Sequence record: SRR31156797_6672
Strand: one strand, 5' to 3'
DNA length: 56,722 bases
In this document: positions 1 to 56,722 of the stretch, piece by piece
How the letters are laid out: each line of letters opens with the position of its first letter
Position numbering within the stretch: position 1 is the first letter of the stretch
Notes under the pieces: generated by a model
What the model saw: the letters and a program-made list of their open reading frames with translations, nothing else
Database searches by the model: none
Told to the model about the DNA's origin: nothing
Position numbers and translations under genes: made by a program

Positions 1-388
1 GACTAAAACGTCATGAGGTTAACCTTGACAATTGCAAAATTTTAATTGCCCAAAATTGGGCTATTGAATATCACTAAAAATTAAACTAGCACAACCTTAA
101 AGAACTATATATCAAAACTTTACAATTCGTCAACCCTCCGGGCGGAAAATTTATTGAATTTCCCGGGTTTAATTGTGACCCAAAAATTCGCGAAATACAA
201 TACGCGGTTTAGCCAGAAGTAGCACTTTACTTTTGACGTTCCAATGTGTTTCACACAATTGAAAGTCAGAAACCTGGGTGGGAATCTTCTTATCCAAAAA
301 ACTTTCGGAAATTCCAGCCCCGACAGAAGGTTGACATGACACCTGAGGATTGCAATAGAGCATACCCGGTAATATTCATGCAAACCAA

Positions 389-3300
389 CTATTGAAATAA
401 TTTATCAAAACGCGCCATCGCCTTTTCTTGTAACGGACTGTTGTTTTGGCTGCAAATCCGGATGAGCTCCTGCATCATAAAAGCCTGCAGTTGCACGTGG
501 TCATTCATTTGATTTTGATTAATGGTTTCCCCCTGGAGATAATAGTCCAGTTTACTACCGGTTGAACTATAAATATCCACCGCCAGAGTGTCACCCTTGG
601 CTATTTCACCCATTTTATAGTAACAATTAGCAAAATCCAGGGAATAATAATCAAAAGGGAACTTTTCTTTCGGGAAAACCTGTAAGGCAAGATCAATCAA
701 TTGCTCAGCTTTTTCGTGCTCACCAATTTCTATCAATTCATCCGCAACTTCTGCAAACATTTGCCTGAATCTGAAAGATGCAACATTTTGTTTTATCGTA
801 TGATCAACAAAAACGTCCGGATCGTTTACATTTCCCCATGCGAATTTTTGTGTAATAAGTTCAAACTGATGGTTGGCAAAAGTTTGGCGATCATGCAAAA
901 TGTTGGTGTTTTTATAAGGTAACAACCTAAATACCATTCCCTCACGATGCAGGTAATCCATCAAACCGATATCCTGGAACAATGTTGGATAAATAGTATA
1001 AACAGGCCGTTCCCACTTGTTGTTGGCTATCATGTCCAATATTAGCACCTCATCACGTGTGAGATATTTTTTATCGATGGAAAAATTAAGCTTATCCGGA
1101 ATTTCATTTTTGGCTATCCTGAGATTTTTCGCTGAGGTAATCAGGTTTTCAGCATCCACTTTTAGGGAGAAGTTTTTTCCAGGTATAAAATTCAATACTT
1201 CCCCCCCGCCCGCTACAACTTTTGTTCGCTGATCAGAATTCCTGATAAACTTTATCAGATCTTTTACATCTATCGAACTGTCAATCCGTGGTACTACCGG
1301 AAAATATTGATTTGTTTTCATTAAAAGTTCTTCATCTTTAAAAGAAACTGGCACTAATCCACTGCCATGATAGCTATTGTTCATTTGATTTCCATACCAG
1401 TCCATCGAAAGGAAAGGTGTAAGCACCTGACGGATATCGGGCCTGAAATTTTCCACCTGCTGTAAATACCAAATCGGGTAGGTATCGTTATCGGCAGTGG
1501 TGAAAAGAATTGCATTTTCGTCGCATGAACTCAGGATATTCTTACCAAAATCGCGGGCTGCAAATCGCCCCGACCGATCATGGTCGTCCCAATTTTCGAT
1601 GAGCAGCAGACCGGGAATACCAATCATTAGCGCAATTGCCAGGGCCCATTTTCCAAAAGTTGATCTTACTCTTCCATTCCACAAACTGAAAACAGCACCA
1701 GCACCCAGGCCAATCCACAAGGCAAAAACCATGAATGAGCCCACATGCACATAATCACGCTCGCGTGGTGTGATGGGAACCTCGTTGAGATAAAGAACAA
1801 TGGCGGGGCCTGTGAAAAAAAACAGGGTTAATGCCACCCAAAAATTTCTGGTGTCATGCTTCATATGAAAAAAGATTCCCAAAATTCCCATTAGTAGTGG
1901 TATCAGAAAATAGGTGTTTCGGGTCTTTACGTTTATCAGGATATTGGGAATTTGATCCTGACTGCCCAAACGATGGCCGTCGATGACTGGAATTCCTGAC
2001 ATCCAATTCCCTGAAAAACGGTCACCGACCCCTTGTGTGTCGTTTTGCCTTCCTGCAAAATTCCACATAAAATACCTGAGATACATATGTCCTAACTGGT
2101 ATTTCATGAAAAACCTGAAATTGTCGAAAAATGTAGGGACGACAATGGTTTTGGATTTTCCATCGATTTCCTTGACCGAAACCCTGCGCCCCTTAATTTC
2201 AACCCAACGCTTATAGGCTTCGACATGACGTGGTTCCTGGCTGGCCATACGCGGAAACAGGCTCAGCGTTGCAGGATCGTATTCATAGGTTGGATTCAAC
2301 TCATCTTTAAAATATTTCCCATTGTATAATTTGTGGGTGAACCGTTTTTCAGATCCTATGACTGGTGAACTAAAACCATTGCCATAAAAAAGTGGGCGTT
2401 TTGGGTATTGTTCCCGGTTGAGATAATCAACCAAGCCAAACACATTTTCCACATTGTTGATGTCCACAAAAGGATCGTCTGCTGAACGGACAACTAAAAC
2501 AGTGAATGATGAATAGCCAATTAGCCAAAATGAAATCAGTAAAACTGTAAAGCGTAGCACGTGTTTTTTGGTTTTACCAAAATACCGATACAGGGAAATC
2601 AAGGCCAGTGCAACCAAATAAACAAAAATCAGCACCCCGGAATATACTGGCAGATTGAGGTTATTCACAGCCAGCAAATCGAAATATGCAGCCGTTTTTG
2701 CCACACCAGGAATTATTCCATAAATAAACATCACGATTATCAAAACCGAAATGCTCAAGGTTAACAATGTTTTTCTGAGGGTTGGAATATGGTGTTTATG
2801 ATAAACTACCAACGCCATAGCCGGCAGAGCCAGCAGGTTGAGCAGATGTATTCCAACTGAAAGACCCAACAGGAAGAATATCAAAACCAGCCATCGGTTT
2901 TCGGGCCAGCCCCTGGGTGCCTGTTCATATTTGATAATGCACCAAACCACCAGTACTGAAAATAAAGAGGAGGTAGCATAAACTTCGGCCTCCACAGCCG
3001 AAAACCAGAAACTGTCAGTGAATGCATAGGATAGCGATCCTGTAAGTGAGGCAACAACTGCTATGAAATGTACCCTGTTAGATGTTGTTTCCGAATGCAA
3101 ATTTTTTATCAGCTTTATCGAAAACCAGTAAATGATATGGAAAAGAAGCATTACGGTAAGTGCACTTGCCACCGCAGATAAGGCATTTATGGCTATGGCA
3201 ACATTTTGAGTATTTCCACCTGCCATAAAGCTAAAGAGGCGCCCCAACAGCATGTATACCGGAGCTCCGGGAGCGTGGCCAACTACAAGTTTATAAGCAC

Positions 3301-3421
3301 TGGCAATAAACTCGCTGCAATCCCAAAAACTGGCTGATGGCTCAAGGGTTGAAAGATAAACAACAAATGAGGTTAAAAACGCAAATCCGCCAAAAATTCG
3401 CTTTTGTAATAGGTTGTTCAT
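389..3421 (-). CDS. DUF2723-domain polytopic membrane protein (TMEM260-like / GT117 putative GT-C protein O-mannosyltransferase)
   Basis: 1010-aa ORF with N-terminal motifs SASFWDCSEFIASAYKLVVGHAPGAP, SFWFSAVEAEVYA and GIHLLNLL; later PRERDY, ENWDDHDRS and DNDTYPIWYLQQVE; many TM segments and a TPR-like helical C-terminus. Confidence 0.9.
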   Translation of the reverse strand: MNNLLQKRIFGGFAFLTSFVVYLSTLEPSASFWDCSEFIASAYKLVVGHAPGAPVYMLLGRLFSFMAGGNTQNVAIAINALSAVASALTVMLLFHIIYWFSIKLIKNLHSETTSNRVHFIAVVASLTGSLSYAFTDSFWFSAVEAEVYATSSLFSVLVVWCIIKYEQAPRGWPENRWLVLIFFLLGLSVGIHLLNLLALPAMALVVYHKHHIPTLRKTLLTLSISVLIIVMFIYGIIPGVAKTAAYFDLLAVNNLNLPVYSGVLIFVYLVALALISLYRYFGKTKKHVLRFTVLLISFWLIGYSSFTVLVVRSADDPFVDINNVENVFGLVDYLNREQYPKRPLFYGNGFSSPVIGSEKRFTHKLYNGKYFKDELNPTYEYDPATLSLFPRMASQEPRHVEAYKRWVEIKGRRVSVKEIDGKSKTIVVPTFFDNFRFFMKYQLGHMYLRYFMWNFAGRQNDTQGVGDRFSGNWMSGIPVIDGHRLGSQDQIPNILINVKTRNTYFLIPLLMGILGIFFHMKHDTRNFWVALTLFFFTGPAIVLYLNEVPITPRERDYVHVGSFMVFALWIGLGAGAVFSLWNGRVRSTFGKWALAIALMIGIPGLLLIENWDDHDRSGRFAARDFGKNILSSCDENAILFTTADNDTYPIWYLQQVENFRPDIRQVLTPFLSMDWYGNQMNNSYHGSGLVPVSFKDEELLMKTNQYFPVVPRIDSSIDVKDLIKFIRNSDQRTKVVAGGGEVLNFIPGKNFSLKVDAENLITSAKNLRIAKNEIPDKLNFSIDKKYLTRDEVLILDMIANNKWERPVYTIYPTLFQDIGLMDYLHREGMVFRLLPYKNTNILHDRQTFANHQFELITQKFAWGNVNDPDVFVDHTIKQNVASFRFRQMFAEVADELIEIGEHEKAEQLIDLALQVFPKEKFPFDYYSLDFANCYYKMGEIAKGDTLAVDIYSSTGSKLDYYLQGETINQNQMNDHVQLQAFMMQELIRICSQNNSPLQEKAMARFDKLFQ

Positions 3422-3693
3422 GGTTAATCAATTTTAGAATTAACCACTACTACACTGTTATCCGGAAAGGTTCATCCCTGTTCGGGGATAGAACAGGTCA
3501 TCCATTTTCAGCTCATTTTGAATCAAACCTGTGGAATGGATATTTGGGTTCAACCCCCAGGCCCAATCATCATTAGGTTTTTATTCATCCTTAAAATTCA
3601 AATAGTTATAGCCAAATTGAACTCATTTGTGATGGGCCTACTGACGAAACAAATCAACAAAATTATTTGACGATTCATTATTTCATAATCCCA

Positions 3694-3701
3694 TACCTTT
3701 G
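3694..3701 (+). promoter_or_regulatory. Bacteroidota sigma-A -7 element (TACCTTTG) upstream of tgt
   Basis: Exact TAnnTTTG match 20 nt before the tgt ATG. Confidence 0.6.
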
Positions 3702-3721
3702 CCGGCTAAACATTTTTTTAA

Positions 3722-4852
3722 ATGATATTTAAACTTCACACCACTGATACCAAATCCGCAGCCCGGGCAGGTACGATCAATACCGACCATGGCGAAATCC
3801 AAACCCCGATATTTATGCCGGTAGGCACTGCCGGAACAGTTAAAGCCGTTCATTTCAAGGATATTAAAGATGACGTAAAAGCACAGATCATCCTGGGGAA
3901 TACCTACCATCTTTATTTGCGTCCGGGCTTAGAGGTAATCGAAGAAGCCGGTGGACTGCATAAATTCAATGGATGGGAAAAGCCTATCCTTACTGACAGC
4001 GGTGGATACCAGGTTTTTTCGCTTTCAGCACAGCGCAAGTTGACCGAGGAGGGCGCTCATTTTCGCTCCCACATCGATGGTTCAAAGCACCTGTTCACCC
4101 CTGAAAACGTGATGGAAATCCAGCGCACCATTGGTGCCGACATCATAATGGCATTTGATGAATGCACTCCCTGGCCCTGCGAGTTCGACTATGCCAAAAA
4201 CTCGCTCGACCTCACACACCGCTGGCTCGACCGGTGCATCACACATTTTAAAAATACCGAACCAAAATACGACTACAGCCAATCGCTTTTTCCCATAGTG
4301 CAGGGAAGCACATTTCCTGATCTCCGTAAAAAATCTGCTGAATTCATCGCATCGCGCGAAGCGGAAGGTAATGCCATTGGCGGGCTCTCGGTGGGTGAAC
4401 CTGCTGAAATGATGTATGAAATGACGGACCTGGTTTGCCGCATTTTGCCAAAAGAAAGGCCCCGCTACCTGATGGGCGTGGGTACGCCGGTAAATATCCT
4501 CGAAAATATTGCGCTTGGAATTGACATGTTCGACTGTGTGATGCCAACCCGAAACGGCCGCAACGGTATGCTGTTTACCAGCGAGGGTATCCTGAACATG
4601 AAAAACGAAAAGTGGAAAAACGACTTCTCCCCCGTGGATGAAAACGGAACCTCTTTTGTCGATAATCAATATTCGAAGGCCTTTTTGAGGCACCTTTTTA
4701 TTTCCAATGAATACCTGGCTCCCATGATCGCCAGCCAGCACAACCTGGCATTTTATCTGTGGCTGGTCGAAACTGCCCGTGAGAAAATACTGGATGGCTC
4801 TTTCACCAGCTGGAAGAATGAAATGGTACAAAAACTTGACAAACGACTATAA
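3722..4852 (+). CDS. tgt: tRNA-guanine(34) transglycosylase (queuine tRNA-ribosyltransferase)
   Basis: Motifs TPIFMPVGT, ILGNTYHLYLRPG, LTDSGGYQVFSL, MAFDEC, RYLMGVG, DMFDCVMPTRNGRNG and HNL. Confidence 0.98.
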   Translation: MIFKLHTTDTKSAARAGTINTDHGEIQTPIFMPVGTAGTVKAVHFKDIKDDVKAQIILGNTYHLYLRPGLEVIEEAGGLHKFNGWEKPILTDSGGYQVFSLSAQRKLTEEGAHFRSHIDGSKHLFTPENVMEIQRTIGADIIMAFDECTPWPCEFDYAKNSLDLTHRWLDRCITHFKNTEPKYDYSQSLFPIVQGSTFPDLRKKSAEFIASREAEGNAIGGLSVGEPAEMMYEMTDLVCRILPKERPRYLMGVGTPVNILENIALGIDMFDCVMPTRNGRNGMLFTSEGILNMKNEKWKNDFSPVDENGTSFVDNQYSKAFLRHLFISNEYLAPMIASQHNLAFYLWLVETAREKILDGSFTSWKNEMVQKLDKRL

Positions 4853-4926
4853 TTGAATGTACCACGGAATAGTGGTATTTATTTTTATTTTTGGCCATTC
4901 ATAAATTTAACACAAAACCTATTATC

Positions 4927-7900
4927 ATGAAAAACCTCCTGTCCCTCACTGCCCTTTTAATGGTTTTCATCACAACCACATTCTCACAAACCAATGATCC
5001 CTTGTGGATGCGATACCCCGCCATTTCACCGGACGGAAAAACCATTGTGTTCAGCTACCAGGGGGATCTTTTTAAAGTCTCCGCCGAAGGTGGCGACGCC
5101 ATCCCTTTAACCAGGCACAGCGCCTACGACTTCAGTCCTGTTTGGTCGCCCGACGGAAAAACCATCGCATTTGCATCAACCCGGTATGGAAACTTCGACA
5201 TCTTCACCATCCCTGCAAATGGTGGAAAAGCCCAACGAGTTACAGATTTTTCAGGGACAGAACTCCCCAATTCCTTCACCCCGGATGGTCAAAAAATTCT
5301 TTATTCTGCCTCCATCCAGGATGTGCGCGAAAACCAAATGTTTCCATCAGGTGTGCTCTCAGAGCTTTATGCCGTTCCGGTTGATGGCGGACGTCCGGAA
5401 CAAATAATTTCGGTTCCCGCTGAAAAGGCGCAAATGAGCACAGATGGAAAAACAATACTTTTTCAGGACAGGAAGGGCTACGAAAATATCTGGCGAAAGC
5501 ACCACACATCATCCATTGCCCGCGATATCTGGAAATATAATATCGAGAATAACAAATATCAAAAACTAACCGGCTTTGAAGGTGAAGACCGCAACCCGGT
5601 TTTTAGTAACGACGAAAGAAAATTGTTTTACCTCAGCGAAAAATCCGGTTCGTTTAATGTGTGGGAAAAGTCCATCAACGGCCTGATGCCCTACGAAAAA
5701 CAACACACGGCATTCGATAATCATCCGGTTAGATTTTTAACGGTTGGCACCAACGACAGGCTGTGTTTTGGATATGATGGTGAAATCTACATCAAAGATT
5801 TAAACCAGGATCCCGTCAAGGTAAAGATCCGCATTGCTGTGGATGATTCGGAAAACCCGGTGGATTATGAAAAGAAAAATAACGGAGCCCGGGAAATGGC
5901 CGTTTCGCCGGATGGTAAAGAAATAGCTTTTGTGCTCAGAGGCGATGTTTTTGTAACCTCCACCGATTTCAAGACCACCAAGAACCTAACAAAAACTCCG
6001 GAACAGGAACGATCTGTAAGTTTTAGCCCCTGTGGACGTAAGCTGCTGTATGCCGGCGAACGCGATGGTAGCTGGAATGTTTATGAAACAAAAATCGTTC
6101 GGGAGGAAGACCCTAATTTTTCAAGGGCAACACTGCTGGAAGAAAAACCGGTAATTGCCACAGCCGAAGAGGAGTTCCAGCCTGAATATTCACCTGATGG
6201 TAAAGAGGTTGCCTATTTTGAAAACCGCGAAACACTTCGTATAATTAATCTTAAATCCAAAGAGGTAAGAACTGTTCTGGACGGTAAATACAACTATTCT
6301 TATGCGGATGGTGATATGTGGTACAACTGGTCGCCAGACAGCAAGTGGCTGCTGGTGAATTTTTCGCCGAACAGTGCTTTCATGAATGATGCCGGACTGG
6401 TTAAGGCCGATGAGTCGGAAGGGGTGGTAAACCTTACCCTCAGCGGCTACAACGACAGCCGCCCCAAATGGATGATGGATGGGGAAATGATGATCTGGTT
6501 TTCTGATCGTCAGGGAATGCGAAGCCATGGTAGCTGGGGCGCACAGATGGATGTTTACGCCATGTTTTTCAACCGGGAGGCCTGGGATAAATTTAAGCTG
6601 ACCGAAGAAGAGAAAGAGCTGCTGGATTCAGATGATGAGGAAAAGGATACAGAAGCAGAAGAAGATGAGGACGACACAAAAAAGAAAAAGGATAAAAAGA
6701 AGGATAGTGAAGATGAGAAGGAAAAGGAGGTGGAGCCCATTAAAATTGATTTGGATGACATCGAAGACCGGAAAACCAGGCTTACGATCAACTCTTCATC
6801 ACTTTCTGATGCAATCATTACCAAAGACGGTGAAAAGCTTTACTACCTGAGTCGGTTTGAAAAGGGTTATGATTTATGGATGAAGGACCTTGTGAAAAAT
6901 GAAACCAAGCTCGTGCTGAAACTTGAAGGTGGCGGCGGGGCCCTTCAAATGGATAAGAAGGGTAAAAACCTTTACATGATTTCAGGCGGCAAATTCATCA
7001 AAGTGAAAATAGCCGACAACAAAAAGGAAATGATCAGCTATGATGCAGAGCAGTTTGTTGATTTCCCGGCCGAACGGGATTACATGTTTGAACACGTTTG
7101 GCGCCAGGTTCGGGAGAAGTTTTACGATCCGGACCTCCAGGGTGTTGACTGGGATTTTTACAAGAAGGAATACCAAAAGTTCCTGCCTTACATCACCAAT
7201 AACTTTGACTACGCCGAAATGCTGAGCGAAATGCTCGGTGAGCTTAATGCCTCGCACACAGGTTCAGGATATCGCTTTTCTGATAAAGATGGCGACAAAA
7301 CTGCCAGCCTCGGCATTCTGTTTGACTGGAGCTGGCTGGATGTAGGAATCAGGGTTGTGGAAGTACTCGATAAAGGGCCATTTGATAATTCAAAATCAAA
7401 ACTCAGGTCCGGCCATATCATCGAAAAATTAAATGGTGAAACCATCGAAGCTGATCAGAGTTTTTTTGGCATGCTCAACCAAAAAGCCGGCAAACCCATG
7501 CTGGTTTCAATTTTCGATCCGGAATCCGGAGAGCGCTGGGATGAAACCATCAAGCCCATTTCTTACGGAAAATATAACCAGCTTTTGTATGAAAGATGGG
7601 TTGAACAGCGCCGTGAAATGACCGAGGAGCTTTCGGGGGGACGGTTGGGTTATGTGCATGTCCGCAGCATGGGAAGCCAGAGTTTCAGAGAAGTATACTC
7701 AGAAATCCTTGGCCGCCATCACGAAAAAGAGGCCATCATTGTGGACACCAGGTTTAATGGTGGTGGATGGCTGCACAACGATTTGGCCATTCTGCTCAAC
7801 GGCCAAAAATATGTAGAGTTGTGGCCCAACGGAAAAAAATATGGTCATGAACCCATGAACCAGTGGATCAAACCATCGGCTGTATTGATGAGCGAAAGCA

Positions 7901-8202
7901 ATTATTCAGATGCTCATTTTTTTCCATACACTTATACAACCCTCAACCTGGGAACAACAGTTGGAATGCCGGTTCCGGGAACAGCCACTGCCGTTTGGTG
8001 GGAAACGCTTCTGGATCCAAAACTTTATTTTGGAATTCCACAGGTTGGCACTAAAGATGCCCAGGGCCGATACCTCGAAAACCTGCAACTTGAACCGGAT
8101 ATTGAACAACGCCTGGATTATAATGTGGTAGTTGAAGGCCGTGATCAACAGCTGGAAGCAGCGGTGGGTTATTTGATGGGAGTTATTGATCAGGATAAAT
8201 AG
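4927..8202 (+). CDS. Tricorn-like S41 family protease (PD40 beta-propellers, PDZ and S41 catalytic domains), secreted
   Basis: Likely start ATG 4927 (MKNLLSLTALL signal peptide); repeated SPDGK propeller motifs; EMLGELNASHTG, DTRFNGGG, SNYSDAH (catalytic Ser region), GRDQQLE. The ORF track starts at TTG 4891. Confidence 0.93.
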   Translation: MKNLLSLTALLMVFITTTFSQTNDPLWMRYPAISPDGKTIVFSYQGDLFKVSAEGGDAIPLTRHSAYDFSPVWSPDGKTIAFASTRYGNFDIFTIPANGGKAQRVTDFSGTELPNSFTPDGQKILYSASIQDVRENQMFPSGVLSELYAVPVDGGRPEQIISVPAEKAQMSTDGKTILFQDRKGYENIWRKHHTSSIARDIWKYNIENNKYQKLTGFEGEDRNPVFSNDERKLFYLSEKSGSFNVWEKSINGLMPYEKQHTAFDNHPVRFLTVGTNDRLCFGYDGEIYIKDLNQDPVKVKIRIAVDDSENPVDYEKKNNGAREMAVSPDGKEIAFVLRGDVFVTSTDFKTTKNLTKTPEQERSVSFSPCGRKLLYAGERDGSWNVYETKIVREEDPNFSRATLLEEKPVIATAEEEFQPEYSPDGKEVAYFENRETLRIINLKSKEVRTVLDGKYNYSYADGDMWYNWSPDSKWLLVNFSPNSAFMNDAGLVKADESEGVVNLTLSGYNDSRPKWMMDGEMMIWFSDRQGMRSHGSWGAQMDVYAMFFNREAWDKFKLTEEEKELLDSDDEEKDTEAEEDEDDTKKKKDKKKDSEDEKEKEVEPIKIDLDDIEDRKTRLTINSSSLSDAIITKDGEKLYYLSRFEKGYDLWMKDLVKNETKLVLKLEGGGGALQMDKKGKNLYMISGGKFIKVKIADNKKEMISYDAEQFVDFPAERDYMFEHVWRQVREKFYDPDLQGVDWDFYKKEYQKFLPYITNNFDYAEMLSEMLGELNASHTGSGYRFSDKDGDKTASLGILFDWSWLDVGIRVVEVLDKGPFDNSKSKLRSGHIIEKLNGETIEADQSFFGMLNQKAGKPMLVSIFDPESGERWDETIKPISYGKYNQLLYERWVEQRREMTEELSGGRLGYVHVRSMGSQSFREVYSEILGRHHEKEAIIVDTRFNGGGWLHNDLAILLNGQKYVELWPNGKKYGHEPMNQWIKPSAVLMSESNYSDAHFFPYTYTTLNLGTTVGMPVPGTATAVWWETLLDPKLYFGIPQVGTKDAQGRYLENLQLEPDIEQRLDYNVVVEGRDQQLEAAVGYLMGVIDQDK

Positions 8203-8292
8203 GTTCGTGTACACCGGGCACAAAAGCCTTACCCCGGAATTGCTTATTTTTGCCTCCGGAAGTTTTCGAAACATAAATCAAACAATACAACC

Positions 8293-9846
8293 TTGCCAAT
8301 AATTGGTTCAATCATAAAGCGCGCCATTGAGCTGAGAAGCATGAGCAACAAAGAAAACCAGCCTAAGTTTGATGGCTGTAAAGCTCAACAAACTGTGCTG
8401 AAAAAACTTCTGCGCAAAGCTCAGTATACTCATTTTGGAGAACATTATAATTTCTCTGACATACTCCGCTCAAAAACCATTTATGAGGAATATAAAAAAG
8501 CTGTTCCTGTTCATGACTACAATGCCATATTCAAGAAGTGGTGGTATCGTGCGCTTAATGGTGAGCCCTTTGTTAGCTGGCCCGGCAAGGTAAAATACTT
8601 TGCGCTGAGTTCCGGAACATCAGAAGCCTCAAGTAAGTATATCCCGGTGACAGCTGATATGCTCCGGTCGATAAAAAAAACCAGCGTACGGCAACTTCTG
8701 TCCATGGCCCAATACAATTTTCCTCCCGAGTTTTTCGAAAAAGGAAAAGGCATCCTGATGCTGGGCGGCAGCACACACCTGCAGTTCAATGGTACATATT
8801 ATGCCGGTGACCTGTCAGGAATTACCACAGGAAATATCCCGTTTTGGTTCCAGGTTTTCTATAAGCCGGGAAAACGCATTTCGAAGGAACGCGATTGGAA
8901 CACCAAGCTGGAAGAGATCGTAAAAAACGCACGGAACTGGGATATTGGCGTAATTGTTGGCGTTCCGGCATGGCTCCAGATTTTGCTGGAAAGGATCATT
9001 AAAGAATACAGCCTCACTAATATACACGAAATCTGGCCAAACCTTACCATTTATGTTCATGGTGGCGTTTCATTTTCACCCTATGTTAAAGGTTTCGAAA
9101 AATTACTGGGAAAGCCCCTGACATACATGGAAACGTACCTGGCATCCGAAGGGTTTATTGCCTACCAAAAAAGGCCTGGTGTTGACTCCATGCAGCTTTT
9201 ACTGGATAATGGATTATTTTTTGAGTTTGTTCCTTTTAATGAAGAAAATTTTGATGAGGATGGTAACATCTTAGAAAATCCAGAGACCATAACACTAAAA
9301 GATGTTGAAGAAAACAAAGAATACGCAATACTGATCAGCAGTAATGCCGGTGCATGGAGATACCTGATTGGAGATACCGTGAAATTCACTTCAAAGAAAC
9401 TCAACGAAATCCGCATAACCGGCCGCACCAAACATTACCTGAGCCTTTGTGGTGAGCACCTTTCGCAAGACAACATGAACCGGGCGATAGAATTGATGAG
9501 CGCTGATTTGAATATTGATGTGCGCGAATTTACCGTTGCCGGAATTAAGCACGAATCTATGTTCGCCCATAAGTGGTTTCTGGGCACTGACGATGATGTT
9601 GATCCCAAGGTTGCAAAAAGAATGATCGATGAAAACCTTAAAAAGCTTAATGATGACTATCGCGTTGAGCGAATTGCCGCTATTAAAGATGTTTTTGTAG
9701 AAGTGTTGCCTTCAAAAGTCTTTTACCAGTGGATGCGTGATCATGGTAAAGAAGGCGCCCAAAATAAATTTCCGCGTGTAATGAAGTCGAAACAAATAGC
9801 GGAATGGGAGCACTACATCCGGGAATATAAAGCACTATCCCTGTAA
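8293..9846 (+). CDS. GH3 auxin-responsive promoter family protein (adenylate-forming acyl-amido synthetase-like)
   Basis: Motifs FALSSGTS-SKYIP, GDLSGI, ETYLASEGF, AGAWRYLIGD, ITGRTKH, GAQNKFPR; TTG start preceded by TATTTTTG. Confidence 0.92.
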   Translation: MPIIGSIIKRAIELRSMSNKENQPKFDGCKAQQTVLKKLLRKAQYTHFGEHYNFSDILRSKTIYEEYKKAVPVHDYNAIFKKWWYRALNGEPFVSWPGKVKYFALSSGTSEASSKYIPVTADMLRSIKKTSVRQLLSMAQYNFPPEFFEKGKGILMLGGSTHLQFNGTYYAGDLSGITTGNIPFWFQVFYKPGKRISKERDWNTKLEEIVKNARNWDIGVIVGVPAWLQILLERIIKEYSLTNIHEIWPNLTIYVHGGVSFSPYVKGFEKLLGKPLTYMETYLASEGFIAYQKRPGVDSMQLLLDNGLFFEFVPFNEENFDEDGNILENPETITLKDVEENKEYAILISSNAGAWRYLIGDTVKFTSKKLNEIRITGRTKHYLSLCGEHLSQDNMNRAIELMSADLNIDVREFTVAGIKHESMFAHKWFLGTDDDVDPKVAKRMIDENLKKLNDDYRVERIAAIKDVFVEVLPSKVFYQWMRDHGKEGAQNKFPRVMKSKQIAEWEHYIREYKALSL

Positions 9847-9956
9847 AAAACCCATTTCCAATTATTTTATCTATCCTCTTTTTTCCCATAGTCTCTTCAA
9901 ATCATATAGATTGGATGGTTTGGTATTCATGATAATTGCTGAAATAAAAAATCTTT

Positions 9957-9964
9957 TACTTTTG
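9957..9964 (+). promoter_or_regulatory. Bacteroidota -7 promoter element (TACTTTTG) upstream of the LysE gene
   Basis: Exact TAnnTTTG match in an AT-rich intergenic region. Confidence 0.55.
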
Positions 9965-10028
9965 CCCGTCAAATCTAACCATTGCTGATCTTTAAAGATG
10001 ATAACGTTAGATCATTATAATTCAACCA

Positions 10029-10670
10029 ATGAATCCATTAATTGAAGGTGCCATACTGGGATTAACTTTAGCCGTGCTGTTAGGTCCGGCACTTTTTGCG
10101 CTTGTACAAACAAGTATTCACCGTGGGTTCCGGTCTGGCGCATTCCTGGCGTTTGGCATTTTCCTCAGCGATATTACCCTCGTTTTTCTGTGTTATATGG
10201 GTGCCATGCAAATCATTTCAAGTGGCAATAACCGGCTCATTTTTGGGATTATTGCGGGTGCAATTCTCATTGTTTACGGGATTGTTGCCTTTAGTCGTCA
10301 TGTAAAAATCAATGGCAACAATAACAACAATAACAACACGCCCACCCCCCCATGGTTTACCTTTGTGTTGAAGGGTTATTTCCTGAACGTTGCCAATCCT
10401 TACGTATGGCTTTTCTGGATGACGGTTACGGTTGGTGTAACATCAGATTATGGGGATGAAAATATCCGGTCGGCAACATTGTTTTTTACCGGAGCCCTGC
10501 TCATGGTGCTGTTAACAGACCTGGTTAAAGCCTATGTAGCAAAAAAGATCAAATCATTGCTCAACGAAAAAAATGTGAGAAGGATGAATAAAATAGTGGG
10601 AATTCTGCTGTTTTCCTTTGGTGTAATATTGATTATTCGGGCAGTTATGTCGTACTACGACTTTATTTAA
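10029..10670 (+). CDS. LysE/RhtB family translocator
   Basis: 213 aa, ~6 TM segments, GP motif near the N-terminus (LLGPALFAL), GIFLSD, LNVANPYVWLFW. Confidence 0.88.
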   Translation: MNPLIEGAILGLTLAVLLGPALFALVQTSIHRGFRSGAFLAFGIFLSDITLVFLCYMGAMQIISSGNNRLIFGIIAGAILIVYGIVAFSRHVKINGNNNNNNNTPTPPWFTFVLKGYFLNVANPYVWLFWMTVTVGVTSDYGDENIRSATLFFTGALLMVLLTDLVKAYVAKKIKSLLNEKNVRRMNKIVGILLFSFGVILIIRAVMSYYDFI

Positions 10671-12436
10671 TATTCCATTTCGCTCCCGTAAGGCTTAATA
10701 TCCTTGATGTTGAGTTGCAAAGAAACATGGCCATTCCACTCGTTTTCCTCCACATGATAGCAAATCGAAAAGGGCTTTCCACTTTGCACAATTGGTAGTT
10801 TATCGCCCTGTTGGAAAGCTATGCCCGAAACCGGGAACCCGGAGATATCAGGGTGCACTACGCTCAATTTCAGATGGTTTTTACCAACAATGCTTGCATA
10901 CCCGGTATCCACAACGTTTTCAGTTAAAAAAATCGGGGCCATGTTTTCGGGACCGAAAGGTGCAAATTGTTTGAGCACCTTGAAGAATTTGGTGGAAATA
11001 TTATTGAGTTTGATCCTGGCGTCTATTGCAATTTCAGGAATAAGCATTTCGTCTTCGATCGTGCTTGCCACAATGCTTTCGAATTTCTCTTTGAACGCAG
11101 GAAAGTTTTCAGGTTTAATCGACATTCCGGCGGCATATTTATGCCCTCCAAAATGTTCAAGCAGGTCGAAACACTGGTCGATCGCATTATAAACATCGAA
11201 ATTCTTTACTGATCTTGCTGAACCGGTAACTAGCCCGTTTGATTTGGTAAGTATTACTGTTGGCCGGTAATATTGTTCTGTTAGCCTGGAGGCTACAATA
11301 CCCAGCACACCTTTGTGCCAGTCGGGGTTGTAAACAATGGTGGATTTTTTAAATGGGTGGGTTTTATCATTTTCAAGAATCTCCTGTGCCTGTTGGGTAA
11401 CCTGCATATCAAGATTCCGTCGCTCGGTATTAAACTGATTGATTTGCTCCGCCTTAGTTATGGCACTTTCAATGTTTTTAGATATGAGCAATTCCACCGA
11501 ATTTTTCCCGCTCTCCATTCTCCCGGCCGCATTAATTCTCGGGCCGATCAGGAAAACAAGATCGCTGATGGAGAGCTTACGGTTAAAGGCATATTCCTCC
11601 TCAACATATTGAAAATCCGATTTCTTTTTGATATTACTATAATGCAATATAGCCGTAAATCCCGGCCGTGGGTTTGAATTCAACAACTTCAACCCAAAAT
11701 ATGCCAGAATTCGGTTCTCTCCGGTAATCGGCACAATATCTGAGGCAATACTCACAACCACCAGATCGAGAAACTTCTGCAACCGCTTGAAAGGCATATG
11801 GTTTTTCCTGGAAAAAGCCTGAACAAGCTTAAAGCCCAGGCCACAACCTGATAGTTCCTTGTAAGGATAATTGCAATCGGGCCTTTTGGGATCGAGAATC
11901 GCAAATGCTGGAGGAAGTTCATCACCAGGCCTGTGGTGGTCTACGATGATAAAGTCAATGCGTTTGCTTTGTGCATAGGAAATATTCTCGATGGCTTTAA
12001 TACCACAGTCGAGCGCAATGATAAGGGTATAATTGTTTTCTCTTGCAAAATCAACACCCGCTTTCGAAACACCATAACCCTCGCTATACCTGTCCGGAAT
12101 ATAAAAACCCACGTCTTTGTAAATCGATTTTAAAAACGTGTAAACCAGTGCCACCGCTGTGGTACCATCTACATCATAATCACCCCAAACAAGAATCTTT
12201 TCCCTGTTGCGGAGTGCCCGCTCAATCCGATATACCGCACGATCCATATCCCTCATCTGGAATGGATCATGTAATTGGGTTAATTTTGGGCGAAAAAATG
12301 CGCGTGCATCATCAAAACTTTTTACACCACGCTGGGCTAATAAACTGGCCAATAGGGTGCTGATGTTTAATGAGCGTGAAAGGCTCATCACCAAATCATT
12401 ATCCGGTTTTTCTTTTAACACCCAGCGTTTCTGCAT
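10667..12436 (-). CDS. recJ: Single-stranded-DNA-specific exonuclease RecJ
   Basis: GDYDVDGTT, EGYG, LDCGI, IVDHH, PRINAAGRM, GSARS, FGGHKYAAG, PFGPEN. Likely start at MQKRW (12436) rather than 12517. Confidence 0.97.
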   Translation of the reverse strand: MQKRWVLKEKPDNDLVMSLSRSLNISTLLASLLAQRGVKSFDDARAFFRPKLTQLHDPFQMRDMDRAVYRIERALRNREKILVWGDYDVDGTTAVALVYTFLKSIYKDVGFYIPDRYSEGYGVSKAGVDFARENNYTLIIALDCGIKAIENISYAQSKRIDFIIVDHHRPGDELPPAFAILDPKRPDCNYPYKELSGCGLGFKLVQAFSRKNHMPFKRLQKFLDLVVVSIASDIVPITGENRILAYFGLKLLNSNPRPGFTAILHYSNIKKKSDFQYVEEEYAFNRKLSISDLVFLIGPRINAAGRMESGKNSVELLISKNIESAITKAEQINQFNTERRNLDMQVTQQAQEILENDKTHPFKKSTIVYNPDWHKGVLGIVASRLTEQYYRPTVILTKSNGLVTGSARSVKNFDVYNAIDQCFDLLEHFGGHKYAAGMSIKPENFPAFKEKFESIVASTIEDEMLIPEIAIDARIKLNNISTKFFKVLKQFAPFGPENMAPIFLTENVVDTGYASIVGKNHLKLSVVHPDISGFPVSGIAFQQGDKLPIVQSGKPFSICYHVEENEWNGHVSLQLNIKDIKPYGSEMEY

Positions 12437-12565
12437 ATAAAATTTTTTTGTAAAGATAAAAATAATAGATGATGTAATGGAGTGAACCATGTTATTTATA
12501 TTTGCTTTTTGGCTCAAATTACTGATAAGGCTGGCCCCAGGGAAAATAAAAAATTTACCAGGCTG

Positions 12566-12796
12566 ATGATTACGATTAAATGTTCAAAATGCAGGCGAAA
12601 GCTTTATAAATATCACAAAGTGGGAAAGGGTAAAGTGATACATTGCTGGGATGCCAAAATTATTAAAGATTATACTTTCATAAAGGATGCCGCGGTATTT
12701 TGCAGTTGTGGAAATATAATTGGTAACAGGGTCCCTAAGGGCATCCGGATGAAACAAAGTGCCATCACCTCGTCAGGTACTGTTTTCAGTAAATGA
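12566..12796 (+). CDS. Small basic Zn-ribbon-like hypothetical protein (~76 aa)
   Basis: MITIKCSKCRRKLYKYHKVGKG...HC...FCSCGNIIG gives a CxxC plus CxC knuckle pair; TATATTTG -7 motif at 12497-12504; fills the gap between recJ and the permease. Confidence 0.65.
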   Translation: MITIKCSKCRRKLYKYHKVGKGKVIHCWDAKIIKDYTFIKDAAVFCSCGNIIGNRVPKGIRMKQSAITSSGTVFSK

Positions 12797-12811
12797 TAGA
12801 AAAATGGATTG

Positions 12812-14059
12812 TTAAATCCCATACCTGATGGCCTCTACCGGATCGAGCCTTGAGGCAACCCAGGCTGGTATAAACCCAGAGACCAGTCCAATTATGGTTG
12901 AAATCCCAATCCCGACAAGGATGTTTTCCTGCGACAGGATCAGTGGGAAAGGAAGGGCTCCACTGAACATCAACGTTCCCAAATAAATCAGTAACAAACC
13001 AACAATACCACCAAGCAGCGACAGGAATACGGCTTCGAACAAAAACTCCAGGAGGATAAAATATTTTTTTGCGCCAATGGCTTTTTGAATTCCAATGATG
13101 TTGGTTCTTTCACGCACCGATACAAACATGATGTTGGCGATACCAAACCCACCTACGAGCAATGAAAAGGCTCCAATTATCCATCCAATGGCGGCCAATC
13201 CACTAAAAAATGATTGTAAATTCTGGTTGATCACACTCACCTCATTGATGGCAAAATTATTTTCTTCGCCAGGTTTTAGTTTTCGCAGCGATCGCATGAT
13301 TCCGGTAATTTCATCTTTTAGCTGTTGAATAGATATTTCCGAACGCCCCTTAACCATCATGGTTGTTCCGGTATTTCGAACATTGATGAAGTTCCTGGCG
13401 AAATTCACGGGCAGATACACCTGTTCATCCGTGGAATTCCCAAAAGTGCCATCACCCTGAGATACCAGGACCCCTATCACGACAATCTTACTGCCAAAAA
13501 TTTTAATGCTTTGTCCAATGGGAGAGCTGTTGGAAAATAAATTTTCTGCAATCTCAGAACCTATGATTCCAACATTTCGCCCTGCCAGCGATTCAGTCCG
13601 GGTAAAGTATCTGCCCTCCCTGATGTTGAGTGGCATCACCTGGTCGTAATCATAGGAGACGGCAACAATGTTTACATTGTCAAAGCTGCTGTTAAGATGC
13701 TTCACAGTTCGGTTGGTGCCAAAGGTAAAAGTAACGGCCTCTGCAGACATTGCCCGTTTTTGTAGTTCTTCCATTTCTTCAAGGGTGGCTTCGGGCCTGT
13801 TGAGGTACTTCCACCAGGGGTACTCTCCACCCATGCCACCCCACGGCCATTTTTGGATAAAAATCACATTGCTGCCGAGATCACTTAAACTGTCGCGAAT
13901 GCTTTTCTCCAGCGAATCAAAAACTGATAACACGGAAATTACCGAAAAGATCCCGATCGTAATTCCTGAAAGCGACAAAACTGTACGAAGCTTATTTGCC
14001 ATGATCGCTTGGAATGCAAACAAGTAACTCTCGCGTATGAGTTTTATCAATAGAAACAT
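12812..14059 (-). CDS. MacB/FtsX-like ABC transporter permease
   Basis: NKLRTVLSLSGITIG, periplasmic domain with GRYF, VGGFGIANIMFVSVRERT, LDPVEAIRY. Confidence 0.93.
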   Translation of the reverse strand: MFLLIKLIRESYLFAFQAIMANKLRTVLSLSGITIGIFSVISVLSVFDSLEKSIRDSLSDLGSNVIFIQKWPWGGMGGEYPWWKYLNRPEATLEEMEELQKRAMSAEAVTFTFGTNRTVKHLNSSFDNVNIVAVSYDYDQVMPLNIREGRYFTRTESLAGRNVGIIGSEIAENLFSNSSPIGQSIKIFGSKIVVIGVLVSQGDGTFGNSTDEQVYLPVNFARNFINVRNTGTTMMVKGRSEISIQQLKDEITGIMRSLRKLKPGEENNFAINEVSVINQNLQSFFSGLAAIGWIIGAFSLLVGGFGIANIMFVSVRERTNIIGIQKAIGAKKYFILLEFLFEAVFLSLLGGIVGLLLIYLGTLMFSGALPFPLILSQENILVGIGISTIIGLVSGFIPAWVASRLDPVEAIRYGI

Positions 14060-14208
14060 AAATTCAACTTTTGGAAAGAATAATTTGGTAAAAGTAAGGC
14101 ATTAACACGAATAATCCATCATGAATTCTATTTGAAAGAAATTGGTAAAATGTTAAAAATAATTCTCGTTCATAACGAACAAATAAATAAACTCTGATAT
14201 TTTTTCCA

Positions 14209-14216
14209 TAATTTTG
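14209..14216 (+). promoter_or_regulatory. Bacteroidota -7 promoter element (TAATTTTG) upstream of purH-mreBCD
   Basis: Exact TAnnTTTG match 48 nt before the purH ATG. Confidence 0.55.
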
Positions 14217-14264
14217 TGCCCACTCAGATAAATGATTTAGAATAAATTACATAGATCACCAAAA

Positions 14265-15791
14265 ATGGATGGCAGTAAAAAGATAAACGCAGTTCTCATC
14301 TCGGTTTTTAATAAATCGGGCCTTGCGCCTTTGGTTGACGAATTTAAATCCCAGGGGGTTAAAATTTATTCAACCGGTGGAACTTATAATTATATACGAG
14401 ATCTGGGTGCTGAGCCGATTACGATAGAAAGCATTACCGGTTACCCTTCTATTTTAGGGGGCCGTGTTAAAACGCTCCATCCAAAGGTTTTTGGTGGAAT
14501 ACTTGGGCGTCGTGAATTGACTGAAGACAAGGAACAAATGCAGGAATATGAAATCCCTGCATTTGATATGATAATCGTTGATCTGTATCCGTTCGAACAA
14601 ACTGTAGCCCAAACGGATGACGAAAGTGAAATTATCGAAAAGATCGATATTGGTGGCATCAGCCTTATTCGGGCGGCGGCTAAAAATCATCATGATGTGC
14701 TAATTGTTCCTTCGAGTGATTATTACGATGAAGCCCACAAAATTCTGCAAACCGGCAAGGGTGTTTCTACCCTGGAAGAGCGGCGATATTTTGCTGCACG
14801 TGCTTTTGAAGTTTCCTCGCACTACGATGTGGCCATTTTTAATTACTTTAACCGCATTGAAAAGCTTGATGCGTTTAAGCAAAGTGTGTCGGATCATAAG
14901 AAGCTTCGCTATGGCGAAAACCCTCATCAGGAAGGGTACTTTTTTGGAAAACTCAATGAGAATTTTGAGCAAATACACGGCAAGGAAATTTCATACAACA
15001 ACCTCCTGGATCTGGATGCGGGCGTGAATTTGATTCGTGAATTCAAAGAGCCGACCGTGGCCATCCTCAAGCACAATAATGCCTGTGGACTTGCCTCAAG
15101 GCCTGATCTGGTTACTTGCTGGAAGGATGCACTCGCCGGAGATCCCATTTCTGCTTTTGGTGGTGTTATCGTTACCAATGTGCAAATCGATCCGGTGACA
15201 GCCGAAGAAATAAACAAGCTGTTTTTTGAGATTATCCTTGCACCCTCTTATGATGTAAACGCACTTGAAATTTTAAAATCCAAAAAGAACAGGATCATTC
15301 TGATAGATAATCAACCCACATTAAGCAATAAGTTGTTCAGAAGTGCGCTGAATGGTATTTTGGTGCAACAACGGGACCTGAAAACTGAAACCGCCGATCA
15401 TCTCGATTTCGTAACCAATCGAGCCGGCTCGGAGGCTGAAATTTCAGATTTGGTTTTTGCCAACAAAATTGTTAAACACACTAAATCGAACACCATTGTT
15501 TTGGCAAAAAACAAGCAACTGGTGGCCAGTGGTGTTGGGCAGACGTCCCGGGTGGATGCACTGAAACAAGCCATCGAAAAGGCCAAAACATTTGGTTTTG
15601 AACTTGAAGGATCGGTTATGGCTTCGGATGCGTTTTTTCCGTTCGCCGACTCGGTTGAAATAGCACATAAAGCCGGCATAAAAGCTGTGGTTCAACCCGG
15701 TGGCTCTATCAGAGATAAAGATTCTATCGACTATTGCAACAACAATGATGTTGCGATGGCGTTTACCGGAACCAGACATTTTAAACATTAA
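14265..15791 (+). CDS. purH: Bifunctional AICAR transformylase / IMP cyclohydrolase
   Basis: STGGT, GGRVKTLHP, IDIGGISLIRAAAKN, LRYGENPHQ, KHNNACG, ASDAFFPF, QPGGSIRD, RHFKH. Confidence 0.98.
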   Translation: MDGSKKINAVLISVFNKSGLAPLVDEFKSQGVKIYSTGGTYNYIRDLGAEPITIESITGYPSILGGRVKTLHPKVFGGILGRRELTEDKEQMQEYEIPAFDMIIVDLYPFEQTVAQTDDESEIIEKIDIGGISLIRAAAKNHHDVLIVPSSDYYDEAHKILQTGKGVSTLEERRYFAARAFEVSSHYDVAIFNYFNRIEKLDAFKQSVSDHKKLRYGENPHQEGYFFGKLNENFEQIHGKEISYNNLLDLDAGVNLIREFKEPTVAILKHNNACGLASRPDLVTCWKDALAGDPISAFGGVIVTNVQIDPVTAEEINKLFFEIILAPSYDVNALEILKSKKNRIILIDNQPTLSNKLFRSALNGILVQQRDLKTETADHLDFVTNRAGSEAEISDLVFANKIVKHTKSNTIVLAKNKQLVASGVGQTSRVDALKQAIEKAKTFGFELEGSVMASDAFFPFADSVEIAHKAGIKAVVQPGGSIRDKDSIDYCNNNDVAMAFTGTRHFKH

Positions 15792-15910
15792 AAAAGTAAC
15801 GCATCCTCAGGGCATCTCAATCGTTTGGTCGCCCTGAATTTTGTTGAATTTAATTTTATTCAGAACCGTTTAGTCAGGGGTTTTTTCCTGGCTTTCAGAT
15901 AAAAAACAAC

Positions 15911-16933
15911 ATGGGATTATTTTCATTTTTTACAAGGGAAATTGCGATTGACCTTGGTACAGCAAACACCATTATCATATACAACGATAAAGTTGTGGTT
16001 GATGAGCCATCCATAGTAGCTATGGAGCGTAGCACAGGGCAGATCATTGCTGTGGGAAAGCGAGCACAGATGATGCATGGCAAAACCCACGAAAACATAA
16101 AAACCATCAGGCCTTTGCGTGATGGTGTAATTGCCGATTTTCAGGCTGCGGAATATATGATCCGCGAAATGATAAAAATGATCGGGATACGTCAGAGCCT
16201 GTTTCCGCCGGCTTTGAAAATGGTTATTTGTATTCCTTCGGGAATTACTGAGGTTGAGGAACGGGCAGTAAAAGATTCTGCTGAGCAGGCCGGAGCCCGT
16301 GAAGTAAGGCTGATCCACGAACCCATGGCCGCGGCAATCGGTATCGGGATTGACGTGCTTGAGCCAACCGGGAATATGATCATTGATATTGGTGGTGGTA
16401 CCAGCGAAATTGCTGTAATTGCCCTTGGCGGAATTGTGAACAACAAATCCATCCGGATAGCCGGTGACGATTTCAATGCCGACATCGAAGAATACATGCG
16501 TAAACAGCACAACATCAACATTGGCGAACGAACTTCTGAAAGAATCAAAATTGAAGTTGGTGCCGCTTTACCTGAACTCGACAACCCACCCGATGATTTT
16601 GCAGTACATGGCCGTGATATGCTCACCGGTATCCCAAAAGAAATTACCGTAAATTATGCTGAGGTAGCGCATTGCCTTGATAAATCCATCTCTAAAATAG
16701 AAACTGCCGTGTTGCAGGCACTTGAAATGACTCCCCCTGAGCTCTCGGCTGACATTTTCAGAACAGGTATTTACCTGGCTGGCGGTGGGTCGATGCTTCG
16801 CGGACTCGATAAACGCCTGCACCTGAAAACCAAACTTCCCATACATGTGGCAGAAGACCCATTAAGAGCGGTAGCCCGTGGAACAGGGATTGCACTGAAA
16901 AACTTCGATAAATTTACTTTCCTTATCAAATAG
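15911..16933 (+). CDS. mreB: Rod shape-determining actin-like ATPase MreB
   Basis: IAIDLGTANT, RPLRDGVIADF, EPMAAAIG, DIGGGTSE, AGGGSML. Confidence 0.98.
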   Translation: MGLFSFFTREIAIDLGTANTIIIYNDKVVVDEPSIVAMERSTGQIIAVGKRAQMMHGKTHENIKTIRPLRDGVIADFQAAEYMIREMIKMIGIRQSLFPPALKMVICIPSGITEVEERAVKDSAEQAGAREVRLIHEPMAAAIGIGIDVLEPTGNMIIDIGGGTSEIAVIALGGIVNNKSIRIAGDDFNADIEEYMRKQHNINIGERTSERIKIEVGAALPELDNPPDDFAVHGRDMLTGIPKEITVNYAEVAHCLDKSISKIETAVLQALEMTPPELSADIFRTGIYLAGGGSMLRGLDKRLHLKTKLPIHVAEDPLRAVARGTGIALKNFDKFTFLIK

Positions 16934-16963
16934 AACCTGCCAGGATAACCAGGATTAAACCAC

Positions 16964-17794
16964 ATGCGGAATCTTATCGCTTTTTTATGGAAAAACTATT
17001 TCTTTTTCCTTTTTCTAATCCTGGAAACCCTGGCGCTGTTTATCCTGATCAATACGAATTATTACCAGCGACGCGTAGTATTCAATACCACTTATGATAT
17101 TACCGGCAAAATGTTACAGGTTCAGGATGATGTTACTTCCTACTTTAATCTAAAAGAAGCGAACATCATCCTGGCAGAAGAAAATGCCTTGTTAAGAAAT
17201 CAGCATCCACAACCTCAGGTTATTTCTGACACCAATCACTTTATTAAAACTGATTCTGTTGAGATTCGACAGTTTCGGTACATTCCGGCCAAAGTAATTT
17301 CCAGTTCCACAAACAGGCGTAATAATTTCATTAAGCTCAATAAAGGTAAAGCCCATGGTATTAAACCTGACATGGCTGTTGTTGCACCCAATGGAGTTGT
17401 AGGTCAGGTGGTTGAAGTATCAGAAAATTTCAGTTCGGTAATGTCCATATTAAACAGCCAAACCAGGATCAGCGCAAAGCTGAAAGCATCCAATCAGGTA
17501 GGCTCGTTATACTGGGATGGCAGGGATTACCGGATGGGAAAACTGGTCGACATTCCGTCTCATGTTCAATTTGCCGTTGGTGATACCGTGATAACAAGCG
17601 GATATTCACATATTTATCCTGAGGGTATTATAGTCGGGATTGTTCAGGATTTTAAAATTGAACCCGGCGACAATTTTTTTGAGATCGATGTGCATTTTGT
17701 GGTGGACTATAATAACATCCATTATGTATATGCCATCGAAAATATTTTCCGGGAAGAATTAATGGATTTGGAAAACAAGAAAGAGCAACAATAA
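16964..17794 (+). CDS. mreC: Rod shape-determining protein MreC
   Basis: N-terminal TM, coiled coil (LAEENALLR), LNKG..GIKPDMAV, GVVGQV, GDTVITSG; follows mreB. Confidence 0.95.
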   Translation: MRNLIAFLWKNYFFFLFLILETLALFILINTNYYQRRVVFNTTYDITGKMLQVQDDVTSYFNLKEANIILAEENALLRNQHPQPQVISDTNHFIKTDSVEIRQFRYIPAKVISSSTNRRNNFIKLNKGKAHGIKPDMAVVAPNGVVGQVVEVSENFSSVMSILNSQTRISAKLKASNQVGSLYWDGRDYRMGKLVDIPSHVQFAVGDTVITSGYSHIYPEGIIVGIVQDFKIEPGDNFFEIDVHFVVDYNNIHYVYAIENIFREELMDLENKKEQQ

Positions 17795-17797
17795 AAC

Positions 17798-18304
17798 ATG
17801 ATTGGAAAAAACATCATACGGTTCATTATCATCTTGTTTTTACAGGTCATGATATTCAATCACATTCATATATCCGGATATGTTTATCCTGCATTTTACG
17901 TTTATTTTATTATGTTACTTCCATTTGAAACTGCCGGGTGGCTGTTACTGATTTCGGCATTTTTGATGGGAATAAGTGTTGATTTCTTTTCGAACAGCCC
18001 TGGGCTCAATGCAGCTGCATCTGTATTCACCGCCTTTATCAGGCCCGGGTTGATCCGGCTTTTAAAATCAAAAAAGGAATACGAGCCTGGAATTGTTCCC
18101 GGAATTGCTCACCTTGGGTTCAGGTGGTTTTTCTTTTATTCAGTGGTTCTTATTTTTCTGCATCACGGTGTATTGTTTTTCCTTGAGGTGTTCAGCCTGA
18201 ACGATCCGGTGCAAACGATCCACCGTATTGTTGCCAGTTCTCTGGCAACAATTATATTGGTACTTTTTGCACAGTTTTTCTTTTACAGACAAGATAAAAA
18301 ATAG
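17798..18304 (+). CDS. mreD: Rod shape-determining protein MreD
   Basis: 168-aa hydrophobic protein with YVYFIMLLPF and GISVDFFSNSPGLNAAAS; follows mreC. Confidence 0.9.
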   Translation: MIGKNIIRFIIILFLQVMIFNHIHISGYVYPAFYVYFIMLLPFETAGWLLLISAFLMGISVDFFSNSPGLNAAASVFTAFIRPGLIRLLKSKKEYEPGIVPGIAHLGFRWFFFYSVVLIFLHHGVLFFLEVFSLNDPVQTIHRIVASSLATIILVLFAQFFFYRQDKK

Positions 18305-18349
18305 CCATACGTTATTTGACTTCAATCATTTAAACAATAATACTCTTTT

Positions 18350-19435
18350 ATGAAAAATTTAATCTGGTTTTTTGGTCTTTTAATAATTACCGTAGCCTGT
18401 TCCGGGCCGGCCAACGAATATCGTATCAATGGAAAAATTGATGGGGTCACACCTGGCTGGATAGTACTATCGAAGGTAGTTGACAATGATTTAGTAGCAA
18501 TAGATTCTGTTGATTCAGAGGACGGATCACTCTCTTTTACCGGAACCATCGACTTGCCGGAAGCTTATTTTCTGGAGTTTAAAACCGATCAGAAGTATGT
18601 CCGGTTTTTTGTGGAACCCGGCGATATAAAAGTGAGTGGGACTGTTGATGATCCACAATTTGAAGGAGGCGAGATGCAAAAAATTTACAAGAGTTTTGGT
18701 GAAGGAACCGCCAATCTTGACGATCAGCGCAATGCACTTTATGAGGACTTTAAAGCTGCAGCAGACGCAAATGACACTGCACTCGTTGAACAAATCAGGG
18801 AAGAAGCTATGAAAATAGATGAAAACCAGCATGTTTTCACCCTGGATTTTATCAAATCAAACAACGATAATGTGGTTGGCCCGTACATAGCTGTGAATAA
18901 TATGTACCAGTTTGAGTTGGATGAATTAAAGGATATGCGTGAGGCCTTCCTTCCTGTAATTTCCAACTCGAAATATGTGGAGATGATTGATGAGCAAATC
19001 CAAAAAATGGAAAGCGTTGCCATTGGCCAAAAGGCTCCTGTCTTCACCCAGAATGATACGGTTGGAAATTCTGTATCATTGGATCAGTTCAGGGGAAAAT
19101 ACCTCCTGATCGACTTTTGGGCTTCATGGTGTTCTCCATGCCGACAAGAAAATCCAAACGTGGTTGCGGCATATCAAAAATTTAACGCAAAAGGTTTTGA
19201 AATACTTGGTGTTTCGCTGGACCAACATAAAGGCCGCTGGCTGGATGCCATAGCAGCAGATGATCTGACATGGACCCATGTTTCGGATTTAAAAGGCTGG
19301 CAAAACGAAGCTTCAAACCAGTATGGTGTTAGCTCGATTCCGGCAAACTTCCTCCTTGATCCAGAAGGTGTAATTATTGCAAAGGATTTGCGGGAAGAAG
19401 AATTGCATGAAAAGTTAAGTGAGATTTTTAACTAA
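18350..19435 (+). CDS. TlpA/ResA-like thiol-disulfide oxidoreductase lipoprotein (DUF4369 plus AhpC/TSA domain)
   Basis: Lipobox VAC, IDFWASWCSPCRQENP, GVSLD, IPANFLLDPEG. Confidence 0.93.
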   Translation: MKNLIWFFGLLIITVACSGPANEYRINGKIDGVTPGWIVLSKVVDNDLVAIDSVDSEDGSLSFTGTIDLPEAYFLEFKTDQKYVRFFVEPGDIKVSGTVDDPQFEGGEMQKIYKSFGEGTANLDDQRNALYEDFKAAADANDTALVEQIREEAMKIDENQHVFTLDFIKSNNDNVVGPYIAVNNMYQFELDELKDMREAFLPVISNSKYVEMIDEQIQKMESVAIGQKAPVFTQNDTVGNSVSLDQFRGKYLLIDFWASWCSPCRQENPNVVAAYQKFNAKGFEILGVSLDQHKGRWLDAIAADDLTWTHVSDLKGWQNEASNQYGVSSIPANFLLDPEGVIIAKDLREEELHEKLSEIFN

Positions 19436-19452
19436 TATTGAGTTGAAGGAAT

Positions 19453-19489
19453 AAAAAAACGGCGCTGAATGTCAGCGCCGTTTTTTTTT
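19453..19489. terminator. Bidirectional intrinsic terminator between the TlpA gene and the giant T9SS protein gene
   Basis: AAAAAAACGGCGCTGA-ATG-TCAGCGCCGTTTTTTTTT: perfect 16-bp stem with T tracts on both strands, between convergent genes. Confidence 0.92.
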
Positions 19490-19503
19490 GTGAAATCCTG
19501 TGC

Positions 19504-22500
19504 CTATTGTTTGGTCACCCTTTCAACAAAGGTTTTTGTATTACCGGAAATATGTACCAGGTAAACACCATTGTTGTAATTAGAGAAATCAACTTCGGCG
19601 GTTGGTCCGGTAACTGATCCAGACCAGATTAACTGGCCTTGCATATTCAGAATTTGCACATCAAAGTCAGCCTCCTGGCCAAATTCAATGATCAGATTGT
19701 GCTTAACAGGATTTGGATAAATATTGATGTCGGCGATGGTTCCGGGATCAGAAATTCCGGTAAAACCAGCCGTTTTAAGCGCCGAAATGCCATTGTCAGC
19801 AAAGTGTCCGCCTGATTGGAATTGTTCATCAAAAACCACAGCGAGTTCAGTCAATTCCATGTTTTCGCTATCCAACAGTACAAAACCCATCGGTTCACCC
19901 TCACCAAAGCCATCTTTCGTATCCGTGGTTGGATCATCGCCAAATGCTGAGATGCTTGTGTTTTCGCCGGTCCACTTAGTGAAACCAAAACTGTTTCCAT
20001 TGTTATCAACCACACCAATTAAATCTCCATCAACAATGCCCTTTACAGCTCCGGAAGGAATTGCAATCACATGTGATGTAGCAGAAGGCGTAACATCCAT
20101 CCAGATCGCGGGAGGAACTACCTCATAAGATGAAGGTTGGTATCCGGATTTTTGATCATCGCATGCCGGGAATGTAATACTTCCAGCGGTCTCCATGTAA
20201 ACGTAATATGCACTTCCATTTGTCAAATCAACCAACGTATTAATACCATAAATCGGCCAGAAAAGTTTCCAACCAGCCACTTCTTTCACCATTACCACCG
20301 AAGTACCTTCGAATAATTCCTCAACATTCACAGTGCATGAACTGAGCACCGGAATCAGGTTCCAGCCGGCATCCAAACTAAGTGTTGTATTGGCAAGTAT
20401 GTTTCCGGGTATATTGAGTGTTACCTCCTCAGTAACCTTAATTTTATATCCTTGCTGGTAATCCCACGTGCCAATGGTATTGAAGTTTTCAGCAGGCCAC
20501 CATGAATCTTCCATTGTTTGAAGTATGATCAATTCATCAAGCACAGGCGCAAACAATTCTTCAAGTTCAGTGTCCAGTGGATCAACCCAGGTTGAAATAC
20601 CTGACCAGCCTGCCGGAATTACTGTAACCTGACAACCATGTAGTGTAAGCGTGATGGCATCGGTTGTATTAACTGTACATGGGTCTATTGCAAATCCTGT
20701 GAGGGTAAGATCAACAAAACCTGTTGTGGCGTCGTTAGCGCCGGGTGTGTACACTGCATCTGCCAATCCGGCATCATCGAACACACCGTCACCCGATGTG
20801 GTCCATAACACACCACTTACGTTTTCAGCATTACCATTTAACTGGTATGGCGCATCCAAACATGCTTCATCGTCTTCACCGGCATTTACAACAGCGTGCT
20901 CGATAAAAGTTACTGATAAGCAATCCTGGTCGGCAACCGAACACGGATCGCAAGGTTGGGCGGTTACACAGATTTCGATCGTGCCAGCACCGATGTCAAA
21001 AATACCAGGGGTATAATCAGGAGTTAGTGACTGGTTATCATCAAAGGATCCGAAACCATTTGTTGTCCAGTTAACACCACAGGCATCTGTCACGGTCGCC
21101 GATAAATCAACGGTCTGGTCTTCACAAACAGATTGATCAGGACCGGCATCCACCGTTGGATTAGCCAGAATTGAAATAGTAAGACAATCTGTAACATTGG
21201 TTTCGCATGGGCTGCAGCTTACTGCTGTATAACAAAGTTCAACACTGCCTGTAGCAATGTCAGCATCACCCGGCGTATAGGTTGCATCTGTATTTGTTGG
21301 ATCATCAAAACCACCGTCGCCACTGGTTGTCCAGAAGAAATCACAGGCATTGGTGGCCGATCCGCTTAATTGTGCTGATTGGCTTTCACAGACGGTTTGG
21401 TCGTCTCCTGCTGCTACCGTTGCTTCCGGATGTAAGGTCAATGTCAGGCAGTCGATGTCAGAAACCGAACATGGATCACAAGAAAAGGCTTCAAGGCAAA
21501 GTTCAACAGACCCACTTGTAATATCATCTGTTCCCGGTGTATAGGATGCGTCGAGGTTTCCTGCAAAATCAAATTGTCCATCACCGTTAGTAGACCATAA
21601 CCAATCACATGCATTTAATGTATTACCACCAAGTGTGTAAGTTTCTCCAACACAAATATCAGCATCCTCACCGGCAATTGCTTGCGCTTCAGGTTGAATT
21701 GTGAGTGTTAAGCAACTGGTTATATTACCAAAACAAGGATCACAAGCGAAGGCCTCAAGACATATTTCTACACTACCCGCTGCAATATCAGCTATGCCGG
21801 GTGTATACATTGCGTTTGGTAAAGCAATATTATCAAATTCTCCATCGCCGTTGGTGCTCCAGATAAATCCACAGGCATCAGCAACGAACCCATCCAATTG
21901 AATGGACTGGTTTTCGCAAATTGTCTGATCATCGCCGGCAAAGGCAAATGGCGGTGGAGAAAAAGTTAGTGTCATACAATCCTCAAAAGACCCTGAACAT
22001 GGGTCGCAGGCGTCAGCGGTTAAACAAATCTCAACACTTCCATTGGCCAAATCCTCCATGGATGGGAAATAAGTTGCGTTAACCAATTCAGGATTATTAA
22101 AGTTACCTGTACCTGATGTGGTCCAGAGCAGGCCACAAGCATTTTCAGCCGAGCCGGATAATGTGTAACTTTCACCTTCACAAACTTCAGCATCCTCACC
22201 GGCATCAACAACCGGAGCGGCCTCAATAAATACATTCAGACAATCTTCATCCTGTATCTCACAGGGATCACAGGGTTCTGCAATCAGGCATAATGTAACA
22301 ACTCCATTTGCAATATCACTTGTTCCCGGACTATAGCTTGCATCAAGTAATCCAGGATTATCAAAGGTTCCACTCCCAATTGTGGACCACAACGATCCAC
22401 AGGCATTTTCCACCTCACCTGAAAGCTGAACAACTTCATCTTCACAAATTGTTAAATCCGAACCAGCAAGTGCCACAGGTGCCGGTTGGAAATAGATTGT

Positions 22501-25500
22501 CATACAATCCTGATCATCCGGACATGGATCACATCCTTGAGCCGTTAAACATAGCTGAACTGAACCCTGTGCAATATCTGTCGGGCCAGGAGTGTATGTT
22601 GCATTCTCCAATTCAGGATTATTGAAGTTGCCGTCGCCACTGGTTTCCCAAAGAGTACCACATGCTTCGGCTGCCGTACCTGAGAGCTGATAGGCTTCAT
22701 TTTCACAAACGGTTGCGTCCAGGCCTGCATCAGCTGCCGGGGTCATGTTAATCGTAATCATTATGCAATCCGTGGCATCATCGCAAGGTGCGCAACCTTC
22801 AGCAACAAGGCAAATTTCTACAGAACCTGTAAGCATGTCTTCAGCACCAGGGAAATATGTTGCGTCAAAGGCGGTGATGTTATCGAAAGTACCGTCACCG
22901 CTGGTAGTCCAATAGTTTCCACAGGCATTTTCTATAAAACCATCCAGCTGATAAGTGTCCCCTTCACAAATTACTGGGTCACCACCAGCAAATGCAGAGG
23001 GTGCAGAGATAATGGTAAGGGTCATACAATCCTGGTCGCCCTGGCTGGCAGGAGGAACTGGTTGTGCATCCAAACATAAAACTGCTGTTCCGTTTGTTAT
23101 GTCGAGGTTGCCAGGGAAATAAACCGGGTTAAGTGTTCCTGTATCGCTGAAAGTACCGTCGCCACTGGTAGTCCAGCTAAGCGAACTGTAATTATCGGCA
23201 GTTGCCAATTCAATAAAGAAATTACTGCTCTCACAAATGGTCGCATCCGGTCCGGCATCAACCACCGCAGGAGAACCTATAGATAATGTCAAACAATCTG
23301 TTGCGGTTGCCAAACAAGGATCAATGGGTTGAGCAGTAAGGCACAGTGTAACCATCCCGTTGTTAATATCAGTGTCACCTGGTGAATAAACCGGTGCAAT
23401 ATCGGTTGGATCATCAAATGCTCCGTCGCCATTTGTTGACCAGTTAAAAGATGAAGCATTCTCTACTGTAGCATCCGTTACCTGGTAATCATCACCTGCA
23501 AGAATAGTAGCATCTGCTCCGGACTCAACAAGGGGTAACAGTGCAAAGCTTAGGATGATATCATCGGAAATAACACTGGTGCATGGTGCACAAGCATCTA
23601 CAGATAGTGTTAGCACAACCAGACCATTTTCGATATCCAGGATGCCGGGAGTATAAGAAGCATTCGGCGCAACCGGATTATCAAAAGTACCATCACCGGA
23701 TGATGTCCATTGTGTGCCACATTGATTATCTGCAATACCTGCTAACTGATAGCCTTGATTCTCACAAATGGTGGCATCTACTCCGGCATCAACTACAGGT
23801 CCCGGGATAACTGTGAGCGTCATACAATCATTCGCCGGTGTTTCACAAGATCCGCAAGGCAATGCGGTAATACAAATTTCAACAGTTCCGGAAATGGCAT
23901 CCTGCGGCCCTGGATAATAAACAGCATTTAGAATGCTATTGTCGTTAAATGTACCATCGCCAGAGGTCTCCCACAGGAATGTACATGCATCCTGGGTAAT
24001 TGGTTCAAGCTGATACGTTTCAAAAGAACAAATTGTTCCATCATCACCGGCATCAACTGATGGGTCTGATACAAAGGAAAGCGTCATGCCCTCAGTCTGG
24101 AAATTTGTACATGGATTGCACGGGAATGCGAATAAGCTGATAACAACTGATCCATTGCTGTAATCCGCAGCACTTGGAATATAGGTGGTTTCCAGGGAGC
24201 CGGGATCTGAGAAGTTTCCTGAACCTGTGGTTTGCCAGAAGAATCCACATCCATGATCGAGGGTGGCATTAATGTCGTATGTGTCACCAATACATATACT
24301 TGCGTCCGGACCAGGATCTGGTTGTGGTAATAATTGCAGGGTTAGTGTCATACAATCGGTTGTCATTGCTGTACACGGTTCGCATGGTAGCGCAACCAGA
24401 CAAATTTCCACAAATCCGTTCTGAGCATCTTCCACCCCAGGTGTATAAGTAGGTGTTAGTGACGTGATATTATCAAAATCACCATCACCTTCCGTTTCCC
24501 AATAAAAATCGCAGTTGTTTCCTACACTTCCGGAAAGTGATGCCGTTTTGTTTTCACAGATTGTGATATCATTACCTGCATTTGCTTCAGGAGCATCGAG
24601 CAATAGCATTGTCATGCAATCGTTCGCATTCACCTGGCATGGGTTACATGCTAAGGCATCTATACAAATTTCAACGGATCCGTTAGCCATATCCTGTTCA
24701 CCAGGGGTGTATTGTGGTTGTAACAATCCATTATCATCGAAAGTACCATCGCCACTGGTAGTCCAGACAATGCCACAATAATTATCAGCACTTCCGTCAA
24801 GTGTATAAGGATCGTTTCCGCATAATGTAACATCATCACCTGCAGAGGCCGTTGGTTGGTAGGAAACAGTTAACACCATACAGTCTGTTGCGCTGATGGT
24901 TGCCGGTGGAACGGGTTCTGCAAGCATGCAAAGTACTGCGCTTCCGGTGGCAAGATCATTCGGTCCCATCGTATAAACGGGATTTACTGCTGTATTATCA
25001 TCGAAAACACCATCACCACTGGTAGTCCAGAGAATAGCGCTATAATTTTCAGCTGTTGCATCAATGATTAAGTATGCGAATTCCTCACATAGCGTAATAT
25101 CCGGGCCTGCTGTTATCACAGGCATAGAACCAATTTGAAGCAACATACAATCCTGAGCAACTAGCTGGCAAGGATCAACAGGTTGAGCAGTGAGACAGAG
25201 CTCAACTCCAAAATTGGCTTCATCCGCAGGTCCATGGTTATATGTTGGGTTTAAAACGGTGGGGTCATCAAAAGTACCGTCGCCACTGGTTTCCCAAAGC
25301 AATGCGGAATAATTATCAGCATCAGCATCTTCAAATACAAACGGGTTTCCAGCCAGTACACCGTCATCCGGGCCAGCAAAAGCAATTGGGCCGGGTTGGA
25401 AGAAGATGGTTAAACAATCCCCCGCACTTGCTGTACAAGGATCACAGGCCTGTCCTACCACACATATTTCAACTGAACCAGCTGCGTAATCTCCGGCCCC

Positions 25501-28500
25501 CGGAACATATGTTGGGTTTTGAGCAACAATGTTGTCAAATTCACCATCTCCGGATGTGTTCCAGGTAAATCCGCATGTGTTTTCAGCAAAGATATTTGCA
25601 GTATAAGATTCTCCCTCACAAAGTGTAACATCTGCTCCTGCATCCACCTCCGGAAGTATCTGGAAGCACAACACCATATCGTCCGATACAGAAACAGAAC
25701 AGGGATTAATTGGCAATGCCCCAAGTGTTAGGGTAACACATCCCAAATCAACATCAGCTGCTGTTGGTATATATAGCGGATTTAGCACACCAGGGTTGTC
25801 AAATTGTCCGGTACCATTCGTTGTCCATGAAAGTCCGTCATAATTTGAGGCAGTTACACCAACAAGTTGATATCTGCCATCTTCACAAATGGTCTGGTCA
25901 TCACCAGCGTTAACCATTGGCGATGGCTGTATGCTTATTAGCATGCAATCGGTATCTGACAATTCACAAGGTGAGCATGGATCACCAGTTAAGCATAACT
26001 CAACAAATCCATTCTGAATATCCTGTGTTCCCGGTGTGTAAACGGCATTGGGATCAGAAGCATTATTGAAGGCACCATCACCCTGTGTTTCCCATAAAAG
26101 CCCACAAGCATTTTCAACACTTCCACTTAGTTGGTAAGTGTCATCTTCGCATATTTCTGCATTCGGGCCTGCATTCGCTGTCGGAGCAGGAAGTATGGTA
26201 ACGGTCATGCAATCTGAATCGGGTAGGGTGCATGGATCGCAAGGTTCAGCATTGAGGCAAATTTGTGCAAAACCAAGCATCAGGTCAATTGAACCTGGTG
26301 TATATGCTGAATTCAAATCCTGCGAATCACTGAAAACACCATCTCCGGAGGTTGTCCATTCGAAACCACAAGCATCATTTACAGCGCCCTGCAAAGTTGC
26401 ACTACCCGTTTCACAAATCACCTGATCTTCACCCGCCAGGGCTTCAGGGGGTGACTGGAAGCAAAGTTCAAGCACATCAGATGTGCCTGTTGAACAAGGG
26501 TCTATTGGAGAAACAGTAACCTGCAATGTAACGCAACCAGAAATAAAGTCAAGGAACGTTGGTTCATAGGTTGCTTCAAGTACAAAGGGATCAATAAATT
26601 CACCCGTACCAGAGGTTGTTATCCATTGTACTACTCCATAATCTGAGCCTGAAGCACCGGTGGTAGTGAAATTATCACCTTCACAAACCGTGGCATCAGG
26701 GCCTGCTTCAATCGCCGGGTTGGGTTGGAATGACAAATTCATGCAGTCGCTCACACTTCCTGTTGCCGGAGGAATTGCTTCGGCAGTTATGCACAATTCA
26801 ACAACTCCAATGGCTAAGTCATTCTCACCTGGCGAATAAGTGGGTTGTTCCGCATTCGCATCATCAAAAGTACCGTCGCCGCTAGTTGTCCACAATATTG
26901 ACTGATAATTTTCTGCTGATGCTTCAGCAAGTACCAAACTTTCAGCTTCACAAATCACATGGTCGCCTCCGGCAGAAACAACCGGGTAAGGGCCTATCTC
27001 CAGTTCAAGGCAATCCATCGCCTCTGTTTGGCATGGATCCGCCGGCAATGCAGTAAGGCAAAGGCCAACAGAACCAGCGTTAACATCGCCGCTTCCCGGA
27101 GTATAAACCGGGTTTAGTGTTGCTGCATCATCAAATCCACCGTCACCATCTGTGGTCCATTGCAGCGCACTGTAATTTTCGGCAGTAGCCTGCTCTAAAG
27201 TGTAGGTTTGCCCTTCAGCAATTGCGACATCATCACCGGCAAATGCTTCAGGACCTTTTTGGATAAGCAGGGTTATACAGTCTGTTACACTTTCACTGCA
27301 TGGATCGCATGGCTGAACAGTAAGACATATTTCCACCGTTCCACTTTCAATATCGTTTGGTCCGGGAGTGTATACTGCATCGGCTATCGCCGGATTATCA
27401 AAATTACCATCACCGGTGGTTTCCCAAAGTAACCCACAAGTGTTTTCGATTGTTGGTGTCAGTCCCAGTACGTCATCTTCACAGATCGTTGCATCCTGAC
27501 CAGCGTTTACAACCGGCTGCAATTGGAAACAAAGTGTCCGATAGTCTTCCGCAACAGTCGTACAGGGGTTGAATGGCTGGGCATAAACACCAAGTGAAAT
27601 ACATCCTGCCTGATAATCGGTTAAGGATGGAGTGTAAACCGGATTAATAATTGTTTCGTCACTAAACGATCCTGATCCATCCACAGCAATCCAAAGAATT
27701 GCAGATTCATTTTCAACCGTTGCATCATTTATTTGAAGCGTTTCTTCTTCGCAAATTGTTTCGTCAACCCCAGCGAAAACTATTGGGTTTTTATCAATAG
27801 TCAATGTCATGCAGTCACTATAAGAGGCCAAACACGGATCGCATGGGAAGACTTCCAGGCAAAGGGTTGCTGCACCTGTTTCAATATCTGTAGCTCCAGG
27901 CGTATAATTTGCCATTACATCAGCAGGATCATCAAAATTTCCATCTCCTGAAGTTGTCCATAAAACTCCACAAGCATTTTCAACAATAGCATCGGTTGTA
28001 AAAATTTCGTCTTCACAAACGGCGTCATCTGCCCCGGCATCAACAGTCGGTTCAGGTTGGATAAAAATAGTTAAACAATCAAAAACTGCCTGGGTACACG
28101 GATCACAAGGAAGTGCATACAGACACACCTCAGCATTACCAGCACTGAGATCGCCGGAACCGGGATGATAAGCGGTAAATAAATTTGATTCATCATCAAA
28201 GGTACCATCCCCTTCTGTATCCCAATAAAAATCGCAGGCTTCAGTTACTTGTCCTGATAAATCATAAGCTGTGCCTTCACAAATTGTGACATCTTCGCCG
28301 GCAAGTGCCGTAGGCAATAGCTGGAAACACAAATTCATTTCGTCGGCTGCCTGAGTTGTACATGGGTCGATTGGTAATGCTGTAGCCTGAACGGTAACGC
28401 AACCCTGTGCATAGTCAGACGCTGATGGGAAGTATGTTGGTTTAAGTGCGCCATCATCACTAAACTGGCCTGATCCGTCAACCGTAATCCACAATAGACT

Positions 28501-31500
28501 TGCATAGTTTGAGGCAACAGTCTCGTTAAATAAATAATTCTCACCCTGGCAAATGGTCTGATCATCGCCAATAGCGATTGCCGGCTCATTCTGGATGGTA
28601 AGCACCATACAATTGTTTCCAACCACAGTTGATGGTGGAACGGGCTGGGCAGTTATGCAAAGTTCAACAGATCCTGCAGACTGGTCGCCGGTTCCGGGAT
28701 AATAGACAGGTTGAGTTGTTGTGACATCGCTGAAAGTACCGTCGCCATTGGTGTTCCAAAGTATAGAAAGATAATTTTCTGCTGTTGCCTGATCCAGAGA
28801 ATATGCTGACCCTTCACATACTGTGGCATCAGGCCCTGCATATACGTTGGGTGCCAATCCGATTACAAGCGTCAGGCAATCCTCATCGGCTAGCTGACAG
28901 GGAGTAATCGGTTCTGCGGTAAGACAAAGCTCAACCGAACCATTCTGCTCGTCTCCAATTCCAGGTGTATAGATAACATTTAATATATTGTTGTCGTTAA
29001 AAGTGCCGTCTCCATTAGATTCCCAGTAGAAATTGCTGAAGTTTTCAACCGATGCGTCCGTGTTGGTGTAAGATTCGCCCTCGGCAATGGTAGCATCATC
29101 TCCGGCATTTGCCTGTGGTTTAGGCTGAATGGTAATGGTCATTTCATCCTGAACTGAGCCCAGACAAGGATCCATGGCTTGCGCAACAATGGTAAGTGTT
29201 ACCGAGCCAATGTTCAAATCATTAGGGCCATGTGTATAGGTTGGGTTTTCAATAGAAGCATTGTCAAATCCACCATCACCACTACTTAACCATTGCAATG
29301 AGGCGTAATTATCTGCACTTGATGAAGCCAACAGGTAGCCTTCATCTTCACATACTGAAGCATCAGGTCCTGCATCCGCCTGAGGAGGTGCCTGGAAACA
29401 CAATTCCATGATATCGCTGGAACTCACCAGGCACGGTGAGTTGGGCAGTGCTTCTATTTGAAGTGAAATGCATCCTTGTTGGATATCAATTAATGAGGGT
29501 ATGTATGTTGGGTTCACTATATTTTCGTTGTCAAAAGTCCCGGATCCATTAAGTGTTGCCCACTGAACCGTTGAATAATTTTCAGCACTTGCTTCTGAAA
29601 GTGTAAATGTTTCCCCTTCGCAAATTGTTGCGTCCGGGCCGGCAGAGGCCAATGGTGACTTTTCAATGGTAATATTCAGGCAGCTAATGGCATCAACTTC
29701 ACAGGGATCACAAGCATAGGCCGTTAAACAAATTTCGAGCCCGCCAGTTTCAATATCATTTGCCCCTGGATAGTAGGTTGTTCCCAGACTGGTATTATCA
29801 TCAAAAGTACCGTCGCCACCGGAGGTCCACAGAAACCCACAATAATTATCTGCGGTTGCATTTAATAGCGCATTTTCACCTTCACAAAGAGAAATATCAT
29901 TTCCGGCATCAGCTGAAACCTGCTTTTGAATAAAAACAGTCATACAATCATCGGCATTGGTATTGCACGGATCACAGGCTGTTGCAAAAATGCATAGCTC
30001 AACCTGTCCGTTTTCAATATCCTGTGCGCCAGGAGTGTATTGAGGAACAATTGCTGTTGCGTCATTAAAAGAGCCATCCCCTGTGGTTGTCCACAATAAA
30101 TCACAATAATGATCAGCGGCAGAAGTTGGCGAAACCTGATCTCCCTCACAAATGGTTACATCCGAACCCGCATCAGCAGTTGGGTTTTTCTGAATAGCAA
30201 GATCAATACAATCAAATGCATCAACAAGACACGGATCGCATGCACTGGCGGTTAAGCATAACTCAACCAAACCGGCATTGATATCAGCAGTACCAGGAAA
30301 GTATTGTGCGCCGGGTGCTGATGCATTATCAAAGGTGCCGTCACCATCTGTCGTCCAGAGTAGTCCGCAATAATTTTCGGCATTTCCATTGAGCAAAATA
30401 TCTTCATCTTCGCAAACCGTTTGATTATTACCTGCATCGGCAAGTGGTTGTTTTCTGATTGTTAATGTCAGGCAATCAGACGGGTTTTGCACACATGGAT
30501 CACATGCTTCCGCCTCAAGACAAAGTTCTACTGTTCCGGTTGTGATGTCATCCTGACCGGGTGTATAAACCGGTACTAAAATTCCAACATTACTAAATGT
30601 TCCATCACCGTTTGTTGTCCACAACAAATTGCAATAATTATCAGCATCTCCCGGTGGTGAAATCGTTTCGCCCTGACAAATCGTAATGTCCTCGCCCACA
30701 GAAACTGATGGCGATTTTTGAATGGTAAGGGTTAAACAATCGAAGGCATCAACGGTGCAGGGGTCGCAAGCATCTGCCTGGATACAAATTTCAACTGTTC
30801 CCAGTAAAATATCATTATCGCCAGGATAATATGTTGTGCTTAATTCTGAAGGGTTTCCAAACGTACCGTCACCATCGCCGGACCAAAGAAGTCCACAATA
30901 ATTGTCAGCAACAGCACTAATGGGAACCGATTCCCCTTCGCAAATCGTGATGTCAGCTCCCACATCCACCGTTGGAGAAACAACAAATGTTGCGGTCAGT
31001 GCATCCTGTGCCGGTGTCTCGCAGGGATCATTCGGCCCCGCAACAAGGGTCAGGTCAACACTTCCATTGTCAACATCGGCCTGCGATGGGTTATAATTTG
31101 TATTTAAACTGCTGTTATCATCAAATGTGCCAGAACCAGATGTTATCCATTCCAAGCTGCTGTAGTTTTCAGCGGTTCCTGCAAGCACAACGACATCGGG
31201 CATGCAAACAGACTGATCTACCCCGGCATCTGCTGTAGGTGCCGGCGATATTGTTACACTAACATCGTCAGAAACAACGCTCAGTCCATCGTCAACCTCA
31301 ACAGTGTATGTGGTGTTTTCAGTTGGGTAAGCTACCGGATTTTGCAGATTTGAAGAAAATCCGGCAGGAACGGATGACCACGAGAATGAGTATGATTCGC
31401 TGCCTCCCGAGGCATCTGCAAATAGTTGAATGCCATCTCCTTCACATCCGGAATCCGGATTGGCTGACGCGGTAACTTCAAGTAGCCCGGTTAAAATTTG

Positions 31501-32217
31501 TGTAAGTGAAGACAAGCCATTATCCGTAAAAGTGCCGTCATTGTTTGGCAACGACTGGTTGTATGAAACAATGGCTTCTTTTGTTTCAGGAACTGATGCA
31601 TAGTAAACTTTCCAGAGAAATTCCTCTCCCTCGTCAAATCCTTCCTTCTCAGGATCGGTGGTCATATCATCACCAAAGGCAGTTACAACTTTATTGTTTT
31701 CATCATCCCAAATGACAAAACCACCGCATTTTTCCTGGCTGTTTTCATCCAAATAAAATACGCCTAAAAAATCACCATAATTGAGCTGATCTCCAAACAC
31801 CTGCACTGCCAATGGGATAGAAATTAAATGTGAGGACCCGGTTTGAATCACATCCCACCCAACTGGATAATCATTTACGTCGATGTATGCCGATTTGGTT
31901 TCCACACTAATATTGCCATCACCATCTTCCACTTCAAGTATTACAGTGTACTCACCTGCTGAATTATAATAAATTGCAGGCGGAACTTTACCCGACCAGG
32001 TAGAGGGTGTTCCACCGACGAATGTCCAATTCCACGAAATCGGATCGCCCGTGGTTAAATCTAGAAAATTTACACTGTTGCCGGTGGCAACAAGGGTTAC
32101 ATTTGATTGAAAATCGGCTGTAACCGCCGCCATTACCCTGTTACCCGAGGCATATAAAACCCCAACAAAAAAAGGCAAAAGGATTACTACTAAATAATTC
32201 GTAGAAAGTTTTTTCAT
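19504..32217 (-). CDS. Giant (4237 aa) T9SS-secreted repeat protein: signal peptide, PKD domain, 40 Cys-rich Ig/PKD-like repeats, T9SS type A C-terminal domain
   Basis: N-terminal signal peptide; PKD motif SWNWTF...GEYTVIL; repeat consensus PxAxAGxDxTICE...WxTxGDGxFDx...YxPGxxDxxxGxVxLCL...CDPC...DC; C-terminal IYPNP...NMQGQL...GVYLV sorting domain. Confidence 0.93.
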   Translation of the reverse strand: MKKLSTNYLVVILLPFFVGVLYASGNRVMAAVTADFQSNVTLVATGNSVNFLDLTTGDPISWNWTFVGGTPSTWSGKVPPAIYYNSAGEYTVILEVEDGDGNISVETKSAYIDVNDYPVGWDVIQTGSSHLISIPLAVQVFGDQLNYGDFLGVFYLDENSQEKCGGFVIWDDENNKVVTAFGDDMTTDPEKEGFDEGEEFLWKVYYASVPETKEAIVSYNQSLPNNDGTFTDNGLSSLTQILTGLLEVTASANPDSGCEGDGIQLFADASGGSESYSFSWSSVPAGFSSNLQNPVAYPTENTTYTVEVDDGLSVVSDDVSVTISPAPTADAGVDQSVCMPDVVVLAGTAENYSSLEWITSGSGTFDDNSSLNTNYNPSQADVDNGSVDLTLVAGPNDPCETPAQDALTATFVVSPTVDVGADITICEGESVPISAVADNYCGLLWSGDGDGTFGNPSELSTTYYPGDNDILLGTVEICIQADACDPCTVDAFDCLTLTIQKSPSVSVGEDITICQGETISPPGDADNYCNLLWTTNGDGTFSNVGILVPVYTPGQDDITTGTVELCLEAEACDPCVQNPSDCLTLTIRKQPLADAGNNQTVCEDEDILLNGNAENYCGLLWTTDGDGTFDNASAPGAQYFPGTADINAGLVELCLTASACDPCLVDAFDCIDLAIQKNPTADAGSDVTICEGDQVSPTSAADHYCDLLWTTTGDGSFNDATAIVPQYTPGAQDIENGQVELCIFATACDPCNTNADDCMTVFIQKQVSADAGNDISLCEGENALLNATADNYCGFLWTSGGDGTFDDNTSLGTTYYPGANDIETGGLEICLTAYACDPCEVDAISCLNITIEKSPLASAGPDATICEGETFTLSEASAENYSTVQWATLNGSGTFDNENIVNPTYIPSLIDIQQGCISLQIEALPNSPCLVSSSDIMELCFQAPPQADAGPDASVCEDEGYLLASSSADNYASLQWLSSGDGGFDNASIENPTYTHGPNDLNIGSVTLTIVAQAMDPCLGSVQDEMTITIQPKPQANAGDDATIAEGESYTNTDASVENFSNFYWESNGDGTFNDNNILNVIYTPGIGDEQNGSVELCLTAEPITPCQLADEDCLTLVIGLAPNVYAGPDATVCEGSAYSLDQATAENYLSILWNTNGDGTFSDVTTTQPVYYPGTGDQSAGSVELCITAQPVPPSTVVGNNCMVLTIQNEPAIAIGDDQTICQGENYLFNETVASNYASLLWITVDGSGQFSDDGALKPTYFPSASDYAQGCVTVQATALPIDPCTTQAADEMNLCFQLLPTALAGEDVTICEGTAYDLSGQVTEACDFYWDTEGDGTFDDESNLFTAYHPGSGDLSAGNAEVCLYALPCDPCTQAVFDCLTIFIQPEPTVDAGADDAVCEDEIFTTDAIVENACGVLWTTSGDGNFDDPADVMANYTPGATDIETGAATLCLEVFPCDPCLASYSDCMTLTIDKNPIVFAGVDETICEEETLQINDATVENESAILWIAVDGSGSFSDETIINPVYTPSLTDYQAGCISLGVYAQPFNPCTTVAEDYRTLCFQLQPVVNAGQDATICEDDVLGLTPTIENTCGLLWETTGDGNFDNPAIADAVYTPGPNDIESGTVEICLTVQPCDPCSESVTDCITLLIQKGPEAFAGDDVAIAEGQTYTLEQATAENYSALQWTTDGDGGFDDAATLNPVYTPGSGDVNAGSVGLCLTALPADPCQTEAMDCLELEIGPYPVVSAGGDHVICEAESLVLAEASAENYQSILWTTSGDGTFDDANAEQPTYSPGENDLAIGVVELCITAEAIPPATGSVSDCMNLSFQPNPAIEAGPDATVCEGDNFTTTGASGSDYGVVQWITTSGTGEFIDPFVLEATYEPTFLDFISGCVTLQVTVSPIDPCSTGTSDVLELCFQSPPEALAGEDQVICETGSATLQGAVNDACGFEWTTSGDGVFSDSQDLNSAYTPGSIDLMLGFAQICLNAEPCDPCTLPDSDCMTVTILPAPTANAGPNAEICEDDTYQLSGSVENACGLLWETQGDGAFNNASDPNAVYTPGTQDIQNGFVELCLTGDPCSPCELSDTDCMLISIQPSPMVNAGDDQTICEDGRYQLVGVTASNYDGLSWTTNGTGQFDNPGVLNPLYIPTAADVDLGCVTLTLGALPINPCSVSVSDDMVLCFQILPEVDAGADVTLCEGESYTANIFAENTCGFTWNTSGDGEFDNIVAQNPTYVPGAGDYAAGSVEICVVGQACDPCTASAGDCLTIFFQPGPIAFAGPDDGVLAGNPFVFEDADADNYSALLWETSGDGTFDDPTVLNPTYNHGPADEANFGVELCLTAQPVDPCQLVAQDCMLLQIGSMPVITAGPDITLCEEFAYLIIDATAENYSAILWTTSGDGVFDDNTAVNPVYTMGPNDLATGSAVLCMLAEPVPPATISATDCMVLTVSYQPTASAGDDVTLCGNDPYTLDGSADNYCGIVWTTSGDGTFDDNGLLQPQYTPGEQDMANGSVEICIDALACNPCQVNANDCMTMLLLDAPEANAGNDITICENKTASLSGSVGNNCDFYWETEGDGDFDNITSLTPTYTPGVEDAQNGFVEICLVALPCEPCTAMTTDCMTLTLQLLPQPDPGPDASICIGDTYDINATLDHGCGFFWQTTGSGNFSDPGSLETTYIPSAADYSNGSVVISLFAFPCNPCTNFQTEGMTLSFVSDPSVDAGDDGTICSFETYQLEPITQDACTFLWETSGDGTFNDNSILNAVYYPGPQDAISGTVEICITALPCGSCETPANDCMTLTVIPGPVVDAGVDATICENQGYQLAGIADNQCGTQWTSSGDGTFDNPVAPNASYTPGILDIENGLVVLTLSVDACAPCTSVISDDIILSFALLPLVESGADATILAGDDYQVTDATVENASSFNWSTNGDGAFDDPTDIAPVYSPGDTDINNGMVTLCLTAQPIDPCLATATDCLTLSIGSPAVVDAGPDATICESSNFFIELATADNYSSLSWTTSGDGTFSDTGTLNPVYFPGNLDITNGTAVLCLDAQPVPPASQGDQDCMTLTIISAPSAFAGGDPVICEGDTYQLDGFIENACGNYWTTSGDGTFDNITAFDATYFPGAEDMLTGSVEICLVAEGCAPCDDATDCIMITINMTPAADAGLDATVCENEAYQLSGTAAEACGTLWETSGDGNFNNPELENATYTPGPTDIAQGSVQLCLTAQGCDPCPDDQDCMTIYFQPAPVALAGSDLTICEDEVVQLSGEVENACGSLWSTIGSGTFDNPGLLDASYSPGTSDIANGVVTLCLIAEPCDPCEIQDEDCLNVFIEAAPVVDAGEDAEVCEGESYTLSGSAENACGLLWTTSGTGNFNNPELVNATYFPSMEDLANGSVEICLTADACDPCSGSFEDCMTLTFSPPPFAFAGDDQTICENQSIQLDGFVADACGFIWSTNGDGEFDNIALPNAMYTPGIADIAAGSVEICLEAFACDPCFGNITSCLTLTIQPEAQAIAGEDADICVGETYTLGGNTLNACDWLWSTNGDGQFDFAGNLDASYTPGTDDITSGSVELCLEAFSCDPCSVSDIDCLTLTLHPEATVAAGDDQTVCESQSAQLSGSATNACDFFWTTSGDGGFDDPTNTDATYTPGDADIATGSVELCYTAVSCSPCETNVTDCLTISILANPTVDAGPDQSVCEDQTVDLSATVTDACGVNWTTNGFGSFDDNQSLTPDYTPGIFDIGAGTIEICVTAQPCDPCSVADQDCLSVTFIEHAVVNAGEDDEACLDAPYQLNGNAENVSGVLWTTSGDGVFDDAGLADAVYTPGANDATTGFVDLTLTGFAIDPCTVNTTDAITLTLHGCQVTVIPAGWSGISTWVDPLDTELEELFAPVLDELIILQTMEDSWWPAENFNTIGTWDYQQGYKIKVTEEVTLNIPGNILANTTLSLDAGWNLIPVLSSCTVNVEELFEGTSVVMVKEVAGWKLFWPIYGINTLVDLTNGSAYYVYMETAGSITFPACDDQKSGYQPSSYEVVPPAIWMDVTPSATSHVIAIPSGAVKGIVDGDLIGVVDNNGNSFGFTKWTGENTSISAFGDDPTTDTKDGFGEGEPMGFVLLDSENMELTELAVVFDEQFQSGGHFADNGISALKTAGFTGISDPGTIADINIYPNPVKHNLIIEFGQEADFDVQILNMQGQLIWSGSVTGPTAEVDFSNYNNGVYLVHISGNTKTFVERVTKQ
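20641..31239 (-). repeat. Array of 40 divergent ~88-aa (~265-bp) coding repeats within the giant protein
   Basis: 40 AGxDxx(I/V/L)(C/A/L) repeat heads counted by hand from the translation; span ~10.6 kb. Confidence 0.88.
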
Positions 32218-32692
32218 GTTTATTAAATTTTACTGGTTTTGCGTGTTCAAAAATTCCTCTCTATTCTGGACGTCTAAATTAATGCAACTTTTGCAATTAC
32301 AGAAACTTAATTGTAGCAGAAGTGTAAAATTTTTTTCTGTGATTCGTTGAAATCCAGTAAAATCAATGCTTCGGGAAGATAAAAAATATTGGGAATTATT
32401 TAGAAAAATTCATTTATTTTACACATTGTGGGTGTTTTTCGAGAAAAAGTGTAAGTTTATTTTACAATCAGGGTGTGTTTATTTGGCCGAAAAAGATGGG
32501 GGGTTCTCGTTCAATTCCACTTTATTAAATGAACTTATCAACACGCCTGAAGGGGTTTTTTTTGAGAATCATATTACAGATAATGATATATGCAAAATAA
32601 TTTTACACATATTTAAAATCGTGAAATGTGACATTATTGAACATATTAGTAGCTTCAACCTATAGCCTCAGCCCCTTAGAAGTAGTATTTCG

Positions 32693-34129
32693 TTAATCCT
32701 CAATTACATTCAGGTAATGTTCGTAGCGGTAGAGGATATCGTTTACGTATTTATATGGCTCTTCACCCCTGCAATATCCGTAATATACAACCGAATCGGT
32801 GTAATATTTCGGGTCTGATTTATTCAGCAGGAAAAACGCGACATTATCATCCCATACATTGGGGTCCCTGCCATATTTTTCAGCCAAACGACGGGCATCA
32901 AAAACATGTGCAATGCCCACATTATAGGCTGCCAGAACAAATTTCCTTCGCTCTTCGGGATCTTCAATTATTTTACTGAATCTTTCATCCAGGAATTTCA
33001 GGTGGTTGATTCCGGCCTGAATGTTAGCCTCAGGAGGTGACTCATTGTCAACCCCATACAATTCTGCTGTTCCGGGCATGAGTTGCATTAATCCGAACGC
33101 CCCCATCCATGACGTTGCCTCAGGCTGAAACCGTGATTCCTGGTAGATTAAAGATGCAATCAGGCGCCAATCCCAGGATAAATCCTGACTCTTTTCTTTT
33201 AGCAGGTCATCCCATGATGATATTTTACCGCTTCTCACAGAATAATATTTGTGGGCAAACTGCAGTGAGCGTGGGTTAACAAAATATTTGTTGTAAATGA
33301 ATCTTGCCATTTTGGTGTCACCAAAATCATCAATCCATGCATTGATGCTTTTTATGAGGGAGTCGTCCTCTTTCCTTAGTCCCCACGCCACATGCAAAGG
33401 GAAACTCAAAGGTGTGCTTACATCAATTTCAGGGAAATATTTTTGGTTTACAAGAGCAATGTGTTCATCACTAACGGTGTAGTCGATCTCTCCTTTTGCA
33501 ACCATTTCGATAAGCCTTTCGGATGTCTGCGGAAATTCTACAACAAAAATGCTGTCACCAATCTCGTGTTGTAAGTTAATTAAACGCTGCTCAAATGAAG
33601 AGTGCCGTGGAATATAAATCATCTTACCGGCAAGTTCAAGGGGGTTCCTCACCAACTGCTCATCCAGGTCATTCATGGTTTTAAGCTTTCGCCAGTTTTC
33701 GGGCTTTCGCTGAATCAACACATGCCGGGTTTGTCCGAGAGGTTCAGAAAAGTCAATCAAAGCTTTGCGATCACTATTAACGGTCATGCCCATCGCAATC
33801 ACATCCACTTTTCCATCCTTAAGATCTTCATAAGCCTCTTCAAAATCGTTGTTCACCACCAGTTCCAGCTCCACCCCAATGTGTTTTGCATAAGCTCTCA
33901 GCATTTCATATTCATAACCTGCCGGCTCGCCTCTGTAAATAAAATAATTGGTGGAATTATAGTCGGTAGTGGCAATTAGTTTGCCTCTCTCAATGATTCT
34001 CTCGAAAGAACGATCCACAATTTCTTCCGTGCTAACTACTTCTTTCTCCGTGTTTTCAACATCCACGTTGCACGAGTGCGGAATCAATATTGCAAACATT
34101 GCAAGGAACAAAACAAAAAACTGTTTCAT
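32693..34129 (-). CDS. MltF-like membrane-bound lytic transglycosylase (substrate-binding domain plus SLT domain), probable lipoprotein
   Basis: Likely start MKQFF (34129) with lipobox-like HSC; SBP_bac_3-like N-terminal part; SLT motifs YQESRF, GAFGLMQLMP, LAAYNVG and GYCRGEEP. Confidence 0.9.
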   Translation of the reverse strand: MKQFFVLFLAMFAILIPHSCNVDVENTEKEVVSTEEIVDRSFERIIERGKLIATTDYNSTNYFIYRGEPAGYEYEMLRAYAKHIGVELELVVNNDFEEAYEDLKDGKVDVIAMGMTVNSDRKALIDFSEPLGQTRHVLIQRKPENWRKLKTMNDLDEQLVRNPLELAGKMIYIPRHSSFEQRLINLQHEIGDSIFVVEFPQTSERLIEMVAKGEIDYTVSDEHIALVNQKYFPEIDVSTPLSFPLHVAWGLRKEDDSLIKSINAWIDDFGDTKMARFIYNKYFVNPRSLQFAHKYYSVRSGKISSWDDLLKEKSQDLSWDWRLIASLIYQESRFQPEATSWMGAFGLMQLMPGTAELYGVDNESPPEANIQAGINHLKFLDERFSKIIEDPEERRKFVLAAYNVGIAHVFDARRLAEKYGRDPNVWDDNVAFFLLNKSDPKYYTDSVVYYGYCRGEEPYKYVNDILYRYEHYLNVIED

Positions 34130-34409
34130 GCTGCGCTGTTTAAAATTGGCCGGCAAAAGTATTCCTTTTTATGAATATAAAATATCTAAGCGCCGATTAA
34201 CAATTATTTAACATCAATAAGCGAATATAGAGAAATCCCCTAAAGTTAACCCTTTGATTTAGTGTTTTATATTTTTTTAGGAAACCCTGTTGGGGTTATT
34301 TGTAATAAACTGTAAATACCTTCCTGCATATTACGGTGAATGATTTTCTCCCCCTGTTGGGCGACCAAATCTTTAGTTTAAAACCCTGGCAGACCTGAAT
34401 TCAATAATT

Positions 34410-35429
34410 CTAAAATGCTGATTTTAAAACAGATTTTACTTTTTCCAGCTGCTCATCATTAAAATCAAGATGGGTAACCATGCGTATGGTTTGTTTCCCA
34501 AACTGAACAGCTATTACATGATGTGCTGTAAGTATATTTAAGAACGCCTTATCGGTTATCGTATCGTCAAGATGGAAAACTATAATATTGGTTTCAACAG
34601 GCAAAACATTATTCACAAAGGGCAACGATGCGATTGTTCCGGCAAGTTCGCGAGCACGTGCATGATCTTCGGTCAAGCGGGTGACATGATGATCCAGGGC
34701 ATAAATCCCGGCTGCAGCCAGATAACCGGCCTGCCGCATTCCTCCACCAAACACCTTACGTATCCTTCTTGCTTTTTTAATCAGGGTTTTTGATCCTAGT
34801 AATAGTGAACCAACCGGTGCTCCAAGTCCCTTTGAAAGACAAATTGAGATGGTATCAAACATACGTCCGTAGTCTGATGGCATTTGATCGGTTTCAACAA
34901 TCGCGTTAAATACCCGGGCCCCGTCAAGGTGCAGTTTCAGATCGTGCTGATCACAAACATTTCTGATGCTGTCTATTTCATTAAAACCCCAAATACTGCC
35001 ACCACCTTTGTTGCTGGTGTTTTCAACCACAACAAGACTGGTTGCTGGATGATGGACATTATCCGGATTGATGTTTTGTTCAACATCATGGCTGGTAAAC
35101 CTTCCCCGATCGCCGCTTAAAAGCCTAACCGAGCAACCGGAGTTAAAAGCAATTCCACCACCTTCATAATTGTAAACATGCGCTGTTTTGTCACAAATGA
35201 TTTCATCCCCGGGGCTGGTGTGCGCCTTGATGGCTATTTGATTTGTCATGGTTCCGGATGGACAATACAACCCTGCTTCCTTGCCAAATAGTTCTGAAGT
35301 CTTTTCCTCGAGCTGGTTTACGGTTGGGTCTTCTTCAAAAACATCATCGCCAACTTTTGCCGAAAACATGGCTTCCAGCATGCTCTTTGTCGGGCGGGTC
35401 ACTGTGTCACTTCTTAAATCGATTTTCAT
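34410..35429 (-). CDS. ltaE: Low-specificity L-threonine aldolase (PLP-dependent)
   Basis: [54 protein letters not shown]. Likely start 35429. Confidence 0.95.
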
Positions 35430-35488
35430 AAGTTTGGTTTTTGACAAAATTAGGCTTTTGTTAATTTTACCCGCCAAAATTTTAAACT

Positions 35489-36007
35489 ATGGATTTTCTA
35501 CAACTTGTTAAAAGCAGGGAAAGCATTAGAAATTACGATCCCGATCGTCCTGTTGAACGTACAAAGCTAAACCGTATTCTTGAGGCTGGACGTTTAGCTC
35601 CATCTGCCGCCAATCGCCAACCATGGAAATTTTATTTGATTTCAAAACCGGAAAATCTTGAAAAAATCTGGGCCTGTTATCAAAAAAGTTGGTTCTCAGA
35701 TGCACCACATATTTTAATCGCTGCCGGAAAGAAGGCAAAGGCATGGACAAGACAATCGGATGGATACAATGCCCTTGAAACAGATCTCACAATAGCCATG
35801 GATCACATGATTTTAGCTGCGGAAGCAGAAGGTGTTGCAACCTGCTGGATTGCAGCCTTTGATCCTGAAAAACTCAAAAATGCGGCGATCGTTGCCCCGG
35901 ATGAAACTGTGTTTGCCATTACCCCGCTTGGATATCCAAAAGCTGGTTTTAGCAAGAGCGGAAGGAAAATGAGAAATCCGGCACAGGAAGTAATCGTATT
36001 TCTATAA
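35489..36007 (+). CDS. Nitroreductase family protein
   Basis: RESIRNY, LAPSAANRQPWKF, GVATCWI, PLGYP. Confidence 0.93.
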   Translation: MDFLQLVKSRESIRNYDPDRPVERTKLNRILEAGRLAPSAANRQPWKFYLISKPENLEKIWACYQKSWFSDAPHILIAAGKKAKAWTRQSDGYNALETDLTIAMDHMILAAEAEGVATCWIAAFDPEKLKNAAIVAPDETVFAITPLGYPKAGFSKSGRKMRNPAQEVIVFL

Positions 36008-36026
36008 ACCAACAATACCGTGCATT

Positions 36027-36566
36027 GTGCAAAACCTCAGGGATTATTTGCTTTTCGACATTTCGAAGAAACATGCCGCTGAAATTGCAAGCAAGGCTAC
36101 AAAAGATGAAAATGTCCTGAAAGCATTGTGGGATTTTGCTGTAAGCGATGAGGAGCCTGTTAACTGGAGGGCGGCCTGGGTAATTAAAGGTATTCACGAA
36201 AACAATCAAAAACTGGTGGAGCCTCTGATCGGTGATATGATCCGGGCGTTACCCCAATTGAAAAAAGAAGGTGTGAAACGTGAATTCCTGCGCATGATCC
36301 TGGAATACCCACCGCCAAAAGATGAAGAAATGCTTGGGCTTCTTCTGGATAGCTGTTTTCAGTGGCTTGCCAACCAGGCAGAACCCATTGCCATAAAAGT
36401 GCACTGTATGACCATTTTGTTTGAAATCAATAAAATAATACCTGAAATTAAACAGGAACTGATCACCACAATTGAAGTTGCCATGCAAGAGGGTTCGGCG
36501 GGAATTTTAAATCGTGGGAGTAAAACAATAAAAGCACTACACCTTGGACGGGCAAAAATCAGGTAA
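36027..36566 (+). CDS. Hypothetical helical (ARM/HEAT-like) protein
   Basis: 179-aa ORF with GTG start, WRAAWV and EPIAIKVHCM segments, helical amphipathic pattern; co-oriented with the nitroreductase. Confidence 0.7.
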   Translation: MQNLRDYLLFDISKKHAAEIASKATKDENVLKALWDFAVSDEEPVNWRAAWVIKGIHENNQKLVEPLIGDMIRALPQLKKEGVKREFLRMILEYPPPKDEEMLGLLLDSCFQWLANQAEPIAIKVHCMTILFEINKIIPEIKQELITTIEVAMQEGSAGILNRGSKTIKALHLGRAKIR

Positions 36567-36568
36567 TT

Positions 36569-36692
36569 AGTCTTTGCAAGAAAACGCCAAATAGTGCGCT
36601 TCACTCGTTTTGAAAACATTCGATTTCAACTGTAAACTCCTTGACTTACAAAACTTCGCAGGCCTCTGCTATGCCGTTTTTTGCTAAAGGCT
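36569..36692. mobile_element. Putative MITE / miniature inverted-repeat element (~125 bp)
   Basis: Imperfect terminal inverted repeats: left AGTCTTTGCAAGAAAACG versus reverse complement of the right end AGCCTTTAGCAAAAAACG; no ORF; begins just after a stop codon between convergent genes. Confidence 0.5.
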
Positions 36693-36729
36693 CAAAATTA
36701 TGTATGTTTCCTTGCGGTACAAAATAGAA

Positions 36730-37506
36730 TTAAAGTTCGATTGTTTTTCCTGTACCGCTTTTGATGAACCTGGTCTGATAGGATTTTCTGAATTTTTCTA
36801 TCGCCCGCTTGCCGGTACAATGGCCGGGAGCAACGTTTTGCACACCATATTCAATAAATGTGTCGATCACATGATCAATTTCCTGTTCTGAATATTCTTC
36901 CATATGAAAACCACCTATTACAAGGTAAACGGTTTCATCAAATTTTTTTATCACCTTTTTCAGCATCCTGTCAACACCCGGGTGGCCACATCCCGTAATC
37001 AACACCAATCCTTTATCCGTCCTGATTACCAATCCCTGCTCACGAACCTGGAATCCCATTTCGCTGGTTAGAAAGATGTTATGGGCAACCTGCCTGATAT
37101 CTTCATCAACTTCGGAATGTACATTATAATTATCGACCATTTGTCTGAATTTGCCATTTAGAGAGGATGGCAGGTATACCTGTATGTGTCCGGTTTTATC
37201 CAGTACCGGGAAAATATTTCCTACATGATCGCCGTGATGATGAGAAATTACCATGGTTTGAATGGTTGATAAATCTATATCTAAAGCATCAATGTTATGG
37301 AAAAAAATATCCTTCCTTGCGCCTGTATCAAACAATATGGTGTCCTTTCCGCTGATCACAATACACGAAAAACCCCAGTCGGAAATGGTGTTTTCAGCGA
37401 ACTCGTAGTTGTCATAAAGAATGATGATTTTTTGATCCTCTCCCTGTGCATGAATTCCAGTGAATAAAAAAAATGATAATATGAAATGCAGGATGAAAAT
37501 ATTCAT
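36730..37506 (-). CDS. Metallo-beta-lactamase-fold hydrolase (COG1237-like) with a predicted signal peptide
   Basis: WGFSC, LFDTG, SHHHGDHVG (HxHxDH), TGCGHPG, GGFH, PGHCTG; hydrophobic N-terminus ending IHA|Q. Confidence 0.88.
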   Translation of the reverse strand: MNIFILHFILSFFLFTGIHAQGEDQKIIILYDNYEFAENTISDWGFSCIVISGKDTILFDTGARKDIFFHNIDALDIDLSTIQTMVISHHHGDHVGNIFPVLDKTGHIQVYLPSSLNGKFRQMVDNYNVHSEVDEDIRQVAHNIFLTSEMGFQVREQGLVIRTDKGLVLITGCGHPGVDRMLKKVIKKFDETVYLVIGGFHMEEYSEQEIDHVIDTFIEYGVQNVAPGHCTGKRAIEKFRKSYQTRFIKSGTGKTIEL

Positions 37507-37691
37507 AACAATACTGTTTTTGTAAAATAACTATCTACACATACTTTGCCAAGGTTCTATTTGTTTGATTTACAACTGCTTAAAAAAGGTTTGTTGACCA
37601 TGAACCGAACTATTATGAACAGGGTGTGTTCATTTTCGGCCAAACAAGCCAAAAGCTTTAAAATGTGATGTTTAAATTACAATAATGCCAC

Positions 37692-37724
37692 AAAAAAGAG
37701 GCTAACAACCCTGCAGCCTCTTTT
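37692..37724 (-). terminator. Intrinsic terminator downstream of the coiled-coil gene
   Basis: AAAAGAGGCT-N11-AGCCTCTTTT stem with a U tract on the minus strand, ~20 nt past the stop at 37746. Confidence 0.65.
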
Positions 37725-37745
37725 AAAATTTTTCAAAGGAATGGC

Positions 37746-38657
37746 TTACCGCAAAACAAACGAACCTTCCCCAATCTTTTCCAAATCAGTGTAAATATCC
37801 ACGAAGTATTTTCCCTCCATAGCTTCCTCGTCACCACTTCGTTTGCGATTCCAATAGGCACAAATATCAACCGGTTCACCATCATATTTAATGGTGCGTT
37901 TGATAGAGTACTGAAGTTGTTCACCTTTGTGTTCAAATGCGTATTTTTGGGTGTCATCGATCATCAGCACAGCCTTATCCGGCCGGGAAATGCGGATATA
38001 GATATTTTTCTCACCTTCTTCTACCAGCGAATTTTCGCCAAGGGTAAAGCAAACCCTCACCCTGTCGGTGCGGCGGGCTTTGTCGGTTTCTTTTTGATTA
38101 GACCCGCGCTGGCGAATCCCTGTAGCCTCCACATTGTAGGCGCGCAAAACAGAAGCCCCTTCAACAATGGTTTCCAGTTCTTTCTTTTCGATTTTAAGCT
38201 CGGAGTTTTTCATTTGCTCTGTCCTGAAACTCTCCCTGATGCGTTCATTTTCTTCGGTAAGTTCCTGGTTAACTGTATAGAGCGAATCCATCTGGCGAAC
38301 ATATTTTTGAGCGGTCACACGAAGCCTGTCCAGCTTTTTCTTTATCAGGTAATACTCCCACTTGTAGTTGAGCAGGTTTTCAATCTCTTCGGCATTGGCC
38401 TGGATTGCACTGTCGCGTGAAGCAAGCGTATCAGAAAGGTTTCCGTAATCTCTTTTAATTTGATTGTGCTGTACCATCAACTCATCCAGTTCCTTTTGAA
38501 GGTCGGTACGAATTTGTTCTTTTTCAGCCTGCAGTTCGGTAACCTCTTTGGATTTATCAAAATAGAACCATGCCGCTATTGCCAGTAAAATGGCCAATAC
38601 AACAAGTAGAATAATGTAGATGATTGGCCTTGATTTCTTTTGAGTTTCTTCAGTCAT
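37746..38657 (-). CDS. Single-pass membrane coiled-coil hypothetical protein (Bacteroidota-type)
   Basis: N-terminal TM, ~140-aa heptad-rich coil, C-terminal beta domain (RVCFTLGEN, IYIRISRPD, GKYFVDIY). Likely start MTEETQ (38657). Confidence 0.8.
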   Translation of the reverse strand: MTEETQKKSRPIIYIILLVVLAILLAIAAWFYFDKSKEVTELQAEKEQIRTDLQKELDELMVQHNQIKRDYGNLSDTLASRDSAIQANAEEIENLLNYKWEYYLIKKKLDRLRVTAQKYVRQMDSLYTVNQELTEENERIRESFRTEQMKNSELKIEKKELETIVEGASVLRAYNVEATGIRQRGSNQKETDKARRTDRVRVCFTLGENSLVEEGEKNIYIRISRPDKAVLMIDDTQKYAFEHKGEQLQYSIKRTIKYDGEPVDICAYWNRKRSGDEEAMEGKYFVDIYTDLEKIGEGSFVLR

Positions 38658-38682
38658 TTTGTTTAAACTTGATTTTGTTTTC

Positions 38683-38714
38683 AAAAAAATCAGGATGCTA
38701 TATTAACATCCTGA
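38683..38714 (-). terminator. Hairpin plus U tract downstream of C69 peptidase copy 2
   Basis: TCAGGATG-N9-CATCCTGA stem followed on the minus strand by T7. Confidence 0.55.
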
Positions 38715-38760
38715 GAATTACGGTGCAAAAGTATCTTAATCCTAGAAATCAACGCGTAAT

Positions 38761-40383
38761 TTAATACGGAAGTACATCCTGGTTTTTATCTTTTTGCCAT
38801 TCAGGGATTTTAAATTTATCCGGATAAAGTCCGTTAATCTGGTCTTTCCATGCGTCGGGATAGCCCACATCATGTATCCGGCCATTTTCATCCTTCACAT
38901 ACCCATCGTTATATTTTGTAAGCAATTGTTCACCAAGCGCAATCCATTCTTCGTGCACTTTTTTGCCCCAAGAATTAGAAAATGCTGTGAGGTCTTCGAT
39001 TTGCTCATCCCTTGAAAGGCCAAGTACAGCTTGTGAAATGCTGTCCACTTCTCGGATCATTTTCGTTTCCAAATGGCTTTGCGCCTTTTGGATATCCTGA
39101 ATCATGTAGGAATACTTCACATTGGCAAAATTGGACACAAAGTTAAAAACCCACCACATGGAATCCCATGAAAATTTATTGATATCACCCATTGTGAAAG
39201 GTTCGGGAACGGAAGTGTTGCCCACAAATATCGGGACATAGCAGGTAAAATAGGTGTCGTCAACACCGAACCAGCAGATTCCTCCCACATTGTCAGGATA
39301 ATCAGCCCTCATCTGGCCGATGTATGAAAAACAGGTGTTGTAGGTTGAAATGGGCCTTTCCCAGGAATATCGTGTGCTGTCCGAATCATCCCAGTAAAGC
39401 GGCCGCCAGCGGTTGGGGGTTCCAAAAGGACCGGCATCCAGGCCTTTGGTCATATCAATTTCAGTGCCTTCATAATGATCTCGTACTAAATCCATCACAT
39501 CCTGAACAGAAAGTTTCTGATCGGGCTTGATCCACAGCGGATATCTTTCCGCCCCCTGCACTCCGCGGTGGTAGTCTGACGAGAATTCCTGCAATGGTGC
39601 TGCCCTTCTAAACAGGCTCCAAACCCGCGATTCGCAGTATTTCAGACGGTCTGGTGAAGCCGGGTTATACACTTCATTAAAACGGAATGGCTCCCCGGAA
39701 TCCGGATCATAATATCCTCTCTCTATCGCAAAACTGATCACATTATCAGAATACAGGCAATTCTCCGGGTCGTCTAGTGGAAACTCACCAATGCGGGCCA
39801 TGTTGGCGTGTGCGGAAATCATCCCATCAGGAATTTTCCGGGCTACCCAAATGGCACCCTCACCCCCATCGCCGGTTCCGATCATTTCGAGAATCCAGGC
39901 TTCGTTGGGGTCGACCAGCGAAAAAGATTCGCCTTCGCTGCCGTAACCATATTGATCAACAATGGAGGTCATCACTTCAACAGCTTCGCGTGCTGTTTTT
40001 GCCCGCTCCAGGGCCAGGCTCATCAGGTGCCAATATTGCAAATATTTGGTGTGATTCCAGAGTTCTTCCCGTCCGGTGAAGGTGGTTTCTCCAACCGCCA
40101 GTTGGTGTTCATTCATCTGGAAACCGACAACTGCATAGGTATGGGGAATCTGGTGAATTTTTCCTTCAACATTATTCCTGCCACTCCTGAAGGTGAGTGA
40201 GTCTCCCGGTTCATGGTCCTCCGCCGGTTTATTCGACAACCGATACAGCCATTCACCATCATTGGTGTAAACCAGATAAGAAGAACCATCCGTAGAGGCT
40301 CCTTTTGTGACGATAAGGTTTGTACAGGGAAAAAGCAGAGCCGGGATTAAAGCGGCAATTACTGCAAAGAAAAATTTATTCAT
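38761..40383 (-). CDS. C69 family dipeptidase (Ntn hydrolase), copy 2
   Basis: Signal peptide then nucleophilic Cys (P|CTNLIVTKGASTDGS), NEHQLAVGETTF, GESFS, AHANMARI, RDHYEGT, ERPIST. Likely start MNKFF (40383). Confidence 0.92.
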   Translation of the reverse strand: MNKFFFAVIAALIPALLFPCTNLIVTKGASTDGSSYLVYTNDGEWLYRLSNKPAEDHEPGDSLTFRSGRNNVEGKIHQIPHTYAVVGFQMNEHQLAVGETTFTGREELWNHTKYLQYWHLMSLALERAKTAREAVEVMTSIVDQYGYGSEGESFSLVDPNEAWILEMIGTGDGGEGAIWVARKIPDGMISAHANMARIGEFPLDDPENCLYSDNVISFAIERGYYDPDSGEPFRFNEVYNPASPDRLKYCESRVWSLFRRAAPLQEFSSDYHRGVQGAERYPLWIKPDQKLSVQDVMDLVRDHYEGTEIDMTKGLDAGPFGTPNRWRPLYWDDSDSTRYSWERPISTYNTCFSYIGQMRADYPDNVGGICWFGVDDTYFTCYVPIFVGNTSVPEPFTMGDINKFSWDSMWWVFNFVSNFANVKYSYMIQDIQKAQSHLETKMIREVDSISQAVLGLSRDEQIEDLTAFSNSWGKKVHEEWIALGEQLLTKYNDGYVKDENGRIHDVGYPDAWKDQINGLYPDKFKIPEWQKDKNQDVLPY

Positions 40384-40398
40384 GATCAAATTGGTGTT

Positions 40399-40427
40399 AA
40401 AAAAGCGCAGCAAACCGGTTGCTGCGC
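40399..40427 (-). terminator. Intrinsic terminator between the two C69 genes
   Basis: GCGCAGCAA-N5-TTGCTGCGC 9-bp stem followed on the minus strand by T6. Confidence 0.75.
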
Positions 40428-40554
40428 CCTTGTTTCATATGCAAAACTCTATCAGACAACTATTAAATTGGTTGATTGGCTGGATAAAGCAGACACACGA
40501 TAAATCGTAAATCTATATGGGTTAATTCCGAAAAACACCTAACGCAATAACGCA

Positions 40555-42300
40555 CTAGTGTCCGTCGCCACCAATCACTTTAAACTGATCGCCGGTTTCC
40601 TTTACAATTCTGCGATACCAGTCTTCACCATATCCGGGTTGTTCAAGATGCGGATTTTGCTGTCCCGGATTTGGGGTTTTAATATTGCCGTCCATGTATT
40701 TCATGAACAGGTACCTGTAAAACTCTTTCCACTGGTAGGTTACTCCGTCTGCAGTGCGTGTAGAATAATCTGTGAGATAGTTTACGGCCAGGTTTGGATT
40801 TTTATCATACAGCTTTTTAGCCTGTTCGTCGATGGTTGGCATAAGCTCAACAAAGCTTTTTTCATAGCTGTCAATCTTGGCTTTTACCTCAGGATAAATA
40901 TTGCTCCAACGGGTGTAGGTAAAGTTGGTAACCTGGTTGAAAACCCAGAAAGCGGCATCGTCAGACCAACGCATCATGGCACCATTTCCGCGTTCAACAG
41001 TATGGGGTGCGCGGGTAATGCTACAATACATGGGCATATAAACAGAACATGAAGCATCGTCAAGCCCAAACCAGATAATACCTCCAATTGGATCGGGCAA
41101 CCAGCTACGCATTTGTGACACAAACGAAAATCCGGTTTGTTGTGTGGCGGTAGCGCGTTCGTTGCAATAGGTTTCGCCATCAACCTCCCATGTGAGTGGA
41201 CGCCAGCGGTATGGTTTACCAAACGGACCGGCTCCCATGTCTTTACTCATGTCAAGTTCGGTGCCTTCGAGGTGGTCGCGCATAAATTCAAACATATCAA
41301 GCACATCTACTTTTTTGTTGGGTTTTACCCAGAGAGGCATACGATTGGTTGCATACTTGTCGATGTTTTCTTCGCCATTGGCCAGCTTTTTTCCGTGTTC
41401 AATGTTTCCTTTCACATACTCCCAGTATTGATCCATACCATCGGTAACATCGTTGAACATACTCCAAACCCGTATCTCACAAAAACGTGCTCCACCAAAA
41501 CCCACCGGGGCATATGTGTCGGAGAAACTAAAGTTTTCATCTTTCCCTACAAAATAACCGTTCTCCCGGGCAAATGAAATTACATCTTCAGCATAGATTG
41601 TGGTGATGTTATCGTCTTCCAAAAACTGGTCGAAATCATTTGAGCTAACTGATGTCTTACCGTCGGCCAAAGGGAAAGTGGTAATCCTGGCCTGGTTGGC
41701 ATGACCACAAACATATCCGTCAGGAACCTGGCGCGCTACCCAAACAGCCCCTTTGTGTCCGTTGCCTTTACCGATGAGTTCCAAAATCCAAACCTCGTTG
41801 GGATCAGCAATCGAGAATGATTCGCCTGAGCTATAGTAACCATAGGTTGAGGTCAGGTAATGAAACAGGTGTATGGCTTCACGCGCATTTTTTGCGCGTT
41901 GAAGCGTAATATAAATCAGGCTGCCATAATCAATAATGGCCCCTTCCTGACTTCCAAGTTCATTCAGACCGCCGTAGGTTGTTTCACCAATGGAAACCTG
42001 AAATTCATTGATGTTTCCTACCACATTGTAGGTTCTGGGAGCCTGTTCGATTTTACCCAGAAATTTGCCGGTGTCCCATTCATATACATCCATCAGGGTT
42101 CCTTCGGGCCAGGTAGCAGCCTGCCAGTGATAAAGCTCACCATAGAGCACATGCGAATCTGCAGCATATGAAATCATGGTTGAACCATCGGTTGAGGCCC
42201 CTTTTGTAATCAGATAATTGGTGCAGGCCTGGGCATGTTCACCGAATCCTGCAATAAACAGAGTAATCACTAAAAAAAGTAATAAACGTTGTTTCTTCAT
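40555..42300 (-). CDS. C69 family dipeptidase (Ntn hydrolase), copy 1
   Basis: Signal peptide then A|CTNYLITKGASTDGS, NEFQVSIGETTYGG, GESFS, GHANQARI, RDHLEGT, NERATATQQT. Confidence 0.93.
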   Translation of the reverse strand: MKKQRLLLFLVITLFIAGFGEHAQACTNYLITKGASTDGSTMISYAADSHVLYGELYHWQAATWPEGTLMDVYEWDTGKFLGKIEQAPRTYNVVGNINEFQVSIGETTYGGLNELGSQEGAIIDYGSLIYITLQRAKNAREAIHLFHYLTSTYGYYSSGESFSIADPNEVWILELIGKGNGHKGAVWVARQVPDGYVCGHANQARITTFPLADGKTSVSSNDFDQFLEDDNITTIYAEDVISFARENGYFVGKDENFSFSDTYAPVGFGGARFCEIRVWSMFNDVTDGMDQYWEYVKGNIEHGKKLANGEENIDKYATNRMPLWVKPNKKVDVLDMFEFMRDHLEGTELDMSKDMGAGPFGKPYRWRPLTWEVDGETYCNERATATQQTGFSFVSQMRSWLPDPIGGIIWFGLDDASCSVYMPMYCSITRAPHTVERGNGAMMRWSDDAAFWVFNQVTNFTYTRWSNIYPEVKAKIDSYEKSFVELMPTIDEQAKKLYDKNPNLAVNYLTDYSTRTADGVTYQWKEFYRYLFMKYMDGNIKTPNPGQQNPHLEQPGYGEDWYRRIVKETGDQFKVIGGDGH

Positions 42301-42468
42301 TCGTAGTAGATTTTAATAGTTATTTATGAAAATGAATACTTTATGGTAAAATTTTAATGGGCGACAAAAATAAAAGATTTGGGAAACTGGAAAAGCCTGA
42401 CACATTTTTAAATTACAAAATTACCGGCATGGGATATCAGTGCATTTTCTGTATAGCTTTGCCCCACT

Positions 42469-43362
42469 TTGAAATCAGTACATAAAGCTCATATCGCACT
42501 GTTTTTCACCAGCTTTATCTTTGGTGCCAACTACTGGATTGCCAAAGGTTTGATGCCGGATGCGCTGACGCCGTTTCAGTTGGTCACGGTTCGGATTGGT
42601 GTTGCCTGCATTTTGTTTTGGCTGATGGCAGCAATGATCAAACCCGAAAAAGTGGCGCGTAAAGATTTGATCAGGATTTTTATCGCTGCCATATTTGGAA
42701 CCACCATCAACCAACTTTTTGTTTTCGTGGCACTGAATATTGCTTCACCCATTGATATTTCCATCATTCATGTTTCCAATCCCATTTTCGTGCTGATTTT
42801 TGCAGCCATCCTCATCAAGGAGAAGATCACTCCCAAAAAAATTAGCGGGATCGCTCTTGGTGCTGCTGGTGCGCTGATCCTGATACTTTATGAAAACCAG
42901 GTGGACTTTGCCTCTGATTCATTCCGGGGACTCATATATGCCGTGATCAATATGCTGGGTTATGCACTTTACCTGGTGATTATCAAACCTGTTATGCAAA
43001 AATACCATCCGTACACGGCTATGAAATGGGTGTTTCTGGGCGGTTTTGTAACGACTATTCCCATAACATTTTCTGAACTTACCCTAATTTCATTTTCGCA
43101 TTTTACCCTGAACAACTGGCTTTCTATAATTTATGTGATCATTGCCACCACTATTTTTGCATACCTGTTTACCATTTATGCCCTCAAACATGTGGATGCC
43201 AGCGTAGTGAGTTTCTACATTTATCTCCAGCCGTTTATCGTTGCTGGCATTGCAGTGTGGATGGGTCAACAACAATTTACGATCAGCAAAGTAATTGCCG
43301 CATTACTGATCTTTATTGGGGTTTATTTGGTGTCTGCAAAGGGTAAAAAGGCTATTGGGTGA
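42469..43362 (+). CDS. DMT superfamily (EamA) transporter
   Basis: 297 aa, ~10 TM segments in two EamA halves (IFGANY, NPIFVL..IKEKI, YIYLQP); TTG start preceded by TAGCTTTG. Confidence 0.92.
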   Translation: MKSVHKAHIALFFTSFIFGANYWIAKGLMPDALTPFQLVTVRIGVACILFWLMAAMIKPEKVARKDLIRIFIAAIFGTTINQLFVFVALNIASPIDISIIHVSNPIFVLIFAAILIKEKITPKKISGIALGAAGALILILYENQVDFASDSFRGLIYAVINMLGYALYLVIIKPVMQKYHPYTAMKWVFLGGFVTTIPITFSELTLISFSHFTLNNWLSIIYVIIATTIFAYLFTIYALKHVDASVVSFYIYLQPFIVAGIAVWMGQQQFTISKVIAALLIFIGVYLVSAKGKKAIG

Positions 43363-43435
43363 TTTTTTCAGGTGTACTTGAATAGTTCAATTTTTGTGTT
43401 GCTTTTTCAGATACAATTGCATTTTTTGCATCAAA

Positions 43436-44512
43436 TCATAACAAATGTCTGAACGGTAAAATCAGCCATTCGGCGAACTTTTGAATTGCCGGGCGACGTT
43501 TCCAGGCCTCAAAATCAAAGGGTTCACACATATGCATGGTTTCATCGATGTGATCTCTGATGAGGGATTTAATGTGTGGGTTTTTACCAACCAATACGAT
43601 TTCGTGCATGTACCTGAAACTCCGGTAATCAAAGTTTGGAGAGCCGAGCGCAAAAATTTCGTCATCTATCAACAGTAGTTTCGCGTGCAGGTTGTACTGG
43701 CTGAAATTGAAGAATTTGATGTTGTTATTATGTAGCATTTGCAGGTAACGGCCGTGGAGAATATTGACCAGGCGTACATCCGAATGTTTTGGTATGATCA
43801 CTTTTACCTCCACACCACGATTGGCCGCGTCCATCATCTCTTTCCTCAAAAAGAATCCTGGTAGGAAATACGGACTTTCGATAATGATTTCTTTTTGGGC
43901 ATGGCGGAATAAATGCTCGTATCGCTTTTTGATTTTTTGTCGTGAAATGGAGGGAACGTCACGTAGAATTTCACAATCTCCATGTCGGATTATCCGTGTA
44001 TAAAGACTCCGGTAGCGAATATACTTATTGTAGATTTTAAAATCCTGGTAAAAAACCTTTTTAAACTGTTTGGCAATATCACCTTTGATCCGCAAAACGC
44101 TTTCGCGCCAAATGATGTTGTAATCGGTGAGGTTTGACGACCCGATGTAAGATATGACATCATCGATGATAATCAGCTTGCGGTGATTGCGACGGTGGCT
44201 TCGGGTAAAGAAATCGATGTTGATTTTAATTTTCTGGAAAAATCTCACCTCCCCTCCGGCCCGTTTGAGGTCATCGAAAAAGTCGTCCGGAATGGCACTA
44301 CCCCCCCATGAATCGATCAACAGCCTTACTTCAACGCCAAGTTTTGCAACCCTTGTGAGTGCGTCTTTAAATTTTATCCCGATGGTTTGATGGGCAAACT
44401 TATAGGTTTCGATGAACACATATTTTTTGGCAGCCATGATGTCGTCGAGCATGGCATTGTAATATTTCATGGGGTCATCATAAAAAACGGTATCTGCAGG
44501 ATCGAAACTCAC
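43436..44512 (-). CDS. Cardiolipin synthase / phospholipase D family (ClsB-like, no N-terminal TM)
   Basis: Two HKD motifs (RNHRKLIIID...GSSN and LHAKLLLID...GSPNFDYRS) and SPYFLP. Confidence 0.9.
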   Translation of the reverse strand: MSFDPADTVFYDDPMKYYNAMLDDIMAAKKYVFIETYKFAHQTIGIKFKDALTRVAKLGVEVRLLIDSWGGSAIPDDFFDDLKRAGGEVRFFQKIKINIDFFTRSHRRNHRKLIIIDDVISYIGSSNLTDYNIIWRESVLRIKGDIAKQFKKVFYQDFKIYNKYIRYRSLYTRIIRHGDCEILRDVPSISRQKIKKRYEHLFRHAQKEIIIESPYFLPGFFLRKEMMDAANRGVEVKVIIPKHSDVRLVNILHGRYLQMLHNNNIKFFNFSQYNLHAKLLLIDDEIFALGSPNFDYRSFRYMHEIVLVGKNPHIKSLIRDHIDETMHMCEPFDFEAWKRRPAIQKFAEWLILPFRHLL

Positions 44513-44572
44513 AGTTTGAAATTTTAAACACTCAAAATTACAAAAAACAATAATGTTGAAGCATTCAATAAT

Positions 44573-45262
44573 TTACCCGATGAAAAAAATACCGCCACCA
44601 TCAATAAGGGCTGTGTCACAAAGTTCAATCAATTCAATTTGGTGAAGATCAAGAAATGATTGCAGCTTTGGTCCATCCGGATATTTGCTGAGATTTCCGA
44701 GAATAAATAGTTGTGTTTTTTGCCTACCACAGCAACCACCAATAAAACCATGGTTGAACCCGGAGAGGGCTATTCCTTTTGGGTCTAAAAATAGCGCAGT
44801 AACGCCGGCGATTTGCAATTGGTTTTTTATCCCATGGTCAGATGTTATGGCAAGATCATTATTCAAAAACAAAAGGTTACACCTGGTATAACCCTGGTTA
44901 ACATGGATCATCGTTTTTTGTCCGGCAGTTTCAAGAATTGACGGATCTGTTATTTTTGTGTTGTGCACCAGGTATTTGTGGGTTGCCACAGCATTGTATC
45001 TGGCCGATTCAGGATATTGCTGCCCGACAGGATTTATACCAACCTTAAAATTGATGTTATGATTTTGAAGTTCAAGAAAATATTTTGGGGGGAGGTTTGG
45101 TGCAACAATCAGTTGACCATCGACCTGCGCGAAAAAAATATCCGGATGGCCGGAGATAGCCGGGTAGGTAATTCCCGATGTTTCTAATTCCATCAACTCA
45201 CCATAATTGGAAAGCGTTTTTTTGGCTTCCACAGGCACCTTCGCATCAATGATAATCAACAT
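44573..45262 (-). CDS. DUF6873-like protein (putative GME/pentein, amidinotransferase-like fold)
   Basis: Likely start MLIIIDAK (45262), overlapping the upstream stop; motifs ISGHPDIFF, YPESARYN, VNQGYTRC, ITSDHGI, HGFIGGCCG, LIDGGG. Confidence 0.75.
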   Translation of the reverse strand: MLIIIDAKVPVEAKKTLSNYGELMELETSGITYPAISGHPDIFFAQVDGQLIVAPNLPPKYFLELQNHNINFKVGINPVGQQYPESARYNAVATHKYLVHNTKITDPSILETAGQKTMIHVNQGYTRCNLLFLNNDLAITSDHGIKNQLQIAGVTALFLDPKGIALSGFNHGFIGGCCGRQKTQLFILGNLSKYPDGPKLQSFLDLHQIELIELCDTALIDGGGIFFIG

Positions 45263-46250
45263 AAAAATCGCGATTTGTGAGTTTAGGGTCGGTTTTAAAA
45301 CGTACTCGTCTGAACTTTTGTAGCAACATTTTTTTGTTGGCGGCTTCGTATCCAACAGCATAATTCAATTCACCCGGTGGGATAAAAATGGTCAGGTCTT
45401 CCGGATAATTTTGGTGGATTTCAATTAGTCTATCCCGCCATAATTTTGTTAGCACCAGCTCTTTAAACGAAATATGGAAAGGCCCGGCAACCAAATCAGA
45501 ATGATCCATCAAGCCTTCCGAAGGATGCAACCCAACACGGATGATATTCACACCGGCATTTTCAAATACAGGAATAACCTTTGCTGTTTGGTCAACGGCA
45601 TCGGATAGAGACAACGGCGCAAATTTTCTTGACCGGCAAAGCTTTTCAAGGGGTGTGCCTTTAATCACCAGTGTGGGATAAATCCTTACATCCTGAGCTC
45701 CCAATTTCACAAACTCTTTTGCTGTGAACATTGTTTTTTCAGGTGTGTCTCCGGGAAGGCCAATCATCATTTGTAAACCCAGCCTGAACCCTTTTGCTGA
45801 AATTTTCTTCGCGGCTTCAACAATTTTTTCAGCCTTATGTCCCCTGCCCGACTTTTGAAGCACTTCATCGTCCATGGATTGTGCGCCCAGTTCAATGGTT
45901 TCAACATGGAGCCTTTTCAACAGATTCAGAACATCATCTGTAATAAAATCGGGACGTGTTGACAATCGGATAAATTTAATGGTTCCCTGATTGATGAACG
46001 GCTGAACAGCATCAAGATACATGGCCTGGGTTTCCAATTTCAATCCCGTAAATGTTCCACCAAAAAAACCAACCTGCACTTCAGAATCTTTGGGAATGGT
46101 TTTAAGATGGGCTTCGATGATTTTAGTCACCTCATCTATCGTTGGTGTTTCCAGATGCCCTGAAATTTTTTCCTGGTCGCAATAAATGCACTGAAAAGGA
46201 CAGGCTTTCATGGGTATAAAAACCGGTATAGTGAAGTGTTTTCCAGGCAT
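45246..46250 (-). CDS. Elp3-like radical SAM protein lacking the KAT domain
   Basis: IPVFIP..ACPFQCIYC (CxxxCxxC), FFGGTFT, RLSTRPD, IELGAQS, QMMIGLPGD, RIYPTLV..T, IIRVGL, AGPFH. Confidence 0.9.
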   Translation of the reverse strand: MPGKHFTIPVFIPMKACPFQCIYCDQEKISGHLETPTIDEVTKIIEAHLKTIPKDSEVQVGFFGGTFTGLKLETQAMYLDAVQPFINQGTIKFIRLSTRPDFITDDVLNLLKRLHVETIELGAQSMDDEVLQKSGRGHKAEKIVEAAKKISAKGFRLGLQMMIGLPGDTPEKTMFTAKEFVKLGAQDVRIYPTLVIKGTPLEKLCRSRKFAPLSLSDAVDQTAKVIPVFENAGVNIIRVGLHPSEGLMDHSDLVAGPFHISFKELVLTKLWRDRLIEIHQNYPEDLTIFIPPGELNYAVGYEAANKKMLLQKFRRVRFKTDPKLTNRDFYVDYH

Positions 46251-46264
46251 ATGCCTTCAATTGA

Positions 46265-46510
46265 TCAATGTAACTGCGCTTCGATTAGCTTTTTAAGCTC
46301 TTCTCGTTCGGGTAAATAGAGTTGATACTTTGAGACAAATAATTGGGAATTAACGTTATGCATGGCATATTTTACCCAGTGTATCCAACTCAATTTGTGC
46401 GGATCCTCCGCATAAATTCGATATTCATCATAAAACTGCCTCATTCTTTGAGGGTTGCTTTGACTAAATTTACCAAATCGGTGAGTCAGAACCTTTGATA
46501 AATTATGCAT
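46265..46510 (-). pseudogene. Internally deleted YhcG/DUF1016 (PDDEXK nuclease family) remnant, still an open 81-codon frame
   Basis: N-terminal part LSKVLTHRFGKFSQSNPQRMRQFY...LSWIHW resembles DUF1016_N; C-terminal part YAMHNVNSQLFVSKYQLYLPEREELKKLIE resembles the YhcG C-terminus; the nuclease core is missing. Confidence 0.7.
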
Positions 46511-46688
46511 ACAAATTTAAACATTCCGGGCATAAACAGGAATTATATTTCTCGTTAATTTCATTCATTTTATCAGGAGGAATAAACACCTCGTAGCACC
46601 AGCACTTGCCGGAAGGGCTACAGAAAAAATCCCTGCCGCACTTTGGGCATTTCGAAGGCTCGCGTATTTTTTCGGATTGACTATTCAT
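46503..46688 (-). CDS. Cysteine-rich CWC family protein
   Basis: CPKCGRDFFC...KCWC...CLCPECL; start overlaps the folB stop. Confidence 0.85.
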   Translation of the reverse strand: MNSQSEKIREPSKCPKCGRDFFCSPSGKCWCYEVFIPPDKMNEINEKYNSCLCPECLNLYA

Positions 46689-47040
46689 CTTCTGTACTCA
46701 GGGTTAGGCTCACATTACTAACCTTTCCACCCAATGGTGGGTTCATTTTTGAAACCTTTACCTCGGCATATTCAATATCCGGATATTGCTGCTTGAGGTT
46801 TATCAAAATTCTGCGGCCCACATTTTCCAGCAATTTTGATTTGATCTCCATTTGCGCTTTCACCAGTAAGAAAACATCCTGATAATTGATGGTTTTGGAT
46901 AACTGGTCGGTTTGCTCGGCTTCGGAAGTATCCGCTTCAATGTAAAGGTCAACAATAAATCTGGTTCCGATAATTTGTTCTTCGCTAAAACAACCGTGGT
47001 AAGCGAAAAACTCCATATTCTCAATCGAGATCAATCCCAT
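46681..47040 (-). CDS. folB: Dihydroneopterin aldolase
   Basis: FFAYHGCFSEEQIIG.RFIVD, TINY, SKLLE, KMNPP. Confidence 0.96.
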   Translation of the reverse strand: MGLISIENMEFFAYHGCFSEEQIIGTRFIVDLYIEADTSEAEQTDQLSKTINYQDVFLLVKAQMEIKSKLLENVGRRILINLKQQYPDIEYAEVKVSKMNPPLGGKVSNVSLTLSTEDE

Positions 47041-47056
47041 AACAGCGCTTTAAAAT

Positions 47057-48586
47057 CTATCTTTTAATATTTGCGATTCCGGTTTCAATCCGTTTCATCA
47101 CCTCATCTTTACCCAGCATTTCTGCAATCATCATCAGGTCGGGGCCAAATCCTCCGCCAACAAGCACAAGCCGAAGGGCATTCATCACTGCACCCATTCC
47201 CAGTTCCCTGATTTCGATGTAATTCACGATTTCCAGTTTGATAACTTCATCTTTAAAATTTTCAACTCCGGCAATGACCTCAAGCAGTCCCTTCATCATT
47301 TCAGGGGTGTGTTCTTTCCAGCGCTTTTTGACTACTTTGGGATCATAGGTTGTAGGCGCCTGGAAAAAGAAGGCACTTTGTCCCCAGAAATCCTTCACAA
47401 ACTCTGCCCGTTCTTTTATCAGGCCAACCACTTTTGCAACAAAGGCTTTTTCTGTATGAACTCCCTTTGACTCCAGTTCTGGCATGAATAATTCCGCCAG
47501 TTCATCATCAGACTTTTGAACTAAATACTGATGGTTGAACCATTTGGCTTTTGCGGGATCAAACTTTGAGCCGGATTTACCAACCTTATCAATCGAAAAA
47601 CTTTCGGTCAGTTCACCCAGAGTAAAAAGCTCCTGTTCAGTGCCGGGGCTCCACCCAAGTAATGCAAGCATGTTGATAAATGCTTCAGGGAAGTAACCAT
47701 CTTCCCGATACCCACCGGAAACAACTCCTGTTTTGGGATCGGTCCATTGGAGCGGAAATACCGGGAAACCAAGTCGGTCACCATCGCGTTTGCTGAGTTT
47801 TCCGTTTCCATCAGGTTTAAGCAATAATGGAAGGTGTGCAAATTGCGGTGCCTCCCATCCAAAATACTGATACAACAAAACATGGAGGGGTGCCGATGGT
47901 AGCCATTCCTCACCGCGAATCACATGCGTGATTCCCATCATGTGATCGTCCACAATATTGGCCAGGTGATAGGTTGGCATTCCATCAGATTTAAACAAAA
48001 CCTTATCATCGAGCAGGCCGGTTTTTACCTCCACTCTTCCCCTGATCAGGTCGTTTACAATGACGGTTTCATTTTCTGGCATTTTAATTCTGATTACATA
48101 AGGATCACCACCATCAATTCTGTTCTGTGTTTCCTCTTCGCCCAGGGTAAGGCTATTATTCATGTCGTTTCTGTTGGCCGGGCCATATTGTTGACTGCTT
48201 GATCCTTCACTTTTCAGGCGTTCGCGCATGGCCTCCAGTTCCTCAGCGGTATCGAAAGCATAATACGCTTTGCCTTCATCTACAAGCTTTTCAGCGAATT
48301 TACTGTAAATGATCTTTCGGTCACTTTGCCGGTAAGGCCCGAATTCTCCACCAACGTCAGGCCCTTCATCATAATTTATGCCGCACCAATTAAGGGCTTC
48401 AATGATGTATTCCTCAGCGCCAGGAACAAACCGGGTCTGGTCGGTATCTTCAATACGCAGGATAAATGTTCCGCCGTTTTTTTTAGCAAACAGATAATTA
48501 TACAATGCTGTTCGCACACCACCTATATGAAGCGGCCCGGTTGGGCTCGGGGCAAACCGTACCCTTACATTTTGTTTATCAGACAT
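47057..48586 (-). CDS. gltX: Glutamate--tRNA ligase
   Basis: VRVRFAPSPTGPLHIGG (HIGH), LRIEDTD, PYRQS, THVIRGEEWL, KLSKR (KMSKS). Likely start MSDKQ (48586). Confidence 0.98.
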   Translation of the reverse strand: MSDKQNVRVRFAPSPTGPLHIGGVRTALYNYLFAKKNGGTFILRIEDTDQTRFVPGAEEYIIEALNWCGINYDEGPDVGGEFGPYRQSDRKIIYSKFAEKLVDEGKAYYAFDTAEELEAMRERLKSEGSSSQQYGPANRNDMNNSLTLGEEETQNRIDGGDPYVIRIKMPENETVIVNDLIRGRVEVKTGLLDDKVLFKSDGMPTYHLANIVDDHMMGITHVIRGEEWLPSAPLHVLLYQYFGWEAPQFAHLPLLLKPDGNGKLSKRDGDRLGFPVFPLQWTDPKTGVVSGGYREDGYFPEAFINMLALLGWSPGTEQELFTLGELTESFSIDKVGKSGSKFDPAKAKWFNHQYLVQKSDDELAELFMPELESKGVHTEKAFVAKVVGLIKERAEFVKDFWGQSAFFFQAPTTYDPKVVKKRWKEHTPEMMKGLLEVIAGVENFKDEVIKLEIVNYIEIRELGMGAVMNALRLVLVGGGFGPDLMMIAEMLGKDEVMKRIETGIANIKR

Positions 48587-48595
48587 AATTAATTT

Positions 48596-48616
48596 TACTT
48601 TTGAGGCGCAAAGATA
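48596..48616. promoter_or_regulatory. Closely spaced opposite-strand Bacteroidota -7 elements: TATCTTTG on minus (48609-48616, gltX) and TACTTTTG on plus (48596-48603)
   Basis: Two exact TAnnTTTG matches on opposite strands just upstream of gltX. Confidence 0.5.
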
Positions 48617-48669
48617 ATGTTTAAGGCAAACTTTATTCATGACTTCGCTGTTGCCAAAAAGAAAAAATC

Positions 48670-49043
48670 ATTCAAAAAAAGAGGATCACCGTGCCCGGTT
48701 ATGAAGGGATGTTGGTATCTGTAGTCCAAGTGGGTTTTTAACCAGACTAAGAATTATCTGTCAAAGTATATATCCTACCTTAATTAAAGGCTATCTGTTT
48801 AAGAATTGTTTTTCACAATCCTTGCGTCAAGGTGAAAAGAATTCAAACCAAAATCATCCATCACAACTGGATCAGCCCGAAAGACCTGATGCAGCTTTTC
48901 AGAAAAGCGCTGAACTCAAATATTAATTTCGGAATTTATTGGGGGGGTCAAACAAAACAATATCCGGCTTAAGCATTGCTAATGCTAAAAAGGATTTAGG
49001 GTACAAGTCTGTTGATGATTTTGAAAAAACTAAAGACATTTGA
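48670..49043 (+). pseudogene. Decayed NAD-dependent epimerase/dehydratase (uronate dehydrogenase-like) pseudogene
   Basis: Fragments KKRITVPGYEGMLVSVVQVGF* (degenerate Rossmann start); NWISPKDLMQLFRKALNSNINFGIYWG; frameshift in a G7 run; then SNKTISGLSIANAKKDLGYKSVDDFEKTKDI*. Confidence 0.55.
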
Positions 49044-49144
49044 TAAATTGCCAATTTTGTGAAATAAGAGATCAGTCAACATGTGGAAAGCCCCTACCAG
49101 AAATGATTTGTCAAAACATAAATGCAAATAAATACATTAATTGC

Positions 49145-49152
49145 TATTTTTG
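49145..49152 (+). promoter_or_regulatory. Bacteroidota -7 promoter element (TATTTTTG) at the head of the RRE/kinase/GT cluster
   Basis: Exact TAnnTTTG match 36 nt before ATG 49189, which supports that start over the TTG at 49141. Confidence 0.6.
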
Positions 49153-49188
49153 ATCCCGAAAAGAGATTGCAACCAAAATCAAAAAAAT

Positions 49189-49647
49189 ATGGGATTAGCA
49201 AATATACTTACGGTGAATGAGCCCAATGTAGTGCACGAAACCATTGATGGTGAAACCATCCTGCTTGATTTAAATACGGGGAATTATTTCAGCCTTGCAG
49301 GGCCCGGTGCAATTGTATGGGAGGCCATTGTTGAAACCGGTAGTTGGAAAATGGTTATAGAGGAGTTTCAAAAAAATAACGGGGAATCAAAGGATACAAT
49401 CCGGAAATCCATTACTGGTTTTTTGGGGGATTTGATGCAGGAAAACCTGCTGGTTGAAACAACCGATGCAAAAGCAGATCATTTTTCTGATGAAATAGCT
49501 AACCAGATCAAAGAAGCCGCAAAGAACTTTACAGCCCCTGCTATCAATAAATATTCTGACATGCAGGACTTGTTACTGCTTGACCCGATTCATGAAGTGG
49601 ACGAAAAAGGCTGGCCCGAAAGCAAAGATGCTCCAGAAAATGAGTAG
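49189..49647 (+). CDS. PqqD-family RiPP recognition element (RRE) with a fused C-terminal leader/precursor-like peptide
   Basis: VVHETIDGETILLDLNTGNYFSLAGPGAIVWE...FLGDLMQENLL is a PqqD/RRE signature; tail FTAPAINKYSDMQDLLLLDPIHEVDEKGWP. Confidence 0.88.
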   Translation: MGLANILTVNEPNVVHETIDGETILLDLNTGNYFSLAGPGAIVWEAIVETGSWKMVIEEFQKNNGESKDTIRKSITGFLGDLMQENLLVETTDAKADHFSDEIANQIKEAAKNFTAPAINKYSDMQDLLLLDPIHEVDEKGWPESKDAPENE

Positions 49648-49676
49648 CGGATATCCATTCTGGTAAAACCCTGTTT

Positions 49677-50810
49677 ATGAAACCTAAATATGGAAGTCCA
49701 TTCACCAATCCATCACAGGAATTACTGATCAAATCTTGTTTTGCATCCCCCGGGGATTTTGGAACCTTTTATTCAAAATGGAAAAAACAAATTGATTTTG
49801 AGGAAGACATCGAGTATGGATCATTCAGGCTTTTGCCCCTGCTATATTTAAAATTGCTCGATCATAAAATTGAAGATGAACTCACGCCAAGGCTAAAGGG
49901 TATCTACCGGAAATCGTGGTCCCAAAACCACTTTCTTTTCAGGGAAACGGGTAAGGTAGTAAATTTCATGCATCAACATGGCATTCCAACGCTTTTGATC
50001 AAAGGCATTCCGTTGTCCATTTTGTCCTATCGTAATTATGCAGCGAGGCCGATGGTAGATATGGACATTCTGGTTCATCCTGAGGATGCAAAGACAACTT
50101 TCAGGCTTTTGCTCGATAACGGCTGGAAGTCGGCAGACGAAGTTCATGATCACTACAACCTGAATCATCAGAAAAGCATTACGGCAATTGATAAGAAAAA
50201 TACAGAATTCGACCTGCACTGGTATCCTTTTGATGAGTGTTATGGACTTGCGAACAAGGATGATTTTTGGGACCGGGCTGAAGAAATTGTTGTTTCCGGA
50301 GCAAAAACACTTGCACAGTGCGCTGCTGATGAATTGTTGCTTTCTTTTGTTCACGGGCTTATGCCAAATCCAGTTCCGCCTATCCGTTGGATTGCCGACG
50401 CTATGACGTTGATCAGCGACAAGAAACGACCGGTTGACTGGGACAGGGTTATTGAATATGCAGGAAAATTCAGTGTGCAGGTTCAACTCCAAATTGCTAC
50501 AAAATACCTGAACGAAACTTTTGATGCTCCCATTCCAGAGGAGGTGTACAACAGAATTTTAAAAATAAAGCCCACGCTTGCCGACAAGCTGGTTTATAAA
50601 AGGAAAGGGGTTTTCGTTTACCATCCCTCACTTAAAAAACTTTTCATCGCCTACATCTCTTTTCTCAAAAACCCGGCATACAAAAGTTTGCTCACCAGGC
50701 ATTTTGCATTTTTCAGGTACCTTCGTGAAAGGTCGAAAGGAAAACCTGCTTTTAAAATTTTGATCTACTATATTTCCGTAATTTTAAAGCGAAGAAAATC
50801 AAACAGATAA
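49677..50810 (+). CDS. Nucleotidyltransferase family protein (NTP_transf_5 type, as found in lasso/RiPP clusters)
   Basis: LLIKGIPL...Y..YAARPMVDMDILV (RxxxDxD), EFDLHW, IRWIAD, VDWDRV. Confidence 0.88.
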   Translation: MKPKYGSPFTNPSQELLIKSCFASPGDFGTFYSKWKKQIDFEEDIEYGSFRLLPLLYLKLLDHKIEDELTPRLKGIYRKSWSQNHFLFRETGKVVNFMHQHGIPTLLIKGIPLSILSYRNYAARPMVDMDILVHPEDAKTTFRLLLDNGWKSADEVHDHYNLNHQKSITAIDKKNTEFDLHWYPFDECYGLANKDDFWDRAEEIVVSGAKTLAQCAADELLLSFVHGLMPNPVPPIRWIADAMTLISDKKRPVDWDRVIEYAGKFSVQVQLQIATKYLNETFDAPIPEEVYNRILKIKPTLADKLVYKRKGVFVYHPSLKKLFIAYISFLKNPAYKSLLTRHFAFFRYLRERSKGKPAFKILIYYISVILKRRKSNR

Positions 50811-50824
50811 TACCAAAACAATAA

Positions 50825-52528
50825 TTGGCTGCTTTACGAAAGAATAAACCAGGTAAGCGCACAGCGCTCTTTTCAAGACCGGCATGGCGATACTTCTATG
50901 GTTTTTTTAAACAAGACCGGAATAAACTTGTGTTCACGTCTCTGGGTTTTGTTGCGGCCAGTTACCTGATACTGCCCACACTTTGGCTTGTAAAACATGT
51001 GTTTGACGTTGCCATTCCACAGAAGCAGGTTACAACATTTTTCCTGGCCGGAGGTGCCATTTTTTTAATCCGGGTTGTGAATAGTTCCATCACCCTCTAT
51101 CTCCGTAAATACAATATCAACACGATATCAAATGCCATTTTTGAACTGCGTAAACACCTGACCCATAAAATTTTTACCCTATCCCGCTCCTACCTCGACA
51201 GGGAGGACCTTTCCATATTGCACACACGCATCGTACAGGATACAGAACGTGTTTCAAGGATGGGGACATCAATCATTGGCGGACTATTTCCCGCAATCCT
51301 GGTAAGCATCGGCCTGATTGGTGTGTTGCTGTATTTAAACTGGTATCTGTTCCTGATAATTCTCCTTTTTTTTCCTGTCTTGTATTTTTCAAACAATTAC
51401 ATGGGCCGGATTGCAAAAAAAAAGGTTTACAGCTACCAGCGCGCATTTGAAGGGTTTAGCCGGGGAACCATGTTCCTGATCAAATTTATGGATTTGATAA
51501 AACTGCAGTCGGTTGAAAATGAAGAAAGCGAAAAGCAAAACACCATTCTGGATGATCTGAAAAACAAAACCACGGACAGAACTTTTTTTAATACCCTCAA
51601 CAACCAGACCCAAAGTCTGGTGCTGAGCCTAATTGGGCTTACAGTGCTTATTGTGGGTGGTATTGCTGTGGTTAAGGATGTGATGACCCTGGGCGATCTG
51701 ATGGCATTTTACCTGGCGGCGATGCAATTACAATCCAGGCTGGGAAATATCAGCGGGTCTTTTTCGAATTTGCTTACCGGAAATGAATCGCTGATTACAC
51801 TTTATCATATCGCTGAGAAGCGCGAAACAGAACCTTACTCCGGAAAGCAAAAAATCCAGTTGCAAAATAAAATCCAATTTAAATCGGTTGCTTTTCAATA
51901 CACAGATAACCCGGTTCTTCACAACATAAACCTTACCATTTCGAAAGGTAAAAGTTATGCCATCATTGGCCCGAACGGATCTGGGAAATCCACCATCATT
52001 CACCTGTTACTGGGATTTTATAAACCGATGGATGGCAATATTTTTGCAGATGAAACTCCCTACGATGAGATTGATTTTAGCTGGTTCAGAAAATCATTTG
52101 GTGTTGTATCCCAGCACCCGCCACTCATTCAGGGTACTATTTCCAATAATATTTCATTCGGAAATAATGCTTCCACAGATAATGACATCCTTGAATCAGC
52201 AAGACTATCAACTGCAAACGACTTCATTCAAAAGCTACCCAATGGATTCCAAACAGAAATCGGTGATAGCGGTGTGTTGCTTTCCGGTGGTGAAAGGCAG
52301 AAAATAGCCATTGCCCGGGCACTATTGCGAAAACCGAAATTGCTCATTCTGGATGAGCCTACTAACCATCTTGATGAATCGGCTGTGGAAGAAATTATGC
52401 AAAATATTAAATCGCTTCACTTCAATCCTTCAATATTAATTATCAGTCACGACATGTCGGTAATCCGGCACGCATCCGAAATTTACATGTTGGATAAAGG
52501 CATTTTAAACGTATACAATCAGGCATAA
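50825..52528 (+). CDS. ABC exporter, fused permease plus ATP-binding domain (no C39 peptidase domain)
   Basis: Six TM segments; Walker A GPNGSGKST, signature LSGGERQK, Walker B LILDEPT, H-loop ISHD. Confidence 0.95.
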   Translation: MAALRKNKPGKRTALFSRPAWRYFYGFFKQDRNKLVFTSLGFVAASYLILPTLWLVKHVFDVAIPQKQVTTFFLAGGAIFLIRVVNSSITLYLRKYNINTISNAIFELRKHLTHKIFTLSRSYLDREDLSILHTRIVQDTERVSRMGTSIIGGLFPAILVSIGLIGVLLYLNWYLFLIILLFFPVLYFSNNYMGRIAKKKVYSYQRAFEGFSRGTMFLIKFMDLIKLQSVENEESEKQNTILDDLKNKTTDRTFFNTLNNQTQSLVLSLIGLTVLIVGGIAVVKDVMTLGDLMAFYLAAMQLQSRLGNISGSFSNLLTGNESLITLYHIAEKRETEPYSGKQKIQLQNKIQFKSVAFQYTDNPVLHNINLTISKGKSYAIIGPNGSGKSTIIHLLLGFYKPMDGNIFADETPYDEIDFSWFRKSFGVVSQHPPLIQGTISNNISFGNNASTDNDILESARLSTANDFIQKLPNGFQTEIGDSGVLLSGGERQKIAIARALLRKPKLLILDEPTNHLDESAVEEIMQNIKSLHFNPSILIISHDMSVIRHASEIYMLDKGILNVYNQA

Positions 52529-52529
52529 A

Positions 52530-55070
52530 ATGGACAAACCTGAAAAATCGGAACAGGAACAAATTCATTTTTTTGAGCAATGTAAACTAAAGTTTAACCA
52601 GGCTGCAATAAAAACAGGAGCAATTAAGCTTTTTTACCGGATTGCCGAAACAACAGTTTGTTTGAATTTCGCCGGAAAGGCATTACTTCCCTGGTTAACT
52701 CCCGCGCTGGAACACCTCAAAATAAACGCTGCAAGCGCAGATTTAACAATTCATGTTTTTGATACCATTTCCACCGGGGTGAATGCCCCTCCCCCGCCAT
52801 GCGAATGGGCGGATTTTACAGATCGTGGAGATATCTGGGGATTCAACAGCAAGCGCATCAAAACTGCCTTTCACTGGAGTGAATATTCAGTGAATGTACT
52901 CGACCTGGATACCAATACCGGTGTTTACTGGGTGAAAAACCCAAATGCTTTTCCGTACTGGGTTTATTCCTCTCCTTTCCGCTCAATGATACAGTGGTGG
53001 ATGGAAAAAAATGGAGGCCAGCTTTTGCATGCTGCCGCTGTAGGCAATGAAGACGGTGCTGTGTTGATTACCGGCAAAGGCGGAACCGGAAAATCAACCT
53101 CTGCTATCGTTAGCCTTGACCAGGGTATGAAATACCTGGGCGACGACTATGTGATCGTGAAAAAAGATCCGGAACCAACTGTCTACAGTCTTTATAGCAC
53201 AGCCAAACTCAACATTGAGGACATGAGTAAGTTCCCTGCTCTTGCACCAATGGCAGTTAATAAAACTAAGGAAGACCAGGAAAAAGATGTGCTGTTTCTG
53301 TATCCAAAACGCAGGCATCAGATCGTTGACAAACTTCCGATTAAGGCCATCCTTACACCAAAAATTCAAAAGAGCAGAAATACCGATATTGTTCCGGCGT
53401 CATTCTGGCCCATTCAAAAAGCCATGTCATTTACAACCATGTCGCAACTTCCTGGCGTGGGATCGCACACACAACAATACATCAGGGAATTCATTTCAAA
53501 ACTTCCCTGTTATCTGTTAAAACCGGGAAATTATTACCCGGGAGTTTCCGATACAATTACGGATTTTCTTGATCATCCTGAAAAGTACCAGGTTGATGAA
53601 ACTGCAAAAGAAAACAAGGAAAAACCGCTGATAAGCATTGTGATACCGGTCCATAACGGCGCCCGATTTATTCATGCTGCCATCGAAAATATCCGGCAAC
53701 AAAAATATCCGGCAACCGAGATTTTTATTGTGGATGATGGTTCGACCGACGATACCCGTGAAGTGGTTGAAAACCTGGATGAGGATGTGCGCTATTTTCA
53801 CCAGCCCAATTCAGGCCCGGCAGCGGCAAGAAATAGAGCAATCAGGGATGTATCAGGAGAATTCATCGCCTTCCTGGATGTGGATGACCTGTGGCCGGAT
53901 AAAAACCTTGAGATGCTGATGCAGGAATTACAGCAAAACCCTGAGCTGGATTTGGTAAGGGGGTATGCCCAGCTTTTCAGAATAAATGAAAATGATGAAA
54001 TGGAGTATATCGGGAATCCAAAAGAATCCTATCCAAACTATATCGGTGCGGCGCTTTACCGCAAATCGGCCTTCGAAAAAGTAGGGTTATATGATCCTGA
54101 ATTACGTTTTGGTGAGGATGGTGACTGGTTTAACCGCGCCAAAGAAAAGCAGATTAATATGAACCGCCTGGATGATGTCACGCTTTTTGTGCAACGCCAC
54201 GAAAATAACATGACCAAAGGCAAAAGCCTGGTGGAACTCAACACACTGAAGGTTTTTAAAAAGAAACTTGAAAGAAAGCGCTCGGGTATAGTTGAAGACA
54301 AAGTAAAACCTGATGCAAACCATAAAACTAACCTACCACTGATCAGTGTGATTATTCCGGTGTACAATGGCGGTGCATTTATTGCAGATGCCATCGAGAG
54401 CGTAAAATCGCAAAACTACCAGCCTATCGAGATCATCGTTGTTGACGATGGGTCAACGGACAATACGGCGGACATGGTGAAAATGACTGGTGAAGGCCAG
54501 GCCTATTCCAGGCAGGAAAACAATGGCCCTGCAGCAGCCAGAAATGCAGGATTACGCCAAGCAAAAGGAAAGTATATCGCTTTCCTTGATGCTGACGATG
54601 TTTGGCTTCATGATAAACTAATCCGCCAGGAAGCCTTAATGCGCAACCAGTCGAAATCAGGTGCCGTGATTGGCTATACCCATAAAATGCCCATGTCACA
54701 AAAACCCGGCAACAATAAGAAAAACCAGGGTGATTTCCTGCTCAGCCTTGGAGCATCACTGTTCAGAAAAAGTGTTTTCGACAAAGTCGGTTTTTTTGAC
54801 GAGAATCTTAAATCCGGTGAAGACATCGACTGGTTTTTAAGGGCAAGAGAAGCCGGAGTTCACATTATGATTCATAAACAGCTTGTGCAATATTACCGAA
54901 CTCATGGCCGCAATATTTCCAACAATCAAAATCTGGTTAATCTGTTCTTACTTAAAGTGCACAAAAAATCTCTGGATCGCAGGCGTAAGGCCGGGAAGGG
55001 TACTGCATTTAAACTGCCAAAACTCAATGATGTGGATGAAATAATGAAATTCTGGCAGAATCGGGATTAA
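52530..55070 (+). CDS. Fusion protein: HprK-related P-loop kinase plus two GT2 glycosyltransferase domains
   Basis: aa 1-350: LLHAAAV...GKGGTGKST...YLGDDYV. GT2 domain a from aa 366 (PLISIVIPVHN, VDDGSTD, FLDVDD, GED.DW). GT2 domain b from aa 603 (PLISVIIPVYN, VDDGSTD, FLDADD, GEDIDW). Confidence 0.9.
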   Translation: MDKPEKSEQEQIHFFEQCKLKFNQAAIKTGAIKLFYRIAETTVCLNFAGKALLPWLTPALEHLKINAASADLTIHVFDTISTGVNAPPPPCEWADFTDRGDIWGFNSKRIKTAFHWSEYSVNVLDLDTNTGVYWVKNPNAFPYWVYSSPFRSMIQWWMEKNGGQLLHAAAVGNEDGAVLITGKGGTGKSTSAIVSLDQGMKYLGDDYVIVKKDPEPTVYSLYSTAKLNIEDMSKFPALAPMAVNKTKEDQEKDVLFLYPKRRHQIVDKLPIKAILTPKIQKSRNTDIVPASFWPIQKAMSFTTMSQLPGVGSHTQQYIREFISKLPCYLLKPGNYYPGVSDTITDFLDHPEKYQVDETAKENKEKPLISIVIPVHNGARFIHAAIENIRQQKYPATEIFIVDDGSTDDTREVVENLDEDVRYFHQPNSGPAAARNRAIRDVSGEFIAFLDVDDLWPDKNLEMLMQELQQNPELDLVRGYAQLFRINENDEMEYIGNPKESYPNYIGAALYRKSAFEKVGLYDPELRFGEDGDWFNRAKEKQINMNRLDDVTLFVQRHENNMTKGKSLVELNTLKVFKKKLERKRSGIVEDKVKPDANHKTNLPLISVIIPVYNGGAFIADAIESVKSQNYQPIEIIVVDDGSTDNTADMVKMTGEGQAYSRQENNGPAAARNAGLRQAKGKYIAFLDADDVWLHDKLIRQEALMRNQSKSGAVIGYTHKMPMSQKPGNNKKNQGDFLLSLGASLFRKSVFDKVGFFDENLKSGEDIDWFLRAREAGVHIMIHKQLVQYYRTHGRNISNNQNLVNLFLLKVHKKSLDRRRKAGKGTAFKLPKLNDVDEIMKFWQNRD

Positions 55071-55080
55071 CAGCATTTTC

Positions 55081-55767
55081 ATGATGAAACCAAAAGTAAG
55101 CGTAATCATACCGGTATACAACCGCGAGCAATACATTGCTGAGGCTATTCAAAGCGCCATAAATCAAGCCTGTTCCTCCATCGAAATTATTGTTGTTGAT
55201 GACGGGTCTACGGATGGTACGCCTGAGGTTGTTTCGCAATTCAAGACCATTAAAATTATAACACAATCCAACCAGGGTGTTGCTGCCGCACGAAATACCG
55301 GCCTTGCCCATGCATCAGGTGAACACATCGCTTTTGTTGATAGTGATGATATTTGTATGCCGAAGAGATTCCGGATTTGTTTGGATCATTTTGCAAAAAA
55401 TCCTGAAACAGATTTTATAGTTGGAAAAGAACAAATGTTTCTCGAAAAGAACACCCCCCAACCGGATTCAATAAATCCCGAATGGCTTGCGGGGCCAAGG
55501 GATGCCTGGAATACAGCTGTTTTATTTGCGAGAAAATCCTGTTTTGAAACCGCAGGAATGTTCAACACAAACTATATTTCAGGTGAGGACACAGAGTGGT
55601 TTTTTCGGGCTATAGGAGTGGGGCTAAAATATGTCCAGCTTCCCGATGTACTCATCAAACGCAGGATCCACTCCACCAATCTATCAATCGAGCGTAAGAA
55701 ATTTGAGAATAAAATGTTGTTTCAGGTACTCAGGGAATCGGTTCAACGAAAACTTCATAACAAATAA
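55081..55767 (+). CDS. Glycosyltransferase family 2
   Basis: KVSVIIPVYN, VDDGSTD, AAARNTG, FVDSDD, GEDTEW, RRIHSTN. Confidence 0.93.
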   Translation: MMKPKVSVIIPVYNREQYIAEAIQSAINQACSSIEIIVVDDGSTDGTPEVVSQFKTIKIITQSNQGVAAARNTGLAHASGEHIAFVDSDDICMPKRFRICLDHFAKNPETDFIVGKEQMFLEKNTPQPDSINPEWLAGPRDAWNTAVLFARKSCFETAGMFNTNYISGEDTEWFFRAIGVGLKYVQLPDVLIKRRIHSTNLSIERKKFENKMLFQVLRESVQRKLHNK

Positions 55768-55825
55768 CCCTTTTAGCCAATTTTGCCGATATTAGCTCAT
55801 GAAAAAGATTAACAGGCGATAAATC

Positions 55826-56584
55826 ATGAACAAACCAAAAATCAGTGTTATACTTCCCGTTTTTAACGGTGAGAAAAATGTAAGCCAGGCCATCAACAGT
55901 GTTTTAAATCAAACACTTAAGCCTTATGAAATCATTGTTGTAAATGATGGTTCAGTTGATGGAACTTCGCAAATATTAAAACAATTTGGCGATAAAATTA
56001 CTGGTATAGATCAAGATAATATGGGCCCGAACCGTGCCCGGAATACCGGGATTAAAGCCTCAACCGGAGATTTTATTGCATTTATGGATGATGATGACGA
56101 GATGATGCCAAAGGCTTTGGAACACCATGTTGCCTGCTTTTCAAAATACCAAAATCTTGGTGTTTCACATGGTTACGCCGAAATGAGGCAGTACCAGGCT
56201 TTGCCACCAGATAATGAGGAAATATTTGAATCGAAAACTGTACCCATGTTATTGTTACAGTGTGCATTGTTTAAAAAATCGGTGTTTGATAAGGTAGGTT
56301 TGTTTGATAAGGACTTGTTTTTGGCCAGCGATCTGGATATGTTTTTGCGGGTAAAAGAAGCTGAAATTCCTTTTGCTTTTCACGAGGAAGTGGTGGCAAT
56401 CCACAACAGACATCAGACAAACTCAACCGGAAATAAGGTTAAAGCCCAACTATACCTTTTAAAGGCAATTAAAAAAGCAAAAGAAAGGCGTAAAAATACT
56501 GGTGAAGGTCATAACATCGAAAAAATAACATTGAAAAATGCTGAAGATGCCCGCAATTTTTGGCACACAGCGAAAACAAATTAG
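55826..56584 (+). CDS. Glycosyltransferase family 2
   Basis: KISVILPVFN, VNDGSVD, ARNTG, FMDDDD, VGLFD, ASDLDM, RHQTN. Confidence 0.92.
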   Translation: MNKPKISVILPVFNGEKNVSQAINSVLNQTLKPYEIIVVNDGSVDGTSQILKQFGDKITGIDQDNMGPNRARNTGIKASTGDFIAFMDDDDEMMPKALEHHVACFSKYQNLGVSHGYAEMRQYQALPPDNEEIFESKTVPMLLLQCALFKKSVFDKVGLFDKDLFLASDLDMFLRVKEAEIPFAFHEEVVAIHNRHQTNSTGNKVKAQLYLLKAIKKAKERRKNTGEGHNIEKITLKNAEDARNFWHTAKTN

Positions 56585-56676
56585 CCATGGAAAATTACCC
56601 CTGCTTTGAGCAAATACGTTTGCGTTGTGAATATTTTACTTTTGACACTTATTAACCTGAATTAATCACCGAAGGC

Positions 56677-56719
56677 CGAAAATATTTAAAATAAATATTT
56701 TCGAGGGTTAACCCTCGAA
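56677..56719. repeat. Two overlapping inverted repeats downstream of the cluster
   Basis: CGAAAATATTTA-AAA-TAAATATTTTCG (56677-56703) and the perfect 20-bp palindrome TTCGAGGGTTAACCCTCGAA (56700-56719). Confidence 0.75.
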
Positions 56720-56722
56720 TTT

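Follow-up and report, generated by a model that had tools for sequence, protein, structure and literature searches.

The six genes at positions 49,189–56,584 of the DNA stretch analysed here, a complete contig of 56,722 nt referred to as the window, are interpreted as the Bacteroidota copy of a cassette that occurs across phyla. In this interpretation, to which we give roughly even chances, the product of the first gene (g1) is most likely modified itself and carries its leader fused to its RRE domain. The parts of the cassette are the same as those of the tailoring sets of phosphorylated lasso peptides and of the LPP pathway (linear polyphosphorylated peptides) of Bacillota.

Organisation of the operon

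The six co-oriented open reading frames lie on the plus strand in one operon, with gaps of 29, 14, 1, 10 and 58 nt in the order from g1 to g6, and the ORF calls thus bear out the tight packing described in an earlier sequence-only reading of this DNA. The domains listed there, namely a PqqD/RRE protein, an NTP_transf_5 enzyme, a peptidase-less ABC exporter, a fusion of a kinase with a pair of GT2 domains, and two further GT2s, were recovered with Pfam and by structure comparison. The features are as follows:

49,145–49,152, plus strand: promoter-like motif TAnnTTTG, 36 nt before the ATG of g1
49,189–49,647, plus strand: g1, lasso-B1-like RRE with a C-terminal tail, 152 amino acids (PqqD match)
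49,528–49,545, plus strand: leader-type motif F114-x-x-P117-x-I119 in g1 (column counts, AF2)
49,549–49,617, plus strand: invariant tail of g1, residues 121–143 (conservation in 135 sequences)
49,677–50,810, plus strand: g2, PF14907 (NTP_transf_5) nucleotidyltransferase, PsmN/LppN-like (Pfam)
50,825–52,528, plus strand: g3, MsbA-like ABC exporter with membrane and ATPase domains (Pfam)
52,530–55,070, plus strand: g4, whole ORF, kinase-GT2-GT2 (ORF call)
52,530–53,600, plus strand: N-terminal domain of g4, HprK-related P-loop kinase of predicted PEPCK fold (profiles, structure)
53,616–55,070, plus strand: C-terminal part of g4, two GT2 domains, at about residues 363–590 and 601–846 (PF00535)
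55,081–55,767, plus strand: g5, soluble GT2 without membrane segment (PF00535, E 3.3e-37)
55,826–56,584, plus strand: g6, soluble GT2 without membrane segment (PF00535, E 9.4e-34)
56,700–56,722, plus strand: G+C-rich hairpin followed by TTT, terminator-like, part of a repeat (read from the sequence)

A single TAnnTTTG promoter had been proposed for all six genes. The motif does stand ahead of g1, but with 67 matches in the window versus 55.7 expected, a number reached by 5 of 100 shuffles, it shows no enrichment, and enrichment was therefore dropped as promoter evidence. Since the motif is common in the window, it is the position that supports 49,145–49,152 as the promoter.

The RRE protein and its C-terminal tail

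In Pfam, g1 matches PqqD over residues 22–88 with 33.7 bits against a cut-off of 23.4. The RRE (residues 1–90) is followed by a linker helix (residues 101–112) and the tail, so that 62 residues lie beyond the RRE. The top Foldseek matches of the AF2 model (pLDDT 83.7) were the TbiB1–leader complexes 5v1v and 5v1u (TMt 0.82–0.88), and residues 1–90 share the fold of TbiB1 (5V1V/5V1U), TfuB1 (6JX3) and PbaB1 (9X90) with TMt 0.79–0.88. A profile of the g1 family matched TbiB1 at 2.4e-15 and PbaB1 (9x90) at 3.9e-13, compared with a weak 4.5e-5 for LppB (9x8z). The RRE of g1 is of the B1 type, and the NCBIfam lasso_PqqD models match it below their cut-off (39.6 versus 80 bits).

The tail begins with a motif that takes the form [F/Y/L]xxPx[L/V/I] across the family. 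Among 200 family members the first column is F, L, Y or M in 193, the proline column is P in 152 or L in 46, and the last column is L, V or I in 193. In form it matches the leader motif [Y/W]xxPx[L/V/I/F/A] given in the consulted parts of the LPP study (Popov et al., Nat Commun 2026, PMC13381572), according to which the leader strand of solved RRE–leader complexes lies just after the motif. AF2 predicts a strand at residues 119–122 of g1, whose register agrees with that leader strand, and the block 111–120 has a pLDDT of 92. This predicted secondary structure and its confidence suggest that the tail may bind its own RRE in cis. The RRE–precursor fusion of the earlier reading gains support from this arrangement, as a precursor-like leader-type motif is present on the tail of g1 itself and a separate precursor is not conserved.

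Residues 121–143 read K-Y-S-D-M-x-x-L-L-L-L-D-P-I-H-x-V-x-x-x-G-W-P, and the family core of this tail, D-M..LLLDPIH..GWP, is invariant across phyla; in 135 sequences, D124, D132, P133, H135, G141 and W142 show little or no variation. The AF2 confidence over these residues is low, with block values of 68, 56 and 53, suggesting that the invariant tail has no fixed contact with the RRE.

Nucleotidyltransferase, exporter, kinase and glycosyltransferases

The g2 protein belongs to NTP_transf_5 (E 5.6e-39; 134.6 bits against a Pfam gathering threshold of 31.2). Among 54 cassette homologues, the carboxylates D128, D130 and D179 are conserved in 49, 52 and 50 sequences, and H181 in 52. Searching the PF14907 profile against solved structures gave no solved relative of g2. 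In g3, Pfam identifies ABC_membrane and ABC_tran, and five hydrophobic segments are present; with only 53 residues ahead of the membrane domain, there is no peptidase domain. The protein resembles MsbA, PglK, HepA and glucan exporters, each below the cut-off.

The kinase assignment of g4 depends on structure as well as on profiles. Hpr_kinase_C matches weakly (21.3 bits, under the Pfam cut-off of 33.3), TIGR04355 (31 bits, 1.4e-7) and TIGR04352 (23.8 bits, 2.1e-5) stay below their cut-off of 200 bits, and the kinase profile finds HprK among PDB sequences at 3.1e-7. The AF2 model of residues 1–357 (pLDDT 92.4) superposes on HprK/P catalytic domains over residues 162–357 (Z 13.4–14.3, rmsd 2.9–3.4 Å) and on whole PEP carboxykinases over residues 6–357 (Z 16–18). 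Judged by the predicted structure, the N-terminal domain is an HprK/PEPCK-fold kinase, which confirms the weak Pfam call. It has both the P-loop and the C-terminal-domain fold of the HprK/P superfamily, and the Walker A residues G185, G187 and K188 as well as D205/D206 are invariant in 59 sequences. The kinase fits whole PEP carboxykinases better than HprK/P, so a small-molecule substrate is conceivable.

Glycos_transf_2 covers two stretches of g4 (E 5.1e-69). Together with g5 and g6 this gives four PF00535 domains over threshold, with DxD motifs that can be read in the translations. No membrane segment was found in the GT2 part of g4; all enzymes of the operon are soluble, and a Pfam and membrane-segment check revealed no lipid-carrier transferase encoded in it. 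The catalytic motifs of the kinase, the nucleotidyltransferase and the GT2 domains are kept, in agreement with the functions first assigned to them. A scan of metagenomes with g6 gave no close relative, the best match having 48% identity over 91 residues.

Distribution, neighbourhood and natural fusions

At least 577 species genomes encode a relative of g1 (577 of the 600 matched stretches listed), the family comprises 905 representatives at 50% identity (E <= 1e-30), and the cassette spans more than ten phyla. Downstream sequence of at least 6 kb was available for 58 loci, of which 57 encode the kinase, 56 GT2, 51 PF14907 and 28 an ABC exporter. The gene neighbourhoods of g1 homologues, proposed earlier as a check, thus show a combination of genes that is kept across phyla and has no linkage to lasso core genes. 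The place of the exporter in the pathway is less uniform: g3 is present in the window, but fewer than half of the well-flanked loci have a counterpart. Of 62 cases, 34 have the kinase fused with a single GT2 domain or with two. In three of the 150 best representatives (P0141, P0207 and P0210) a single chain contains the RRE with tail, two further RREs and the kinase, and in P0207 the alignment with g1 has an E of 8e-21 and that with the kinase domain of g4 one of 6e-45; in P0123 a glycosyltransferase, RRE and tail form one chain.

Five of the ten Bacteroidota loci nearest by g1 identity extend past the GT2 genes, four of them into sulfotransferase-like genes (L001, L003, L005, L011) and one into a restriction-modification pair (L009). 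Two Smithella loci contain a second module, in which a tail-less PqqD protein of 88 amino acids is found beside a B2-like peptidase. A cultured carrier of the cassette is Rhodohalobacter sulfatireducens WB101 (locus L012).

Epimerases, GT4, sulfotransferases, methyltransferases and Wzy-like proteins in the neighbourhoods of relatives would also suit an ordinary polysaccharide locus, in which the GT2s would receive a nucleotide sugar, made by way of a sugar phosphate by the PEPCK-fold kinase and the PF14907 enzyme, the ABC protein would flip or export the glycan, and PqqD would be an accessory. The resemblance of g3 to MsbA, PglK, HepA and glucan exporters, under cut-offs as it is, and the small-molecule kinases (PEP carboxykinases) as best structural matches of the kinase fit this explanation. 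Nevertheless, we consider it improbable: no other member of the cassette is as faithfully linked or as conserved as g1, which is found fused to the kinase, a priming phosphoglycosyl transferase, Wzx/Wzy and Wza/Wzc are absent from the operon, and PF14907 differs from the sugar-1-phosphate nucleotidyltransferase family.

Lasso genes, peptidases and separate precursors

The lasso cyclase and B2 peptidase had been reported as missing, and this was borne out for the window of 56,722 nt, to which the statement is confined: Pfam found neither Asn_synthase nor Transglut_core3 in its large ORFs, and a B2 profile gave no match in any of its six frames. An ordinary lasso cluster of the paeninodin type, whose cyclase, B2 peptidase and precursor would lie immediately past the end of the contig, would nevertheless suit the position of that end, which falls in a repeat of higher depth 138 nt past g6 (the depth climbs from 379 to 1285 across the final ~65 nt, where contigs of 31–41 nt occur), and a Transglut_core3 match exists somewhere in 26 of 55 host genomes of relatives. 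The 20 strongest of these matches, however, are located on other contigs or at a distance of 350 kb, and PF13471 is without any match in three of the five host genomes tested first. Asn_synthase is absent from all 34 representatives of recurring clusters and from the 76 longest other neighbours, and the B2-type profile matches 2 of 80 related loci only, in both cases within the separate upstream module of Smithella. The five Bacteroidota loci mentioned above that reach past their GT2s lead into other genes, and the terminator-like hairpin follows g6. Taken with these results, such a cluster appears exceedingly improbable.

Clustering of 1795 small ORFs, taken from the window and from 80 loci, gave no conserved separate precursor, as the clusters across loci were antisense and tRNA artefacts only; the 22-codon ORF at 56,587–56,655 fell into none of the clusters. 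The 548-nt upstream spacer holds no precursor-like ORF among those of at least 20 amino acids, and neither the clustering nor the spacer ORFs yielded an LppA-type precursor with the N-terminal leader YxxPxVLxHQxIxFETxxS. A split form of g1 was also considered and rejected, as only two short stand-alone tail proteins occur in a library of 5.8 billion clusters, one of them probably cut by a contig end. A signal peptidase I of the archaeal type (LppS) is encoded neither by the six genes nor by the other scanned ORFs of the window, and no LppS-type peptidase is present in 146 scanned neighbour proteins of related loci, a set that covers small singletons in part.

Comparison with known systems

The sequence-only reading had called the system uncharacterised. 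This no longer applies, since a relative, the LPP family, was described in 2026, and it is the closest known system (Popov et al., 2026, PMC13381572). LPP clusters of Bacillota comprise LppA/K/B/S/D/N, and LppK polyphosphorylates the core Ser. The operon encodes the core set by which they are defined, namely a discrete RRE, a kinase resembling HprK, PF14907 and an MsbA-like transporter, with no cyclase. A macrolactam cyclase is missing from both systems, both often have glycosyltransferase genes around them and share the leader motif form [Y/W/F]xxPx[L/V/I], and unlinked lasso genes are frequent in their hosts (26/55 here, “more than half” for LPP). In contrast to LPP as described there, no SpI-type leader peptidase and no separate precursor were found for the cassette, the leader-type motif being part of the RRE protein, and in g1 this motif is followed by an invariant tail, which has no counterpart in LppA. 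The RRE of the operon is tailed. The kinase is fused to GT2 in 34 of the 62 cassette cases, and the cassette is spread over more than ten phyla, whereas the paper presents LPP as confined to Bacillota. The position that would be equivalent to the acceptor is mostly Thr in the g1 family, a residue that LppK does not accept (PMC13381572).

The tailoring enzymes of phosphorylated lasso peptides (paeninodin PadeK; pseudomycoidin PsmK/PsmN) likewise include an HprK-like kinase, PF14907, a B1 RRE and an ABC pump; in the consulted parts of the pseudomycoidin study, PsmN is needed for hexose addition to phospho-Ser, and its DxD corresponds to D128/D130 of g2 (Zyubko et al., Chem Sci 2019, PMC6993621). 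Their target is the C-terminal Ser of a separate peptide, while the cassette lacks cyclase, B2 and lasso precursor and, unlike those tailoring sets, has four dedicated GT2 domains (PMC6993621). Compared with the lasso B1–leader complexes, the leader-like motif of g1 is on the same chain, connected via a 25-residue linker that contains a helix.

A precedent for fusing a RiPP-type substrate to a pathway protein, in place of a separate precursor gene, comes from borosin-type precursors such as OphMA, in which a single protein comprises the modifying enzyme and the core peptide, although the fused partner there is a catalytic methyltransferase that performs N-methylation and here it is a recognition domain. 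Beyond the LPP and lasso papers, our literature searches found no published description of a self-leadered cassette.

Proposed function of the RRE protein

We propose that the RRE of g1 would bind the [F/Y/L]xxPx[L/V/I] motif of its own tail, as B1 binds the leader of a precursor, and that the bound motif would present the invariant 20-residue stretch. This stretch would be the docking site of the soluble kinase-GT2-GT2 protein, of the PF14907 enzyme and of the GT2s g5 and g6, which would most likely put a group containing phosphate and sugar on g1 itself. In the subfamily of the window the product would be exported by the MsbA-like pump, and relatives may add Stf0-like sulfotransferases. What we infer from these comparisons is the docking on the tail, the role of g1 as acceptor, and both the kind of modification and its site. 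As the cassette is without a peptidase, the product would be the whole 17-kDa protein. MsbA-type pumps are not known as exporters of folded proteins, and the pump is missing in 30 of the 58 well-flanked loci, which speaks against a modification of g1.

The only conserved hydroxyl of the g1 tail is at position 123, where 111 of 135 family representatives have Ser or Thr (Thr 89, Ser 22) and 24 do not (Asp 7, Glu 5, other 12); hydroxyl residues conserved to at least 95% in g1 are Y33 and S35 only, both within the RRE. Six of 80 loci carry I, I, E, H, V and N instead. All six keep the kinase with the invariant Walker A and DD residues, and five keep PF14907. Ser/Thr 123 was consequently rejected as a universal phospho-acceptor.

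The same observations fit a possible, if unlikely, alternative in which g1 stays unmodified and acts as an adaptor: the self-bound leader and tail would be a docking hub or regulatory pseudo-substrate for the kinase, PF14907 and the GT2s, which would build a soluble oligosaccharide or phosphoglycan, sulfated in relatives, on another acceptor. No tail hydroxyl is universal and the kinase persists where Ser/Thr 123 is missing; Asp and Glu make up 12 of the 24 substitutions, as expected if negative charge and not a glycan anchor matters. An invariance of 20 residues across phyla goes beyond the requirements of an acceptor site and is characteristic of binding motifs, enzymes carrying the tail in a fusion would get a single turnover if the tail were consumed, a peptidase is absent, and the exporter is present in 28 of 58 loci only. 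On the other hand, no alternative acceptor is encoded, the GT2s are soluble and no lipid-carrier priming enzyme is in the operon, and the homologous kinases and PF14907 enzymes described in the consulted parts of the LPP and pseudomycoidin papers act on an RRE-bound peptide (PMC13381572, PMC6993621).

Returning to the modification of g1, a further-reaching version can be put forward tentatively: g1 may be a self-leadered, self-priming protein on whose invariant tail the soluble enzymes would build a phosphoglycan that is then exported or clipped off, in a protein-primed glycan or glycopeptide pathway with the same product in more than ten phyla. Under this version the likeness of the product would follow from the invariance of the tail, the acceptor would be a residue other than, or besides, position 123, and the phosphoglycan would be sulfated in relatives. 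The pattern resembles that of a cofactor or signal more than that of an antibiotic.

Significance

The cassette is widespread and is related to systems that phosphorylate and glycosylate small ribosomal peptides. If the proposed reading is true, mining rules that look for a small precursor gene beside an RRE overlook an entire class of systems whose precursor is within the RRE protein. With 905 clusters at 50% identity in at least 577 species the cassette is common, and it ties RiPP-type recognition to glycosyltransferases and sulfotransferases. It offers a route to the function of the PF14907 enzymes and to the LPP end product, and it may hint at a bacterial glycoconjugate of a kind not yet known.

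The six-gene operon and its surroundings

Gene calling placed six co-oriented ORFs, named here g1 to g6, at 49189-56584 on the plus strand, with intergenic gaps of 29, 14, 1, 10 and 58 nt. Their Pfam assignments were:

g1: PqqD, an RRE followed by a C-terminal part referred to as the tail
g2: NTP_transf_5 (PF14907), E 5.6e-39
g3: ABC exporter, with too little room for a peptidase domain
g4: two GT2 domains after an N-terminal part of 357 residues, in which Hpr_kinase_C matches weakly
g5 and g6: GT2 each

As the N-terminal part of g4 gave sub-threshold NCBIfam matches to HprK-related kinases B and A and to ScmC, it was modelled from 59 homologues in the cassette, the name used here for this gene set in the window and its relatives. 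In the resulting model (pLDDT 92.4), residues 162-357 superpose on HprK/P catalytic domains with Z 13.4-14.3 and rmsd 2.9-3.4 Å, and PEP carboxykinases superpose on the whole N-terminal model with Z 16-18. The Walker A motif and a DD pair are invariant among the cassette homologues. The six-gene operon of the sequence-only reading is confirmed at the gene level by gene calls, Pfam and the modelled kinase fold, whereas the TAnnTTTG promoter motif proposed for it carries no statistical weight.

The gene set could also be an ordinary polysaccharide locus in which the kinase and the PF14907 enzyme activate a sugar donor; we regard this explanation as unlikely. All cassette enzymes are soluble, with intact catalytic motifs, and the operon contains no lipid-carrier priming enzyme.

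The spacer 5' of the operon is 548 nt long, and the remaining window looks like Bacteroidota chromosome, also encoding MreB/MreC, tgt, RecJ and PurH. Further features are:

past the spacer, minus strand: gltX, folB, Cys-rich protein, DUF1016 fragment, radical-SAM protein, DUF6873, PLD-like protein
past the spacer, plus strand: EamA transporter
46265-46510, minus strand: 81-aa ORF matched in parts only by DUF1016/YhcG nuclease domains, probably a gene remnant
19504-32217, minus strand: 4237-aa ORF with an N-terminal PKD domain and a C-terminal type IX secretion sorting domain, and no Pfam family over most of its length
56587-56655: 22-codon ORF starting 2 nt past the g6 stop codon
56658-56722: read depth about 3x that of the rest of the contig, with contigs of merely 31-41 nt
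56700-56719: terminator-like hairpin followed by TTT at the contig end

The window is a complete contig of 56722 nt with a repeat at its end, and the assembly was probably interrupted by a dispersed repeat at 56658-56722. The 22-codon ORF belongs to none of the small-ORF clusters of the 80 related loci and has no support as a gene.

Distribution and composition of the cassette

A word-indexed library yielded 1128 relatives of g1 of about 150 aa, and an exhaustive search gave 905 representatives at 50% identity (E <= 1e-30). The family occurs in at least 577 species genomes, with carriers in Bacteroidota, Balneolales, Nitrospirota, Acidobacteriota, Chloroflexota, Cyanobacteria, Desulfobacterota, Gemmatimonadota, Gammaproteobacteria, Lentisphaerae, Clostridia and Spirochaetia. 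One carrier is Rhodohalobacter sulfatireducens WB101 (locus L012). Of the eighty related loci kept, 58 extend 6 kb or more beyond g1 on the downstream side. In these well-flanked loci, searched over 10 kb, the kinase domain occurs in 57, a GT2 in 56, PF14907 in 51 and a complete ABC exporter in 28; the cassette is conserved across genomes. Including that of the window, 62 kinase ORFs were compared: 28 stand alone, 24 are fused to one GT2 and 10, the window's among them, to two.

Recurring accessory genes in the related loci encode Stf0-like sulfotransferases, GT4, radical-SAM/SPASM proteins, epimerases, a methyltransferase, GT10 and DUF1647. The 10 Bacteroidota loci whose g1 is most identical to that of the window include five with sequence past the GT2 genes. 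One to three sulfotransferase-like genes follow in L001, L003, L005 and L011, and a restriction-modification pair follows in L009; the window's gltX-folB flank recurs in L003. In L009:5242-7144, genes for a Tsp45I-type restriction enzyme and a DNA methylase lie inside the cassette, between a GT2 gene and the kinase gene.

Fold and leader-type motif of g1

The AF2 model of g1, built from an 85-sequence alignment (pLDDT 83.7), shows the full topology of a lasso B1 protein (the RRE of lasso clusters) in residues 1-90, including the pair of short strands by which the termini are locked, a feature that the accessible text of PMC13381572 describes in LppB and PbaB1. LppB is the RRE of the linear polyphosphorylated peptide (LPP) clusters and PbaB1 a lasso B1 protein. 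The closest structural matches are the B1 proteins TbiB1 and TfuB1, both solved with leader peptides. A helix at 101-112 is followed by F114-x-x-P117-x-I119, whose columns in 200 family members hold F/L/Y/M in 193, P in 152 or L in 46, and L/V/I in 193. This motif has the same form as the leader motif [Y/W]xxPx[L/V/I/F/A], bound by lasso and LPP RREs (PMC13381572). AF2 predicts with high confidence a strand at 119-122, placed like the leader strand of solved RRE-leader complexes, where the residues right after the motif extend the RRE sheet (PMC13381572). The model is consistent with docking of the motif on its own RRE in cis.

About 20 residues after the motif are near-invariant across phyla (D124, M125, D132, P133, H135, G141, W142, P143). 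AF2 confidence is low in this stretch, as expected if it needs a partner in order to fold; Popov et al. likewise expect this of the distal leader of the LPP precursor LppA (accessible text of PMC13381572).

Separate precursor, fusions and the acceptor

No conserved separate precursor was found among the small ORFs of the related loci and the window or the ORFs of the upstream spacer, and tail-only proteins are nearly absent. The RRE-precursor fusion of the sequence-only reading is supported in form, as a leader-type motif carried by g1 itself, and modification of g1 is a proposal. Natural fusions tie the parts of the cassette together: three representatives join RRE-tail, RRE, RRE and kinase in a single chain, and one protein joins GT, RRE and tail. 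Tandem arrays of two or three RREs occur in seven of the best 150 representatives (P0124, P0125, P0127, P0147, P0155, P0189, P0235); in P0124, P0125 and P0147 a leader-like motif comes after every RRE, and the complete invariant tail is present on the last one alone.

Position 123, at first the apparent acceptor, is Ser/Thr in 190 members of an initial sample of 200 sequences that contains some redundancy. In a set with greater independence, made up of the window and 134 single-domain representatives (135 sequences), the residue is Thr in 89, Ser in 22, Asp in 7, Glu in 5 and another one in 12. Six of the 80 loci have no Ser/Thr at 123; all six keep the kinase, with its invariant catalytic residues, and five keep PF14907. 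With other residues in 24 of 135 sequences and the kinase retained in those six loci, Ser/Thr 123 is ruled out as a family-wide acceptor. According to the accessible text of PMC13381572, the LPP kinase LppK phosphorylates Ser, not Thr. The only hydroxyl residues conserved in at least 95% of the 135 sequences are Y33 and S35, both inside the RRE. A less likely but possible reading is that g1 serves solely as a docking or regulatory hub and that the glycan is built on another acceptor.

Relation to lasso clusters

The lasso genes reported as missing were not found in the window, where a B2 (leader peptidase) profile built from 20 B2-type peptidases has no match. Among the related loci, Asn_synthase, the cyclase, was detected in none of 34 recurring-cluster representatives and none of the 76 longest other neighbours, and the B2 profile matches two of 80, both from Smithella. 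There, L066:1684-5716 and L075:4390-7579 form a separate second module upstream of the self-leadered cassette. It comprises PF14907, an HprK-like kinase, a PqqD of 88 aa that has no tail (seen in L066) and a B2-like peptidase, which in L075 Pfam confirms as Transglut_core3. A carboxyltransferase gene and a DUF2784 gene lie between the two modules, and these loci present tail-less and tailed RREs side by side in nature.

That lasso genes might follow past 56722 could be addressed through the relatives, in which the cassette occurs with no linked cyclase among the neighbours scanned and with B2 confined to that separate module. A lasso cluster truncated by the contig end is very improbable, and by its gene content the conserved cassette is not a lasso cluster.

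Of the 80 host genomes, 55 were searched as a whole (hosts of L001-L054 and L065), and PF13471 (Transglut_core3, lasso B2-like) matches somewhere in 26 of them versus 2 of 14 control genomes, which are no matched background. The 20 strongest matches are on contigs other than that of the cassette or at a distance of 350 kb. This unlinked occurrence parallels the LPP-lasso co-occurrence reported for Bacilli.

Comparison with known systems and proposed mechanism

Among described systems, the LPP family comes closest; the accessible text of PMC13381572 treats it as Bacillota-restricted. Both have an RRE, an HprK-like kinase, PF14907, an MsbA-like pump, no cyclase, a glycosyltransferase-rich setting and hosts in which unlinked lasso genes are frequent. 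Two defining features of LPP clusters, a leader peptidase of the SpI type and a separate precursor LppA, are missing from the cassette. Its own additions are a leader fused to the RRE protein, the invariant tail and the fusions of kinase and GT2. The function of PF14907 is taken from PsmN, required for hexose addition to phospho-Ser (PMC6993621, accessible text); its LPP counterpart LppN was inactive in a heterologous host (PMC13381572, accessible text). Iterative glycosylation of a lasso peptide by a dedicated GT was described by Sun et al. 2025 (PMC11912497, accessible text).

We give about even chances to an LPP-like modification cassette. The g1 RRE would bind the leader motif on its own chain and present the invariant tail to the kinase-GT2, PF14907 and GT2 enzymes, which would most likely decorate g1 itself; in the window's subfamily, the ABC pump would export the product. 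This chemistry is an unproven proposal. No description of the self-leadered cassette was found in the openly readable literature, which included the main text of the LPP paper. The cassette is a real, conserved variant of a recently described kind of system, unpublished as far as our literature search reached.

Follow-up and report, generated by a model that had tools for sequence, protein, structure and literature searches.

A RiPP recognition element that may carry its own ligand, in a cross-phylum cassette of kinase-like, nucleotidyltransferase and glycosyltransferase genes

Searches for ribosomal-peptide pathways use RiPP recognition elements (RREs) as signposts, presuming that a separate precursor is encoded close by. 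The locus described here encodes an RRE that is followed, in the same polypeptide, by a segment resembling the leader motif to which RREs bind, and it thereby raises two questions: does this RRE hold its own tail as a ligand, and, if so, what is the tail presented for? The locus lies in a stretch of DNA of 56,722 nucleotides from sequence record SRR31156797_6672 (hereafter the window; one strand, 5' to 3'). A sequence-only reading of the window had proposed a self-liganded RRE that permanently offers an uncleaved tail to a kinase, a nucleotidyltransferase and glycosyltransferases.

Results

Layout of the gene and fold of the encoded protein

The gene and the segments of its product are as follows.

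49189..49647, + strand: RRE-tail gene, encoding a 152-aa protein (ATG at 49189; the stop codon ends at 49647)
49204..49458, + strand: PqqD-type RiPP recognition element, residues 6-90 (Pfam PF05402, AF2, Foldseek, profile against the PDB)
49459..49527, + strand: variable acidic/Ala linker, residues 91-113 (0.75 bits per column; AF2 helix 101-112)
49528..49548, + strand: leader-like recognition motif F114-T-A-P117-A-I119-N120, family consensus FxxPxL (alignment counts)
49549..49617, + strand: near-invariant motif, K121 to P143 (3.47 bits per column)
49618..49647, + strand: short, variable, E/K/P-rich end, residues 144-152, plus the stop codon (not conserved)

The open reading frame on the + strand ends at 49647 and could begin at 49141 or 49189; the upstream TTG at 49141 is an unlikely start, and homologues begin at the position of ATG 49189. 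With this start, F114 is encoded from base 49528, and the last base of the stop codon is 49647; the coordinates previously given for the tail (49528..49647) are thus exact, as is the translation quoted for it. The earlier description of an RRE of about 90 residues followed by an acidic/Ala linker was likewise borne out.

The RRE matches PF05402 (PqqD) over residues 22-88, covering the whole model, with an E-value of 4.7e-8 and 33.7 bits against a gathering cut-off of 23.4. The AF2 model has strands at residues 6-9, 14-19, 22-27, 33-37 and 88-90 and helices at 39-50, 53-63 and 65-84; this secondary structure, predicted at pLDDT >90, matches the winged helix-turn-helix fold of RREs (a three-stranded sheet plus three helices). 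Foldseek matched the domain to the lasso protein TbiB1 (5v1v_A, E 1.3e-4, TM 0.86 on the target), and a profile of the family searched against the PDB found TbiB1 (8e-18), PbaB1 (9x90, 3e-14), TfuB1 (4.9e-7) and LppB (9x8z, 2e-6). Against the NCBIfam lasso B1 models NF033536 and NF033530, the protein scored well below the curated cut-offs (39.6 against 80 and 28.5 against 70, respectively).

Conservation in a large family peaks in the tail

A word-based search returned 1128 relatives of similar length, the 120 of them listed spanning at least 89% of the query, and an exhaustive search of 50% representatives returned 3727 relatives at E ≤0.001 and 2003 at E ≤1e-10. At least 520 species-representative genomes from more than 10 phyla (among at least 600 candidate stretches) encode an RRE-tail relative. 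The titles of 80 related loci name Bacteroidota, Balneolales, Ignavibacteriaceae, Nitrospirota, Acidobacteriota, Chloroflexota, Cyanobacteria, Actinomycetota, Syntrophales and other deltaproteobacteria, as well as Clostridia, Spirochaetia, Lentisphaerae, Gemmatimonadaceae, Dadabacteria, Rokubacteria, Binatia and Gammaproteobacteria.

Lack of conservation among homologues had been named beforehand as one of the findings that would refute the self-liganded reading. The tail is instead strongly conserved across phyla and is the best conserved region of the family: in a 146-sequence alignment (A2), residues 121-144 average 3.47 bits of information per column, the RRE 2.08 and the linker 0.75. The tail consensus reads FxxPxLxKY(T/S)DMQDLLLLDPIH(E/D)VDExGWP. 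In the recognition motif, position 114 is Phe in 118 and Tyr in 16 of the 146 sequences, P117 is Pro in 136, and position 119 is Leu, Ile or Val in 138. Further along, K121 (122 sequences), Y122 (121), D124 (143), M125 (140), H135 (145) and P143 (145) are all well kept, and D132, P133, G141 and W142 are identical in 146/146 each. Position 123 is more permissive (Thr in 80, Ser in 44, Asp or Glu in 13), with Ser or Thr in 124 of the 146, and the alignment contains no invariant Ser, Thr or Tyr in the tail. Position 123, the Ser in the position-by-position match to a lasso leader that had been drawn for this single protein (FxxPxI-xx-Y-S-D-M), is therefore not fixed, and the near-absolute positions in the alignment include no hydroxyl residue.

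The sequence-only reading had divided the tail into a leader and an acidic core. In 211 of 259 proteins, only 5-14 residues of variable sequence separate GWP from the end of the protein. A variable core peptide behind the motif was rejected on these grounds, and this part of the earlier interpretation was not upheld.

A phmmer search of the tail against PDB chains gave 0 matches at E up to 10, a search of the ESM Atlas with the tail alone gave no usable match, and the motif strings were not found in the literature searched. A match of the family profile to Tektin-3 (0.0038) was taken as chance. Stand-alone tails are very rare, with two proteins of 46 and 51 aa in a collection of 5.8 billion proteins, and these may be miscalled or cut.

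These data bear on the evolutionary proposal that came with the original reading, namely that the tail descends from a lasso leader and that the Thr(-2) cleavage signal and the B2 protease disappeared together. The RRE is indeed closest to lasso B1 proteins, B2 and cyclase are absent from the cassette (see below), and residue 129, 15 residues past F114, is Leu in 136 of the 146 sequences, as the proposed replacement of Thr by Leu would have it. That correspondence comes from counting 15 residues from F114, however, and carries no sign of descent from a cleavable leader: past FxxPxL, the tail has no detectable similarity to any solved chain, leaders of at least 20 residues included. Moreover, purifying selection on this large and uniform family is strong, a picture unlike decay, and the score against the NCBIfam lasso B1 model stays at 39.6 where 80 is required. 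We therefore regard a degenerate lasso system as highly improbable.

A conserved enzyme cassette downstream of the RRE-tail gene

In the window, the RRE-tail gene is followed on the same strand by genes and domains for a nucleotidyltransferase, an exporter, a kinase-like protein and several glycosyltransferases.

49677..50810, + strand: PF14907 (NTP_transf_5) nucleotidyltransferase of the PsmN/LppN family (Pfam E 5.6e-39, 134.6 bits against 31.2)
50825..52528, + strand: MsbA-like ABC exporter, fused permease and ATPase, without a peptidase domain (Pfam ABC_membrane, ABC_tran)
52530..53579, + strand: HprK/PEPCK-fold P-loop kinase-like domain, residues 1-350 of an 846-aa protein (invariant residues, AF2 fold)
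53580..55070, + strand: two GT2 domains fused to the kinase-like domain (Pfam Glycos_transf_2, two stretches, E 5.1e-69)
55081..55767, + strand: GT2 glycosyltransferase (Pfam E 3.3e-37)
55826..56584, + strand: GT2 glycosyltransferase (Pfam E 9.4e-34; the window ends 138 bases later)

The partners foreseen from the sequence, a kinase-glycosyltransferase fusion, a nucleotidyltransferase and glycosyltransferases, are therefore all present, as a kinase-like/GT2 fusion, a PF14907 protein and further GT2s. Matches of the exporter to NCBIfam models (MsbA, HepA and PglK-like) were all below cut-off. Upstream of the RRE-tail gene lie housekeeping genes, gltX and folB, on the opposite strand, and then a gap of 500 bases. 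No precursor-like ORF stands out in the gap at 48640-49189, and no lasso cyclase, B2 protease or signal-peptidase-type enzyme was found among the 35 ORFs scanned in the window.

The cassette recurs in the family, a cultured carrier being Rhodohalobacter sulfatireducens (L010). Across the window and 80 related loci (81 in total), conserved neighbours were found as follows.

HprK-like kinase domain: 70/81 loci
PF14907 nucleotidyltransferase: 69/81 loci
GT2: 69/81 loci
MsbA-like ABC pump: 41/81 loci

In all 11 loci where a kinase-like gene is missing, the DNA that follows the RRE-tail gene downstream is shorter than 2.9 kb; two loci (L065 and L067) have full 10-kb flanks yet no nucleotidyltransferase match. 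The next gene downstream encodes the nucleotidyltransferase in 41 and the kinase-like protein in 25 of the 81 loci, hence one or the other in 66, and its ORF often overlaps that of the RRE-tail gene. Among 62 clustered homologues, 34 carry the kinase-like domain in fusion with GT2. No family beyond the five (RRE-tail, kinase-like, nucleotidyltransferase, GT2 and pump) occurs in more than 12 loci; the remainder includes epimerase, sulfotransferase, GT4 and radical SAM enzyme genes.

Neither a peptidase nor a lasso cyclase was found among the conserved neighbours in the 81 loci (Pfam-named clusters 5-17; families in more than 4 loci), and a BLAST comparison within 10 kb found no conserved small ORF that might encode a precursor, the largest family being confined to 4 closely related loci. 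The absence of a B2 peptidase, which had been read as fitting the loss of the cleavage signal, is thus true of the cassette and its conserved neighbours. A gene of the B2-type family PF13471 is, however, encoded elsewhere in 4 of 5 cassette-bearing genomes, so that the statement holds for the cassette and not for the genome.

Docking of the tail motif on its own RRE

Lasso and LPP (linear polyphosphorylated peptide) RREs bind the motif [Y/W]xxPx[L/V/I/F/A] (PMC13381572), and the conserved [F/Y]xxPx[L/I/V] of the tail has the same form, as had been noticed in the original reading. Given this resemblance, three lines of evidence bear on whether the tail lies in the groove of the RRE that carries it: a structure model, equivalence to known binding residues, and covariation.

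The AF2 model, built from the 146-sequence alignment, has a mean pLDDT of 86.1. Residues 1-122 are placed at >90, among them helix 101-112 (pLDDT about 96) and the strand 119-122; from 123 to 152 the values drop to 48-68, secondary structure is absent, and the chain appears floppy. Structure prediction had been put forward as the way to see whether the FTAPAI strand inserts in the cleft; it does place this segment confidently, with the strand beginning at I119, but occupancy of the groove is still something that we infer.

The family profile aligns without gaps to LppB (9X8Z), PbaB1 (9X90), TbiB1 and TfuB1, with LppB residue n corresponding to residue n+4 here. The leader-binding pocket of LppB includes F74, M78 and L83, and its D70 hydrogen-bonds the hydroxyl of the leader Tyr (PMC13381572). 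The equivalents of the three pocket residues, F78, L82 and L87, are invariant in alignment A1. At position 74, which corresponds to LppB D70, Asp or Glu occurs in 6 of 16 sequences with Y114 compared with 6 of 118 with F114 (Fisher p 7e-4, uncorrected for kinship).

Covariation was measured as corrected mutual information. The strongest RRE-tail pairs involve positions 32 and 37, on the strand that binds leaders, and the residues in covarying pairs are chemically complementary. With 307 sequences (effective number 243), 32-126 ranks second among all pairs separated by more than 4 residues (z 6.1), with Asn or Ser at 32 accompanying Gln at 126, and His, Arg or Tyr accompanying Glu; in the pair 37-120, Asp or Glu goes with Asn, and Arg with Glu. 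A salt-bridge-like pair, E85-K121, is kept, with one K-E swap. For the pairs that involve residues 32 and 37, the two residue numbers add up to 155-158, which is compatible with an antiparallel strand along 33-37, the mode of binding already published. In a global test, covariation of tail residues 114-126 with the 18 LppB-contact positions over other RRE positions gave p 0.035, the same p as the linker control, and the top 20 covarying pairs showed no significant enrichment, 6 falling at the 18 contact positions where 4.1 were expected (p 0.22). Since AF2 draws on the same alignment signal, model and covariation are not independent. For the self-liganded RRE as originally proposed, the motif, the AF2 confidence and the single covarying pairs all fit, but the global test does not reach significance, and it is for this reason that we treat groove occupancy as inferred.

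An ordinary C-terminal extension would explain the same non-significant enrichment: segment 101-122 would pack on another face of the RRE, and the resemblance to a leader motif would be coincidental. Yet the motif, which is kept across phyla, is spaced exactly like the known recognition sequence, conservation extends to the residues of the groove, and the strongest RRE-tail pairs fall on the leader-binding strand. Such a coincidence seems to us quite unlikely, and the model and alignment together make docking of FxxPxL in cis on the leader-binding edge likely.

Independent support for cis liganding comes from five tandem multi-RRE proteins: P0122 and P0210 contain two RREs, P0124 and P0245 three, and P0218 three RREs fused to the kinase-like domain. 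Ten of their 13 RRE units, read by eye, are followed by their own [F/Y/W]xxPx[L/I/V/F], and the full invariant motif is present on only one unit per protein. These tandem and fused forms came from an all-against-all search; a word search for longer fused forms found none.

A docked tail might also serve as a plug. RREs normally bind peptides in trans, and the cis FxxPxL could close the groove until a separate precursor, encoded elsewhere and too variable to detect, displaces the tail. The small-ORF search leaves room for such a peptide, being a BLAST comparison of short, possibly hypervariable sequences within 10 kb only, as do the B2-type PF13471 genes found elsewhere in 4 of 5 cassette genomes. 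On the other hand, no small ORF was conserved in the 81 loci, it is the tail and not the RRE that is most conserved, and the provision of each RRE of the tandem proteins with a motif of its own fits permanent occupancy. Autoinhibition is accordingly an improbable account.

Comparison with known systems

The closest published system is that of the LPP clusters, LppA/K/B/S/D/N (Popov et al., Nat Commun 2026, PMC13381572). Like the cassette described here, LPP clusters lack a lasso cyclase, are set among glycosyltransferase genes, use a recognition motif (YxxPx(V/L)), and place an HprK-like kinase, an NTP transferase as well as an MsbA-like pump beside the RRE, although the pump is found here in only 41/81 loci. 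LPP clusters, which the authors call restricted to Bacillota, have a separate precursor (35-200 aa, variable at its C-terminus) and LppS, a leader peptidase of the SpI type. Here, in contrast, the recognition motif is fused to the RRE, no peptidase is conserved among the named neighbour families, more than 10 phyla are represented, and the kinase-like domain is often fused to GT2. The two sequences also diverge beyond the motif: the LppA consensus after YxxPxV is LxHQxIxFETxxS (PMC13381572), to which the tail is unlike, only xxPx(L/V) being common to both. No conserved small ORF in the 81 loci could represent a separate LppA-type precursor with a YxxPxVLxHQxIxFETxxS leader.

Pseudomycoidin/paeninodin-type lasso clusters (PsmB1, PsmK and PsmN; PMC6993621) similarly combine an RRE, an HprK-like kinase and a PF14907-type transferase, and the chemistry proposed for them, phosphate on Ser and then hexose on the phosphate, may offer an analogy. 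They differ in having their own precursor, cyclase, B2 protease and C-terminal Ser acceptor, none of which is conserved here. PsmN itself is assigned to PF14907 only through the description 'uncharacterized NTP transferase' in the papers. The lasso B1 proteins TbiB1 (5V1V/5V1U) and TfuB1 (6JX3) share the fold (Foldseek TM 0.86 and 0.75 on the target) and bind a leader motif of the same form, but in those systems the leader is a separate chain that is cut by B2, whereas here it belongs to the same chain and the cassette has no protease.

Pairs of PqqD-like and HprK-like proteins (HprK_rel_A/B; SynChlorMet ScmC/ScmD), which to our knowledge are uncharacterised, weakly match both the kinase-like domain and the RRE-tail protein (0.0021 for the latter against ScmD). 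These matches lie far below cut-off, so the cassette is not a member of either system. RREs fused to GT2 are mentioned in PMC12710340, whose passages on the terms searched do not include the RRE-tail family. The open-access main texts searched contained no description of the tail motif, or of any RRE joined in one chain to the sequence that it recognises.

The partner enzymes and the substrate question

HPr kinase/phosphorylase is characterised by a P-loop, an Asp-Asp metal site and a catalytic His. All three are kept in the kinase-like domain, whose invariant residues across 61 sequences are H167, G185, G187, K188, S189, D205, D206 and K252. Its NCBIfam matches were to TIGR04355 HprK_rel_B (1.3e-7), TIGR04352 (HprK_rel_A; 2e-5) and ScmC (2.4e-4), all below cut-off, and it also missed the curated cut-offs for HPr kinase/phosphorylase (PF07475, 21.3 against 33.3; TIGR00679, 17.1 against 240). 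The AF2 model (pLDDT 95.2) is closest in fold to ATP-dependent PEP carboxykinases (E 6e-12), and all 50 matches listed are PEP carboxykinases. Scores below every curated cut-off, together with a PEP carboxykinase-like fold, mean that a non-protein substrate is possible. In the nucleotidyltransferase, D128 and D130 are at least 90% conserved among 55 sequences; the acidic pair of PsmN is D134/D136, and PsmK has a DD site (PMC6993621). A complex prediction for the kinase-like domain with the whole RRE-tail protein, made without alignments or controls, gave ipSAE values of 0.03 and 0.04 against a mark of 0.34 and counts as evidence neither way.

In the characterised relatives, a Ser receives one to three phosphates from PsmK, and hexoses on the phosphate require PsmN (PMC6993621); LppK adds polyphosphate to Ser3 of LppA but did not act when that site held Thr, and the RRE LppB presents the peptide to the peptidase and is insoluble without its peptide (PMC13381572). 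When LppN was deleted in a heterologous host, no change in what the LPP cluster produced could be detected (PMC13381572). By analogy with LppK and PsmK, the simplest acceptor in the tail would be Ser/Thr123. This residue is replaced by Ile, Glu, His, Asn or Gln in 5 of 69 loci that keep the kinase-like gene, and the simplest model, with 123 as obligatory phospho-acceptor, is weakened accordingly. As for the truly invariant residues (Asp, Pro, His, Gly and Trp), we know of no HprK-type kinase that uses them as acceptors.

Discussion

Given the gene, fold, conservation and neighbourhood described above, the best reading, and on balance a probable one, is of a self-liganded RRE: the RRE-tail protein would offer its invariant tail, as a built-in precursor, to the enzymes of the cassette. 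FxxPxL (residues 114-120) and the strand 119-122 would lie in cis on the leader-binding edge and groove of the RRE, with contacts perhaps reaching Q126, much as a separate leader lies there in lasso and LPP systems, and this docking would anchor the tail and probably stabilise the domain. The near-invariant 20-residue end, from D124 to GWP, would thereby be held out as a flexible element and offered to the two universal partners, the HprK/PEPCK-fold kinase-like domain (here fused to two GT2s) and the PsmN-like PF14907 nucleotidyltransferase. The tail would then be phosphorylated, a sugar would be put on the phosphate, the GT2s would extend it, and the MsbA-like pump, where present, would export the product. 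The role of built-in precursor is the most likely one for the tail; the chemistry and the acceptor residue are proposed by analogy with PsmK/PsmN and LppK.

Instead of serving as an acceptor, the end of the tail might be a docking handle. As a handle only, the protein would be a non-catalytic adaptor whose invariant end plugs into the kinase-like subunit, the nucleotidyltransferase subunit or both to assemble or activate a glycan-building complex, and the acceptor would be a lipid-linked or soluble sugar, or a protein encoded elsewhere. This would account for a conserved set of Asp, Pro, His, Gly and Trp in place of hydroxyl residues and for the dispensability of position 123, and it sits well with a kinase-like domain closest in fold to PEP carboxykinase, a small-molecule enzyme. 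It would also suit a pump that is no less similar to the lipid/glycan flippases MsbA, PglK and HepA than to peptide pumps (every match being below cut-off), and the changing sets of GT2, GT4, epimerase and sulfotransferase genes that always accompany the cassette, as in polysaccharide loci. It is harder to reconcile with an RRE that is filled by its own tail and has no obvious adaptor cargo, with the peptide substrates of the nearest characterised kinase and nucleotidyltransferase relatives, and with conservation so extreme over 20 residues, which is unusual for a simple tether. We consider a pure docking role possible, though rather unlikely.

If the built-in precursor is itself modified, the protein may be a self-priming acceptor with its own chaperone, in which the tail is phosphorylated, receives a sugar from the PsmN-like enzyme and is extended by GT2s to yield an exported phosphodiester-linked glycan on a protein or peptide. 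Being drawn by analogy, this version is put forward only tentatively. As the tail is invariant, the product in this case would be one conserved molecule and not a variable antibiotic. If true, ribosomal peptide modification would have a branch that spans phyla and works without a leader peptidase, or else a surface glycan would be made by a protein-primed route.

Overall, the sequence-only interpretation is partly supported: the cassette appears to be a new variant of RRE-guided phospho/glyco-peptide tailoring with a near-invariant tail. Thousands of 'orphan' PqqD/HprK-like/nucleotidyltransferase cassettes in more than 10 phyla defeat the precursor logic by which RREs are used to find pathways, and an RRE that carries its own ligand would, if true, explain the missing precursor. 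One small soluble protein would then also give a direct mass spectrometry handle on the real action of PsmN/LppN-type enzymes. From Bacteroidota to Cyanobacteria and Actinomycetota the 20-residue motif barely changes, which suggests a conserved product or interaction that may be linked to surface glycans.

Architecture of the RRE-tail proteins and the kinase-like domain

Among the homologues of the RRE-tail protein, five (P0122, P0124, P0210, P0245 and P0218) carry two or three RRE units in tandem. Most of these units are followed by their own FxxPxL-type motif, and in each protein a single unit retains the full invariant motif, which corresponds to residues 121–143 of the RRE-tail protein. 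One of the five, the 849-aa P0218, combines three RREs with the kinase-like domain in a single fusion. Only two short proteins were found that have the tail motif but lack an RRE, P0270 (46 aa) and P0271 (51 aa), and these may reflect split genes, frameshifts or cut contigs.

We also considered the fold of the domain labelled 'HprK-like' in the window:

52530–53579 (+), kinase-like domain, 350 aa

Judging from its predicted structure (pLDDT 95.2), a Foldseek search placed ATP-dependent PEP carboxykinases as the nearest folds to the whole domain (E 6e-12), and HPr kinase was absent among the 50 matches listed.

Genomic setting of the cassette

In 12 of the cassette loci, the RRE-tail and kinase-like genes are separated by a gene for an NAD-dependent epimerase/dehydratase (for example, L057:10457–11248). 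Among the genomes carrying the cassette, a PF13471 gene (lasso B2-type transglutaminase-core) scored above the cut-off in four of five, namely G001, G002, G003 and G005, which are the genomes of loci L010, L020, L063 and L067.

The window itself encodes several further proteins:

389–3421 (-), protein of 1009 aa containing a protein O-mannosyltransferase domain of the TMEM260-like kind (E 1.3e-57)
19504–32217 (-), 4236-aa protein
38761–40413 and 40555–42300 (-), adjoining pair of Peptidase_C69 paralogues
44573–45361 and 45246–46250 (-), radical SAM gene (Radical_SAM and Radical_SAM_C), then DUF6873 gene

As called, the radical SAM and DUF6873 reading frames overlap by 116 bases. The 4236-aa protein has PKD domains at its N-terminus together with a C-terminal sorting domain of the type IX secretion system, a combination that is consistent with a Bacteroidota origin of the window.
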